A stretch of DNA of 63,310 bases, the filler included, from Basidiobolus ranarum (lineage: Eukaryota), in the NCBI GenBank assembly GCA_040143965.1. It is 36 parts of 36 records of this genome, joined end to end, with 100 filler letters (N's around TTAATTAATTAA, not from the genome) between each part and the next. Parts side by side here need not be neighbours in the genome. Positions count along the whole stretch, not along the records: positions 51,145 to 52,798 come from JASJQH010004617.1; 35 more parts are not named here. One strand, 5' to 3'. This document shows positions 1 through 63,310 of the stretch, piece after piece. Under the pieces are notes generated by a model that saw nothing but the letters and a program-made list of their open reading frames with translations, made no database searches and was not told the origin of the DNA. The translations under genes were made by a program, and so were the position numbers. Within the stretch, counting starts at the first letter, position 1. Every line of letters begins with the position of its first letter.

Positions 1-176
1 ATGATTGGTTAGGTTTCATGGAATGTTCCAAAGAACATGATTTCCATATAAGGTAATCTGGATGAACTGACACCAGATTGCCAAGAAGGGATGGCACAGC
101 AGATATGATGTGATAATCTAATAATAGAGAAGTTCTATTTGTAGTGGATCAGTATGCCAAGATCAGAATCATGACA
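1..176 (-). mobile_element. Ty3/gypsy (chromovirus) LTR fragment
   Basis: Reverse complement (TGTCATGATTCTGATCTTGGC...GAAACCTAACCAATCAT) aligns with the LTR that follows the chromodomain and PPT at 62106. Confidence 0.85.
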
Positions 177-387
177 GTCACATGATTAATTTGGTTCTGG
201 TTAATCAAGCTGATATTCTCCTCCTGTGTCAAATTCCAAAAAACCCTACAGATATCTGTGTAAATAGGCATATTAGACATTCTGTATTAAGCAGATTGCA
301 TGGTTATAGAGTCCATTTTGTCAGAAGATGACATTACTCCAAATTCCAAGTTTTCACAAACTGTGCCATATTGTAGCACAGGGGCTG

Positions 388-734
388 TGTTGAAATTAGC
401 ATTGCCTAAACACCTATATAGTCATATATAGCTTAGTACTTAGTTATCTGATAATTCACTAACATATCATCCATTATTTTCAATTGAAATTTACTTAGAA
501 TATTGTTACCAACTTCGAAGTTCTCAGATATATAGATTTTTCAAACTTGTGCTAGAAGCCCCAAACTTTTCACACATGTTCCTGGGGCCTTTCTTAGCAC
601 ATTCTACAATTTAGTTTGTCTACATCTTGACAAAGCTATAAATGTCAACTTTCTACTCAATGAATGAATAAGTGAAAACCACCAATTCCATAATTCTCCT
701 AACCACTTCCAACAGGCTCCCAAATACTTTAACA
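388..734 (+). mobile_element. Ty1/copia 5' LTR, family D
   Basis: TGTTGAAATTAGC...TACTTTAACA termini, followed directly by PBS and gag. Many copies in the window. Confidence 0.93.
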
Positions 735-746
735 GGTTATGAGCCC
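735..746 (+). promoter_or_regulatory. PBS GGTTATGAGCCC (half-tRNAi-Met type); also at 6907, 13579, 35539, 43524, 51601(-), 60438(-)
   Basis: Abuts the LTR end and is complementary to the initiator-tRNA anticodon arm GGGCTCATAACC. Confidence 0.9.
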
Positions 747-764
747 AAGCTTGCACCTTCTGTA

Positions 765-1670
765 GTGTCTACTTCACAAACTGATGGAACTTTTCCCTCT
801 TCTGAACAATTGGATGGAACCAATTGTCAAGTTTGGAATATTAAAATGAAAATGCTGCTGCAAGAAAAAGAACTTTGGGACACTGTTGTAGGAGAAGAAA
901 ACAATGCAAAACTCTATGAAGCCAAAGTCTTGTTGAAGTTTATATCTTTATCATATTTTTTAGCTCTATCTTTATTCACCTATCTATTTTATATATCACA
1001 TGTAAGTTAGTTAAGATTACTTAGTCAAATATCACTTGACTGCAAGTCAGAATGTATATTATATATATATGTGAATAATGTGAGAAATAGCAATTCCATA
1101 TTGAAAATTTAAAACTTGTCCCAATTGCCCAAAAGATAGCTCATTTTACTCTTACAGTTGTTCTGAACACAACCCCAGTGTTAGTTTTCTGTATTTCCAC
1201 CAAAATGTACAAATGCTTCATTTCTAGACAATAAATATTTATCTCACAAAAGCTATTCACAGCTCCAATTTTCTAAAGTTCCTCCAAACAGACCTTATTT
1301 TCCCAATAAGTCTCACTCCAGGTCAAAAAAGAACAAAGTGCCTTTGATACAATTTGTCTTAATTTAAAGACCAATTGCTAATTCAATGTTGAAGAGCTAA
1401 AACTGCAAAGAAGGTATGGAAAGCATTGGAAGGCACCTACTAAGCAAGTTCTGCTGCCAACAAGATGTTTCTAACAAGACAATTCTTTAACTTAAAAATG
1501 AAGCCAGGAGAAGACATTAAATCACTAATTAATACAGTCACTATTTTAGTGGAAGAAATGGAATGCAATGGAGTACCTGCCTCTGATCAAGATATCATAG
1601 TTATAGTCCTGAATAGTCTGCCACACTAGTTTCAGAGCCTTGTAATGGCTCTAGAATCAAGAACTGAAAA
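765..1670 (+). pseudogene. gag: copia gag (family D), interrupted by a solo LTR-B, with stops and frameshifts
   Basis: LDGTNCQVWNIKMKMLLQEKELWDTV motif. Homologous to the uninterrupted copy at 43555-44019. Confidence 0.88.
931..1308 (+). mobile_element. Solo LTR, family B, with perfect 5-bp TSD AGTCT
   Basis: TGTTGAAG...CCCAATA flanked by AGTCT at 926-930 and 1309-1313. Confidence 0.93.
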
Positions 1671-1770
1671 NNNNNNNNNNNNNNNNNNNNNNNNNNNNNN
1701 NNNNNNNNNNNNNNTTAATTAATTAANNNNNNNNNNNNNNNNNNNNNNNNNNNNNNNNNNNNNNNNNNNN
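1671..1770. other. Artificial contig linker N44-TTAATTAATTAA-N44 (first of 35 identical linkers, one about every 1.76 kb)
   Basis: Identical 100-nt spacer with stops in all frames. Contig lengths fall steadily from 1670 to 1651 nt. Confidence 0.99.
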
Positions 1771-3440
1771 CCACTGCAGTCTATATCAAAACAGATGCCC
1801 AACAAGATTGCTACAAAATTCTACTCCATTTGAGCTCTATATAGATCAATACCAAGTGTGGATCATCTCAGGATCTTTGGTTGCACAGCATATTGCCTAA
1901 TTTTGGCTCACAAGTGCTCAAAATTGTAACCCAAAAGCACAAAATGCATATTCTTGGTTACTGTGATGGATCCAAGGCCTACAGACTGTTTGATGCCAAA
2001 AATCAGAGGTTAATTAAGTGCAGAGATGTGATTTTTGATGAAAAAGCAAATTTTTCACCTCAAATCACAGTTCTTGATCTAGAAAACCCAATCAATACTA
2101 CACAGGAAGTGTCTGACAAATTTCCTGCTGCATCTGAGCCCTATTCAACCAAAATTTCAGTCCCAATTACATCAAAGGATGATTCAGGACCCAGAAGATC
2201 ATCCAGAAGGAGAAATAAGCTAGGAAACTGGTGGATTACTTCCAACAATGATGTATATGCTTATGCAGCATTCTGTGACAAGCCACACACTCTAGATCAA
2301 GTTTTGGAGTGTCCAGAATCAAAATTATGGGAAAAACAATGTCAGATGAGTTTTGTTCACTTCAGGACAGTATAAAATGGGTTTTAAGTTCTCTTCCATC
2401 AGGGAGAAAGCTAATAGGTTGCAAATGGGTATACAAAGTCAAAAACCAAGCTGATGGAACCATAGAAAGGTACAAAGCAAGATTAGTTGCAAAACACTAT
2501 TCCCAGACCCCAGGAGTTGATTCTAATGAAACCCGTGCTCCAGTAGCCATCTTTAGCTCCATTAGATCAATCCTGGCACTCACAGCTGTCCATAACCTTG
2601 ATCTACATCAAGTGGATGTAAAAATAGCCTTTCTGAATGGAAATCTAGAAGAAGAGATTTGTATGGAGCAACAAGATGGATTTGTTGACCCAAAACATCC
2701 TGATATGGTCTGTAAACTGCAAAAATTGCTATATGGACTCAAGCAAGCACCCAGGGCATGCTACAATAACATAGATACCTATTTGGAATCCCTGGAATTC
2801 CAAAAATGCACAGCAGATCACAGTATTTAAATCAAAACAACCAGAAATAGAATCCTTATCTCTGCACTATATGTGGATGACTTAATCATAGCCACAAATG
2901 ATCTAGAAGCCCTTAATCAGACAAAATGCAGCTTATTGAACCAATTTCAGATGACTGATATGAGTGAATTAAGTTATTTTCTTGAAATCCATATCAAGAG
3001 AGATAAACCCAATCAGAAAATCATGCTGAATCAGTCTAGATACATCCTAGACATACTAAAATGCTTCAACATAGAGAATAGCAAGCCTGCATCAACAGCT
3101 ATGGATCCAAATGTGAAATTAATTAAAATTTCATCTGATTTGGCCCAAAATGATTCAAATCAAAGCCAGGAGTTCCCTTATAAATCCATGGTTGGTAGTT
3201 TAATATATACAATGGTTGGAACATGTCCAGACATTGCTGTGGCAGTGGGAACTGTCAGCCAATATCTCAAAAATCCAGGATCTGAGCACAAAATGGCAGT
3301 AAAACAAATATTGAGGTATTTGAGAGGAGCTGTAGATCTAGTTCTGGAATACTCTGCCACTCCTGATGCACAAAATTTTGAAGGCTACAGTGATGCAGAC
3401 TGGGGAAGAAACCTTGATGATAGAAGATCAACAACTGGAT
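1771..3440 (+). pseudogene. pol: copia pol fragment (integrase C-terminus, RT, start of RNase H)
   Basis: GYCDGSKAYRLFD, IGCKWVYKVK, KARLVAK, LYGLKQAPR, YVDDL, GYSDADW...DRRSTTG, with frameshifts. Confidence 0.95.
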
Positions 3441-3540
3441 NNNNNNNNNNNNNNNNNNNNNNNNNNNNNNNNNNNNNNNNNNNNTTAATTAATTAANNNN
3501 NNNNNNNNNNNNNNNNNNNNNNNNNNNNNNNNNNNNNNNN

Positions 3541-3720
3541 TTTAGCCAATCATTTGCAACTATTTTGCAAGATCTTGAAATTTCACTCCTGAAACTGAAA
3601 AAATTGATTAAAATCAAATCTAACTTGACGATTTTATGACGGTAAGTAAACGGTCAATCCCAAATAGATTAAAATTGTGACGGTTTTCCTACGATAACAA
3701 TCCTCAAATTTCTGTTAGGG
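3541..3720 (-). mobile_element. CMC/EnSpm element left terminus (CCCTAACAGAAAT...)
   Basis: Ends TGTTAGGG. Same terminus at 26237, 37901, 46630 and 58555. Subterminal ACCGTCA-like repeats. Confidence 0.75.
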
Positions 3721-4035
3721 TGAGTAAGGAAGAAAGTTATGATTAGCTAAATTAAAAAAGCCATAGTATTAGTTAATTTATGCAACATTTGGTTTTATCA
3801 GTATATCAGTACTATCAATCCCAGGATGTCTTCGCCAAGAACTAAGCCATCCTATTCTGATATACCTAGATACTGATATAGTAATTAGATTAGTAACCAG
3901 GAGTTGAGGCATTGATCCTGAGTAATGCACCATCATTCATTGAACATCACATGATTGCTTTTGAGGGTAGCTGTGGCTTCAATATCATACAGGTGGTAAA
4001 TTGATGTTATTGGAAAATATCCCTCATGTAGACAT

Positions 4036-4387
4036 TGATAAAAGTGTTTAAGGGATTTAGAAGCGTTTTGGACAAGATTTGGATTTGTGAATTAGACACT
4101 TAAGTTTTATTGAATTGAATATGTACTATTTGTTGTTTACTATGAAATAGGACTATTGGATGTGCTTAGATCACAACAAACATGCCTGTTAAGCATAGGT
4201 GAAAATTTGAGATGATTTGGAGATGTTTTAAGAAAATAGTGAAAATTGGTAAAAGTGTTCTAATTGAAATTTCTATCAATTAGAGCAATAAACACATGTT
4301 TTTGAATGATGGAATTGAGTACTAAATAATCAGAATATGAATAAGCTAACTACTAAATAATGAGTTGCTATTTACCTAATTTCAACA
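4036..4387 (-). mobile_element. Solo LTR, family C
   Basis: TGATAAAAG...TTTCAACA flanked by GACAT/TACAT (4/5 TSD match). The same LTR precedes PBS and gag at 13578. Confidence 0.8.
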
Positions 4388-4389
4388 TA

Positions 4390-5087
4390 CATTCTTGTGT
4401 GTTAAAACCCAGCTTACTTCTTCTCTCCTTTGGTATGTGTGCATATGCTTTGCATGCAAACACCCTCAAGTGAAGGACAGATTGTGCTTGACCATGTCAT
4501 TTTCATAAGGTGTCATTCCACATACAGCTTTGGAAGGGCTTCTGTTCTTTAAGTCAACAGCTGTAGAGACAGCTTCTGTGCAGAATTCATAGCCAGGTTT
4601 TTGATAATGTAACATAGCTCTGCTGGTTTCTACTACAGTCTGGTTGTTCCTTTCAGAGACTACATTTTGCTGTGCAATCTCAGGGACATATGTTTTTTAC
4701 CTAATTTCACAGCACTTGAGAACTCTATCAAACTCTATTAATAAGTACCTTACATAATGATTGGCTCTTCAAGCCTTAATTTTGTTGCCTGTTTCATTTT
4801 CTGCTGCAGCTTTAAATTCTAAGAATACCTCCAGACTTTGCCTTTGTGCTTTAGGAAGTATACAAAGGTCATTCTTGTCAAGGCATTGGTGAATTTAATG
4901 AAGTAACTTGTGTCTCCCAGTGAGATGGTATTTATAGGTCCACGCAGATTGGAATGTATGAGTTCTAGCAATTCCTTAGCTCTAGTAGGTTTATTTTTGG
5001 GTAATGACTACCAATACTGTTTTCTATGTAACCATCCTACACTAAATTCTTTGTGTTAGAATTTCCTAGTTCAAGTCCCAAGACAAC
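4390..5087 (-). pseudogene. copia integrase fragment
   Basis: Reverse strand reads ELLELIHSNLRGPINTISLGDTSYFIKF, a degenerate version of the integrase HxDxxGP motif. Confidence 0.75.
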
Positions 5088-5310
5088 TGTTGAAGTTTAT
5101 TGTCTTTCTCATATTTGTTTTCTCTATCTTTATACACCTAACTATTTATTATATCACATATAAGTTAGTCACACATTACTTATCCCTAACAAAAATAAAA
5201 TCAATTTGATNNNNNNNNNNNNNNNNNNNNNNNNNNNNNNNNNNNNNNNNNNNNTTAATTAATTAANNNNNNNNNNNNNNNNNNNNNNNNNNNNNNNNNN
5301 NNNNNNNNNN

Positions 5311-5646
5311 CTTCAGGTTTTTCAGATTGCAGGTGAAAGCCAAACAACCATTTGAACATGAAGGTAATTTAATTACTGAAGGATAACAAGTCATACAATG
5401 ACAAGTGTTTGCCACTTATACCAGGTCTGTGGCAAGCAACAGTCACCAATCAACTGTGGTAAAAGTGTTAGAAAACCAATCAACACCTGGTTGCTAAGAT
5501 TGGATTCAACTCTCCACTCCTCAATAATCAAAGCTGCTTCCTTTACTGTAAGTGTTATGAGTAGACTAATGCTTGCTGATAACAAAGAGTCCATAACAAA
5601 ACCATCATCATCTTCTTCAACTTCTGATTTACTACCATCAATACCC
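5311..5646 (-). pseudogene. CMC transposase N-terminal fragment
   Basis: QVLIGFLTLLPQLIGDCCLPQTWYKW, shared with the copies at 18.2 kb, 40.4 kb and 42.2 kb. Confidence 0.8.
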
Positions 5647-6528
5647 CCCTAACAAAAATAAAATCAATTTAATCCAGATTAGATCCACCTTCATGAATAG
5701 CAAAACCACCAGAGAACCATCACAATATTGGTGGCTTGCATTCTGCCACAGATTTTGATGATGTGATGGCAGTTTCTTGACTCTATTTTGACAATATTTT
5801 TACATATTAAATTATTTATCCTCAAGTTTGGCATGCATTATTCAATATCCAGTAAATTTTGCAAAAATATAACTTTGAATGGCAAATTACTGGGTTTACT
5901 GCTGTAGGAATTTGAATTAATATGCATGCCTTTATTTAGATATTTTACACTTTGTATTCCAGCTGTAATGAGAATCAAAAAATAGAAGAATCTGGTTGTA
6001 TTTAGTCTCTACATATGCACATACTTTACTGATCAGACATAACTCAACAACATCAATTTGCTTTACCAGCACACTAAAGGTGCAAAAATTGCCAAATATC
6101 TGAAATTTTGAACTGCACTGACACTTGGCAACCAGCTGACTCTTATTACTATTCACAATGAGAATAAGCTCTTGGATTTTGGCAAATTTCTGTAAAGAAT
6201 TCAGCCAATATATCCCAACTTGCAGTCAACAAATGTCATGCCACAAATAAATATGTCATTGCTTGAATAGATTGCCCCATGGCTAAAACAATAATACTGC
6301 GTATCTTGATCTATATCACCAAGAAGTCTGTCTTGCATTTTTCCTAAAAATACTGTCAGATTATCACACTAATAAATTAGTCCATATTATTGAGATACTT
6401 ACTCTGTGTTCTTGGATTAGGCTTTGTTGCTGGTATTGTGCTGAAACAATGCAAAAACCCATGAGCACATTGAAAAGAGTCCTTGTTAGAAGGTTAATAT
6501 ACTGTTGAGTCTCCTTCACCCATTGCAT
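5647..6528 (-). mobile_element. CMC element right terminus (CCCTAACAAAAAT...) plus transposase 3' end; same terminus at 5184
   Basis: Starts CCCTAACA and runs into transposase C-terminal sequence (QCAHGFLHC) also seen at 21.5, 47.8 and 58.8 kb. Confidence 0.78.
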
Positions 6529-6979
6529 AGTTGAAGTTCATTGTCTTTATCATATTTGTCATCTCTATCTTTATACACCTAACTATTTTGTATATCACAT
6601 ATAATTCGGTTAACATTACTTAGTCATTAATTACATAATTTAAAATTGGAACAAATAATATATAAATATGCAAATATTGTGAGAGTTAGCAATTCCATAT
6701 TGGAAATTCCAAACTTTTCTAAATTGCCCCAAAGATAGCTCATTTTACTCCCACAGATGTTCTCAACACAACCCCAATGTTAGTTTTCTGTATTTCCACC
6801 AAAGTGTATAAATGCTTTATTTCTGGACAATAAATAATTATCTCACAAAGCTATTCCCAACTCCACTTTTCTAAAGCTCCTCCAAACAGCCCATATTTTC
6901 CCAATAGGTTATGAGCCCCAAGTACTAACCTCTACAGCATGATAGAAACTACTACTACCACTTTCATTAACTCAAGTGT
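6529..6979 (+). mobile_element. copia 5' LTR-B (to 6906), PBS and gag start (MIETTTTTFINSS)
   Basis: LTR-B end CCCAATA followed directly by GGTTATGAGCCC and the family-B gag start. Confidence 0.9.
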
Positions 6980-7079
6980 NNNNNNNNNNNNNNNNNNNNN
7001 NNNNNNNNNNNNNNNNNNNNNNNTTAATTAATTAANNNNNNNNNNNNNNNNNNNNNNNNNNNNNNNNNNNNNNNNNNNN

Positions 7080-8586
7080 AGTTTTACTCTGGGTTAAAAA
7101 AGAACAAAGTGCTTTTAACACAATTTGTCTTAATGTTAAAGACAAATTGCTAATTCAATGTTCAAGAGCTATAACTACAAAGGCATGGAGAGCCTGGGAA
7201 GACACCTACCAAACATGCTCTGCTGCCAACAAGATGCTTCTAAGAAGACAACTCTAAAACATAAAGATGAAGCCAGGAGAATGTTAAAGTATTTGGGAGC
7301 CTGTTGGATGTGGTTTGGTCAATTAGAGGAATTTGGTGGTTTTCACTTATTGATTTATTGAGTAGAAAGTTGACATTTATAGTTTTGTCAAGATGTAAAC
7401 AAACTAACATGTAGAACATGTTAAGGAAGGCCCCAGGAACATGTGTGCAAAGTTTGAGGCTTCTTTGAAAAATCTCTATATCTGAGAACTTCTAAGTTGG
7501 TAAAAATATTCCAAGTAAATTCCAATAGAGAATAATGGATAATATCTTAGTGAAGTATAAGATAACTAAGTACTAAGCTATATATGACTATTTAGATGTT
7601 TAGGCAATGCTTATTACAACAGAGAAGACATTAAATCACTAATCAATAGAGTCACCATTTTAGTGGATGAAATGGAATGCATTGGAATGCCTATTACTGA
7701 TTAAGATATCATAGTTACAGTCCTGAATAGCCTGCCATACAAGTTACAGAGCCTGGTAATGGCTCTAGAATCAAGAACTGAAATTTGACCTTAAATTATG
7801 TATTTGGCAGACTTTTGGATGAAGATTTACACAAATTAGGATCTGACCAAAAGAATGAAAAAAATGCTTTAATAGGCTATGGGAAACCTTCCCATAGAGG
7901 TCAAAAGCACTTTAAGAAGAAAAGCAACACATTTTGTGATTACTGTAAAACAACTGGCTACTTACTCAAAGATTGCTTCAAAAGAATGGCAAAAGAAGAA
8001 AAACATACTCAATCTGGATATGTGATTATAACAGAAGATCATTTGTTCACATCTGCACTATCTACAACTACCAACAAGGATTCTCAGACATGGTATATTG
8101 ATTCTGGAGCCTCCCAACACTCCACAAATGAAAAACATTGGTTTGTGGATTATGAAGAAATCCCAATTAGAAAGGTTTTCATAGGAGATGACCACACATT
8201 GCATGCCATTGGAATGGAACAATTCAAGTCAATTTAACTGGAGCTTCTGAAAAGAAAGTGTATACTTTTAAAGATGTACTACATGTTCCAGATATTGTCA
8301 AGAATCTAATATCTGGATGTAAGGCCACCTCACAAGGGCTAAATAGTACAATTCTGATAAGTCAGGATGCACCATTACTGATCAAAATAGGAATCATTAA
8401 GCTTTGGGAGAAAAGGAGCAGAACATATACAATCTTACATATAATCCAATAGGTTTATGTGTAAATATAAGTTATTCCAATCAAGAAACAATTCAATTAT
8501 GCATAAGAGATTTGGCTGTATTGGATTTGATTATTTGAGCAAAATGATCAAAAATCACCTAATTTCTGGAATTTGAGTTGACCCCT
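7080..8586 (+). pseudogene. copia gag-protease-pre-integrase fragment (family D)
   Basis: Degenerate zinc knuckle CDYCKTTGYLLKDC, protease WYIDSGASQH, DVLHVPDIVKNLIS. Confidence 0.92.
7282..7621 (-). mobile_element. Solo LTR-D inserted in a gag of its own family, perfect TSD GAGAA
   Basis: GAGAA at 7277-7281 and 7622-7626. The empty site AAGCCAGGAGAAGAC is seen at 1501. Confidence 0.93.
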
Positions 8587-8748
8587 TGTTGGAGAATCTT
8601 GACATAATGGGGGTAGACTTTGTGTATTAGAAGCAACTTCTGATAGTGTGTTTTAGTTACTTTATTCTTAAGAGTATATGGTGACTTATATTGTAGAAAA
8701 GTAAATCAATTGTTTGAGATATTCAGGAGTTTGTGTAATAAGATATAA
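8587..8748 (+). mobile_element. LTR-like repeat family E (also 10332-10517 + and 56406-56529 -)
   Basis: Three near-identical copies starting TGTTGGAG, each interrupting another element and truncated by a contig end. Confidence 0.7.
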
Positions 8749-9612
8749 NNNNNNNNNNNNNNNNNNNNNNNNNNNNNNNNNNNNNNNNNNNNTTAATTAA
8801 TTAANNNNNNNNNNNNNNNNNNNNNNNNNNNNNNNNNNNNNNNNNNNNCTGCTGGTGAGTATATTCGATACAACATCTAATCATTAAACTGCCAGAATTC
8901 CATGAAGCAAATTTGGAGGGATGCCCGTTTTTGATAATTGTAGGGGGGAAGGGCTTTGTTAATCTGAAAACCAATCAACTATTACGAATCCGTTGTCTTC
9001 ATCATCACAAATTGTTATGGCGTACGCTGATGCTTGAGATCAGTCGATGCGTACTTTCATGTGGTTTTTCAACACCGCTATGACTCTTGTGTAACTTTTG
9101 CTATTCACCCCATGAAATGGCATATGTTCCTGTCACACTCTTAGATATCATTGGCAACCGGAGTCTTGCCACGTGACTGATTGGCCCATCCATCACTATC
9201 TCTACCGTGTCTGGTACTCAATCTCGTAGTTCATCACTGCCAATTGTTAAGGATGTATTTAAAATAGAATTTATCTACACAAGATCACTCACTAATGAAA
9301 TGACTTCAATTTGATTAAAAGTCTCAAAATATAGAGAATAGAGTGGCGCTAATCCGTTTTCGAACAATGATGACCAATTTAGTATTATTGTGTTCTTGAT
9401 TATAAATGAATCATTGAAATATGATTATTGCTAATATAGTAAATCATCAAACTACTGCTTTGTCAGCATGTGAAGAAGCAATCAAGTTTATAACCAGTTA
9501 CTTAGAAAGTAAATAAGAAAAATTGTTTAAGTGCAAAAGTTCTTATTTCTTGTAGTCACAATTGCCTGAATTGATTATTTTTAACTACAGTAACTTCATA
9601 TGAGCTATACTT

Positions 9613-10331
9613 ATTGAAGTATTTTGGGAACTGTTTGAAGTCATTTCAAGAACTAGAAAAATTAATGGTTATCACTTATTGATTTATGAAGTGGAAAGTT
9701 GAAATTTATAATTTTGTCAAAGGGTCCCAGGTATTAATGTATTTTGGGAGCCTGTTGGTCATGGTTAGGAGTAATAGATAAGTTGGTTGTTTTCACTGAT
9801 TGATTTATTGAGTAGAAAGATGACATTTATAGTTTTGTCAAGATATAAGCAAACTAATGTGTATAGTCTGTTAAAAAGGTCCCAGGATCATGTGTGCAAA
9901 GTTTGGAGCTTCTAGCACTAGTTTGAAAAAAGCTATATATCAGAGAACTTCTTAGTCAAAATATTCCAAGTAAATTCTAATTTAGATTAATGGGTGATAT
10001 CTTGGTGAAATATAGGATAGTCAAAATACTAAGCTATACATTACTATATAGGTGCTTAGATAGTGCTAACTTAACACCAGGACCATGTGTACATAATTTG
10101 GGATTTTTGTACAAACTGGAGAAAATTATATATTCCAAGAAGCTCTAAGTAGGTAGAAATATTTGAAGTAAACTCCAAATGAAGATATGAAATGGCAACA
10201 CAGTGAAGTGTAGGTAGCTAACTATATGACTATATATATGCTTAAGTTATGCCATTTTCAAACAACATTCTCCCTCAATCAGATTGTCATATATTCTAAT
10301 CCTAGGAAATGGCTAAATTTCCAAAACTTTT
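9613..10331 (-). mobile_element. Cluster of degenerate LTR-D-like copies with PPT and pol 3' tip
   Basis: Repeated TATTTTGGGAGCC and GTGGTTTTCACTTATTG blocks. Reverse-complement PPT TTCTCCCTCAA near 10268. Confidence 0.7.
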
Positions 10332-10617
10332 TGTTGGAGGATCTTGACATAATGGGGGTAGACTTTGTGTATTAGAAGCAACTTATTATAGTGTGCTTTA
10401 GTTACTTTATTCTTAAGAGTTTATTGTGACTAATATAGTAGAAAAGTAAATCAATTGTTTAAGATATTCAGGAGTTTGTGAAATAAGATATAATAGATAC
10501 ATGGGGCTAATAAGACANNNNNNNNNNNNNNNNNNNNNNNNNNNNNNNNNNNNNNNNNNNNTTAATTAATTAANNNNNNNNNNNNNNNNNNNNNNNNNNN
10601 NNNNNNNNNNNNNNNNN

Positions 10618-10968
10618 GTATGTGTAATGGTATTAGAGCACGTATTAACGCTCTTGGAATCCAAGTCAGAGCTGTGGTCTGCCTTCCACGCATTGAGATT
10701 AGGATTTAATCTATACCAAGAGTCATATCACCATTGGTTGCATGTATTCAATAATGATGGTTTTACTTCATTTCCTTGATATACCGTGATACCCACTAAT
10801 TATTCTTATTTTAACTTAGATATTAAGTATTGCCACAGTTTGGATGATATTTGCTTTCTAATAAAAATATTCCAATCAAATTTTCTTACGATATATGTAG
10901 CGTTTGGTTTTTGGTCTCAATTGGGGTTGTTGGCTTACGGCGCATATATGTACTATACTATCAGTTGA
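10618..10968 (+). CDS. Possible 3' end of a host gene with a hydrophobic C-terminus
   Basis: CpG-retaining, non-repeated. ORF ends FLTIYVAFGFWSQLGLLAYGAYMYYTIS*. No family recognised. Confidence 0.25.
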
Positions 10969-11335
10969 TGGAAGCCACTTAGGCAGATAGCATCGGAAGC
11001 ACAAAAACGGCACTGATCAATTTAGTAGCAAACAACTAATTGTAGTCTGTGATAGTAAAATATGGTAATTAACAAATCAATATGTGCTATTTTCTCTTAT
11101 CTCAAATACGGATAAAGGGGGACTTTCTGAGCAATGAAGCATTTGGTGCAAAACGTATATTTCGCTGAATTGATTTCAGCTACTAAGGGACTTGAGAAAA
11201 GCCACATCTTGCTATGCTACAATAGAGAGAATTTTATAACAAACATGTTTGAAAAGCATTGGTGAAAATTTGAGATGTATTGGAGATATTTTGAGGAAAT
11301 AGTGAACATTGGCAAAAGTGATATACTGAATATTT

Positions 11336-12075
11336 TGCTGAAGTATTTTGGGAGCCAGTTGGAAGTGGTTTGGAGAATTAGAGAAATTGGTGGTTTTCAC
11401 TTATTACTCTATTGAGTAGTAAGTTGACATTAATAGTCTTATCATGAAGTAAGCAGACTTACTTGTACCATGTGTTAAGGGAGGTTCCAGAAACATGTGC
11501 ACAAAGTTTGAGGCTTCTATCACAAGTTTGAAAAATCTATGTACCTGAGAACTTTTGAGTTGGTAAATATATTCCAAGTAAATTTTCTTAAGAATAAATG
11601 ATGATGTCTTAGTGGAATATAGAATAACTTAACACTAAGCTATATATGGCTATATAGGCCCTTAGGTGATGCTAACTTCAGCACTCTCCCTCAACTAAAT
11701 AGACATATAAACTAATTCTAATGAAGGCTTTAATTTCTCAAATATCTGCCTAGCTAATAGTTTGGTTAATTTATCTGCAATCATGTTTTCTGTAGAACAA
11801 TAAGTTAAGGAAATAAATTTATTTTCTATAGTCCCTCTAATAACATGATGTCAAATATATACATGTTTGCTTCTAGTAAAAAACATGGGAATCCTAGCTA
11901 ATTTGATATAACTTTAATTTTCTTACCATATTGTAGCTGGTGAGTTTTGAGAATAGTCTAGATCTGGTGAGAGTTATCCTAAGCATATAGTTTTTTTGTT
12001 ACTTCACAAGCAGCCATGTATTCTGCTTCTGTTATTGAAACTGCCACATTCAGTTGTTTTTTTTGCTTCCAAGAT
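11336..12075 (-). mobile_element. copia 3' end: RNase H, PPT, 3' LTR-D-like (11336-11683)
   Basis: Reverse strand has TEAEYMAA, SKHVYI and ENMIADKLTK, then purine tract TTGAGGGAGAG before the LTR. Confidence 0.85.
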
Positions 12076-13420
12076 AGGATCAGCTGGAGCCAGAGCTTCC
12101 CATTAGGCACCATGCACTTACTATTCAACAACATTCCAATACTACTTACTCAGCTATACAGTGGAAAATTCAATATGAATGAGCCATTTGAGATAGGATC
12201 AAAGTTTGAATTGATTGGGAAAATGCTTGAAAATGTCAAGATACCATCATATTTTACCAGGACTCCCATCAATATCCACTCATCTNNNNNNNNNNNNNNN
12301 NNNNNNNNNNNNNNNNNNNNNNNNNNNNNTTAATTAATTAANNNNNNNNNNNNNNNNNNNNNNNNNNNNNNNNNNNNNNNNNNNNCCAAATAGTCAGTCT
12401 AACATCAAACTTGGTATTAGCCGTAAGCCTAACATTATATTGCAAAAGGGGATCAGCTGGAGCCAGAGCTTCCCATCAGGCACTATCCGCGTACTATTCA
12501 ACAACATTCCAATACTACTTGCTCAGCTATTAAGTGTAAATTCCATATGAATCAGCCATTTGCGATAGGGTCTAAGTTTGAATTAATTGGAAAAAAGCTT
12601 TGAAACAGCAAAATACTACCATATTTTACCACAGCTCCCATTAACCTCCACTCATCTAGGAATTTATTCAAATGCAAAGACTGGATGTATTGGATTTGTA
12701 TATATTCAAGTGGAGTTTGGAAAAATTATCTGCCTGATAATCATTGGCAAAAATGGGAGATGTTTGTGGATATTGTTAATATATTGTTACAGCATTAACT
12801 CACATTAGCAGATCTCAGGCAGGTACAGCAACTGTGCAAAGATTTTATAGTTGGATATAAATAACTTCATCACAGGTTTAAAGAAGATAGATGGAATCTA
12901 TGCTCGTATTCAATATATTCCCTGCTCCATCTTACACAATGCTTAGAGATTATAGGCCTTTGCTAAACATTCCGGGAGTTCTAAATGGAGCACACATGTT
13001 GTTAAATGATGCTTGGTAAGAAATTGTCTGTATTACCTTTTGCTAATCTGATTAACCATGTATCAGTCCAAGTTGCAATGGATGTAATGCAATGGGTAAT
13101 GAGACTCTAGATTATATAAACTTTCCAACAAAGGGCTCTTTTCAATGTGCTCATGGGTTTTTACATTGTTTGAGCACATTAACAGCAACAAAAACCAATC
13201 CATAGACACAGAGAAAGTACCTCTACAAATTGGACCAATTTGTTTATGCCATAATCTGATGGCCTTTCTAGCAAAGCTGCAAGGCAGACTTTTTGATTAG
13301 ATAAGTTGAGATATGAAGTATTATTTTTCTGCCATGGGGTACTCTATATAAGTAATGACACATCCACATATGACTAGACATTTATTGACTGCAATTTGGG
13401 GATATTTTGGCTGAACATGC
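12076..13420 (+). pseudogene. CMC transposase fragments in two separate contigs (12076-12285 and 12386-13420)
   Basis: SWSQSFPLGTMHLLFNNIP and KIPSYFTRTP; heavily decayed. Confidence 0.85.
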
Positions 13421-13429
13421 AGGTATATT

Positions 13430-14053
13430 ATTATCTAAGCATGTCTAATAGCTCTATTTCATAGTAAGCTATACATAGGACATATTCTATTCAATTAAAC
13501 TTAAGTGTCTAATTAACAAATCCAAATCTGGTCAAATCTGGTCTAAAGCACTTCCCAATCCCCTAAACACTTTTATCAGGGTATGAGCCCCAAGCTAGCT
13601 GTTAAAGGAATGTCTACCAGCACTATTACTAATGCTTTGGCATCCACAGAGAAGTTTAATGGTGAAGACTTTCACCTTTGGAAGTTCAAGATACCAATGG
13701 TGCTAGAAGACTAGAACCTATGGGGATTTGTAACAGGAGAAGAAATAGAGCCAGAGGGACCACCAGGAGCTATCCTTGTCTTTCACAAGATGTAGAGGAA
13801 AGCACTCTCTACACTTTTTCTAAAACTCATAGACTCTCAATTGAGGAACATGCAATAAGCCAAAGACTTCCAAAATGCTTGGAAAACACTTGAGGTTCTA
13901 TATGAGACTAAAATTCTGGCTCATAGGCTATATCTTAGGCAAAAATTGATAAAAGTGTTTAGGGGATTTGGAAGTGTTTTGGACAAGATTTGGATTTGTG
14001 AATTAGACACTTAAGTTTTATTGAATTGAATATGTCCTATTTATAGTTTACTA
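13430..14053 (+). mobile_element. LTR-C 3' part (to 13578), PBS, family-C gag (13610-13947), then an inverted LTR-C insertion (13948-14053)
   Basis: CACTTTTATCA-GGGTATGAGCCC, then MSTSTITNALASTEKFNGEDFHLWKFK. Confidence 0.85.
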
Positions 14054-14153
14054 NNNNNNNNNNNNNNNNNNNNNNNNNNNNNNNNNNNNNNNNNNNNTTA
14101 ATTAATTAANNNNNNNNNNNNNNNNNNNNNNNNNNNNNNNNNNNNNNNNNNNN

Positions 14154-14390
14154 TTGATCAAGCTTTGTCTTTAAAAATTGATCCACTAAAACAAATGCAT
14201 ATTAATATTAGCACTGCATCCCGAACTGCTGTTATTACAACATCACAGTCATACCTTTGTTAGAGTCAGCTCCTTCTTTGATCTTGACAATGTAACGGTT
14301 GGAAACATCCACGATTTGAGCTTCAGAGATTGGTATAGCCAAAAGCACAGCAATTAGTGAGCCGATTGTAAGGATGCGAATGTTGACCAT
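14154..14390 (-). CDS. 5' end of a secreted protein with a peptidase-inhibitor-I9-like propeptide (probable subtilisin S8); exons 14390-14255 and 14185-14154, truncated
   Basis: MVNIRILTIGSLIAVLLAIPISEA signal peptide, then VSNRYIVKIKEG (I9-like YIV motif). 69-nt GTATGA...CTAAT...TAG intron keeps the frame. Confidence 0.7.
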
Positions 14391-15565
14391 TGTTTTTCAA
14401 AACCAAAGTAGTATTACTGAAATAGTTAATGAGATACTGTTAAATTTCATCATATTTTATATGGTTTTGATACAACTGATCAACTTATTATCTAGATATT
14501 GAAAATGGATTTTGACTAGTCTTCAGGTCATTTGACTTGTGCTAAACTTCACTTCCCTGTTGGGCTCTATTCACGAAGAGTAACTGGGTATTATTCTCAA
14601 GCAAAAGCCAGCCACTATAACAACACTTCACACGCAGCTTGCACCATTGTTACTACACAAAATTCTGTTACCCATTGCAGCCTCTTCTCATCAACTAACA
14701 GGTTTCTCCTGATGAGAAGCACTCAGGTATTCCAAATGTGTTTATTGATGAAGTAATAATAAGGCTTAATATAGCGTTTACGAAAAATATTGTAGTTCTA
14801 TATTAATCCCATATATTTCCGCTAAATCCTGATGTTCGGGTTAATCATTTCTAAATTAGTCGTTTACGAAATATGAAAATGAAACTATTCCCGGCATTTA
14901 ATAGCCTTGGTATCTTCCCAGGTAAGTTATAAGTGTATGTTTCGATGGGATATTGATGCGTTATATTTTTCTCATGATACATTCTAGCAATGTAGTCATG
15001 TCTGAAGATCAATTACGTATTTTGGAAAATAATATTGAATTTTATCCACATGAGTATTATTACCAATACACTCACCCGGTTTAGTCTGAATACTAATCTT
15101 ACCTGTTTGGTGAGCATACTTTTCCCTTTGAGAGTTAAAAGTCCTATCTCGTATCAAATACGGAGGCAAAAATCACACACACCTCAGTATTTGTCCCACG
15201 AGTGACTAATAGCACATGAGTAAAACCGTCAGAACTGAATGTGTTTGAATTTGCCGAGTGACTTGTACTCGGAATTTCATGTGATGAAGTGTATGCTCAT
15301 TTAGACTTCATCATGTTAGGATGTGTGAGGCACAACTACAACCTGAACTGAGTGCTCAATATTTTTTTCTAAGATATATGATTGTTCTAACACTACATAC
15401 CTGGTGATAATGATCTAATTACAGGTAAATTTATATACATCATTAGAAAATGTTTGACCTCAAATTTGATGTATAATTTGACCCAAAATTTTCCACTTCA
15501 GTTCCATACTATCTTAGAAAAACCTCCACAGAATGTGTCAAGACAACAAAATTATATAAAATAAT

Positions 15566-15637
15566 GGGCTCAACCGGGAATTGAACCCGGGACCTCCACG
15601 ACCCGAACGAGGAATCATACGACTAGACCATTGAGCC
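15566..15637 (-). tRNA. tRNA-Pro(CGG)
   Basis: GGCTCAA/TTGAGCC acceptor stem, anticodon loop TTCGGGT, T-arm CCGGG-TTCAATT-CCCGG, downstream T4 run. D-loop has CG instead of GG and the anticodon stem has one T-T mismatch. Confidence 0.88.
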
Positions 15638-16842
15638 CTATCTGTTAAATTAAGACCAAAAATAACACTTACTATAATCAGTAAACAAACTGACTGCAAA
15701 TGTTACTTCACATTCTTTTGATCATACTTTCTAGTTGAATATGTTTGTTTGTGAGTGTCCATACGTTAACAATACGAAATGTATTTAGTAATAAACCTTT
15801 ATTTATAAACATTTATCTCTCNNNNNNNNNNNNNNNNNNNNNNNNNNNNNNNNNNNNNNNNNNNNTTAATTAATTAANNNNNNNNNNNNNNNNNNNNNNN
15901 NNNNNNNNNNNNNNNNNNNNNCCCAGAGAGAAATTGGCAAATATTTTACTGATCCTGATTTGCCATCAGAATCCCATGACAATATGGGATGAAAACTGAT
16001 TTCCAACTATGAAAAATTGATTTACAGCTCACTGCATTTATCCCTCTACCAGAGTGTCTATGTATTATTGGCTAAAAATCTATGTAAAAACTTCTCTCTT
16101 TTAATAGGATGATCTTCACAGCACACAATATAGAACTATGGTTTTTATTCATTAAATTCTGACCAGATTTAGCCACTCTTTTATATAATATCAAGTTCTA
16201 GTAAGAAGAGTAATATCTCCCTTGAAATATTTTATTAGCAGCTCAAAAAAGATTTATCATTTGATTTGCTTACACCTGCTAAAGTTTTTTCCAAAACACA
16301 CAGAATCCTATATCAATGTGCCATTGCTGATTTAGTTTCTCCCAAATATTCTCTTCATCAACTGTACCTGGTGAAAGTCTTGCCAGTTTCTGCAAAAAAG
16401 CAAAAAAGGCTGGTTCTACTTGCTGACCTACTTAGGAAGTGAAATACTCCTCAATAGCTTCTGAATACTTATTGCTATTTCTGAAGCTGACACCATTGCT
16501 GATTACTTGTGATTTGCTGGCAGTTGCATTACTTTTATAAGCAGTAGTATCAATATGAATACTTTCCAAGAACTGAGAGTGCAAGCTGCTAACTGGCAAC
16601 TGTGACTTAGCTCATGATTTACCTTTGGCTGCCTGGTGGGCTTGAGTTTCCTTTTGGAATAAGATGTTTGGCATGGTTTCTTTAGCTACATAGTTGGAGT
16701 ATGTGAGCTTGTTTCAAGAGCAGACTTCTTTATAATATTAGTGCGGCATCTCAACTGGATAGGCTCTGGAGCTATATCCTCTTGAGACTCATTTGAGGGC
16801 AGAGTTTTAACCTTAGTCAGAGCCTTTGTTCTGGCTTGCTTA

Positions 16843-17588
16843 TGTTAAGGTATTTGGAAGCCAGTTGGAAGTGATTTGGAGAATTGGAGGAATTGGTGAT
16901 TCTCACTTATTGATTTATTGTGTAAGAAGTTGAAATTTAAAGGGCTCCTAGCACAAGTTTGAAAAATCTATATATCTGAGAACTTCCAAGTTGGTAAAAA
17001 TATTCCAAGTAAGTTCCAATTGAGAATAATGGGTAATATCTTTGTGAAATATAAGATAACTAAATACTAAGCTATTTATGATTATATAGATGTTTAGGCA
17101 ATGCCAATCTCAACACCCTCACTTAACTAAATAGTCATAAAAACTAATTCTAAGAAAGGTCTAAATTTCTCAAATTTCAGTCTAGCCAATGGTTTGTTGA
17201 ATATACAAGCAATCATGTCTTCTGTAAAACAATAAGTTAAGTGTAAAAACATGTTCTCTATAGTCTCTTTTGTGAAGTGATGTCCAATATCAATGTGTTT
17301 GCTTCTATTATAAAATGTGGGATTTTTAGCTAATATGACACAACTTTGATTATCTTCAAATATTGTTGATGGTAGGCTTTGAGAATAACTTAAATCTGTT
17401 AAGAGTATTCTTAACCATATTGCTTCTTTTGTTGCTTCACAGGAAGCCATGTATTCTGCTTCTGTTGTTGAAGGTGCTATGGTAGGTTGTTTTTTAGAAT
17501 TTTAGGAGATAGCTCCCTTACAGCAAAGAAATAAGTATCCTGCTGTCAATCTCCTGTCTTCAATATCTCTTCCCCAATTTGCATATGA
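16843..17588 (-). mobile_element. copia 3' end: RNase H, PPT, 3' LTR-D (16843-17115)
   Basis: EATKEAIWLR...FEDNQS...RSKHIDI...EDMIA. Confidence 0.93.
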
Positions 17589-17688
17589 NNNNNNNNNNNN
17601 NNNNNNNNNNNNNNNNNNNNNNNNNNNNNNNNTTAATTAATTAANNNNNNNNNNNNNNNNNNNNNNNNNNNNNNNNNNNNNNNNNNNN

Positions 17689-18803
17689 CTCCAAGAAGCT
17701 ATCCATAATCAATGGTGATATAGGTCCAGATATGATGGATAGTATCAAAATATTATGATTCTTATACCATTCAGAAGGAGGAGGATTTAAGTTTATTACA
17801 ATTATTGGCCAGCAAGCCCATCCAACAGTATATTTATTTAGTGAGATACCGTACAGAGCCAATGCAAGTGCAAGATTATACATTTTCTCAAAGAAACCTT
17901 GACTTTTCAGATTCTGATAGTGATATCCATCAAGTATATTAGTGATACCATCAGCTTTATGGTGAGTGCTTTGGTATTGGATCCATGATCTATATTTGAG
18001 TGATTTCAGCAAATCTTTAAGACAGGGAATCAATGGTATGTAAGCCAAATATGAATGATATTTACCTGATTTAGTGATTGCCAATTGTGTGCAAAGAGTA
18101 CATGACTTCAGGTTTTTCAGATCACCAGTGAAAGCCAAACAGCCATTTGGACATGAAGGTAGTTTAATTACTGAAGAATTATAAGTCATACAATTGACAA
18201 GTGTTTTCCACTTGTACCAGGTCTGTGGCAAGCAACAGTTGCCAATCAACTGTGGTAAAAGTGTAAGAAAACCAATAAACACCTGGTTGCTAAGATTGAA
18301 TTGAACTCTTCACTCATCAATAATGAAAGCTGCTTTCTTTACAGTAAGTGTTATGAGTGGACTAATGTTTGCCATTAAGAAAGAGTCTGTAACAAAACCA
18401 TCATCCTCTTCTTCAACTTCTGATATACTACCATTGGTACTGGAATAACCAAGGTCAACATCCAGCAGCAAGTCCTCAAAGTGGTCTGGACTTACTGGTC
18501 TGAACAAAGTTGCATTTTGACCTATATCATTCTGGTCATATAACTGTGATAACTCCATGGTATCTTGTCTTTTGGCAGTGTTCCCAAAACTTTGAGGCAA
18601 ACTACAGTCAGTGGACTTAATAGGCAAAACTAAAGATGATTTAGTGCACATATTACTGCTGTTATAAACCAGGCTTTGTGCAGATGGTGGCTTTGTACAG
18701 TGACCATGCTGGTGATTATTTTTTTATGAAGCCTGCAGCTTTTGTAGCTTAAGAATTTGTGACAATAACAGCAGGGCTTCTTTGAATGTTTGTGTGGTGG
18801 CAT
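17689..18803 (-). pseudogene. CMC/EnSpm (Transposase_21/tnp2-like) transposase 5' half
   Basis: CPNGCLAF...CTLC and LALAL..SLNKY...CWPIIVINLNPPPSEWYK...LSIISGP. Confidence 0.9.
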
Positions 18804-19048
18804 GAGAAGGATATTGTAGAAAAAAAAAACCTCCTACATAAGGGTGGTATATATACTATAGCACCTCCCACATAAGGATGGTAATTTTAGTACAGCCCAT
18901 CAATATCATCACCTGATTCTGAGATGGCATTACAGATGAGTCATCAGGGGATTTACAAAATATTTCTGGTAATGCATGGCAATTTTGGCTTATTATAATC
19001 TGTTTCTGAGCAATTTCATTACACCAAGTTTACCATCTGAAAATTTCA

Positions 19049-19355
19049 ATGCCACTCAAAAAGCATTCAAAATCTAAGCCAAAATCAGCTTTCAAGCCAA
19101 AGCTTGTTGACACAAAAGGAAAAAAACCAGCAAAAACCAAGGACCTAATTGATGAGCAGTCTAGCAATCCACTATCCACCTTGTAAGGCATTAACATGCC
19201 GGAAACTAACTCAAGCAATGATGAAGCATTAATCCATTTACCAGATATGTTCCTTTCCAGCAATAGTGCAAGTGAAGAGATTGTATTCCCCCAATTGCAT
19301 AGTAAATCAATAGTTGAGCAAAGTTCAACCAAAACACTATCAAGACCATCAACTT
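19049..19355 (+). pseudogene. CMC element second gene (ORF2) 5' end, divergent from the transposase
   Basis: MPLKKHSKSK...MPETNSSNDEALIHLP. Same layout in contigs at 23.0, 33.6, 38.8 and 56.4 kb. Confidence 0.75.
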
Positions 19356-19455
19356 NNNNNNNNNNNNNNNNNNNNNNNNNNNNNNNNNNNNNNNNNNNNT
19401 TAATTAATTAANNNNNNNNNNNNNNNNNNNNNNNNNNNNNNNNNNNNNNNNNNNN

Positions 19456-20675
19456 CAGTAAGATCTTCACAATCTCTCCCAAACACCTGTTATCTTGGTC
19501 CTATGGGGGTATGCATTGTAATGGATTGCTGTCTTTTTAGATCACTCTCAGGTGTTTGATCTTCATCCTACAAAGTAGAAGGTTCAATAATTCTAGCGGT
19601 TGGCCTTTGTTGCAGTTGTGCGGTGGTACGCGTTAAACCGGTATATCTTTCTGATGGCATGCTCTTTAGAGCTGACTCTTCTCCAGATGCAAAAAGCTCA
19701 CTGGTTGGTTTGGTTGAATCAGGTAAAATGTGCACTACGATGCATGAGAGTATAGGCTGTCCTCCTTCTGGCTCTTCATCAACTGCTTGCTCTTCATTAA
19801 AAATGGGAGAAACATCATAGACTCTTCTAAGCTTGCATTGCTGTCAATGTGTACTACTAGCTGATGAACCAACTTGTTGGGCTCTTGCACTTGTTTGAGG
19901 TGTTACCTCAATTCTAGTGGTGAGTTGTGTAGATTCTTCTTGTGAAATAGATACCTTCTCAGGAGTCTTGCTGATTTGGAGTGATATAGTACATCTCTGC
20001 AATGGTCTAGACTGCTCTACTTCATCTTTGGGAGTATCTTCTGAATCAATAAATTGTCTTGCTTTTCTTTTTACATCACTGTTGATTACTCTTGCTATAG
20101 TGTCCTGAATTATTGTTTTAAGCTCTGCAACCTCCATCAACAATTGCTGCAAAGTCTCATTGAGTAGTGGTAGATATCTATTTAGAGCATCTTTTGTCTC
20201 CAAACTTGAGGCTGTAATGGTCACTTCCAATCCATGCAAGCAAAAATGCGATTGGAACTGTGTCTTTGCGGACTCAAAATTGAAAATCCTATTTCTCAAT
20301 TCATGCTTTCTAACTTCATGAGTGTTGTTGTATATTTTCTTGCAGAATTCTGAAGACATAAAGATATAGTATTCTCTCCAAAGCAGAGTCAAAAGTTGCT
20401 TCCACATTTGTCTAATGCCCCTTCCCCAGTTTCTGTCAAGTTTATCAATAACTCCAATAGATCCAAGCAAATATTCATAGTGGATACCTGGGCATCTGTA
20501 AAATCATTAGGGGCATGCAGCTTTGCACCATCAACACCTTTATTTGATGGAGTGTGCAAAATTTTGGAAGTGGTGGTTTCCTGTACCATAGTAGGTTGTG
20601 AATCAGGAATAATCTGTTTTGACATGATACATAACTACCACATATATCTATGATGTTATACTTTATTGGTTTCAA
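19456..20675 (-). pseudogene. Unidentified spliced gene or pseudogene with a predicted coiled coil and a long S/T/E/Q-rich tail
   Basis: The 208-aa ORF frame continues past isolated stops to the contig end. A GTATCC...TTGACAG intron would join it to the 20475-20675 frame. Confidence 0.4.
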
Positions 20676-20872
20676 TCAGAATTAAGGATCTTTTTATATT
20701 ATTGGTTAAAATGTCAAGGTTAATTTCCAATAGTGTGATCAAACATAATGCATTCCACTTTGAGACGTTTGGATATATATGCTAAATAAATTGATTTGGA
20801 TCAAACTATGATTAACTTCGCTGATGCAGTTTATTATATAATTTCCATGCAATTACCCATAATTGGAATAAC

Positions 20873-21121
20873 TGATAAAAGTGTTTAGGGGATTTGGAAG
20901 TGTTTTGGACAAGATTAGGATTTGATAATTAGACACTTGAGTTTTATTGAATTGAATATGTCCTATTTATAGTTTACTATGAAATAGGACTATTGGATGT
21001 GCTTAGATCGTAACAAACATGCCTGTTAAGCATGGGTGAAAATTTGAGATGATTTGGAGAAGTTTTGAGAAAATAGTGAAAATTGGTAAAAGTGATCTAA
21101 TTGATATTTCTATCAATTAGA
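20873..21121 (-). mobile_element. LTR-C, truncated by contig end
   Basis: Near-identical to 4036-4280. Confidence 0.88.
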
Positions 21122-21221
21122 NNNNNNNNNNNNNNNNNNNNNNNNNNNNNNNNNNNNNNNNNNNNTTAATTAATTAANNNNNNNNNNNNNNNNNNNNNNN
21201 NNNNNNNNNNNNNNNNNNNNN

Positions 21222-22738
21222 CAATGAGAATAAGCTTTTGGATTTTGGCAAATTTCCATATATAATTCAGCCAATATAACCCCCACTTGCAGTCAACAAA
21301 TGTCCTGCCACAAGTAGATGTGTCATTGCTTGAATAGATTATCCCATGGCTAAAACAATAATACTGCATATCTTACTCTACCTCACCAAGAAATCTGTCT
21401 TGCAGCTTTCCTAGAAATACCATCAGATTATTACATAAACAAATTAGTACAAATTATAGAGGTACTGACTCTGTGTCTATGGATTGTGCTTTGTTGTTGT
21501 TATTGTACTCAGACAATGCAAAATCCCATGAGCATATTGAAAACATCCTTTTGTTGGAAGGTTAATATACTCTGGAGTCTCCTTAACCCATTGCATTACA
21601 TTCATCACTGATTTTACTGATACAATGTTAATCAGATTATCATATGGTAATACTGACAATTTCACATGGAGCATAATTTCACTGCAGGTGCACTTGATTG
21701 GGAACTCCCAGAATGTATAGCAAGGGCCTATAATATCTAAGCATTGTGAAAGATGCAGCAGGGAATGTATTGAATATCAGCATAGATTCAGTCTGTCTTC
21801 TTCATACCTGCAATAAAGCTCTTCATATCCTATTACACAATCTTTGCACAGTCACTCTATCTGCCTGAAATATGCCAATGTGAGTTGATGCCATAAGAAT
21901 ATATTAACAATATCCACAAACAACTACCAATGTTGCCAGTACCTATCAGGCAGAAATCTTTTCAAGATTCCACTTGTATATATACAAATCCAATACTTCT
22001 GGTCTCTGCATTTGATAAATGCTTAGATGAGTGGATATTTGTGGGAGTCCTGGTAAAATATGATGGTATCTTTTCAGATTCAAGCATTTTCCCAATAAAT
22101 TCAAACTTTGATACTATCTCAAATGACTCACTCATATTGAATTTTTCACTAGATAGCTAAGTAAGTAGTGTTGGAATGTTGTTGTATAGTAAGTGCATAG
22201 TGCCTATTGGGAAGCTCTGGCGCCAGCTGATCCCCTTTGGCAATATAATCTTAGGCTTATGGCTAATACCAAGCTTGATGTTAGACTAACTATGTGGTGA
22301 ATTAATATTGGTGATCATGTTAAAATCTGACTGGGTGGTAGATGGTAAAATCATGGAGTTTAGCTTTGTATTTGGATAGTAGTAACAGGTATGCCTGATA
22401 GAGTAGACTCCAATGATTTGACAAAACCTACAGCAAGATAGTGCATTGTGCCTGCAAAAACCTCCAAGTTTACTGATGGCAGGAGTGTCACCAATTCATA
22501 CAATGATATTGGCTTTAACTAAATATTCACCCATCTGTACCCCATTAGATAACCATTCAAATTCCACAATCAAAGGCTCCAAGAAGCTATCTATAAGCAC
22601 TTTCGATTTAGGTCCAGATATGATGGATAGTATCAAAATATTATGCCTCTTATACAGTTGAGAAGGAGGAAGGTTTAATTTGATTAAAATTATTGGCCAG
22701 CAAGCCTTTCCAATGGTATATTTGTTAAGTGAGAAACC
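21222..22738 (-). pseudogene. CMC transposase core and 3' region; LTR-B insertion at 22739-22886
   Basis: GDTPAISKLGGFCRHNALSCC and FWEFP motifs, with stops. Confidence 0.9.
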
Positions 22739-22986
22739 TATTGGGAAAATATGGGCTGTTTGGAGGAACTTTAGAAAGGTGGAGTTGTGAATAGCTTTGT
22801 GAGATAATTATTTATTGACCAGAAATTAAGCATTTATACATTTTGGTGGAAATACAGAAAACTAACACTGGGGTTGTGTTCAGAACNNNNNNNNNNNNNN
22901 NNNNNNNNNNNNNNNNNNNNNNNNNNNNNNTTAATTAATTAANNNNNNNNNNNNNNNNNNNNNNNNNNNNNNNNNNNNNNNNNNNN

Positions 22987-24651
22987 CTGAGAATATATTT
23001 CTTTTGTCAAAATCCTTCCATATAGTCTCAAAGAAGTGATTCTTTTCTTCTTTAAGTTCAAAGCATCAACTTAAAGATAGCACAAAGATAGCTAAGATTA
23101 TCATAAGGATTATTTTCAAAACACTCTTTTCCCATCCATCCATCCATCTCTTTAGTCTAAAGGCACACTTTAAAGTTGTCTTTAACAGTTTCTTTTAGTG
23201 AAGGGTATATCTTCTATCAATATCTTTAAGCTTCCAGTAAAATATAAATTCAGCTTAGCTGAAGATTTGTAGTGGAATATTAGTCTTTTCATTTGAAAGA
23301 TTGATAACACACCCCCATTCCACACTACACCGTGCTTGTGATAATTTTTTCTATGAAGCCCCCGACTTTTGAAGCACAAGATTAAGCAATAATAATAGCA
23401 GGGCTTCTTTAAAGGGTTGTGTTGTGTCATGAGAAGGATATTGTAGAAAAAAGAACATCTCTCATGTAAATGTGGTATTTTAGGTGCAGCCCATCAATAT
23501 CATCAGCTGATTCTGAGATGGTGTCACAGATGAGTCATCAGGGGATTTACAAGATATTTCCAATAATGGATGGCAATTTTAATTTATTATTAGCTGTTTC
23601 TAAGCAATTTCACTACAGCAAGTTTATCATCTGAAAATTTCAATGCCATTCAAAGAGCATTAAAATTTAAGTCAAAATTTGCTTCCAAGCCAAGGACTGC
23701 TGGCACAAAAGGAAAAAAACCAGCAATAACAGAGGACTCAACTGATGAGCAGTCTAGCAATTGACTATCCACTTTGGAAGGCATTAACATTCCAGAAACT
23801 AACTCAAGTAACGATGAAGCATTGAACAATTTACCTGATGTGTTTGTTTCCAGCAATAGTGCAATTGAAGAGATTATAATATCTCAATTATATAGTAAAT
23901 CAATAGTTGAGCAAAGTTTGACCAAGACCCAGTCAAAACCATCAACTTACAAAATGGCTACTTTACCTACTATTGAATAACCCTCCGTAGAAAATTGGGA
24001 TAGACCTAGTACAACAAGGGAATTGTCAACAGTTAGAGAGTTGCTCAACAATGATACATGACCTTCAGAATGCTGTACTTGAGCTAGAGTAACATGCTGC
24101 TCCCTCTGTCCATTCTCATAGTGGATTTCAATTTATCCAACACCATACATATGAATGTCACCATGACAATCTAGCAGAGGAGAATATGTGCTGGACCATT
24201 AAGCCTACACAATGACCCAAAGTTGCTTGGGCACATGAAAGTAGAAATCTCATAGGAAAGCAGGCAAACCAAAAGACTCTGAATGTCAGAGCTGCTGTCA
24301 CTTGCTCTGATGATGAGTGGTTTAACATTTTGGAAACTGTGCAGAATCTTGCCCAAAATCACCTGGATTTGAGTCAATTGTGGAAAAACCAAAAACCAGG
24401 CATTACTCTGAAGGTTCTTGACTTATTTCATGTGGCTTATCCTGGGTTTTTGCAAGCAAATGGCAATTGGGCTAGTATAGGCCTATTCATGAAACATCTC
24501 AAAAATGTACACAATTATTGACTTGGAAAAGAAAGAAAAGCAGCTAAAGAAGTACTGAAGGAGCAGGAAGTTAGTAAACCCAAGGGAAAAGCAAAGGAGC
24601 CAGTGAGCTTAGGCTCTACTGTCCCATTTACCAAATTCTTTACACCACTAC
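22987..24651. mobile_element. CMC central region: transposase start (-, near 23430), spacer, ORF2 (+, from about 23643)
   Basis: Colinear with 18.7-19.35 kb. ORF2 includes ETVQNLAQNHLDLSQLWKNQKPG...QANGNWASIGLFMKHLKN. Confidence 0.85.
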
Positions 24652-24751
24652 NNNNNNNNNNNNNNNNNNNNNNNNNNNNNNNNNNNNNNNNNNNNTTAAT
24701 TAATTAANNNNNNNNNNNNNNNNNNNNNNNNNNNNNNNNNNNNNNNNNNNN

Positions 24752-26141
24752 TATATATATATGATCTTATTATAGCTACCAACAATGATTAATATCACAC
24801 GAACATCAAAAGAAAGATATACGTCCAATTAAAGATTACAAATTTAGGTGAAGTTATATAGTTATTATGTCTGCAGATCCATACATATATATTTGGAAAA
24901 TCTATTACTCTGAATCAATCTTAGTACATCTCAAACATTCTCAGATGTTACAGGATGGAGAATGGCAAGCCAGTAGCAACTCCCATGGATCCAGATGTTA
25001 AACTAGTCAAAAATCCCATCAAAAATGATGAAAATTGGCCAAATATGGCTCAAAATATGTCATTTGAAAGCCCTGAGTTCCCATATCAATCTATGGGAGG
25101 TAGTTAGATCTATGCTATGACTGGAACCCAACTAGATGTTTCTTTTGCAGTGGGAGTAGTCAGCCAACATGTGCAAAACCCGGGATCTGAGCATTACACA
25201 GCAGTTAAGCAGATTTTCAGATATTTGAAGGGGACAATTGATCTGGGATTAAGATAGACATATTCTTAGGGGAAGACGATCTAATTGGTTTAGTGATGAA
25301 GATTTAGGACATGGTATTGAGGACAGAAGTTCTATCACTGGATATACCTTTCTCTACAGTGAAGCAGCCATACCTTGGAATAGCAAGAAATAACCCACCA
25401 TAGCACTTTCAACAACTGTAGCAGAATATATGGCAGCATCACATACAACAAAGGAGGCTATGTGGTAAAGAAAACTACTTAAAGACTTGGGCATTATTCA
25501 AAGTTTACCCACCATAATTTTAAGGATAATTAAAGTTGTATTTCTTTATCTAAAAATCCCAAATTTCGTGCTAGAAGTAGGCACATTGACATTCAACATT
25601 ACTTTGTCAGGGAGGCTATTGAGAATAAGCACATCCAACTACAGTACTGCTCAACTGAGGACATGATTGCTGACCTCCTTACCAAACCATTACCCAAGCC
25701 AAATTTGAAGAATTAAGATTTAAGTTAGGATTAAGATATATGAATATTTAGTTGAGTAGGAGTGTTGAAGTTTATGGTCTTTATCATATTTGTTTCCTCT
25801 AACTGTGTACACCTAACTATTTCATATAACACATATATGTTAGTTAACATTACTTATTCAAATATCACTTAACTGAAAACCAGAACATATATTAAATATA
25901 TATATATGAATATTGTGAGAATTAGCAATTCCATATTGGAAATTTAAAACTTGTCCAAATTGCCCCAAAAATAGCTTGTTTTACTCCCACAGATATTCTG
26001 GACATAACCCCAGTGTTAGTTTTCAGTATTTCCACCAAAATATATAAATGCCTTATTTCTGAACAATAAATAATTATCTCACAAAGCTATTCACAGCTCC
26101 ACTTTTCTAAAGTTCCTCCAAACAGCCCATATTTTCTAATA
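24752..26141 (+). mobile_element. copia RT/RNase H, PPT (GTTGAGTAGGAG) and 3' LTR-B (25763-26141)
   Basis: RSSITGY, STTVAEYMA, RHIDIQHYFVRE, EDMIADLLTKPL, then PPT and TGTTGAAG. Confidence 0.93.
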
Positions 26142-26236
26142 ATTGCTTGAATCAATTACCTCATGGCTAAAATGAAAATACTGTGTATTTTGATCTATCT
26201 CATCAACAAGTCTGTCTTGCAGCTTTCCTAAAAACA

Positions 26237-26415
26237 CCCTAACAGAAATTTGAGAATTGTTATTGTAGGAAAACCGTCACAATTTTAATCCCTTTGGGAT
26301 TGACCATTTACTTACCGTCATAACATCGTCAAGTTAGATTTGATTTTAATCAATTTTTTCAGTTTCAGGAGTGAAATTTCAAGATCTTGCAAAATAGTTG
26401 CGAATGATTGGCTAA
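26237..26415 (+). mobile_element. CMC left terminus, abutting another CMC copy
   Basis: CCCTAACAGAAATTTGAG; reverse complement of 3541-3720. Confidence 0.8.
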
Positions 26416-26515
26416 NNNNNNNNNNNNNNNNNNNNNNNNNNNNNNNNNNNNNNNNNNNNTTAATTAATTAANNNNNNNNNNNNNNNNNNNNNNNNNNNNN
26501 NNNNNNNNNNNNNNN

Positions 26516-26628
26516 GGCATAGCATACAAGGACTGGTAGCTCAATGGTTAGAGCACCTTGCTAGAGTGAAGGAGGTCCCAGGTTCAAATCCTGGCCAGAC
26601 CAATATTTCTCCCTAAATAATTTCAATA
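26516..26628 (+). mobile_element. LTR-A 3' part (tRNA-containing LTR, copy 1)
   Basis: Matches the reverse complement of 51614-51727. Ends TTTCAATA and is followed by CMC sequence. Confidence 0.88.
26530..26602 (+). ncRNA. tRNA-like cassette inside LTR-A
   Basis: 73-nt cloverleaf: A box TAGCTCAATGG, D stem GCTC/GAGC, T arm CCAGG-TTCAAAT-CCTGG. Mismatches at A3:A70 and G31:G39. Confidence 0.85.
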
Positions 26629-28178
26629 GAGATATCTCTGATCAGTCAAGCATATGTGCATGTAAAGACTGAGCACAACAAAATTCTTTTATTTTTTGAC
26701 TCTCATTATGCCTGGAATACAATGCCTAAAATATCTAAATACAGGCATGCAAATCAATTCAAATTCCTACAGCAGTAAACTCGGTAATTTCTCATTCAAA
26801 AGCTAGATTTTTGCCAAAATTGCCAGAAATCAAATAATGCATGCCGAATAGGAAGTGCAATATTTTAACATGTATGAATACTGTAAAAATACCATCAAGA
26901 AGCCACCATCTCACCTTTAAAATCCCTAGCAGAATGGAAGCAACCAATAATGTGATGGTTTTTGAATGGTGTTGCAATCCAGAAGGGTTGATCTGAGCCA
27001 GATCAAATTGATTTTATATTTGTTATTGCTCATTGCTCATTGCTCTTGCTGATTCATTCTTAATTAAATAACATATGGTAATACTGATGATTCTGCACAC
27101 AGCATTATTTCATCCAGGTGCACTCCATTGGGAACTCCCAGAATGTAGAGCAAGGGCCTAAAATCTCTAGGCATTGTGGAAGATGCAGCAAGGGATGTAT
27201 TGAATACTGGCATAGATTCAGTCTAACTTCTTTAAAACTGTAATAATGTTTTTCATATCCTATTCCAAAATCTTTGCACAGTCACTGTATCTGCATGAGA
27301 TCTGTCAATGTGAATTGATGCTGTAAGAATATATTAACAATATCCACAAACAACTCCCAATATTGCCAATACTTATGAGCCTGAAATCTTTTCAAGATTC
27401 CACTTGAATATATACAATTCCAATACTTCCAGTTTTTGCATTTGAATAAACTCCTAGATGAGTGGATATTGATAGGAGTCCTGGTAAAATATGATGGTAT
27501 TTTGCTGTGTTCAAGCATTTTCTCAAAATATTAAAACTTTGATCCTATCTCAAACAGCCCATTTGTGCTGAATTTTCCACTATATAGCTGGGTAAGTAGT
27601 ATTGGAATGTTGTTGAATAGTAAGTGCACAGTGCCTGATTGGAAACTCTGGTTCCAGCTGATCCCCTTTACTAATTTAATCTTAGGCTTATGGCTAATTC
27701 CAAGTTTGGTTTTAGACTGACTATTTGGTGAATTGATATCAGTCAGCTTGTTGAAATCTGACCAGGCTCTTGATGGTAAAATCATAAGGCTTAGTGTTTT
27801 TTTGTATAGTGGTAATGCACATGCCTGGTAGAGTAAACTCCATTGATTTGACAAAATCCACAGTAAGATAGTGCATTGTGCCCACAAAAACCTCTAAGAT
27901 TACTGATTGCAGGAGTGTTACCAATATATATAGTGATGTTAGCATCAAAAAAATATTTGCCCATCTGAACCCCTTTAGATATCCATTCAAATTCTGCAAA
28001 CAAAGGCTTCAAGAAACTATCATTAAACACTGGTGATTTAAGTCCAGATATGATAGATAGTATTGAAACATCATTACTCTCATACAATTCAGAAGGAGGT
28101 GGATATAAGTTGATAAAAGTTATTAGCCAGCAAGCCTCTCCAGTAGCATATTTGTATAGTGAGAAACCATCCAGAGCC
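26629..28178. mobile_element. CMC right-end region (26629-27025) joined to transposase core (-, 27070-28178)
   Basis: Reverse complement of 5650-6040, then KIPSYFTRTP, FKCKNWKYW and GNTPAISNL. Confidence 0.85.
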
Positions 28179-28278
28179 NNNNNNNNNNNNNNNNNNNNNN
28201 NNNNNNNNNNNNNNNNNNNNNNTTAATTAATTAANNNNNNNNNNNNNNNNNNNNNNNNNNNNNNNNNNNNNNNNNNNN

Positions 28279-29261
28279 AGCTACATTTGTGCCAAGCTTG
28301 GGGCTTCTAGCACAAGCTTGAAATATCTATATATATGAGAACTACTAAATTTGTAAAAATATTCCAAGTAGTTCCAATTGAGAATAGTGGGTACTATCTT
28401 AGTGAAATATGGAATTCCTAAATAGCAAGCTATTTATGACTATATAGATGTCTAGTCTATGCTGATTTCACCAGTGATAGTGTTATTTGCCTATATACCC
28501 CAAGTTGTAATTGAGGCTTGAGCCTTTACTTTACTACTACAGTAAGTGCCATATTGTTCCTAAAAGCTGTATTATAAATTGGGATAAGGCAGACTGTGAG
28601 TTAAGGGCTAAAGTAAACAATTCTAACCTCTTGCTTTATGATTTAAACATAAGCCAACTCTATGTTAAAGTATTTTTTTGGGAGCCTTTTGATGTTAGAG
28701 TTTTTTTGAGCCTGTTGGAAGTGGTTTAGAGAAATTGGTGGTTTTTGCTTATTGATTTATTGCATAGAGTGTTGACATTTATGCTTTTATCAAGATATAA
28801 ACAAACAAATATGTAGAATGTGTTGCAATTAGCATTGCCTAAGCACCTATATAGTCATATATAGTTTAGTATTTAGTTATCTTATATTTCACTAAGATAT
28901 TATCCATTATTCTTGTTGAAATTTATATTGCCTAAACACCTATATAGTCATATATAGCTTAGTACTTAGTTATCTTATATTTCACAAAGATATTATTCAT
29001 TATTCTCAATTGGAATTTACTTTGAATTTTCTTACCAATTTAGAAGTTCTCAGATATATAGACTTTTCAAACTTGTGCTAGGAGCCCCAAATTTTGGACA
29101 CATGTTCCTGAGACCCTTATTAACACATTCCACACATTATTTTGCTTACATCTTGACAAAGCTAAAAATGTCATCTTTCTACCAAATAAATCAATAGGTG
29201 AAAACCACCAATTTCTCTAATTCTCCAAACCACTTCCAACAGGCTCCCAAATACTTTAACA
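28279..29261. mobile_element. Nested and inverted LTR-D cluster; + copy about 28820-29261 has an internal duplication
   Basis: LTR-D blocks in both orientations. ATTGCCTAA.CACCTATATAGTC occurs twice. Confidence 0.85.
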
Positions 29262-30040
29262 TGATTATCCTAAGCACTTCCAATTTATCCCAAAGACTCA
29301 CAACACAAGGGAAGAAAGCTTGAAAAAAATATCAACTATGCCATTTATAAGCTATATCAGCAACCTGGAGAGGTTGACATGAATAGCTATTCATCATTAC
29401 TAATTACTACAAGTCTTCTTGGGATAGAGATAGACTTTGATTTATAGAGTAATTTATTTATAATGAGCGTGTTAAAAGGTATTGAAGTAAAGCAAACAAT
29501 CACTTATGAGAGTTTCATAAGTTCTGTAATTTTGCTTGTTGGGGTGCAATATTGCTAACTGCTGGAAATTGTAGTCGCAGTTGTTGATATGTGAAGAATT
29601 ACAAGAACATATGCAATGGTTATGTCATGGAGAATTATTGGAAAAAATGCAGACGCTTAATATTATTATAACCATTCCATTTAACCAAGTATACCCTGCA
29701 TTAAAGCTGCTATAAAGTGCATAAATGATTATAATTCCAACATTAGAGGTTGAAACAGTAATGCAGCCCTTCTCAATCCAATCTACAAAGGAGTTACATA
29801 TCCGAAATCAATGAGATTCTAATTCGTATATATTCATCTCTACCCCCGTACCAGAAATATCATCAAACTTGGCGCGGACACATTCCATTTATCATGGTGA
29901 ACATGGGACTTTGGGCTTTGTGGACCACTTCTCTAGCTTANNNNNNNNNNNNNNNNNNNNNNNNNNNNNNNNNNNNNNNNNNNNTTAATTAATTAANNNN
30001 NNNNNNNNNNNNNNNNNNNNNNNNNNNNNNNNNNNNNNNN

Positions 30041-30300
30041 GCAAAGTTGCATTTCTACCTACATCAATCTGGTCATATAACTGTGGTAACTCCACGGTAT
30101 CTGAACATTTCGCAATGTTACCAAAACTTTGACGCAAAGTACAGTCAGTTGACTCAGTGGGCAAAACTAGAGTCAATTTTTTGCACATATTACTGCTGAT
30201 ACTCACTAGGCCTTGTGCAGCTGGTGGCTTTGTACAGTAACCATACTTGTGATCATTTTTTCTATGAAGCCTCCAGCTTTCCTATCACAAGAATTTGTAA
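30041..30300 (-). pseudogene. CMC transposase N-terminal fragment
   Basis: ESTDCTLRQSFGN...ELPQLYDQ. Confidence 0.8.
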
Positions 30301-31801
30301 AAGCCAAGAGTTCCCTCATTGATCCATGGTGGGTAGCTTACTATAGACTTGTTCCATTGGACCAGGTCAGATAGTGCTGCTTGATCCAGCCTGCTAGCAC
30401 ACCATCTGGCACAATCTTTCAATTACCATGGCTGGGTCCTATAACACTCAATTGGACCCCATAAGGAACAATATGGCACTATCCCATCACAATTGGATAT
30501 GACAATTTTATTGGAGATATTGTGCCAGCCCATACCAAGTTACCTGATCTAGTATTGCCAAATTAAGATTTTGGGTAATGGACAAAGCAAGTTCATCCCC
30601 TTGTTTGTAACTTACAAATTACTGAATGTGTGACAATAAACGATTTATGTTGTAACTTACCCAATGTATAACCAAGACATTCACATGTTTTTAGGCCAAT
30701 CATTTGTCCCTCACCAACAGAGTATCCTGATTTTCAATTGGGCCCAATGGCTCCTGCATTACAAAACATGAGTAGTTTTGGCACACCAGTGACAAATTAC
30801 AGTACTTAAAAATGGATCAATCAGCATTATGAGAGTAGTGATCAGGATCACTTGATTCATCACTTTTAGATCAGCATATTGTTCATTCAATCATGTAAGC
30901 TTCTAATTGGATGAGAACATGAACAGATTGAGCCATATCAAGCCAATACAGCTGCGGAAGCTTTTTATTGACAGACATTTTCATTTAATTGTAGTGAGAC
31001 TGCTTGTATTAATAGGCTATCATTGATTTTTTTGATATATGACAATTTCATGCTAACAGTGTTTCATAAAGACATAAGCAATCATGATCCAACTAAAGTG
31101 ATTTATGCTATATTTAACTGCGATCCATATTGATTTTGCATGATACACTAAACAGTAAAGATAGCATAATGTAAATATTAACAATAGTATTAAGCAGTTG
31201 CCTAGGTTTGAAGCAGTACATGCTGATTTGCTTTTGTTACTTTTGTTGTCTCCTTTATATTTCCACAGAGGGAACTTTGCATGAACCTCTGCACTGAGTT
31301 GGTTGATTTGATCCTAGTGAAGTTCCTCTACCTTGGCCAGCATGAGTTGTGGCTTGAGATCAATGCACTGTGGTATGTGTTGGCTTGTCTGGTCTAGTTT
31401 GCGGTTTGTTTGTATCTACAGTCTCTTCTTCAGATGTGGAGCCTTCACTTAATGGGTCAACCAGCCATTGCTGCAGGCACACAGCTCTACATGTCAACCC
31501 AGAATGTCTCACTTGAGGTTTGTGCTTGGCAGGTCTTGCCTCTTCAAACATGGTAGAAGCTTCATCTCTTTTGACTGGCCGCATATGACCTCTGTTGCAT
31601 GGTGGAACACGTTGGAGTGAGTCATCTACCTTGAGGTTTGTGCTCAACAGTTATTGCTTCTTTAACCACAGTTGAATCTTCATCTCTTTTGACTCTCTGT
31701 GNNNNNNNNNNNNNNNNNNNNNNNNNNNNNNNNNNNNNNNNNNNNTTAATTAATTAANNNNNNNNNNNNNNNNNNNNNNNNNNNNNNNNNNNNNNNNNNN
31801 N

Positions 31802-33462
31802 AGTGTTAGTTTTCTGTATTTCCATCAAAAAGTATAAATGCTTTATTTCTGGACAATAAACAATTATCTCACAAAGCAATTGACAACTCCACTTTTCTAA
31901 AGTTCCTCCAAACAGCCCATATTTTCCCAATAATAGCTTTATGATACAATTATTTATTGTATTCCAGTTTTCAGCTAAGTAATATTTGACAAAGTAATGT
32001 TAACTAACTTATATGTGATATGTGAAATAGTTAGATGTATAAAGATAGAGATGACAAATATGATAAAGACAATAAACTTCAACAAACAAATTCATCTGGC
32101 TGGTCCATGTAGACCACAAATCCCTCCTGCTGGGCTATACGGATCTTCTCAGTAAGCTCACCATTCAAAACAGTAGCTTTAACATCCGTTTGTTGTAGAA
32201 TAAACTAATTTCAGCTGAAATTGCTAAAATCAATCTGATTGAATTAAACTTTGCTACAGGAGCAAAAGTCTCTGTATGATATATTCTTGGGGTTTAGGAA
32301 TAGCCATTGGCTACTGGTCAAGCCTAGTACTCTTCTATATTCCTATCAAAGTTGTATTTCACTTTAAACACCATTTGGCAGCCCATTGATTTTCAATCAT
32401 CAGGTATATTGATTAAAAACCAAGTTTGATTGTCAATCAAAGCCTGGTACTCATCAGCCACTGCAGATCTCCAAAATTGTGTGTAAGAGCCATTCAGGTC
32501 CTCTTTTACAGTCTGAGAGTCATGATTTTACGCTATGCAGGCATAAGTCCAATTTTGGGACTCATTGATATGGTAATCAGGGCTATTTCTGATCCAATTC
32601 AATCTCCTTGTTTGGGATAAAGGTACTACAACTTCTGGCATTTTATTGGGCACTTCAGTAGACATAAATCTGGTTGAAGGGTCCACAGGATGGCTATTTT
32701 CTTCAATGTTTAGTTGAAATCAATTGGAGCAATTTGATCAGGAGTAAATTAATTTTTGTCATCATGAGAGGTCATTTTGGGTGAAACTTTTGCATTTTGA
32801 TTAAATGAAACATTCGTGGACTTGATTAACTTAGAGATTTTTGTGTCATAGAGTCTGTAGGCCTTAGTTTGAGTAAAATAACCTAGAAATAGGCATTTCT
32901 TACTTTTTGGAACAAATGCAGACCAATTTTTGGTCATAATTTTGACATAAGCAAAGCATTGAATGATGTATTTTAGCAATTTCAACTAAATAACAGTGTA
33001 TAAAACATCAAATGGATGTCAAAGCTGCTTTTTTTAATGGTGAGCTTACTGAGAAGATCTGTATAGACCAGCTAGAGGGATTTGTGGACCCAGAAAACCT
33101 TAAAAAGGCTTGTAGACTTTGGTAAACACTTGTTGGCTTGAAACAATCTCCAAGAGCTTGGAATGGCCAGATAGATGTTTTTTTGGAAACAATTATATCC
33201 AAAAGAGTAATGTGGCCTATAAATGTTGCTTTAGCAACCAATGACTTGAAGACTTTGGGGAGAACTGAATCCAGATGACATACCAAATTTCAAAATGACT
33301 GATCTTGGCAAATCAACACACTATCTTGGAATCCAAATTAAGATAGATACAACTACCACAACAACAGCTTTAAATCAGTCCAAGTATATCCAAAATACAC
33401 ATAAAAGTTTGAAATGGAAGAATGCAATCCAGTTTCTACCCCAATGGAGATATATAACTTGA
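31802..33462. mobile_element. Rearranged copia debris: LTR-B pieces in both orientations (31802-32084), IN/RT on - (32085-32960), RT on + (33000-33462)
   Basis: KSKKCLFLGY...KAYRLYD on the minus strand; QMDVKAAFFNGEL...GLKQSPRAW on the plus strand. Confidence 0.85.
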
Positions 33463-33562
33463 NNNNNNNNNNNNNNNNNNNNNNNNNNNNNNNNNNNNNN
33501 NNNNNNTTAATTAATTAANNNNNNNNNNNNNNNNNNNNNNNNNNNNNNNNNNNNNNNNNNNN

Positions 33563-35223
33563 AGCCTATACTCACTGGCTCCTTTGCTTTTCCCTTGGGA
33601 TTATTAACTTCCTGCTCCTTCAGTACTTCTTTAGCTGCTTTTCTTTCTTTTCCAAGTCAATATTTGCATTCATCTTAAAGATGTTTCATGAATAGGCCTA
33701 TACTAGCCCAATTACCATTTGCTTACAAAAACCTAGAATAAGCCACATGAAATAAATTAAGATCCTTCAGAGTAACACCTGGATTTTGGTTTTTCCATGA
33801 TTGGCTCAAATCCAGATGTTTTTGGGTAAGATTCTACACAGTTTCCAAAATGTTAAACCACTCATCATCAGAGCAAATGATGGCAGCTCTGACATTTAGA
33901 GTCTTTTGGTTTGCCAGTTTTTCTATGGGATTTCTACTTTCATGCGCCCAAGCAACTTTGGATTGTTGTGTAGGCTTAATTGCCCAACACATATTCTGCT
34001 CTGCTAGATTGTAATAGTGACATTCATATGTATGGTGTGCAATTGATTGAAATCCCATATGAGAATTGATGGAGGGAGCAGCATGTTGCTGTAGCTCAAG
34101 TGCAGCATTCTGAAGGTCTTGTATCATTGTTGAGTGACCCTCTAACTGTTGACTAGTTGCTTCTGAGCACTGCATTAATTGCAATATTGCGGCAATATTG
34201 CTTGTCATGGCCTGTATAGCAACCTTATGGTTTCTACCTATGATTACATACAAGTCATTATGGTGTTGTGCCTGCAATTCCCTTGTTGTAATGATTCTAT
34301 CCAGATTATCTACATATGGTTGTTCAATTGTAGGCAAAGTAGCCATTTTGGAAGTTGATGGTCTTGAGAGTGTTTTGGTTGAACTTTGCTCAACTATTGA
34401 TTCTCTATGTAATTGGGGGATTACAATATCTTCACTTGCACTATTGCTCAAAAGGAATACATCTGGTAAATTGATTAATGCTTCATAATTACTTGAGTTA
34501 GTGTCTGGCATGTTAATGCCTACCAAAGTGGATAGTGGATTGCTAGACTGCTCATCAATTTAAGTCCTCTATTCTTGCTGGTTTGTTTCCTCCTGTGCCA
34601 GCAGGCTTTGGCTTGGAAGCCAATTTTGACTTAGATTTTGAATGCTTTTTGAATGGCATTCCAATTTTCAGATGATCAACTTGGTTTAATGAAATTACTG
34701 AGAAACAGCTAATAATAAACCAAAATTGCCATCCATTACCAGAAATATCTTGTAAATCCCCTGATGACTCATCTGTGACACTGTCTCAGAATCAGCTGAT
34801 GATATTGATGGGCTATGCCTCAAATGCTACCCTTTCGTGGGAGGTGTTCTTTTTTCTGCAATATCCTACCCATGCCACAACACAAGCATTTAAAGAAGCC
34901 CTGCTATTATTGTTGCATATTCTTGTGCTATGAAAGCTGGAGGCTTCATAGGAAAAAAAATCACAAGCATGGTTGCTGCATAAAGCCACCAGGTGCACAA
35001 AGCCTGGTGTACAACAACAGTAATAAGTACACTCAATCAACTTTAGCCTTGCCCATTGAGTCCACTGACTGTAGTTTGCCTCAAAGTTTTGGTAACACTA
35101 CCAAAAGTCAAGATACCAGGGATCTACCTCAGTTATATGACCAGATTGATGTAGATCAAAATACAACTTTGGTTGATCCAGTTAGTCCACACAACTTTGA
35201 GGACTTGCTGCTAGATGTTGACC
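33563..35223. mobile_element. CMC central region: ORF2 (-, ATG 34659) and transposase (+, ATG 34872)
   Basis: Longest open ORF2 stretch (33834-34526). Transposase starts MPQHKHLKKPCYYC...HRKKNH. Confidence 0.88.
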
Positions 35224-35323
35224 NNNNNNNNNNNNNNNNNNNNNNNNNNNNNNNNNNNNNNNNNNNNTTAATTAATTAANNNNNNNNNNNNNNNNNNNNN
35301 NNNNNNNNNNNNNNNNNNNNNNN

Positions 35324-36983
35324 CCTCAAATTTTCACCCATGCTTAACAGGCAGGTTTGTTATGATCTAAGCACGTCCAATAATCCTACTTTATAGTAAA
35401 CTATAAATAGGACATATTCAATTCAATAAAACTTAAGTGTCTAATTCACAAATCCAAATCTTGTCCAAAACACTTCCAAATCCCCTAAACACTTTTATCA
35501 TTCTAAAGTTCCTGCAAACAGCCCTTATTTTCCCAATTGGTTATGGGTCCTGTGTTCTAGCCTTTACAGCATGACTGAAATCACTACTACCACTTTTATT
35601 GACTCAAATGTTGAAAAGCTTGATGGAGAATATTACAATCTCTGGAAGTGCATGATGCAGATCATGCTGGAAGACAGGGAGCTTTGAGATGTAGTCTCTG
35701 GAGCTGAAACAGAACCTTTTGACCCTTCTATATTAGAAGCTTACCAGAAAAGAGACAAGAAGGCGTTTAATGTCATTTGTCAATGTTTGAATCATTCACA
35801 ACTTGTGAATATCCCATCAAGCTTGGACTATATTGGAAGAATGTTACAAAGCAAAGAGTCTTGCTGATATACTTTTTCTCCAATGAAAATTCTTCAATAT
35901 AAAGATGGAAAAGTCTGACAGCATGGTTACTCATATTGCAAATGTGCTTTGGCTAAGCAACTGGAAAATATTGGTGCAACTTTACAGGAAGAAGATGTCA
36001 TTATGACTCTTCTAAATAGTCTACCAGAATAGTATTCAAACTTAGTCACAGCTTTGCAAGCAAGATATGACAAGTTGACCTTGGAGTTAGTTGTGGCAAG
36101 GCTATGTTTATAACAGGCCAGGACAACAGTTAAAAGATTGCAAATCAAGTAATTACAACAAAACTGAGAAATTAGAAAAGGCAAATCCAGTGTCAACTAA
36201 AGAGCAAATTTTATGCATTTCTGCTCATCAGTGACCACTGAACAAGACTGTGGGTTGTGGTGTATTGATTCTGGAGCCTTTCAACATTTCTCTAATCAAA
36301 AAAACTGGCTTGGGACACTCAAAACTGACATAAACAAGAAGGTGTAAATAGGAGATGACCAGCCACTAGAAGCTCTGGGAGTGAGAGAAATTGAAGTAGA
36401 TCTTGGGGGCATCTCTGGGGACATTAATTTGACATTGCAAAATGTGCTATATGTGACTAGGATAGCAAAAAATTTGTTATCAGTGAGTAAAGCCTCATCT
36501 AAGGGATATGGCTTTAATTTTGATCAAAATGGCTGTACAATCAAGGATCAAAAAGGCAATTGCATAGCTTCTGGAGCTGAGCAAAATAACTTGCAAAAAC
36601 TTCATTATATCAGGCAAATATATTAATATGTTAATACTGCCACAGCTGAAGAGATAGACTGGAAAATCTGGCAGAGGAGATTGGGTCATCCAGCAGCTGA
36701 AAATATGGCAATTTAATTAAAAACAAAATGGTTTTGGGACTAATTTTTGTAATTCCACCAGATCTAGAGTTATGTGAAGGTTGCCCATATGGTAGGCAAC
36801 ACCGACAGCCATTAGTGAGCTCTGGAATGAGCAAAATTGATCAAAAATTGAGTGTGATACACTCAGATCTGTGTGGCCCAATGCAGACAAAATCCTTTGG
36901 TGGAAAAAGGTTTTTTGTGACCTTTATTGATGATGATGCAGAGTATACTTGGGTGTTCTTTCTTGCATTAAGGACAAATCCTT
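35324..36983 (+). mobile_element. LTR-C (to 35500) abutting the tip of LTR-B, PBS (35539), family-B gag-protease-integrase pseudogene (from 35571)
   Basis: MTEITTTT..., IDSGA, NVLYV..IAKNLLSV, CEGCPYGRQHR, IHSDLCGPM...FVTFIDD. Confidence 0.92.
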
Positions 36984-37083
36984 NNNNNNNNNNNNNNNNN
37001 NNNNNNNNNNNNNNNNNNNNNNNNNNNTTAATTAATTAANNNNNNNNNNNNNNNNNNNNNNNNNNNNNNNNNNNNNNNNNNNN

Positions 37084-37735
37084 GCACCATTATTGAAGCC
37101 TGTTGGATATTTTACAGCTCCAAAAAATGCCTGTTCTGCATTATTTTGCTTCAAACTAGATCTCCTTAATTTTTCATTCAAAAGCCTAGCACCAACATAA
37201 TCCATTATTAGCAACTCTGATCTTGATATGAGGGCAATTATGAGGTTCCCAAACTTGTCTGGCTGACTCAGAAGTAGTGTCATGACTAAGTTTCGATCAT
37301 TTAGAGGTGCTGCAATTGATGAGAGTTGATCTGCCACAGTTTTTATCCAATTTTTATGATTAAGCATGGAGTCATCAGAATTCATCTGCTTTGAGAATAA
37401 TTTTCACCTAAGAAATAGCCTATTAGCCAGAAATTCAGTCTCATATACTCCCTCAATGGTTTCCCAAGAAGCTTGGACACTTTTGAGCAATTGTATGTAC
37501 CATATTGAGAGTCTCCAAGATGTAGACAAGTTGTGGAGAATGCTTTCCTCTGCTTCTTGTCAAAGGCAAGGGTAGCTTCTGGTGGTCCCTTTGGCTCTAT
37601 TTCTTCTCCTGTAACAAATCCCCAAAGGTCTTTGTCTTCTAGCACCATTTGCATCTTGAACTTCCAAAGGTGAAAGTCTTCACCATCAATCTTCTCTGTG
37701 GATGCAAAAACATTGGTAATAGTACTGGAAGACAT
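37084..37735 (-). pseudogene. gag: copia gag (family C)
   Basis: MSSSTITNVFASTEKIDGEDFHLWKFKMQMVLEDKDLW, frameshifted. Confidence 0.9.
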
Positions 37736-37900
37736 TCCTTTAACAGCTATTATTGCTTGTCAAGGCCTGTAAAGCAACTTTGTAGTTTTTACTTGCAATT
37801 GCATACAAATCATTATGATGTTCTGCCTAAGATTCCCTTGTCAAAATTCTTTCAAAACTGGCTAGAAAGGGGTGTTCAATGGTTGTCAAGGTAGGCATTT

Positions 37901-38743
37901 CCCTAACATAACTTTGAGGATTGTTATTTTAGTAAAACCATCACAATTTCAATACATTTTGAATTGACCATTTACTTACCATCATAAAATTATCAGGTTA
38001 GATTTAATTATAATCATTTTGTCAGTTTCAAGAGTGAAATTTCAAGATTTTGCAAAAAAGTTGTGCATAATTGGCTACCATCTCACAAAACTATTGATCA
38101 ACACATGTGCAAGAGATGTAACTCAATTTTTACACATTACTACTTGAATGCTCATTTGTCACCTTCAAAGTCTAGAGTTTCTTTGACAAATTCTGCTGAA
38201 TATTTATATAGAGTTCTTTATACCCAGGGTTTAACTCATATCAAACCCAAGTCTGTATCAATATCTCCATCAAAGCCCACCATTGTATTAATTTTACTGA
38301 ATCAACATTCTTCCTGCTATCTGGCAGATACTCAGCAATATTGTGACACACTGTATTAAGCTCTTCCTATATATCTGCATGGTCAACAGCAGACTGAACA
38401 TGAAGTTAAATGTGCTTCTTCTGAAGCCACTTTCTGCATACTTGCACTGCCTTTTTCCCATCATGCTTTTGTAAATACTCCTCAAGCACTTTTACTTTTT
38501 TCATACATCCTTGTAGTGTGACACTACTGAGGGTGCTTTGCAGTGTTTGTGTGGCTTTTTGTTTGCCTTCAACTTTGGGGCTAATTTCAACCCTTTGAAT
38601 AGTACCAGTTGAGGTTGGATAGTAATGAGTTTTATTTGCTCATGGTTTGGCTTGTTGAGAGATGCCAGGTGTTGGATAAACTTGCAAATTAAGCACTCTT
38701 CCATCTGGTGTGCCTGATTATCTGGTGAAATTAAGCTTTTCTG
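37901..38743. mobile_element. CMC left terminus plus a decayed ORF reading toward it (probable ORF2 3' end)
   Basis: CCCTAACA start. Colinear with 46630-47533 and with the reverse complement of 58158-58555. Confidence 0.78.
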
Positions 38744-38843
38744 NNNNNNNNNNNNNNNNNNNNNNNNNNNNNNNNNNNNNNNNNNNNTTAATTAATTAAN
38801 NNNNNNNNNNNNNNNNNNNNNNNNNNNNNNNNNNNNNNNNNNN

Positions 38844-40502
38844 TTTCCCATCCATCCATCCATCTCTTTAGTCTAAAGGCACACTTTAAAGTTGTCTTTA
38901 ACAGTTTCTTTCAGTGAAGGGTATATCTTCTATCAATATAATAGGCCAATACTAGCCCAACTGCCATTTGCTTGCAAAAACCCAGCATAAGCCACACAAA
39001 ATAAGTCAACAACCTTTGGAGTAACTCCTTGTTTTTGGTTTTTCCACAATTGGCTCAAATCCAGGCAATTTTGGGCAAGATTCTGCACAGTTTCCAAAAT
39101 GTTAAATCACTCATCATCAGAGCAAGTGATGGCAGCTCTGACATTAAGAGTCTTTTAACTGTTGACTGGTTGCTTCCAAATGCTGCATTAATTGAGTTAT
39201 TGTGGCATTATTGCTGGTCATGGCCTGTATAGCAACTTCATAGTTTTTACTTATGATTGCATACAAATCATTACGGTGTTCTGCCTGTGATTCTCTTGTT
39301 GTACTAATTCTATCAAAATTTTCTACCGAGGTTGTTCAATAGCGGGCAAAGTAGCCATTTTGGAAGTTGATGGTCCTGATGGTGTTTTGGTTGAACTTTG
39401 CTCAACTATTGATTTACTATGTAATTGGGGAATTACAGTCTCTTCACTTGCACTATTGCTGGAAAGGAAAATATCTGGTAAATTGATTAATGCTTCATCA
39501 TTACTTGAGTTTGTTTCCAGCATGTTAATGCCTTACAAAATGGATAGTAGATTGCTAGAATGCTCATCAATTAAGTCCTCTGGTCTTGCTGTTTTTTTTC
39601 CTTTTGTGCCAGCAGGCTTTGGCTTGGAAGCCATTTTGATCTAGATTCTAAATGCTTTCTGAATAGCATCAAAATTTTCAGATTGTAAACTTGGTGTAAT
39701 GAAATTGCTCAGAAACAGCCTATAATAAACCAAAATTGCCATCCATTACTGGAAGTATTTTGTGAATCCCCTGATGACTCCTGTGTGAAACAATCTCAGA
39801 ATCAGCTGATGATATTGATGGGCTATACCTAAAATACCACCCTTGCATAGGAGGTGTTCTTTTGCCACAATATCCTTCTCATGCCACAACACAAATGTTT
39901 AAAGAACCCTGCTATTATTGTCACAAACTCTTGTGCTATGAACGCCGGGTGCTTTATAGAAAAAATAACCACAATTATGGTCACTGTACAAAGCCACCAG
40001 CTGCATAAGGCCTGGTGTACAGCAACAGCAATAAGTGTACCAAATCAACTTTAGTTTTGTCCATTGAGTCCACTGACTGTGGTTTGCCTCAAAGTTTTGG
40101 TAACACTGCCAAAAGTCAAGATACCATGGAGTTACCACAGTTATATGACCAGAATGATGTGGGGCAAAATGCAACTTTGGTCAAACCAGTAAGTCCAGAC
40201 AACTTTGAGGACTTGCTGCTAGATGTTGACCTTGGTTATTCCAGTACCAATGGCAGTATATCAGAAGTTGACAAGAAGACAATGGTTTTGTTATGCACTC
40301 TTTGTTATCAGCAAACATTATTTCACTCATAACACTTACTGTAAAGGAAGCAGCTTTGATTATTGAGGAGTGGTGAGTTCAATCCAATCTTAGCAACCAG
40401 GTGATTATTGGTTTTCTTACACTTTTACCACAGTTGATTGGCCACTGTTGCTTGCCACAGACCTGGTACAAGTGGAAAACACTTGTCAATTGTATGAATT
40501 AT
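38844..40502. mobile_element. CMC central region: ORF2 (-), spacer, transposase 5' (+)
   Basis: Colinear with 33563-35223. Confidence 0.88.
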
Positions 40503-40602
40503 NNNNNNNNNNNNNNNNNNNNNNNNNNNNNNNNNNNNNNNNNNNNTTAATTAATTAANNNNNNNNNNNNNNNNNNNNNNNNNNNNNNNNNNNNNNNNNN
40601 NN

Positions 40603-42261
40603 ATTGAAGAGAGCCCTTTGTTGGCTTTTTAATATACTTTGGAGTCTCCTTAACCCATTGCATTACATCCATCACTGATTTTGCCAATACATTGTTAATC
40701 AGATTAGCATATGGTAATACTGACAATTTCACACAGAGCATCATTTCACCACAGGTGCACTCCATTGGGAACTCCCAGAATGTATAGCAAAGGCCTATAT
40801 TCTCTAAGCATTGTGAAAGATGCTGCAGGGAATGTATTGAATACCGGCATAGATTCACACTATCTTCTTTAAACCTGAAATAAAGTTTTTCATATCGAAT
40901 TACATAATCTTTGCACAATCATTGTATCTTCCTGAGATCTGCCAATGTGAGTTGATGCCATAAGAATATATTAAGAATATCAACAAACAACTTCCCATGT
41001 TGCCAATACTTATCAGGCAGTAATCTTTTCAAAATTCCACTTGAATATATACAATTCCAATACTTCCAGTCTTTGCATTTGAATAAACACCTAGATGAGT
41101 GAATATTGATGGGAGTCCTGGTAAAATATGATGGTATCTTGACATTTTCAAGCATTTTCCCAATTGATTCAAAGTTTGATCCTATCCCAAATGCGCATTC
41201 ATATTGAATTTTCCACTATATAGCAGAGTAAGCTGTATCGGAATTTTGTTGAATAGCAAGTGCATAGTGCCTAATGGGAAGCTCTGGCTCCAGCTAATCC
41301 CCTTTAGTAATGTAATCTTAGGCTTACGGCTAATACCAAGTTTGATGTTACACTGACTATTTGGTGAAATGATATCAGTGATCATATTAAAATCTGACCA
41401 GGCTCTTGTTGGTAAATTCATGAAGTTTAGTGCTGTATTTGGATAGTAGTAATTTGTATGCTTGTTAGAGTAAACTCCATTCATTTGACAAAATCCCCAG
41501 CAAGATAGTACATTGTGCTTGCAAAAGCCTCCAAGTTTACTGAAGGCAGGAATGTCACCAATATATATAGTGATATTAGCTTTAATAAAATATTCACCCA
41601 TCTGAAATCCATTAGGAAACCATTGAAATTCCACGGTCAAAGGCTCCAAGAAGCTATCTATAAGCACTGGTGATTTAGGTCCAGATATGATCAATAGTAT
41701 CAAAATATTATGACTCTTATACCATTCAGAAGGAGGAAGATATACATTGATTTAAATTGTTGGCCAGCAAGCCTTTCCAATGCTATATTTGTTTAGTGAG
41801 AAACCATCCAGAGCTAATACAAATGCATGATCATATATGTTCTCAAAGAAACCTTGACTCTTCAGATTCTGGTAGTGATATCCATCAAGTATATCAGTAA
41901 CTCCATCAGCTTTACAGTGAGTACTTTGGTATTGGATCAATGATCTATATTTTGGTGATTTCAAAAAAACTTTAAGACAAGGAATCAATGGTAAGTAAGC
42001 CAAATATGAACAATATTTACCTTATTAAATGATAGCCAATTGTGTGCAAAAAGTACATGACTTCTGGTTTTTCAGATCACCGGTGAAAGCCAAACAACCA
42101 TTTGAGCATGAAGGTAGTTTAGTTACAGAAGGATTATAAGTCAAATGACTGACAAGGGTTTTCCACTTGTACTAGGTCTGTGGCAAGCAACATTTGCCAA
42201 TCAACTGTTCTAATAGTGTAAGAAAACCAATAAACACCTGGTTGCTAACATTGGATTGAAA
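40603..42261 (-). pseudogene. CMC transposase core
   Basis: LALDGFSLNKY, GDIPAFSKLGG, GTMHLLF, IHSLQHL..C...FWEFPME. Confidence 0.92.
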
Positions 42262-42361
42262 NNNNNNNNNNNNNNNNNNNNNNNNNNNNNNNNNNNNNNN
42301 NNNNNTTAATTAATTAANNNNNNNNNNNNNNNNNNNNNNNNNNNNNNNNNNNNNNNNNNNN

Positions 42362-43175
42362 ACGGGTGTAATATATCTGCACAATTAGCATTTTCTGAAC
42401 CAGAAATTTTGACACAAGCTCTTAAATTTGAGGACGTAACAGAATGGGGAAAAGCCACTGATGATGAAATTCACTCCCTAATCAAGAATTACATACGGAT
42501 CCTTGTGGACTACCTACTGGAAGAAAAACTATTGGTAATAGATGGGTGCTGAAACTGAAACTAAATTCAGATGGATGTATCAACCAGTATAAAGCAAGAT
42601 TAGTAGTAAAAGGCTATGCTCAGAAACATGGCATTGACTATGATCAAACATTTTCTTTTGTTGCTAAGTTTACCTCAATCAGAGGAATGCTAGCCATGGC
42701 TACCCACCAAGGAATGCTGATTGAACAAATGGATGTCAAGATAGCATTTCTTAATGGAGAAATTGATGAAGATATATATACATGGATCAACCAGAGGGAT
42801 ATATTGCAAAAGGAAAAGAACATCAAGTATGCAAACTACTGAGAAGTCTATATGGTCTGGGACAGGCTCCTCATGCATGGAATACCAAAATCAATCAGAT
42901 CTTCATGAAACATCTTTTGCATTATAGCAAAGCTGATCACTGCGTATACTTCAAGACTATTAAAGCCACCAAAGTCATAATTGCTCTGGGTGTTGACAAT
43001 ATCATAATATTTAGTAATTGCTCAAATCTGATGAAACAAACTATGACCTGGCTATCTACCAAGTTTGAAATGCAAGTTCTTGAATCACTAACATATTGTC
43101 TTGGAATGCAGATACATCAAAGTCCGCTATTGTAACACTCTGTATTACATAAGAAAAATATATTGGAGATGTATT
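42362..43175 (+). pseudogene. copia RT fragment
   Basis: YKARLVVKGYAQKHGIDYDQTF, QMDVKIAFLNGEIDE, SLYGLGQAP. Confidence 0.93.
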
Positions 43176-44019
43176 TGTTGAAATTTGCTTTGCCTAAACA
43201 CCTATATAGTCATATATAGCTTATTACTTAGTTATCTTATAATTCACTAAGGTATTATCCATTTTTCTTAATTGTAATTTACTCAGAATATTTTTACCAA
43301 CTTTGATGTTCACAGTTGTATAGGTTTTTCAAACTTGTGCTAGAAGCCCCAAGCTTTGCACACATGTTCCTGGGACCTTCCTTAACAGATTATACATGTT
43401 AGCTTGCTTACATCTTGACAAAACTATAAATGTCAACTATCTACTTCATAAATCAATTAGTGAAAACCACCAATTCCTCTAATTCTCAAAACCACTTCCA
43501 ACAGGCTCCCAAATGCTTTAACAGGTTATGAGCCCCAAGCTTGCACTCTCTGTAATGTCTACTTTTCAAATTTATAGAACTTTTCCTTCTTCTGAAAAAT
43601 TGGATGGAACCAGTTATCAAGTTTAGAAGATTAAAATGAAAAGGCTACTGCAAGAAAAAGGACTTTGGGACACTGTTGTAGGAGAAGAAAACAATACAAA
43701 ACTATCTGAAACCAAAATTTTACTCCAAGTCAAAAAAGAACAAAGTGCCTTTAACACAATTTGTCTTAATGTTAAAGACATATTGCTAATTCAATGTTCA
43801 AGAGCTAAAACTGCCAAGGAGGTATGGAAAGCCTTGGAGCACATCTACCAAACAAGTTCTACTGCCAACAAGATGTTTCAAAGAAGACAATTCTTTAACT
43901 TAGAAATGATGCCAGCAGAAGACATTGAATCACTAATTAGTAGAGCAACTATTTTAGTGGATGAAATGGAATACAATGGAGTACCTACCACTGATCAAGA
44001 TATCATAGTTACAGTCCTG
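43176..44019 (+). mobile_element. Family-D element 5' end (LTR 43176-43523, PBS, gag from 43555) nested in an RT
   Basis: TGTTG...AACA-GGTTATGAGCCC, then LQEKGLWDTVVGEE...TAKEVWKALE. Confidence 0.93.
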
Positions 44020-44119
44020 NNNNNNNNNNNNNNNNNNNNNNNNNNNNNNNNNNNNNNNNNNNNTTAATTAATTAANNNNNNNNNNNNNNNNNNNNNNNNN
44101 NNNNNNNNNNNNNNNNNNN

Positions 44120-44321
44120 ACTAAGTAGGGCGTCCTCCGTTTGGAATGCACCGTATGCAAATACAAGATGCAACTCTCTTTGAAGCGTTGCAAGCACTTC
44201 GAACTTGGTGGTGACAAGAAGACCAAGGTCAGCATATGCTCTGACAGCCTTCATGACGTTATTTCTAACATATACATACTTTATATCTCATTACATATAG
44301 GGTGCTGCTCTTGTTTTCTAA
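44120..44321 (+). CDS. RPL42: 60S ribosomal protein eL42 (L44/L36a), 3' exons 44120-44227 and 44301-44321
   Basis: [38 protein letters not shown] with a 73-nt GT..CTAAC..TAG intron. An in-frame TAG lies 6 nt from the contig edge. Confidence 0.95.
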
Positions 44322-44922
44322 ATCCATCATTTTACTCTTTAACGCGTCTAAAGTCAATAAAATCCTATGATCTCCGGATTTTTAAACTGAGTTGTATATT
44401 GTTCATGAAACTTCAAATTTGTATTGTGTGAAAAGCAAATAGGAACTCTCGGGTAACTCGATTGTTGGAGTTTGACACATTGTGGCGCTTCTAACGCATT
44501 GCGCAAAGGGGAAACAAGCAAAGAGTACGATCATTGAAACAGTGGAATGAGCTCGGATGACAGTATCTAAATTATATATGCATTATCTTGAAGACAACAA
44601 ATGCGCTAGTTTTGAAATTGATAAACTTACAAACGATCAAAGAATGTCAACTAGGAACTGCTACACATCTTGACAAACGAATCATGACGAAAGAAACGAT
44701 ATTTTTGAAGATAACAAATTCCTCTCATTAAACTGATAGCATTCAGTACCGTGAGAGCTGCTTTTAAATAATGAATTGGTTTATCAAGTATATAACACAC
44801 CCGTAATAAATTACTCAATCTCACTAAGAAAATACGAGAAGATATAATAAAAAGTAACAAGAAAACTCTATCCTAAATTAACGAACAGAAGATAAAAACA
44901 CAGAAAAATCAAATAAAGAAGA

Positions 44923-45665
44923 TTATATCTCTTGCTTGTTGATAGTATCAATAAGAGACTTCATTAATTCTAATTGAGCATTAAATATACTCTGCATTTC
45001 CATTTCTCTAGCTCTGGCACGTTCCTCTCGCTTTTGTATTCTCTCGGCGCGTTCTTTTAATTTCATTTCGTACTTTTCCTGACGAGCTTGTAGGTCCTCT
45101 TCACGTTCTTTCGAGCGTTTTTCGTCGCGTTGGATAAGATATGTGACAAGCTCACAAAGTTGATCAACCATTTTGCGTTTCTTTTGAGGCTGGGCGGCAG
45201 ATGAATCATGCTCATGGTCATGCTCATCTTCATCCATCATAGAATCATCTCCCAGTGTAAGAGCGCCGTTGTTGTTACGCATAATATTGAAAGGATTTGG
45301 AGAAGAAGACTTGGAATCCTTATGCTCGGGAGTTCCAATGTGAGTAAAGTTACCAGAAACCAGCCTTTTGAGATCTTTGTAGTAGTCAAAATTCTCCACG
45401 GCTTCAACATCCTCCACATCGTCAATAAGACAAGCCTATGTTAATAGTTTGCTTTAGAATAAGCACTATAAAACTATGTTTAAAAATACACACCTTATAT
45501 TTGGCCATCAATACACGAACACGACTTTTACACTGAGCAGCATTACGATCGAAGCCGGCTGCTCTAAGTTCCTCGGCGATACGATCCCAAACTGTTGAGT
45601 TCCGCTTATATTTTTTGAGCTCATTGTAGTATTTCTCCCACAACTTTAAAAGAAGCTTGTCGGCG
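44923..45665 (-). CDS. Trihelix Myb/SANT-like DNA-binding protein with C-terminal coiled coil; intron 45436-45493; 5' end unresolved
   Basis: LLLKLWEKYY...RNSTVWDRIAEELRAAGFDRNAAQCKSRVRVLMAKYK|ACL...FDYYKDLKRL, then an E/R-rich coiled coil. CpG retained. Confidence 0.85.
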
Positions 45666-45876
45666 TGGCTCCCGGATTTGATTCAACACTTACTGAACCG
45701 ACTCCTAATTGTTGTTTAATATAATACAAAGCTCGTAAATTATAAGTATTTTGAGAAATTTTGAATGTTAAAGTTCNNNNNNNNNNNNNNNNNNNNNNNN
45801 NNNNNNNNNNNNNNNNNNNNTTAATTAATTAANNNNNNNNNNNNNNNNNNNNNNNNNNNNNNNNNNNNNNNNNNNN

Positions 45877-46629
45877 ACATGTGGTACTGCTTACTAAATT
45901 GAATTCCATAATCTATTGTTCCTAACAGATAGCATATTATATGTTTCACAGCTATCCAATGTTCCAGAGCAGGATTCTTCTAATATTTGCTTACTACACT
46001 TACTGCTGTAGCAATATCAGGCATAGTACCAGTTGTTGCATATATAAGACTTCCAACTGCACTATGGTAAGGAATATGTTTCATGATTTCAATATCTTCA
46101 AAGGTCTTGGGTTCCATATTCTCAGTGAGTTTCCACATATGAAGTTGATTTAAGGCTGCTTTACATTCTGACAAATTGAATCTGTTTAAAACATCTTGAA
46201 TTTATTTTTCTTGTGTAATACAGAGTGTTTTAATATTGTAATTTTGATGTATATTCAATGTGAGGCAATATAGTAGTATCAAAGATCCTGCATTACAAAC
46301 TTGGTGGATAGCCAGGTCTTAGTTTGTTTCATCAGATTTGAGCAATTAGTACCTGTTTCGATATCATCAACAAAGAGAATAATTATGACTTGGGTGACTT
46401 TGATAGTATTGAAGTATATGTTGTGATCAGCTTGGCTGAGAAGGAAAAGAAGTTTCATGAAGATCTGATTGATTTTTGTATTCCATGCACAAGGAGCCAG
46501 TTTCAGACCATATACACTTCTCTGTAGCTTACATACTTGATGTTCTTTTCCTTTTGCAATATATCCCTCCGATTGCTCTATGTATATATCTTCATCAATT
46601 TCTCCATTAAGAAATGCTTTCTTGACATA
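45877..46629 (-). pseudogene. copia RT fragment
   Basis: PYHSAVGSLIYATTGTMPDIATAV. Homologous to 42.7-43.2 kb. Confidence 0.88.
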
Positions 46630-47533
46630 CTCTAACAGAAACTTGAGGATTCCTATTGTAGGAAAACCATTATAATTTTAATCTATTTGGGATTGACCAT
46701 TTATGTACCATCATAAAATTGTCAAGTTAGATTTGATTGTAATCAATTTTTCACTTTCAGGAGTGAAATTTGAAGATCTTGCAAGATAGTTGCACATGAT
46801 TTGCTACTATCTCAGAGAACTATAGATCTGCACATGTGCAAAAAATGTAACTCATATTTTACACATTAGCCACTTCAAAGCTTGTCTGTCACCTTCAAAA
46901 ACCCAAGTTTCTTTGATATAATCTTCTGAATATTTTTATAGAGTTCTTCATACCCAAGGTTTAGCTCATATCCAACACAAGTTTGTATCAATATCTCCAT
47001 CAAAGTTGACTATGGTATTAATGTTGCTGAATCAACATTCTTCCAGCTATCTGGTGGATACCCTGCAATATTGTGCCACTCAGTGTTAAGTTCTTCCCAG
47101 ATATCTACATGGTTGACATCAGACTGAATGTCAAGTTGAATATTCTTCTGAAGCCACTTTTGGCATATTTGCACTTCATTTTCCACTTCATACTTTTGAA
47201 AATACTCCTCAAGGACTTTGACTATGTTTATATATCCTTGTAGTATGACACTACTGAGGGTGCTTTGCTATGTTTATGTGGCTTTTTGCTTGCCTTTAAC
47301 TTTGGGGCTAATTTCAACACTTTGGAAAGTACCAGTTGAGGTTGGAGAGCTGTGAGTTTTATTTGCTGTTGTTTTGGCTTTTTGAGAGCTGCCAGGTGTT
47401 GGATAAACTTCCAAATTTAGCACTCTCCCAACTGATGTACCTGGTTCCATTGTGAAATTAAGCTTTTTTGCCAATATATCTGACTCTGGAAATGCAAATC
47501 TTCATAATAGTGTAAAGAACTTGTCAAGTGGGA
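46630..47533. mobile_element. CMC left terminus and probable ORF2 3' region, inserted in a copia RT
   Basis: CTCTAACAGAAACTTGAGG start; colinear with 37901-38743. Confidence 0.78.
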
Positions 47534-47744
47534 NNNNNNNNNNNNNNNNNNNNNNNNNNNNNNNNNNNNNNNNNNNNTTAATTAATTAANNNNNNNNNNN
47601 NNNNNNNNNNNNNNNNNNNNNNNNNNNNNNNNNTGGGAGTATATTCCTCGGAAGGCCTGATTGTACCCAGTATATTTTATTTAATGAATCAGGTCACAAT
47701 GAGAGAATATGTCAGATTAAGTGCACCTCGAAATTTTTCTTATG

Positions 47745-49289
47745 CTTGCTCTGTGTCCATGGATTGGGCTTTGTTGCTGTTATTGTGCTCAAACAATGCA
47801 AAAACCCATGAGCACATTGAAAAGAGCCCTTTGTTGGCAGATTAATATACTCTGGAGTCTCCTTAACCCATTGCATTACATCCATCACTGATTTTGCTGT
47901 TACATTGTTGATCAGATTAGCATACAGTATTACTGAGGATTTCACATGGAGAATCATTTCACCACAGGTGTGCTCCATTGGGAACTCCCAGAATGTATAG
48001 CTAGGGCCAAAATCTCTAAGCATTGTGAAAGATGCAGCAGGAAATGTATTGAATACCAGCACAGATTCAGTCTAGCTTCTTTAAACCTGTAATAAAGCTT
48101 TTCATATCCAATTACAAAATCTTTACACAATTGCTGTATCTGCCTGAGATCTGTCAATGTGAGTTGATGGCATAAGAATATATTATCAATATTGCCAAAC
48201 AACTCCCAATGTTGCCAATACTTATCAGGTGGAAATCTTTTCAGAATTCTACTTGAATATATACAAATCTGATACTTCCAGTCTTTGCATTTGAATAAAT
48301 GCCTAGATGAGTGGATATTGACAGGAGTCCTGGTAAAATATGATGGTATCTTGGCCTTTTCAAGCAGTGTCCCAGTTGATTCAAACTTTGATCCTATCTC
48401 AAACGGCTCATTCATGTTAAATTTTCTACTATATAGCTGAGTAAGTAGTGTTGGAACGTTGTTGAATACTAAGTGCATGGTACCAAATAGGAAGCTCTGG
48501 CTCCAGCTGATCCCTTCTAGCAATATAATAATAGGCTTATGGCCAATACCCAGTTTGATGTTAGACTAACTATTTGGTGAATTGATATCAGTGATCATGT
48601 TGAAATCTGACCAGGCTCTTGATGGTAGAATTACAAAGTTTAGTGTTGAATTTGGAAAGTAGTAATGTGTATCCCGGTTAGAGTAAACTCCATTGATTTG
48701 ACAAAATCTACAGCAAGATAGTGCATTATGCCTGCAAAAACCTCCAAGTTTACTGATGGCGGGAGTGTCACCAATACATACAATGCTATAAGCTTTCATA
48801 AAATATTCACCCATCTGAATCACATTAGATAACCATTCAAATTCCGCAATCAAAGGCTCCAAGAAGCCATCTATAAGCACTGGTGATTTAGGTTCAGATC
48901 TAATGGATAGTATCAAAAGATTATGACTCTTACACCATTGAGAAGGAGGAAGATTTAAGTTAATTGAAATTATTGGCCAGCAAGCCTTTCCAACAGTATA
49001 TTTGTTTAGTGAGAAACCATCCAGAGCCAATGCAAATGCATGATCATATGTGTTCTCAAAGAAACCTTGACTTTTCAGATTCTGGTAGTGATATCCATCA
49101 AGTATATTGGTAATACCATCAGCTTTACGGTGAGTACTTCGGTATTGGATCAATGATCTATATTTGGGTGATTTCATCAAAACTTTAAGACAGGGAATCA
49201 ATGGTATGTAAGCCAAATATGAACAATATTTACCTGATTCAGTGATTGCCAATTGTGTGCAAACAGTACATGACTTCAGGTTTTTCAGA
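47745..49289 (-). pseudogene. CMC transposase core (best-preserved copy)
   Basis: LALDGFSLNKYTVGKACWPIISINLNLPP, GDTPAISKLGGFCRHNALSCCRFC, FWEFPMEHTCG. Confidence 0.93.
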
Positions 49290-49389
49290 NNNNNNNNNNN
49301 NNNNNNNNNNNNNNNNNNNNNNNNNNNNNNNNNTTAATTAATTAANNNNNNNNNNNNNNNNNNNNNNNNNNNNNNNNNNNNNNNNNNNN

Positions 49390-49772
49390 GAGAATTAGAC
49401 AAATTGGTGGTTTGTACTAATTGATTTATTGAGTAGAAAGTTGACATTTATAGTTTTATCAAGATGTAAACAAACTAATGGGCAGAATATGTTAAGGAAG
49501 GTCCCAGGAACATGCGTACAAAGTTTGGGGCTTCTAGCACCAGTTTGAAAAATCTATATATCTGAGAACTTCTAAGTTGGCGTCAATATTCCAAGTAGAT
49601 TCCGATTGAGAATAATGGAAAATGTCTTGGTGGAATGTAATATAACTGAATACTAAGTTATATATGACTATAGAGGTGTTTAGGCAATGCTAATTTAAAC
49701 ATCAATAAGTGAAACCCGCCAACTTCTCTAATTCTCCAAGCTACTTCCAACAGGCTCACAAATACTTTAACA
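49390..49772. mobile_element. LTR-D (-) fused to an inverted LTR-D 3' piece (+)
   Basis: Orientation switches near 49701. Confidence 0.8.
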
Positions 49773-51144
49773 AAGTTGTAGGTAAAGTAAAGAGAAATAA
49801 GGCTTTGCAAGATAAATGCAGAAATAACGTTGCCAGCATCTATCATCATCTAACTCAAGCATATTTATATGTATATATATACCTCGAGGTATCTTCCAGT
49901 AATATAATACCAATACCAAGTATAAAGCATTAAGTAAAGGTGATTCCCAGATGCTAACTTAAGACGAGATCATAAAGTGTAGGGTCAGAGTTAGAGATAG
50001 GTTTAGGTTTAGCCTAATTGGCTACGAATGGAATTTAGATATTAAGGTCGAAAAATCCAACAATTGATGTGTTTGGAATTTAGACGCACCAACCTAGAAC
50101 ATTGCAGAATAAGATGAGCACATCGGAACAGAGAGAAAGCTGTGTGAAGTAGGAAACATAGGAAGGCACCTCTTCAGATTTTGACGCGTCCATAGTGTAC
50201 GCAGAAAGTTGGTGATCTATCATCTTTCTTGAGTTACCAAGACTATTATTTCAGTGGGTAATCTAGATTAGGTAATCTAGATCAGGAGTGTGGTCTGTTT
50301 ATAAAAATGTTAGGGACTTCGCCTTTATATGGATGTCCTTACCTATTATTAGACAAGTATTTTTAAAAGTTTACTTGAGGTAAACAGGCACATGGCTTCT
50401 TCCATACGTTCTACTGGGTAACATACCAACTCCAACTGGATTTTTGGTTTAGTACCAAAAGCGCCAGTGAACACAAAGCGCCAATTAAGCAGCTATGTTA
50501 CATTATAGGTATTGGCATGGCATAAGAGACTGATTGTTTAATGACAAACAGGAATATTGAGTTGGCACAAGAAACAGGTTATAAGAGTACAGTATACAAG
50601 TGATACTTTTCCTTCACTTGATGCCACACGCTAGCTCACTTAACACTATGTCATTTTAATATTCAGAAGTTCATTAGCTGTAAACAGTCAGAAATAAAAT
50701 AAATTTAAACGCTATATGACGCTGGTAACTATATACGAAGCCCGGTATAGCTTGAGTGTTCAGGCCCCACTGTTGAGAGAATTATCCACCATGGCTCAGG
50801 ATACATGGCAAGTTAGATACTGCTAATGCTAGTAGATGAACAGGAAGTAATATCAAGTATCCATCAGGTCCTGGTATATTTCAATTCAGGAATATTTGGT
50901 AAAACTCGTCTATATATTTTGTGTTTATTTTGACAATGTATGTATATGGTAATTCGGATATAGTTGCTTCTATAAAAGAAGTGTTGAATTTCGACCGAAG
51001 ATGTGAAGTACATTATGTTGTTACTGACTATGAACCAAACCAATNNNNNNNNNNNNNNNNNNNNNNNNNNNNNNNNNNNNNNNNNNNNTTAATTAATTAA
51101 NNNNNNNNNNNNNNNNNNNNNNNNNNNNNNNNNNNNNNNNNNNN

Positions 51145-51581
51145 TGTAAAGTTGCACCAATATTTTCCAGTTGTTTTGCCAAAGATCTCACATTTGCAAT
51201 ATGAGTAACCATGCTTTCAGACTTTTCCATCTTTATATTGAAGAATTTTTGTCTGCAAAAGAGTCTGTTAGCAAGACTCTTTGCTTCATAATATTCTCCC
51301 AATATAGTCCAAGCTTGATGGGAAGTCTTTGCATAATGAATATTTGCAAGTTATGAATCCTTCAAACTTTAACAAATTACATTAAAGGCCTTCTTGTCTC
51401 TTTTCTTGTAAGCTTCCAATAAAGATGGGTCAGAAGGTTCCTTTTCATCTCCAGAGACTATATCCCAAAGCTCCCTGTCTTCCAGCATGATTTGCATCTT
51501 GAACTTCCAGAAATTGAAATTTTCTCCATCAAACTTTTCAACACTTGAGTTAATAAAAGTGGTAGTAGTGGTTTCTGTCAT
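51145..51581 (-). pseudogene. gag: copia gag (family B) downstream of LTR-A and PBS
   Basis: MTETTTTTFINSSVEKFDGENFNFWKFKMQIMLEDRELW, with one TAA after FNVIC. Confidence 0.93.
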
Positions 51582-51613
51582 GCTGTAAAGGTTAGAACAC
51601 AGGGCTCATAACC

Positions 51614-51894
51614 TGTTAAAATTATTTTAGAGAGAAATATTGGTCTGGCCAGGATTTGAACCTGGGACCTCCTTCACTCTAGCAAGGTGCTCTAACCACT
51701 GAGCTACCAGTCCTTGAATGCTACGCCTATATTACTAGGGAACCTTAACCTAGTCTGTCAATGTATGGTACTCTGGCATTTCAGTTTTACAAGCAACTGA
51801 TTGGCCTTAGACTTTGGGTTTGATGCAGTCACCATACTCAATATTTTCCTCTTTGGGAATTACTGCTTGTATCACAAGTACCAGACTTTCAACA
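51614..51894 (-). mobile_element. Complete LTR-A acting as 5' LTR (copy 2); PBS at 51601-51613
   Basis: In element sense: TGTTGAAAGTC...TTTTAACA, then GGTTATGAGCCCT, then gag. Confidence 0.92.
51641..51713 (-). ncRNA. tRNA-like cassette in LTR-A, same sense as gag
   Basis: GGACTGGTAGCTCAGTGGTTAGAGCACCTTGCTAGAGTGAAGGAGGTCCCAGGTTCAAATCCTGGCCAGACCA. Confidence 0.87.
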
Positions 51895-52798
51895 AATGCT
51901 CTGTATGGAATTTTCAGTATTACCATATGCTAAACTCATTAACAATATATCAGCTAAATCAGTGATGTATGTAATGCAATGGGTTAAGGAGACTGCACAG
52001 TATATTAACCTTCCAACAGATGGCCCTTTTCAATATAAATGTGGTTTTTACATGGTTTGAGCACAACAGCAGCAACAAAACCTAGCCCATGGACACAGAG
52101 TAAGTACTGCTATAATTTGGACTAATTTATTTGTGTGATAATCTGACAGTATTTATAGGAAAGATGCAAGACAGACTTCTTGGTGAGATAGATTGCAATA
52201 CACAGTATTATTGGACTTGTTCCATTGTGCCAGGATTTATTGGACCTTAGATCTATATATTAGAGTAAATGTGATTGAAACTGATCATGCTGGAGGGTGC
52301 TGGATAGTGCCAAATTATGCTGCATAAATCTTTTAATACTTTATCTAATATGATATATACAGCACAATCTGGCACTATCACAGAGAACAAGTTCATTGTT
52401 TTAGCCATGGCATAATCCAATGAAGCAATGACACATCTACTTGTGGCAGGACATTTGTTGACTGCAAGTTAGGGATATTTTGGCTGAATTCTTTACTTAA
52501 ATTTGCCAAAGGCTAACTTCAATATACTAAACCAGCATGCAAACAGTGGAAAAGTTGATAAACATCTGGAATTTTGAATAGCACTGACGCTTGGCACATA
52601 GCTGAATCTTGTTACCATTCACAATGAGAATAAGCTCTTGGATTATGGCAAATTTCTATGAAGAATTCAGCCAAAATATCCCCAACCTGCAGTCAACAAA
52701 TGTCCTGCCACAAGTAGATGTGTCATTGCTTGAGTTGCTTATCCTATGACTAAAACTATAATAGTGTGGATCTGAATCTTTGTCACGTAGGAGTCGGT
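51895..52798. mobile_element. CMC transposase 3' fragments, first + then -
   Basis: VMQWVKET and related 3' sequence; orientation switches near 52520. Confidence 0.75.
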
Positions 52799-53112
52799 NN
52801 NNNNNNNNNNNNNNNNNNNNNNNNNNNNNNNNNNNNNNNNNNTTAATTAATTAANNNNNNNNNNNNNNNNNNNNNNNNNNNNNNNNNNNNNNNNNNNNCA
52901 ATTCTCTGTTGACTACATTTGCTACATTGTCCTAGCAAGGATATTTCGGCAAACGAAGTTAAAGCCGGTAGATCTGTGGTATATATATACATCTACCGCC
53001 TTTGGTATTATTGTACCATTGGAGAACATAACCTGATCAAGCAAATATCTGAAACTCAATCCAATCAGTCTGAATATCCCGATTTTTATATAGTGGATTT
53101 GGTTGAAGTATT

Positions 53113-54552
53113 TGTTGAAATTAGCATTGTCTAAACACCTATATAGTCATATATAGCTTAGTACTTAGTTATCTTATATTGAACTAAGATATTATCCATT
53201 ATTCTCATGAGGAATTTACTTAGAAGTTTGAAGATATATAGATTTCAATAACTTGTGCTAGAAGCCCCAAGCTTTGCATACATGTTCCTGGGACCTTCCT
53301 TAACCCATTCTACACGTTAGTTTATTTACATATTGACAAAAGTATAAATGTCAACTGAATACTCAATAAATCAACAAGTGAAAACCACCAATTTCTATAA
53401 TTGTCCAAACCACTTCCAATAGGCTCCCAAATACTTTAACATCAGGAACATCTATACAAAGCTTAGGGTCTCTTGGACAAGATTGAGTAAATCATATCCA
53501 AGTTGGTAAAAATATTGTAAGCACATTCCTCATGAAGATACTGAATAATAATAGTGAAATTGAAGTAGCCAACTATATAACTATATTGATGCTTTAGCTA
53601 TGTCATTTTCAGCATATTTTTCTATATTGACAATTATTACACACCTCCTAGATATAAAGTAGATGATGTTTACCAGTGTTTCACTCATACAAAGTGCCTC
53701 TTGAAGCACCTTTCCTTCATAAAAATTACAAATAATGTTATGATCTGATGTTAAAATTGTGGGAGACTTGTACTCTTTCTCTGACAGCAACAAATATATG
53801 CATCAAATGGAGGCCTATTCAAGAGAATATCACTGGCAGCTTCACGGATTGTATACAATATGATACATTGCCATGAGCCCATAGTAAAATCTTTGGAGTT
53901 GGGTTCAAAGTCTTAATGTATTGGGGGGCCTGTTGGAAGTGGTTTGGAGAATTAGGGAAATTGGTGGTTTTCACTTTCTGATGTATTGAGTTTTTGGTTG
54001 ACATTGATAGTTTTGTCAGGATGTTAACCGACTAACATGTAGAATGTGTTAAGGAAAGTTTGGGGCTTTTAGTACTGGTTTGAAAAAGTCTATATATTTG
54101 AGAACTTCTAAGTTGGTAAAAAATATTCTCAGTAAATTCCAATTGAGAATAATGGGTAATACCTGAGTGAAATAAAGAATAACTAAATATTAAGCTATAT
54201 ATGACTATATAGATGTTTAGGCAATGCTAACTTCACCACAAAGGTGAGTTAAGCCTGTTGAAGTATTTTGGGAGTCTGTTGGAAGTGATCAGAAGAACTA
54301 GAAAAACTGATGGTTCTGATATATTGCTTAGAAAGTTGACATTTGTAATTTTGCCAAGAGGTAAGCAATATGTATGCAGAATATGCTAAGGAAGGTCCCA
54401 AAACCATGTGTGATATGTTTGGGGCTTCTGGCACAAACTTGAAGAATCTATATATCTGAGGACTTCTGATTGATGTAAATTTTCAATAAAATTTCCTCTT
54501 GAGAATAGTGAGTGATATCTATTAAAGTATTTGGGAGCCTGTTGGAAGTAGT
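53113..54552. mobile_element. LTR-D cluster: + copy 53113-53441; - copies about 53915-54240, 54256-54520 and 54520-54552
   Basis: Repeated LTR-D termini and internal blocks. Confidence 0.85.
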
Positions 54553-54652
54553 NNNNNNNNNNNNNNNNNNNNNNNNNNNNNNNNNNNNNNNNNNNNTTAA
54601 TTAATTAANNNNNNNNNNNNNNNNNNNNNNNNNNNNNNNNNNNNNNNNNNNN

Positions 54653-54946
54653 TTTGGAGTGTAGTTTCAGGATTTATACTACTATTCCCTTGTATTTATA
54701 TTCCAGGGTAAGTTTTAACTTGTTTGAGAAGTATGTTTATTATAACAAATTACTGACATTTCCCAAAGCTTGAATACATCTGTCTTCCGTCACAAAGGAA
54801 TCACCTGGGAGTGGGGACTTGTTGTAGCCGATGCTTTAGTCTTTATCTTGGTTTCAGAACTATATAAATGGACCAAGCGTCATTGCATGGAGTCTACCGA
54901 AGCTAAAGTCGATGATGCCTTCTTGAGCCAAATTGAGCGATCATAA
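54653..54946 (+). CDS. C-terminus of an ENA-type (P2D) Na+/K+-exporting P-type ATPase; exons 54653-54707 and 54769-54946
   Basis: WSVVSGFILLFPCIYIPG|LNTSVFRHKGITWEWGLVV...SELYKWTKR matches the fungal ENA last-TM pattern (YIP..N..VF.H..I.WEW). GTAAGT..TACTGAC..AAG intron; downstream AATAAA. Confidence 0.85.
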
Positions 54947-56097
54947 ACCCACTTAACTATCAGTTATTAATAGCATTAATAGTACAAGCAGCATTTCATT
55001 GTTTACACTTATATCAATTCAAGTATTTTAAAAGAACGAATCTAAATAAAAATTTACATTGAAGAGTAAAGCTTTCTTCAATGGATGAAAATCAAAACTT
55101 GGTGTTAGTATACGTTATTTCAATTGTATATCAATTATTTATATATGAACATAAAGTTGATATGTTTGGCTAAAGTTAGGACGCTGGAGGCATATCCGGA
55201 GTTATGTTCGGTGCCGTGGGTAATTTCATCGGGTAAATCCAATGTTCGTTTGAAGATATTATGGAGAATCTGTAATACTTCGGATATAGCCTGTAAACGA
55301 AAGCCAGCCGATTTTCCTCCGCAAAATATCGGCTGTACAATCAATAGTAGGGAGGATCGCAACTAATCAATCGATTAATGTTGAAGAGTCCAATCAAAAG
55401 TGGTGTGGGAATTATTAGTTAACGATTATCTATTGTAAGTGCTTGCTCATCAATGTTGCCATATTAGTATACATTCACCGTGTGGCGCCAATGAGTAGGA
55501 GTCATTCGGTTAGAAATACAGGAATTTGACATTTGACACGTAATTGGAACTTTTCGATTGTTTAAACAATCTTTAAATTAGTACATTAGCCACCAACAGG
55601 TTCATGTGATAGAGCTACACAATGAAATATTTCACACCAGATCAAGATATGGAAACCGATGAAGTAGATATACACCTGGAGAGCCACATCATTAGCAGTT
55701 TAATTCTTATAAATAACCACTCAGATATCAACATCATCTCATTGCGGTGGAAACTATTCTGCTTTACAGCAAGTCAGAAATAGGAAAGTAGTCGAGCATT
55801 TAACTGGGTACGGTTATAATTATGTATGGATAGAATTGACAGTGAGAGGGAAAAAGTGCTGGCATGGATACCGATAAGTGAAAAAATGCGGAGCTGTGGA
55901 GCAATAGAAAACTAGATATCGATCAATTGAGCGAGTTGGATAATCAATACACTCGAAGTTATGTTACCTAAAGCTACCAAATCTTATATATATATTAGGA
56001 CTGCATCATCTTTACAGGCCATCAACTCCATTCAAAGCATTGTATTTCGGTTTCTGTGCATTCGACACTTTGTCTTGATCTTTAACGTCAATTAGAA

Positions 56098-56254
56098 ATG
56101 ATGTCCGTTCAAAGCTATTCCAACACCTTGACATTTTACGTTAATGGTACTCGTGTTGCTTTGCAAAACCCTGACCCAGAAATGTCACTTCTCCAGTACC
56201 TCCGTGGTACCGGTCTCACAGGAACAAAACTTGGATGTGGAGAGGGCGGTTGCG
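56098..56254 (+). CDS. XDH: Xanthine dehydrogenase / aldehyde oxidase, first exon (2Fe-2S domain)
   Basis: LTFYVNG...[28 protein letters not shown], then a GTAAGT donor at 56255. Confidence 0.93.
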
Positions 56255-56529
56255 GTAAGTACAGGGGTGATTTGGAATTCACAAGTATTCCAAAACTACA
56301 ATAAGNNNNNNNNNNNNNNNNNNNNNNNNNNNNNNNNNNNNNNNNNNNNTTAATTAATTAANNNNNNNNNNNNNNNNNNNNNNNNNNNNNNNNNNNNNNN
56401 NNNNNATGGATTTACTTTTCTACTATATAAGTCACCATATACTCTTTAGAATAAACTAACTCAAACACACTATCATAAGTTGCTTCTAATACTCAAAGTC
56501 TACCCCCATTATGTCAAGATCCTCCAACA

Positions 56530-58057
56530 CAAGCAATTTTGGATTGTTGTGTAGGCTTAATGGTCCAATACATATTCTACTCTGCTAGATTGTCAAGGTG
56601 ACATTCATATGTATGGTGTGGGATTGATTGAAATCCTATATGAGAATGGATGGAGGGAGCAGCATGCTGCTGTATTTCAAGTACAGCATTCTGAAGGTCT
56701 TGTATCATTGTTAAGTGACTCTCTGACTGTTGACTAGTTTCTTCCAAATACTGCATTAATTGCACTATTGCAGCATTATTGCTTGTCATGGCCTGTATAG
56801 CAACTTTGTAGTTTTTACTTATGACTGCATACAAATCATTACATTGTTCTGCCTGCAATTCCCTTGACGTAATAATTGTTGAAATTATTTAAGGATAAAT
56901 ATTGGTCTGGCCAGGATTTGAACCTGGGACCTTCTTCACTTTAGCAAGGTGCTCTAACCACTGAGCTACCAGTCCTTGTATGCTATTCATGTATTGCTAG
57001 GGAACCTTACCTAGTCTGTCAATGTATGGTATTTCAGCTTTACAAGCAACTGATTGGCCTTAGACTTTGTGTTCAGAAACAGTCACCATACTCCATATCT
57101 TCCTCTTTGGGAATTACCGCTTGTACCATAAGTCACCAGACTTTCAAATGTAATTCTATCCAAGTTTTTTACAGAGGGTTGTTCAATAGTGGGCAAAGTA
57201 GCCATTTTAGAGGTTGATGGTCTTGATGGTGTTTCAGTTGAACTTTGTTCAACTATTGATTTGCTACATAATTGGGGGATTATAATCTCTTCCCTTGCAC
57301 TATTGCTTGAAAGGAACACATCTGGTAAATTGATTAATACTTCATCATTACTTCAGTTAGTTTCTGGCATGTTAATGCCTTCCAAAGTGGATGGTGGATT
57401 GCTAGACTGCTCATCAATTAAGTCCTCTGTTCTTGCTGGTCTTTTTCCTTTTGTGCCAGCAGGCTTTGGTTTGGAAGCTGATTTTGACTTAGATTTTGAA
57501 CGCTTTTTGATTGGCAATGATATTTTCCAATGGTAAATTGGTGTATTGAAATTGCTTAAAACAGCTTATAATAAACAAAATTGCCATCCATTACTGGAAG
57601 CATGTTGTAAATCCCCTAATGACTTATCTGTGACACTGTCTCAAAATCAGCCAATGATATTGATGGGCTATACCTAAAATACCCCACTTACATGGGAGGT
57701 GTTATTTTTGCTACAATATCCTTCTGATGCCACAACAGAAACTTTTAAAGAAGCCCTGCTATTATTGTCATAAATTCTTGTGCAATGAAAGCTGAAGGCT
57801 TCATTAAAAAATAATCACAAGCATGGTCACTGTACAAAGCCACCAGCTGCACAAAGCCTGGTGTATAACAACAGTAATAACTGCACTAAATTGAATTTAA
57901 CTTTGGCCATTGAGTTGACTGACTGTAGTTTGCCTCAAAGTTTTGGTAACACAACCAAAGTCAAGATACCATGGAGTTACCACAGTTATATGACCAGAAT
58001 GATGTAGGTCAAATGCAACTTTGGTCAAACCAGTAAGTCCAGACAACTGTGAGGACT
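56530..58057. mobile_element. CMC central region (ORF2 -, spacer, transposase 5' +) carrying a solo LTR-A
   Basis: Colinear with 33950-35200 once 56877-57154 is removed. Confidence 0.88.
56877..57149 (-). mobile_element. Solo LTR-A (copy 3); tRNA-like cassette 56903-56975
   Basis: Flanked by ATAAT/GTAAT (4/5 TSD match). Empty site GTA-CTAAT-TCTATC seen near 39301. Confidence 0.9.
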
Positions 58058-58157
58058 NNNNNNNNNNNNNNNNNNNNNNNNNNNNNNNNNNNNNNNNNNN
58101 NTTAATTAATTAANNNNNNNNNNNNNNNNNNNNNNNNNNNNNNNNNNNNNNNNNNNN

Positions 58158-59808
58158 GCAACGTTAATATAATGATGGGCTTTGATGGAGATATTGATAC
58201 AAACTTGTGTTGGGTATGAGCCAAACCTTGGGTATGAAGAACTCTATATAATTATTCAGGAGAATATATCAAAGAGACTAGGGATTTCAAAGGTGACAAT
58301 TTAGTGTTAAAGAGGTAATTGTGTAAAATTTGAGTTATATTTTTGCACATGTGTTGTTCCATAGTACTCTGAGATTTTAGCCAATCATGCAAAACTATTT
58401 TGTGAGATCTTGAAATTTCACTCCTGAAACTGAAAAAATTGATTAAAATCAAATCTAACCTGACAAATTTATGATGGTTAGTGAACAGTCAATCACAAGT
58501 GGATTAAAATTGTGATGGTTTTCCTACAAAAACAATCCTCAAATTTCTGTCAGGGAATAAGAATAAGCTCTTGGATTTTGGCAAATTTCCATAAAGAATT
58601 CTGCTAATATGTCCCCCACTTGAAGTCAACAAATGTCCTGCCACAAGTAGATGTGTCATTGCTTGAATCAATTACCCCATGGCTCAAACAATAATACTGC
58701 ATATATTGATCTATCTCACCAAGAAGTCTGTTTTGCAGCTTTCCTAAAAATACCATCAGATTATCACACAAGCAAATAAGTCTGATTATAAAGGTACTTA
58801 CTCTGTGTCCATGGATTGGGCTTTGTGGCTGTAATTGTGCTCAAACAATGCAAAAACCCATGAGCACATTGAAAATAGCCATTTGTTGGCAGATTAATAT
58901 ACTCTGGAGACTCCTTACCCCATTGCATCAAATCCATCACTGATTTTGCTGATACATTGTTAATCAGATTAGCATACAGTAATACTGACAATTTCACATG
59001 GAGCATCATTACTATTGAACTTATTTAGGGAGAAATATTGGTCTGGCCAGGATTTAAACCTGGGACCTCCTTCACTCTAGCAAGGTGCTCAAGCCACTGA
59101 GCTACCAGTCCTTGTATGCTATGCCTATATTGCAAGGGAACCTTAACCTAGTCTGTCAATGTATGGTACTTTGGCATTTCAGTTATGCAAGCAACTGATT
59201 GGCCTTAGACTTTGTGCTCAGATGCAGTCACCATACTCCATATTTTCCTCTTTGGGAATTACTGCTTGTACCACAAGTCACCAAACTTTCAACAATTTCA
59301 CCACAGGTGTGCTCCATTGGGAACTCCCAGCAAGTATAGCAAGGGCCTATAATCTCTAAGCATTGTGAAAGATGCAGCAGGGAATGTAGTGAAAACCGGC
59401 ATAGATTCAGTCTATCTTCTTGAAAACTGTAATAAAGTTTTTCATATGCAATTAAAAAATCTTTGCACAGTCCATGTATCTGCCTGAGATCTGCCAATGT
59501 GAGTTGATACCATAAGAATATGTTAACAATATCTGCAAACAACTCTCAATGTTGCCAATACTTATCAGGCAGAAATCTTTTCAAAATTCCACTTGAATAT
59601 ATACAATTCCAATACTTCCAGTCTTTGGATTTGAATAAACACCTAGATGAGTGGATATTGATGGGAGTACTGGTAAAATATGATGGTATCTTGATGTTTT
59701 CAAGCATCTTCCCAATCAATTCAAACTTTCATCCTATCTTGAAAGGCTCATCCATATTAAATTTTTCCACTATATAGCTGAGTTAGTAGTATTGAAGTGT
59801 TGTTGAAT
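58158..59808 (-). mobile_element. CMC left terminus (ends 58555) abutting another CMC transposase 3' half (58556-59808)
   Basis: TTTCTGTCAGGG, then transposase C-terminal sequence. Confidence 0.85.
59013..59294 (-). mobile_element. Solo LTR-A (copy 4); tRNA-like cassette 59039-59111
   Basis: Flanked by ATTAC/ATTTC (4/5 TSD match). Empty site GAGCATC-ATTTC-ACCACAGG near 40736. Confidence 0.9.
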
Positions 59809-59908
59809 NNNNNNNNNNNNNNNNNNNNNNNNNNNNNNNNNNNNNNNNNNNNTTAATTAATTAANNNNNNNNNNNNNNNNNNNNNNNNNNNNNNNNNNNN
59901 NNNNNNNN

Positions 59909-60830
59909 TTCCAAAGCTGTGACCAAGTTTGATTACTGTTCTGGTAGACTACTTAGAAGAGTCATAATGACATCTTCTTCCTGTAAAGTTGCACCAATAT
60001 TTTTCAGCCGTTTTGCCCAAGATCTCACATTTGCAATATGATTAACAATGCTTGTGGACTTTTCCATCTTTATATTGAAGAGTCTTTGCCTGAGAAAGAG
60101 TCTCTTAGTAAGACTCTTTGCTTCATAACACTCTTCCAATATACTCTAAGCCTGATGGGAAGTCTTTGCATATTGAATATTCACAAGTTGTGAATCCTTC
60201 AAACTTTGACAAATGACATTAAAGGCCTTCTTATCTCTTTTCTTGTAAGCTTCTAATAAAGAAGGGTCTGAAGGTTCCTTTTGATCTCCTGAGACAACAT
60301 CCCAAAGCTCCCTGTCTTCCAGCATGATTTGCATCTTGAACTACCAGAAATTGTAATTTTCTCCATCATGCTTTTCAACACTTGAGTTAATAAAAGTGGT
60401 AGTAGTGGTTTCTGTCATGCTGTAAAGGTTAGAACACAGGGCTCATAACCTATTGGGAAAATATGGGCTGTTTGGAGGAACTTTAGAAAAGTGGAGTTGT
60501 GAATAGCTTTGTGAGATAATTATTTATTGTCCAGAAATAAAGCATTTATACATTTTGGTGGAAATACAGAAAACTAACACTGGGGTTGTGTTCAGAACAT
60601 CTGTGGGAGTAAAATGAGCTATCTTAGGGGCAATTTGGACAAGTTTGAAATTTCTAATATGGAATTGCTAATTCTGACATTATTCACATATATATACATA
60701 ATATATGTTCCAATATTCAGCTAAGTGATATTTGACTAGGTAATGTTAACTAACATATATGTGTTATATGGAAGAGTTAGGTGTATCAAGATAGAGATAA
60801 CAAATATGAGAAAGACAATAAACTTTAACA
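59909..60830 (-). mobile_element. Family-B element 5' end: LTR-B (60451-60830), PBS (60438-60450), gag (ATG 60418)
   Basis: LTR-B, then GGTTATGAGCCCT, then MTETTTTTFINSSVEK. Confidence 0.93.
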
Positions 60831-60931
60831 AACCCTAAGCCCTGAATGGCCCTCACACAAAATTTTGGAGAGCTGCAATGGCTGATGAGTACCAGGCTTT
60901 GATAATTAAACTTGGATTTTAACCAACTTAC

Positions 60932-61167
60932 TGTTGAAAGTCTGGTGACCTGTGATACAAGCAGTAAATCCAAAAGAGGAAAATATGGAATATGGTGACT
61001 GCATCTGAACACAAAGTCTAAGGCCAATCAGTTGCTTGTATAGTTGAAATGCCAAAGTACCATACATTGACACACTAGGTTAGGGTTCCCTAGCAATATA
61101 GGCATAGCATACAAGGACTGGTAGCTCAGTGGTTAGAGCACCTTGCTAGGGTGAATGAGGTCCCAGG
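60932..61167 (+). mobile_element. LTR-A (copy 5), truncated in the T stem of its tRNA-like cassette (cassette starts 61115)
   Basis: TGTTGAAAGTCTGG start. Lies between two parts of a copia RT (60831-60931 and 61168-61559). Confidence 0.88.
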
Positions 61168-61559
61168 ACCAGCTAGATAGATTTGTGGACCCAGAAACCC
61201 TAAAAAAGTGTGCAGACTCCAGAAAACTCTCTATGGCTTAAAACAATCCCCAAGAGCTTGAAATAGCATGATAGACACTTTTTTGGAAACACTCAAATTG
61301 CAAAAGAGTAATTGTGAATATAGTACCTACTTCAGGCCAGATAAAACAAACCCACTTCTATTAGCCTTATATGTGGATGGCCTTATTATAGCAACCAATG
61401 ACTTGAAGACTTGGAGGAAACCAAATACAGCTTATCTGCCAAATTCAAAATGACTGATCTTGGGGAGCTGACATACTATCTTGGAATCTAAATTAGGATA
61501 AATAGAATACCAAAACAGTAACTTTAAACCAGTCTGAGTTTATTCTAGATATACTAAAG
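61168..61559 (+). pseudogene. copia RT fragment
   Basis: VCRLQKTLYGLKQSPRA and LALYVDGLIIA. Confidence 0.9.
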
Positions 61560-61659
61560 NNNNNNNNNNNNNNNNNNNNNNNNNNNNNNNNNNNNNNNNN
61601 NNNTTAATTAATTAANNNNNNNNNNNNNNNNNNNNNNNNNNNNNNNNNNNNNNNNNNNN

Positions 61660-62300
61660 ACTCCAAAAAAATATCAAGACCACTAGACCTTGTGATAAAC
61701 TTGATCATAAAAGACTAAGGCCTTTTGAGATTATTAAGCAAATCAATTCAGTAGCCTTTGGCCTTGAACTCCCAGACCATTTCAAAGTCTACAATGTATT
61801 CCATGTGTTTCTCCTAGAGCCACATGCCAGAATTACCTTCCATAGCCAACCCATTGACCCACCCCCAGCAATCCAAGCAGAAGAACACTCTAAGTATGAA
61901 GTTAGCAAAATTCTAGATTCCAGAAATTTTTGACATATATTGCAATATTTAGTGGACTGGAAGGGATACTCAACAAATGATCAATTATGGGAAGCCAGCA
62001 ACAAACCTTTACAACTCTAAGGAACTTTGTGAGGAGCTTCATGAAGCCTACTCAGAAAAACCTGGCCCTATGATGTCTGGAAGCCATCACTAAAGGAGGT
62101 GATACTGTCTTGATTCTGATCTTGGCATTCTCATCCACTGCAAATGGTACTCTTCTATTATGAGATTATGACATAATATCTACTGTGCCATCCTTTCTTG
62201 GCAATCTTGTGCTAGTTCCTCCAGGTTACCTTATAAGGAAGTTTTGCTCTTTGTAACATTGAAGAAACCTAACCAATCATGTCATCCCACAAATAGTATA
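61660..62300 (+). mobile_element. Ty3/gypsy chromovirus 3' end: integrase GPY/F region, chromodomain, PPT (about 62092) and 3' LTR from 62106 (right end uncertain)
   Basis: RPCDKLDHKRLRPFEII...VFHVFLLEP, then YEVSKILDSR...QYLVDWKGY...WE, then AAAGGAGGTGA before TGTC. Confidence 0.92.
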
Positions 62301-63310
62301 TTTCCACCAAGACCTTCCATGGAAGGTCACCTGATCATCCTTACATCATCCCACTTTGTATTGGTCCTTGTAGTCCCCAACAGACTTGCAAGATACTTGA
62401 AAAGATTTCACTTACTCTTGATCTCAATTTCAAAGGTTTTGCAGCAGCTACTTCCCACTTTACCAACTTATATACAATCTGTTAAGCTGTCAGATATACT
62501 CTTTTCAACAGAGGTCCTTTGTATAGTTGAAGTTATAGTAGTTGTCAATATGGAAATATTAATTTATTGAGCTATTACAAATTTGATATATGTCTGCCCT
62601 ATATATATTGTTTCTGAGATATTTGAGCAGTGCCAGCAAACAAGATTTGTATGAAACAAGTAATGAGAGCAATCAAAAGCATAATGTTATAGTTTTCGAT
62701 TGTTTATAACACAGCATTTAGAAACATTGCTAATAATGTATAGTTTTAGTGCAAAAAACATGCACTCAACACTGATTCACCAATGGTTGTGAATGAGAAT
62801 TTGTATAATACCATCAAAAGTACTGGAATACCCTGGTAATATCAAAGAAAGTTATTGGGGCTTTGCTTCGGCAATGCGACAGATATCAGGTCAATAAATT
62901 GGGCAAATGCATTCAAAAAAAGGGAATCAGGGCTGAAAGTCAATGTGAGATGAAAAGCACGTAAAAGAAGTGTAGGGGGGACAGCATTGGAATATGATGA
63001 GAATAAAAACATACCTTTCTGGAGAGGATATTTGATTCATAATTTATTTTACTACGAGTTATTGTAACATAGCAACTATCAAACAATGGAATTTGCGGAA
63101 TTAGAATATAATTTTGGTATTTGGTTCGAAGAGTTATGGTGGCAGTGTACTATTTCACTAGCAACTATTCATTCATTGAAACTAATTGTTTCTTATCAAT
63201 TCGCTCATAATTATAGGCCAGTTGCATCTAAAGGTACTCGGAGACACTAGTTTAATCCCAGAATAATGTTGTAAACTCTCAAGATAAATAATCAATACTA
63301 TAGATTATAT

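Follow-up and report, generated by a model that had tools for sequence, protein, structure and literature searches.

A copia gag body that follows an ordinary LTR in one contig of the DNA analysed here follows, in another contig, a wholly different LTR that carries a tRNA-like module, and the change from one LTR to the other falls exactly at the border between LTR and primer-binding site (PBS). The second LTR is of the type found in Helenus, a class of short non-coding TRIMs, and we put the odds slightly better than even that the copy arose when a Helenus-type element exchanged modules with the copia family mobilising it. The stretch examined (the window; 63,310 nt) is not one continuous DNA: it consists of 36 pieces (S01–S36) of 1651–1670 nt each, sorted by falling length and separated by 100-nt spacers (N44+TTAATTAATTAA+N44), and adjacency was used only inside single contigs. 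As the whole junction is contained in one piece, S30 (51145–52798), the adjacency is real at the contig level; the copies compared with it are in S35 (59909–61559), S04 (5311–6979) and S21 (35324–36983). An all-against-all BLAST of the 36 pieces showed nearly all of them to be mosaics of a few repeat families, and the assembly is strongly fragmented, with ~1.65-kb contigs consisting almost wholly of repeats. As a separate observation, the copia RT in S02 is at most 59% identical to database proteins and ~45–49% identical to plant proteins.

One copia body, two LTRs

The features of S30 and of the comparison copy in S35 are as follows.

51145..51581, minus strand: gag fragment of the LTR-B copia family, 145 codons, stops at 51369–51371 and 51351–51353, running to the contig end
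51582..51601, minus strand: leader from the PBS to the gag ATG, 20 nt, identical in S30 and S35
51602..51613, minus strand: PBS GGTTATGAGCCC, the complement of the tRNA-Met anticodon arm
51614..51894, minus strand: LTR-A, 281 nt, Helenus-type (TGTTGAAAG...TTTTAACA) with TG..CA ends, in 5' LTR position
51896..52213, plus strand: flank of LTR-A, an inverted piece of the CACTA/CMC-type repeat family XY, 82% identical to S13 135–453 and S34 532–849
59909..60450, minus strand: PBS, leader and gag of the comparison copy, with three in-frame stops in 170 codons
60451..60830, minus strand: LTR-B, 380 nt (TGTTAAAG...CCCAATA), 5' LTR of the comparison copy

Read on the minus strand, S30 thus has LTR-A, the 12-nt PBS, the 20-nt leader and then gag, whose ATG is at 51581. 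The initial annotation, made by eye, had reported about 73 identical nucleotides at 51541–51613 and 60378–60450 and gags that stay close in sequence; both statements are borne out, with 73/73 bases identical as part of a longer exact run of 81 nt (51534–51614 = 60371–60451), and 429/469 aligned bases identical (91.5%) between S30 and S35 from the PBS inward. The body of S30 is also 88.8% identical to that of S21 (398/448), and as the two LTR-B copies S35 and S21 are only 86.6% identical to each other (388/448), the S30 body lies within the diversity of the LTR-B family. This helper-type body extends at least 469 nt to the contig end, includes 145 gag codons, shows no deletion relative to S35 or S21, and has minus-strand matches to the copia gag domains DUF4219 (9.3e-09) and Retrotran_gag_2 (2.9e-15). 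Membership in Ty1/copia is read from gag domains present in S30, S35 and S21, with the relative in S21 reaching Pol_BBD, all on 1.65-kb contigs. Based on the two in-frame stops in its gag (S35 has three) and its divergence of about 9%, the S30 copy is old and dead.

The LTRs in front of these bodies are another matter. Local alignments of LTR-A with LTR-B were no better than those of shuffled sequences (z 0.5 and 2.5), and the two are alike only at their termini, both starting with TGTTGAA and ending with AA[C/T]A. Residual homology between them was considered and rejected, the best local alignments being 15–27 nt long with z of 3 or less. The earlier description of the two LTRs as unrelated is therefore right beyond their ends, and needs the qualification that they have integrase-type termini and the 12-nt PBS in common, as does a third LTR, LTR-C (below). 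One body family behind two LTR types without LTR similarity is one mark of an LTR-swapped element, and this arrangement is found in S30 and S35; replacement of both LTRs and amplification into several copies, each with its own duplication, would be further marks. The switch is located precisely where it had been placed, at the LTR/PBS boundary: LTR-A is complete to its last base, and the PBS begins at the very next one. The sequence on the other side of LTR-A was likewise correctly read as CMC sequence and not LTR-B, as 51896–52213 belongs to a repeat family (XY) that in other contigs runs into Transposase_21 (CACTA/CMC-type) coding sequence; the CACTA-type transposase had a single protein match, at 84% identity. 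Among the five LTR-A copies and six PBS sites in the window there is one LTR-A/PBS/gag junction only, and the 63,310 nt contain no PPT-LTR-A end, no LTR-A/short-internal/LTR-A mini-element and no pair of LTR-A copies; the LTR-A/PBS/PPT/LTR-A mini-elements that the initial annotation had suggested looking for are absent from the window.

A copia family has LTR-B as its ordinary LTR; the further copies of LTR-B, together with the LTR-C element, are listed here.

6530..6979, plus strand: LTR-B, PBS and gag start, second copy (S04, contig end)
35501..36983, plus strand: last 38 nt of LTR-B, PBS, gag and start of pol, third copy (S21), with Pol_BBD at 36348–36623
931..1308, plus strand: solo LTR-B (S01) with a perfect 5-bp duplication AGTCT (926–930, 1309–1313), inside gag of the LTR-C family
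25763..26141, plus strand: LTR-B in 3' LTR position (S15), preceded by the purine-rich GAGTAGGAG and the end of pol
388..746, plus strand: LTR-C (347 nt, 388–734) and the same PBS, followed by a different leader and gag; third copia family

An uninterrupted relative of the site of the S01 solo LTR-B is found in S25. The LTR-B/PBS arrangement had also been reported at 6907 and 35539, and it is present at both, with only 38 nt of LTR-B left at the latter, where the end of a different inserted element (...TTTTATCA) interrupts it. LTR-C has termini like those of LTR-A and LTR-B and the same 12-mer PBS, and its gag DNA is only about 50% identical. The window has the 12-nt PBS GGTTATGAGCCC six times, following LTR-A, LTR-B and LTR-C; in 15 bacterial loci picked up by the pattern scan described below, this 12-mer is spanned by an antisense tRNA-Met gene (ARAGORN), and its complement corresponds to roughly tRNA positions 29–40. 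Since all three LTRs share integrase-type termini and the tRNA-Met PBS, they can use the same replication machinery. Priming by a 3'-truncated tRNA-Met is the mode of Drosophila copia and Ty5, as cited in a passage of PMC10886601.

LTR-A and the Helenus class

The tRNA-like module of LTR-A in S30 and the four other copies of this LTR are located as follows.

51641..51713, minus strand: tRNA-like module in LTR-A, same orientation as the element; its end lies 27 nt short of the LTR end
59013..59294, minus strand: solo LTR-A (S34), 5-bp duplication GAAAT/GTAAT, empty site in S13
56877..57147, minus strand: solo LTR-A (S33), 5-bp duplication ATTAC/ATTAT, empty site in S20
26516..26628, plus strand: 3' part of LTR-A at a contig start, with no PBS after it
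60932..61167, plus strand: LTR-A copy, 3'-truncated, inserted in a copia RT fragment

The five copies are mutually 88–96% alike, and LTR-A starts with TGTTGAAAG and ends with TTTCAA[C/T]A, giving an 8-nt terminal inverted repeat with TG..CA ends. Both solo copies are flanked by 5-bp duplications (one mismatch each) and have matching empty sites in other contigs. Based on these ends, duplications and empty sites, LTR-A is a real mobile LTR and has transposed as an LTR. When compared, the sequences flanking LTR-A in S33 and in S35 were not similar.

The module at 51641–51713 was assigned the anticodon AGA by ARAGORN and matches the Rfam tRNA model over its full length (58.6 bits, model positions 1–71 of 71, gathering score 29), and in the four LTR-A copies that hold the module whole the full model is matched with 50.2–58.6 bits. 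The A/B-box sequences TAGCTCAGTGG and GGTTCAAATCC are both present in LTR-A, and we consider that the tRNA-derived module is probably an RNA polymerase III promoter. Selection on the tRNA part is not arguable from these copies, as its pooled conservation (92.9%) is only slightly above that of the rest of LTR-A (91.1% and 87.8%).

TRIMs with tRNA-like sequence in their LTRs have been described as Helenus (TRIMp3), in the sections of Kojima 2024 (PMC10886601) devoted to the class, and the "tRNA-LTR TRIM" proposed in the initial annotation matches this description. According to the same sections, Helenus elements are short and non-coding (311–1263 bp whole, with a longest internal part of 621 bp) and are thought to be mobilised by Copia elements with the same PBS. 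A string search found GGTTATGAGCCC 48 times in DataS1.fa of PMC10886601, and in passages of that file it forms the first 12 bases of Helenus internal parts; the Helenus LTRs in these passages start with tgttga, end with ...caata or ...aaca, and carry their tRNA-like part about 35–38 nt before the end. Fungal Helenus elements have this PBS too, and the resemblance of LTR-A to them is a hint at the host group, short of proof. Helenus and LTR-A thus resemble each other in having a tRNA-like sequence tens of bases before the 3' end of the LTR, in the ends TGTTGA...CA/TA, and in 5-bp duplications, which are seen in fungal and plant members of the class. LTR-A has every LTR-level feature of Helenus. 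It is nevertheless a new family, as its 18–24-mers, taken from sequence other than the tRNA box region, matched no Helenus entry in DataS1.fa; exact 23–30-mers of LTR-A likewise gave 0 matches in the viral, metagenome and genome contig collections.

The relation between a Helenus and its helper, as already described, is just this: one PBS and leader behind two LTRs that are unrelated. A passage of PMC10886601 gives one Helenus that shares the 5' 198 bp of its internal part, and not its LTRs, with a Copia (LTR-1_PTrit/Copia-9_PGr, rust fungi), and autonomous partners that share long LTR stretches with such TRIMs are judged unlikely in the part of Kojima 2024 that takes up the question (PMC10886601), yet tRNA-bearing LTRs do stand on gag-pol bodies in L009 and L040 (below).

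tRNA-bearing LTRs in metagenome DNA

Metagenome and genome collections were scanned for a tRNA B box followed, after 25–55 nt, by the 12-mer PBS, which yielded 51 metagenome and 18 genome loci, mostly bacterial tRNA clusters. A looser rule was dropped, as the 29 of 69 loci that passed it included bacterial tRNA clusters; the strict rule demanded a same-strand tRNA ending 14–18 nt before the 12-mer and CA directly before the 12-mer, and was passed by 14/51 metagenome loci and 0/18 genome loci. Five further loci (L010, L011, L025, L041 and L042) are similar by eye, fail one criterion and were kept outside the 14. Eight of the 14 have the TRIM form, with the LTR repeated 70–185 nt downstream, and perfect 5-bp duplications flank all five complete TRIM loci (L027, L034, L024, L026 and L013; 5/5). 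In two loci (L028 and L038) the downstream sequence is too short for classing.

The remaining four loci carry coding bodies and represent three distinct places, L032 and L033 being the same locus. In L009 the PBS is followed at once by DUF4219 and Retrotran_gag_2, with Pol_BBD, gag_pre-integrs and rve after them; the frame of L040 is open for 636 aa, from gag to the integrase SH3 domain; and L032/L033 has RVT_2. Gag-pol bodies are thus found right behind tRNA-bearing LTRs, on metagenome contigs of 18.6 and 3.8 kb. These elements belong to other organisms and are distant relatives of those in the window, with gag only 25–37% identical.

A 175-nt LTR recurs, to the eye nearly unchanged, in six loci that differ in their 5' flanks, and where a locus has two copies they are 100% (L027) or 98.3% (L034) identical. 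Behind this LTR and its PBS stand three unrelated sequences: a TRIM internal part (L027 and L034), gag-pol (L009), and a third leader (L038). The first ~75 nt of the TRIM internal part of L027/L034 are common to the RT-bearing L032/L033, and the body switch in the 175-nt LTR family falls immediately after the 12-nt PBS. This family is the mirror image of the S30 case, with one LTR, several bodies and the same joint. A full-text literature search found no description of copia elements that are coding or autonomous and have a tRNA-like LTR, the exception being a remark by Kojima, in a passage of PMC10886601, that many Repbase LTRs contain tRNA-like parts.

Origin of the junction and known systems

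As the leader is identical at 20/20 positions and the LTRs cannot be aligned, S30 and S35 differ by replacement and not by drift. This much of the initial reading, a whole-LTR replacement, stands in that the change has the form of a module exchange; on the other side there is a single junction, with no PPT-LTR-A end in the window. It is plausible that LTRs and bodies are exchanged at the PBS, and recurrently so; the mechanism we infer is an exchange during reverse transcription, in a particle that would hold both RNAs and with the shared PBS as the joint. By one route, plus-strand strong-stop DNA (U3-R-U5-PBS) would be made on the Helenus template and would then anneal, as a second strand transfer, to the PBS copy at the end of the minus-strand DNA of the helper RNA; the product would have a 5' LTR-A and a 3' LTR-B and could still be integrated owing to the shared termini. 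In retroviruses the second-strand transfer is mostly intramolecular. By another route, copy-choice near the PPT would place LTR-A at both ends. It is established, as set out in passages of PMC6894440 and PMC13570524, that LTR retrotransposons are shuffled by such transfers and by switches of template.

The strongest competitor to module exchange, which we nevertheless think unlikely, is that S30 derives from an ordinary Helenus TRIM and that the assembly was threaded from a shared internal stretch into the gag of an LTR-B copy. The exact run of 81 nt from the junction inward, in a comparison in which 40/469 positions differ overall, could be a collapsed graph node, and under uniform divergence a run of this length has a chance of roughly 0.03 (estimated from the 429/469 counts); moreover, the ~1.65-kb contigs consist almost wholly of repeats and described Helenus internal parts are 621 bp at most. 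If the 81-nt run were such a node, only the PBS, the leader and 12 gag codons would be firmly tied to LTR-A. However, even then LTR-A would still be joined to a PBS, leader and first 12 gag codons of LTR-B type, and the LTR-A/PBS joint, having only about 16 bases in common with the LTR-B/PBS joint, should be backed by real reads. Threading is also opposed by the gag-pol bodies directly behind tRNA-bearing LTRs on the 18.6- and 3.8-kb contigs, which are from other assemblies, and by the window itself, which contains no alternative short internal part of LTR-A.

To a one-off ectopic homologous recombination at the DNA level, in the PBS and leader common to a Helenus-type element and an LTR-B copia, we give somewhat less credence still; it would leave an immobile hybrid with 5' LTR-A and 3' LTR-B. 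Such a crossover would suit a junction seen once in a region where nested and rearranged repeats form a dense mosaic, and it needs only shared 5' internal sequence, as is known for Helenus. It nonetheless presupposes an LTR-B-type leader on an LTR-A element, so that an earlier exchange is still needed, and the switch in the metagenome elements comes right after a PBS of 12 nt, too short for ordinary homologous recombination. RNA-level and DNA-level exchange as such fit the data alike.

Nested insertion of an LTR-A element or solo LTR at the LTR-B/PBS border, with later loss of LTR-B, is very improbable. Insertions into LTR-B do occur (S21; S03 and S19), but in S21, a plain case of nesting, 38 nt of LTR-B survive, whereas in S30 a complete LTR-A abuts the PBS with no LTR-B fragment in the contig and no PPT upstream of LTR-A; the initial annotation had set aside a solo LTR dropped onto the junction, and the intact LTR-A and missing LTR-B remnant agree with that. 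Least credible of all is gradual divergence, in which LTR-A and LTR-B would be orthologous LTRs of two drifted subfamilies with termini and PBS still in common, as LTRs that score like shuffled sequence sit beside a leader identical at every position and a body 91.5% identical.

Returning to module exchange, we speculate on its wider reach with less confidence than we attach to the S30 case itself, and would call the following idea possible but doubtful. The tRNA-bearing LTRs and the coding copia bodies may form one reassorting pool, in which whole LTRs would be exchanged at the tRNA-Met-half PBS in reverse transcription, and gag-bearing or autonomous "Helenus-LTR copias" like S30, L009 and L040 may be intermediates in the origin of such TRIMs and in the renewal of their match with a helper. 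This bears on the origin and helper-matching of mini LTR elements with small-RNA promoters (Cassandra, Helenus, Ajax). A Helenus-type LTR on the PBS, leader and gag of a helper would, if the exchange reading is true, mean that the two classes trade complete modules where the primer binds, and LTRs of this kind on gag-pol bodies from unrelated DNA would show this too; there would then be a concrete route for the birth and renewal of these parasites. The biological weight of the window itself is small, as the copies are old and dead and the case comes from one ~1.65-kb contig; the interest of the finding would rise if autonomous copias with tRNA-bearing LTRs turn out to be a general phenomenon. 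In such genomes, tRNA gene predictions and LTR-based family assignment can mislead and call for caution.

LTR swapping between autonomous and non-autonomous partners has reportedly been found in soybean, in work by Du et al. of 2010 (Plant Cell 22:48). That system is like ours, by its title, in an LTR exchange between an autonomous family and a non-autonomous partner, and unlike it in that the host is a plant and the LTR lacks a small-RNA module. With Drosophila copia and yeast Ty5 the present elements share a PBS that pairs with the anticodon region of the tRNA and not with its 3' end; hosts and families are different, and the priming mode alone is in common. Mosaic copies generated by strand transfers and copy-choice between co-packaged RNAs are treated in a passage of Drost and Sanchez 2019 (PMC6894440), and in sugar beet, according to a passage of PMC13570524, LTRs and internal regions are reshuffled among non-autonomous elements and behave as modules. 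The cases in these passages are mostly within a family or among non-autonomous families, whereas in S30 an LTR of pol III type sits on a coding copia body. Cassandra TRIMs, as characterised in passages of PMC4079214 and PMC10886601, resemble LTR-A in having an LTR with a small-RNA gene copy and an internal pol III promoter, and differ in that the module is 5S and not tRNA, the hosts are plants, and, in those passages, no autonomous partner is known.

Helenus is the closest of the described systems in its joint as well, since it has the PBS GGTTATGAGCCC and 5' internal sequence common to a Copia with dissimilar LTRs. The shared part there is 198 bp, in contrast to at least 469 nt including 145 gag codons in S30, and a Helenus has a short internal part, a PPT and a second LTR, whereas the S30 contig ends 469 nt past the PBS, inside gag. 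Compared with what is in print, S30 is a variant in which a Helenus-type LTR sits on a gag-bearing body.

Layout of the window and paired LTR-A insertions

The window consists of 36 contigs, each of 1651-1670 nt and sorted from longest to shortest, separated by spacers of the form N44+TTAATTAATTAA+N44 (e.g., 1671-1770 and 51045-51144); contigs that stand side by side here are not adjacent in the genome. In two of these pieces, S30 and S34, the tRNA-bearing LTR-A is inserted, in opposite orientations, at nearly the same point (~5 nt apart) of a CACTA-type repeat, the two copies hit being different ones that are 82% alike.

51895-51912: LTR-A insertion point in the CACTA-type repeat, S30
59008-59012 and 59295-59299: two sides of the LTR-A insertion in the CACTA-type repeat, S34
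21670-21690: empty site matching the S34 insertion, S13

These paired insertions near one position hint at a target-site preference, or else at a rearrangement.

Other copia pieces and repeats

The 347-nt LTR-C, from a third copia family, has the same termini and PBS as LTR-A and LTR-B, and it clusters head-to-head and in tandem in S17 (28283-29261) and S31 (53113-54552). In S35, a degenerate copia reverse transcriptase (RT) fragment is split by a 3'-truncated LTR-A, with ~100 RT codons absent, and is directly adjoined by an LTR-B element on the opposite strand.

388-746 and 43176-43535: LTR-C, with many copies in S05-S07, S10, S17, S29 and S31
60832-60931 and 61168-61559, plus strand: degenerate copia RT fragment, S35
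35324-35500: repeat ending ...CACTTTTATCA, S21 (relatives at 4036-4211, 20873-21048 and 13945-14053)

The last of these, which in S21 interrupts LTR-B 38 nt short of its end, may be a further LTR.

Transposase and possible host genes

48569-49288, minus strand: Transposase_21/DUF1258 transposase, open piece of 240 aa
15566-15637, minus strand: tRNA-Pro(CGG) (ARAGORN; Rfam 49.4 bits)
44129-44428 and 45425-45682: ribosomal protein L44 domain end and Myb/SANT-like domain

The transposase piece is 84% identical to one unnamed 698-aa database protein (P0121), the sole close relative found for anything in the window. The tRNA-Pro(CGG) does not sit in an LTR and has a T-run after it; it is probably a real tRNA gene of the host. 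The L44 and Myb/SANT-like domains are possible host-gene fragments.

tRNA-bearing LTRs in metagenome contigs

Among the metagenome loci with a tRNA B box followed by the PBS 12-mer, a single 175-nt tRNA-bearing LTR with its PBS (L009, L027, L032/L033, L034 and L038) is followed by three unrelated internal sequences, which are the internal part of a TRIM, a gag-pol body and an uncharacterised leader; the first ~75 nt of the TRIM leader also occur in an RT-bearing deletion form. At another locus (L040:1-2125), a tRNA-like LTR end and the PBS precede an unbroken 636-aa frame (gag/protease-barrel/integrase), making L040 a candidate autonomous copia element with a tRNA-bearing LTR.

What the first reader, a model, noticed from the sequence alone, without database searches (positions are those of the whole stretch)
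51601..51894. Copia LTR carrying a tRNA-like Pol III cassette, attached to a gag-coding element
Seen: a ~280-bp LTR (TGTTGAAA...TT(C/T)AACA) in five copies (26516, 51614, 56877, 59013, 60932). It holds a 73-nt cloverleaf with A box (TAGCTCAGTGG), B box (GGTTCAAATCC) and paired D and T stems. The cassette is in gag sense and ends about 27 nt before the PBS. Two copies are solo LTRs with 5-bp TSDs (4/5 match) and visible empty sites, so the cassette moves as part of the LTR. It has no SINE tail or TSD of its own. Known precedent, from memory: Cassandra (5S rRNA in the LTR) and Helenus (tRNA-like LTRs) are non-autonomous TRIMs. Here the LTR leads into PBS plus copia gag, suggesting a coding and possibly autonomous counterpart. 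Inferred roles: an internal Pol III promoter, a TFIIIC insulator against silencing, or an RNase P/Z cleavage site that defines RNA ends.
Basis: partly seen in the sequence, partly recalled or inferred. Interest (0 to 1): 0.9.

Follow-up and report, generated by a model that had tools for sequence, protein, structure and literature searches.

The report
tRNA-like LTR of a copia-dependent retroelement
A 281-bp retrotransposon end-repeat that carries a tRNA look-alike is real and matches the recently described "Helenus" type of parasitic LTR element, but nothing here shows that it belongs to a self-sufficient, protein-coding element.

Summary
LTR-A (281 bp) occurs five times: three full copies and two partial. 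Every copy that retains the region has a 73-nt tRNA-like module (Rfam tRNA 50-59 bits, cut-off 29). The module is in element sense and ends 27 nt before the LTR end. Two copies are solo LTRs with 5-bp duplications and paralogous empty sites.

The "window" appears to be 36 separate ~1.66-kb contigs joined by linkers, so adjacency across the N blocks means nothing. Only one contig joins LTR-A to a primer-binding site and copia gag. That gag has two in-frame stops and runs off the contig after 437 nt.

Three other gag 5' ends of the same family carry an unrelated LTR (LTR-X), which also follows pol and a polypurine tract. LTR-A shares with LTR-X only the termini, the 5-bp duplication, the primer-binding site and the leader. 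This is the relation Kojima (2024) described between fungal Helenus elements and their Copia partners.

My best reading is a Helenus-type, copia-mobilised, probably non-autonomous family. Autonomy is not shown. The junction also carries a suspicious 81-nt exact run shared with an LTR-X contig. The host is unidentified. No reads or whole assembly were available.

The parts
51614..51894 (-). LTR-A, full copy (281 bp, TGTTGAAAG...TTTTAACA). It is the only copy followed by a PBS and gag.
51641..51713 (-). 73-nt tRNA-like module (anticodon AGA, A and B boxes). It ends 27 nt before the LTR 3' end.
51602..51613 (-). Primer-binding site GGTTATGAGCCC. Its complement reads as an initiator-tRNA-Met anticodon stem-loop (CAU flanked by GGG/CC).
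   Evidence: Sequence. The tRNA assignment is inferred from established knowledge and from Kojima 2024.
51145..51581 (-). copia gag remnant (DUF4219 / Retrotran_gag_2) with 2 in-frame stops. It runs off the contig end.
51895..52213 (-). Flank upstream of LTR-A: the end of a Transposase_21 DNA transposon ('R'). It is not a PPT or a copia internal region.
59013..59294 (-). Solo LTR-A inside R. TSD ATTAC/ATTTC. Empty sites near 21678, 40745, 47958 and 27107. tRNA-like module at 59039-59111.
56877..57149 (-). Solo LTR-A (273 bp, with an 8-bp deletion). TSD ATTAC/ATTAT in element sense. Empty sites near 34295 and 39307. tRNA-like module at 56903-56975.
60932..61167 (+). Partial LTR-A (5' 236 bp, broken in the T arm), nested in an old copia RT fragment.
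26516..26628 (+). 3' 113 bp of an LTR-A, cut by the contig start and followed by non-PBS sequence. tRNA-like module at 26530-26602.
60451..60830 (-). LTR-X (about 380 bp, TGTTAAAG...CCCAATA), the 5' LTR of a gag copy that is 91% identical to the LTR-A-linked gag. It has the same PBS.
25763..26136 (+). LTR-X as a 3' LTR, preceded by the copia RT/RNase H C-terminus and the purine tract GAGTAGGAG.
931..1308 (+). Solo LTR-X with a perfect 5-bp TSD AGTCT/AGTCT. Empty site near 43716.

Best explanation
LTR-A is the long terminal repeat of a Helenus-type (TRIMp3-like) retroelement family. It most likely rides on the enzymes of a co-resident autonomous Ty1/copia family, here called copia-X.

**Shown.**
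- LTR-A is an LTR that inserts with 5-bp duplications.
- Its last 100 nt are a tRNA-derived module (73 nt, intact A and B boxes, not a working tRNA) plus 27 nt.
- In one contig it is followed at once by the same PBS and leader as copia-X, then by decayed gag sequence.
- Apart from the terminal bases (5' TGTTGAA, 3' AAYA), LTR-A and LTR-X are unrelated.

**Inferred.**
- The module acts as an internal Pol III (type 2) promoter, so element RNA starts at or near the tRNA-like 5' end. That would make the module the R/U5 part of the LTR.
- 3 of the 4 copies with this stretch lack a T4 run after the module, so transcription would read into the PBS and leader.
- Such RNA would be packaged and primed through the leader and PBS shared with copia-X. 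Priming would use a half tRNA-iMet, as in Ty5 and Drosophila copia. Copia-X integrase would recognise the shared LTR termini and insert it.
- The family is probably non-autonomous. Its internal region would be copied from the 5' end of copia-X, as in the published pair LTR-1_PTrit / Copia-9_PGr.
- All copies seen are old and dead.
For: - **tRNA-likeness:** ARAGORN and Rfam agree. 19 of 21 pairs are standard, with two mismatches shared by all 4 copies, so the module was already a non-tRNA when the family spread.
- **LTR nature:** two solo copies have 5-bp TSDs and empty sites. The termini TGTTGAA...AAYA match those of LTR-X, which itself gives a perfect 5-bp TSD and sits after pol and a PPT.
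- **Unrelated LTR bodies:** the LTR-A versus LTR-X local alignment score is 20 against a shuffle mean of 19; 103 of 300 shuffles reach it.
- **Shared PBS and leader with copia-X**.
- **Cassette confined to LTR-A:** 5 of 5 profile hits are LTR-A copies.
- **The module is the best-kept part of the LTR:** pairwise differences are 31/650 (4.8%) in the module, 132/1154 (11.4%) upstream and 22/159 (13.8%) downstream. Variable columns are 8/73 against 48/210, Fisher p = 0.028.
- **No strong terminator:** a T4 run follows the module in only 1 of 4 copies, whereas the real tRNA-Pro gene in the window has one right after its 3' end.
- **Published match:** Kojima 2024 (sections 3-4 read) describes fungal Helenus with 5-bp TSDs. 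Its dominant PBS is the tRNA-iMet anticodon loop, and the elements are Copia-dependent. Predicted tRNAs are Ser-AGA/Thr-AGT, LTRs are unlike the partner's, and the internal part is copied from the partner's 5' end.
Against: - No element with two LTR-As is seen.
- 0 of the 4 observable LTR-A 5' ends is preceded by a PPT or internal region. Only 1 of the 4 observable 3' ends is followed by a PBS.
- The one internal region seen is at least 469 nt. Two LTRs plus that make at least 1031 bp, above Kojima's 1000-bp screen though below his longest family (1263 bp).
- The junction rests on one short contig. It shares an exact 81-nt run with an LTR-X contig, which is odd for two decayed copies.
- The conservation signal is weak: five copies, p = 0.028, and an 8-bp deletion was counted as 8 differences.
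- MFE folding gives no cloverleaf and is no better than shuffles (z -1.06).
- No Pol III terminator lies inside the LTR to define a 3' end.
- Nothing was measured about transcription.
- The host is unknown. None of the named hits listed is fungal, and the best named relatives are animals. In animals, published Helenus elements are Gypsy-linked with 4-bp TSDs.
Confidence: 0.55

Rival explanations
1. LTR-A is the LTR of an established, coding, autonomous copia lineage. This would be a sister of copia-X that replaced its LTRs with tRNA-bearing ones.
For: - LTR-A is directly joined to the PBS, leader and a gag start codon in gag sense.
- That gag is 91% identical to the copia-X gag, and the differences are spread evenly over codon positions (11/13/16). 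Most of the difference therefore looks like decay after insertion, and the source internal regions were close.
- Kojima's screen kept only elements under 1000 bp, so longer tRNA-LTR elements would have been missed by design.
Against: - No pol, PPT or second LTR-A is linked to it, and the contig ends 437 nt into gag.
- 3 of the 4 gag 5' ends of this family carry LTR-X, which is also the LTR seen after pol.
- A Pol III start could not give a ~5-kb AT-rich RNA. T4 runs lie at +155 and +453 from the module start.
- No clear Pol II signals were tested.
Confidence: 0.12
2. The LTR-A/gag junction does not represent the family. It could be a mis-resolved repeat in a short-read assembly. It could also be a one-off recombinant made by gene conversion, or by reverse-transcriptase template switching between co-packaged Helenus and copia-X RNAs at the shared PBS and leader. 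The true LTR-A internal region would then be short and different.
For: - Contigs 30 and 35 share an exact 81-nt run that starts at the last LTR base (51534-51614 = 60371-60451). After it come 40 differences in 389 nt.
- The longest exact runs among LTR-A copies are only 29-37 nt.
- Other copies of the family (a, d) differ within that same stretch, so it is not simply invariant.
- The assembly is very fragmented, with pieces of about 1.66 kb.
Against: - Both branches leaving the shared run in this window are gag, so a swap of partners would still join LTR-A to a gag.
- The rest of contig 30 is a distinct copy, not a duplicate of contig 35.
- Selection on a cis-acting leader in the source elements could also keep it identical.
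Confidence: 0.2
3. The tRNA-like module is a passenger with no promoter role, such as a fossil of a tRNA gene or SINE that landed in the U5/R part of an ordinary Pol II-driven LTR.
For: - The acceptor and anticodon stems carry mismatches shared by all copies.
- The anticodon (Ser) does not fit a short-variable-arm tRNA.
- No terminator follows the module.
- MFE folding is unremarkable.
- A CCAAT motif is conserved in 4 of 4 copies upstream of the module, and an ATATAGG motif in 3 of 4. Neither was tested.
Against: - The module varies less than the rest of the LTR (4.8% against 11-14%).
- Both boxes are intact in every copy apart from single late substitutions.
- The same arrangement recurs in many independent Helenus lineages (Kojima 2024).
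Confidence: 0.12
4. LTR-A is not an LTR but a tRNA-derived SINE or other short repeat.
For: It is short, holds a tRNA-like module, and occurs mostly as single insertions.
Against: - The module lies at positions 182-254 of 281, not at the 5' head.
- There is no A-rich or LINE-like tail.
- TSDs are fixed at 5 bp.
- The TG...CA-type termini are identical to those of a copia LTR.
- A PBS directly follows one copy.
Confidence: 0.02

Closest known systems
Helenus, fungal type (e.g. LTR-1_PTrit with its partner-like Copia-9_PGr); Kojima 2024, Biology 13:119, PMC10886601
   Same: - A tRNA-derived sequence with A and B boxes inside the LTR.
- LTR length within the published range (120-323 bp).
- 5-bp TSDs and many solo LTRs.
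- A PBS complementary to the tRNA-iMet anticodon loop.
- The predicted 'tRNA' is a non-functional Ser-AGA type.
- The LTR is unlike that of the Copia partner, while the start of the internal region is shared with it.
   Different: - No two-LTR copy is seen here.
- The shared internal stretch is at least 469 nt and reaches 145 codons into gag, against 198 bp in the published pair.
- The host is unidentified, and none of the named protein hits listed is fungal.
- I could not compare with the Repbase consensus sequences or the paper's supplementary tables (closed), so identity with a catalogued family is not excluded.
Helenus, animal type (bivalves, chalcid wasps, fishes and others; Kojima 2024)
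   Same: tRNA-like LTRs of similar size.
   Different: The published animal families make 4-bp TSDs, use the 3' ends of other tRNAs as primers and resemble Gypsy elements at the PBS. Here the TSD is 5 bp, priming is by half-tRNA-iMet, and the partner is copia.
Cassandra (plant TRIM with 5S rRNA in its LTRs; Kalendar et al. 2008, known to me from Kojima's text and from recall)
   Same: A small Pol III-transcribed RNA gene copy sits inside both LTRs of a non-autonomous LTR element.
   Different: The module here is tRNA-like, not 5S. Rfam finds no 5S match in the window.
Ty5 (yeast) and Drosophila copia: half-tRNA-iMet priming (cited in Kojima 2024)
   Same: The PBS is complementary to the initiator tRNA anticodon stem-loop and directly abuts the 5' LTR. 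Both are in the Copia superfamily.
   Different: Those elements have ordinary Pol II LTRs without a tRNA-like module.
tRNA-derived SINEs (SINE2)
   Same: A tRNA-derived module with A and B boxes. This is a plausible source of the cassette, as Kojima proposes for Helenus.
   Different: There is no 5' head position, no tail and no variable TSD. The cassette moves only as part of the LTR in this window.

Membership tests
Helenus (TRIM with tRNA-derived LTR; Kojima 2024) | tRNA-derived sequence with box A (TRGCY...YGG) and box B (GGTTC) inside the LTR | tested here: met
   ARAGORN and Rfam hits in 4 of 5 copies; the fifth is truncated. Boxes read from the alignment.
Helenus (TRIM with tRNA-derived LTR; Kojima 2024) | Two LTRs flanking an internal part with a PBS and a PPT | tested here: inconclusive
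   One 5' LTR plus PBS is seen. No LTR-A pair and no PPT/LTR-A junction exist in the window. Contigs are only ~1.66 kb.
Helenus (TRIM with tRNA-derived LTR; Kojima 2024) | Miniature, non-coding element (screen below 1000 bp; longest described 1263 bp) | tested here: inconclusive
   The internal part seen is at least 469 nt of decayed gag and runs off the contig. The implied length is at least 1031 bp.
Helenus (TRIM with tRNA-derived LTR; Kojima 2024) | 4-6 bp TSD (5 bp in the Copia-linked fungal and plant families) | tested here: met
   Two solo copies, each with a 5-bp TSD matching at 4 of 5 positions, and with empty sites.
Helenus (TRIM with tRNA-derived LTR; Kojima 2024) | PBS region shared with an autonomous LTR retrotransposon of the same genome | tested here: met
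   The PBS and the first 80 nt of the internal region are identical to an LTR-X copia copy.
Autonomous Ty1/copia element bearing LTR-A | gag-PR-IN-RT-RH coding region between two LTR-As | tested here: not met
   Only 145 gag codons with 2 stops are linked to LTR-A. The pol fragments in the window are linked to LTR-X or other LTRs, or are unlinked. The limit is contig length, not proof of absence.
Cassandra / Ajax (5S-bearing TRIMs) | 5S rRNA-derived sequence in the LTR | tested here: not met
   No 5S rRNA match at the gathering threshold or at E <= 1.
SINE2 (tRNA-derived SINE) | tRNA-related head at the 5' end, LINE-derived or A-rich tail, variable TSD | tested here: not met
   The module lies at 182-254 of 281, there is no tail, and TSDs are fixed at 5 bp.
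Functional tRNA gene | Fully paired cloverleaf, anticodon consistent with the tRNA type, T-run terminator | tested here: not met
   A.A and G.G mismatches occur in all copies. The anticodon is Ser on a short-variable-arm body. A T4 run follows in only 1 of 4 copies.

The most novel reading that the evidence does not exclude
A coding, self-sufficient copia lineage whose LTRs carry a tRNA-type Pol III promoter in R/U5. It would have arisen when a Helenus-like parasite and its copia host exchanged LTRs by template switching at the shared PBS and PPT. That would make the tRNA-like LTR a module that moves between parasite and host element. It would also contradict the published expectation that autonomous partners cannot share such LTRs.
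Probability: 0.1. Interest if true: 0.75.

Novelty: new member of a known kind. Interest (0 to 1): 0.35.

Why it matters
tRNA-bearing LTRs (Helenus) were described only in 2024, and nobody has yet shown how they are transcribed or which element moves them. This locus adds a clear case in which the parasite LTR and the putative helper copia can be compared directly. They share the same termini, the same 5-bp duplication, the same half-tRNA-iMet primer site and the same leader, but have unrelated LTR bodies. That pattern supports trans-mobilisation without LTR homology.

If the gag-linked copy proves real and typical, Helenus-type LTRs are not confined to miniature elements. LTR exchange between parasite and helper would then become testable. 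If the host is an animal, this would be the first Copia-linked Helenus with a 5-bp TSD outside fungi and plants.

As the data stand, it is a modest addition to a known class. It is also a practical warning for tRNA gene prediction in this genome.

Tried and rejected
- **Whole genome:** none is held for this window.
- **Public-collection scans for LTR-A:**
  - A 20-mer gave 0 hits in metagenome contigs, genome contigs and viral contigs.
  - A degenerate 31-mer of the module gave 0 hits in metagenome contigs.
- **Earlier findings of this scan:** nothing on this genome or sequence.
- **Host identification:**
  - RT homologues reach at most 59% identity and are unnamed. The named ones are plants at about 45%.
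  - For RT/RNase H, the best named hits are a sea cucumber (41%) and a soft coral (45% over 56% of the query). None of the named hits listed (120 of 128) is fungal.
  - The transposase has a single relative, 85% identical and unnamed.
  - The Atlas taxa are mixed, and the cluster look-up gave no organism names.
  - The host stays unknown. A rust fungus, which Kojima's paper first suggested to me, is not supported by these hits.
- **First map of the window:** I initially read the N blocks as masks and treated neighbouring pieces as adjacent, for example 'gag truncated next to transposon R'. I rejected this once the linkers and the sorted piece lengths were seen.
- **Codon-position test for coding constraint:** comparing the LTR-A-linked gag with LTR-X-linked gag copies showed no third-position excess in any pair. 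It cannot separate the hypotheses.
- **tRNA-like module as its own primer:** only 5 nt are complementary to the PBS region.
- **LTR-A as a derivative of LTR-X:** no similarity beyond the termini.
- **Literature:** searches for 'TRIMp3' and for tRNA-like + long terminal repeat + Copia + polymerase III promoter found only Kojima 2024 on this subject. A 2026 sugar-beet paper (PMC13570524; passages only) merely cites it. Supplementary tables with the Helenus consensus sequences could not be seen.

Full report
**1. What the window is**

The N blocks are not gaps in a chromosome. Each is the same linker, N44-TTAATTAATTAA-N44. The 36 pieces between them fall steadily in length from 1670 to 1651 nt. 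I infer that the window is a length-sorted run of short contigs from a fragmented assembly. Nothing can be concluded from what lies across a linker.

All pieces are transposon debris. There are several Ty1/copia families (RVT_2, integrase SH3, gag). There is also an abundant DNA transposon with a Transposase_21/DUF1258 ORF, here called 'R'.

GC is 35% (base counts) and CpG observed/expected is 0.17, with an excess of TpG and CpA.

The host could not be named. None of the named hits listed is fungal. The best named relatives of the RT/RNase H are a sea cucumber (41%) and a soft coral (45% over 56% of the query). Most close hits are unnamed.

**2.

LTR-A has three full copies: 51614-51894, 59013-59294 and 56877-57149, all on the minus strand. 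It also has two partial copies. The one at 60932-~61167 (+) is broken in the T arm and nested in an old RT fragment. The one at 26516-~26628 (+) is cut by its contig start. A profile search finds only these five.

On the tRNA-like module:
- ARAGORN and Rfam both call a 73-nt tRNA in the four copies that keep the region (50.2-58.6 bits, cut-off 29).
- The A and B boxes are intact apart from one late substitution each in two copies.
- 19 of 21 stem pairs are standard. A3.A70 and G31.G39 are mismatched in every copy.
- The anticodon is AGA (AAA in one copy), which does not fit a short-variable-arm tRNA. The module is therefore tRNA-derived but was not a working tRNA when the family spread.
- Free-energy folding alone does not recover the cloverleaf (z -1.06).

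On its position: the module is in element sense and occupies LTR positions 182-254. It ends 27 nt before the LTR end. In contig 30 the LTR end is followed directly by GGTTATGAGCCC and, 20 nt later, by a gag ATG.

On the solo copies: the copies at 59013 and 56877 are solo LTRs with 5-bp duplications (4 of 5 matching) and several paralogous empty sites.

**3. What LTR-A is attached to**

The gag after LTR-A matches DUF4219 (E 7.5e-9). It also matches Retrotran_gag_2 at 26 bits, just under the cut-off of 27. It has two in-frame stops in 145 codons and then the contig ends. Upstream of LTR-A lies the end of transposon R, not a polypurine tract.

Three other 5' ends of the same gag family are present, at 6910, 60450 and 35539. 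Each is preceded by a different LTR, LTR-X, which is about 380 bp. In the third case only 38 bp of it remain.

LTR-X is a complete LTR in every respect that can be checked:
- It follows the RT/RNase H C-terminus and the purine tract GAGTAGGAG in contig 15.
- It has a solo copy with a perfect TSD, AGTCT/AGTCT.

LTR-A and LTR-X share their first 7 nt (TGTTGAA), their last bases (AAYA), the 5-bp TSD and the PBS. Nothing else is shared: the local alignment is no better than shuffles.

The PBS complement, GGGCTCATAACC, reads as the anticodon stem-loop of an initiator tRNA-Met (CAU in a seven-base loop, next to a GGG/CC stem). That assignment rests on established knowledge of initiator tRNAs and on Kojima's description. 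No initiator tRNA gene was available here to test it.

**4. Comparison with the literature**

I read sections 2-4, the figure legends and the tables of Kojima 2024 (PMC10886601). Helenus elements are TRIMs with tRNA-derived LTR sequences. The fungal families have these features:
- They make 5-bp TSDs.
- They resemble Copia elements at the PBS.
- They are often predicted as tRNA-Ser-AGA or Thr-AGT.
- They leave many solo LTRs.

In the pair LTR-1_PTrit / Copia-9_PGr, the whole internal portion of the TRIM equals the first 198 bp plus the last 12 bp of the Copia internal portion. The LTRs of that pair are unrelated.

LTR-A with copia-X reproduces this pattern feature by feature. The paper's screen kept only elements under 1000 bp. 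The author also argues that autonomous partners should not share such LTRs, because Pol III is poorly processive.

Literature searches found no other work on tRNA-bearing LTRs. A 2026 sugar-beet paper only cites Helenus (passages).

**5. How it most likely works**

The shown facts are those in sections 2 and 3. The following steps are inferred:
- The module supplies a type-2 Pol III promoter, so element RNA begins at or near the module's first base. The module plus the 27-nt tail would then be R/U5.
- 3 of 4 copies have only T3 runs after the module. Transcription would therefore continue into the PBS and leader.
- RNA carrying the copia-X leader and PBS would be packaged and reverse-transcribed by copia-X proteins. 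It would be integrated through the shared termini.

Support for a function of the module in the source elements is modest. It differs by 4.8% between copies, against 11-14% for the rest of the LTR. Variable columns number 8/73 against 48/210, p = 0.028.

Against a Pol III-made full-length copia RNA, T4 runs lie at +155 and +453 from the module start.

**6. What remains open**

(a) It is open whether the gag-linked copy is typical, a one-off recombinant, or an assembly mis-join.
- Contigs 30 and 35 share an exact 81-nt run that begins at the last LTR base. After it come 40 differences in 389 nt.
- The differences are spread evenly over codon positions (11/13/16), as expected for decay of dead copies.
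- Dead copies should not stay identical for 81 nt, and two other family members do differ within that stretch.
- The possible explanations are gene conversion, template switching between co-packaged RNAs at the shared PBS and leader, or a mis-resolved repeat. I could not lay reads.

(b) No LTR-A pair and no PPT/LTR-A junction are seen. 0 of 4 observable 5' ends shows one, and only 1 of 4 observable 3' ends has a PBS.

(c) Two LTR-A insertions sit 5 bp apart, in opposite orientation, in paralogous R copies. This hints at a target preference, but the sample is two.

(d) The host is unknown. If it is an animal, the 5-bp TSD and copia link would differ from the published animal Helenus elements.

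**7. Verdict**

- The element fits the Helenus/TRIMp3 kind as a new member. Membership is met for the tRNA-derived LTR, the TSD and the shared PBS. It is inconclusive for the two-LTR structure and for miniature size.
- It is not shown to be coding or autonomous (probability about 0.1).
- The family may already be catalogued in Repbase or in the paper's supplement, which I could not see.

Noticed in passing
whole window; linkers e.g. 51045-51144, 59809-59908: The window is 36 pieces of 1670 down to 1651 nt, joined by identical N44-TTAATTAATTAA-N44 linkers. This looks like a length-sorted concatenation of short contigs, so adjacency across the N blocks is not genomic.
   Followed up: yes
window 15565-15638 (-): A separate tRNA-Pro(CGG) (Rfam 49.4 bits) is followed at once by T4 runs and is not part of any repeat in the window. 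It looks like a genuine tRNA gene.
   Followed up: partly
window 51534-51614 and 60371-60451: An exact 81-nt run is shared by the LTR-A/gag contig and an LTR-X/gag contig. It starts at the last LTR base and is followed by about 10% divergence. Gene conversion, RT template switching or an assembly artefact could each explain it.
   Followed up: partly
window 59008-59012 / 59295-59299 and 51895-51901 (paralogous sites near 21674-21678, 47957): Two independent LTR-A insertions in paralogous copies of DNA transposon R lie 5 bp apart in opposite orientation, right at the stop codon of the R ORF. This may reflect a target preference.
   Followed up: partly
window 21222-22738, 40603-42261, 47745-49289, 27037-28178, 12386-13415, 17689-18305 and others: An abundant DNA transposon 'R' has a Transposase_21/DUF1258 ORF. 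Only one relative was found in the 5.8-billion-protein search, 85% identical and unnamed. Both solo LTR-As lie in R-related sequence.
   Followed up: partly
window 388-734, 7282-7624, 9734-10077, 11341-11684, 16942-17116, 28914-29261, 43176-43523, 49390-49701, 53113-53441, 53913-54240: A ~345-bp repeat ('Z') is the commonest in the window. In two contigs it directly follows the pol 3' end of another copia family (11749-12077, 17133-17582), so it is probably that family's LTR. It holds no tRNA-like hit.
   Followed up: partly
whole window: CpG observed/expected is 0.17, with TpG and CpA at 1.30-1.33 and TpA at 0.80, and GC is 35%. This points to heavy CpG methylation decay of the repeats and not to a RIP-like pattern.
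   Followed up: no
window 52395-52510 and 52646-52759: A 114-bp inverted repeat (88% identity) of R-end sequence lies inside contig 30, next to the LTR-A insertion. It may be the two termini of a short R derivative.
   Followed up: no
window 51720-51790 (minus strand; LTR-A positions ~105-175): Upstream of the module, a CCAAT motif (GGCCAATCAG) is conserved in 4 of 4 copies and an ATATAGG motif about 19 nt before the module is conserved in 3 of 4. Neither has been tested as a promoter element.
   Followed up: no
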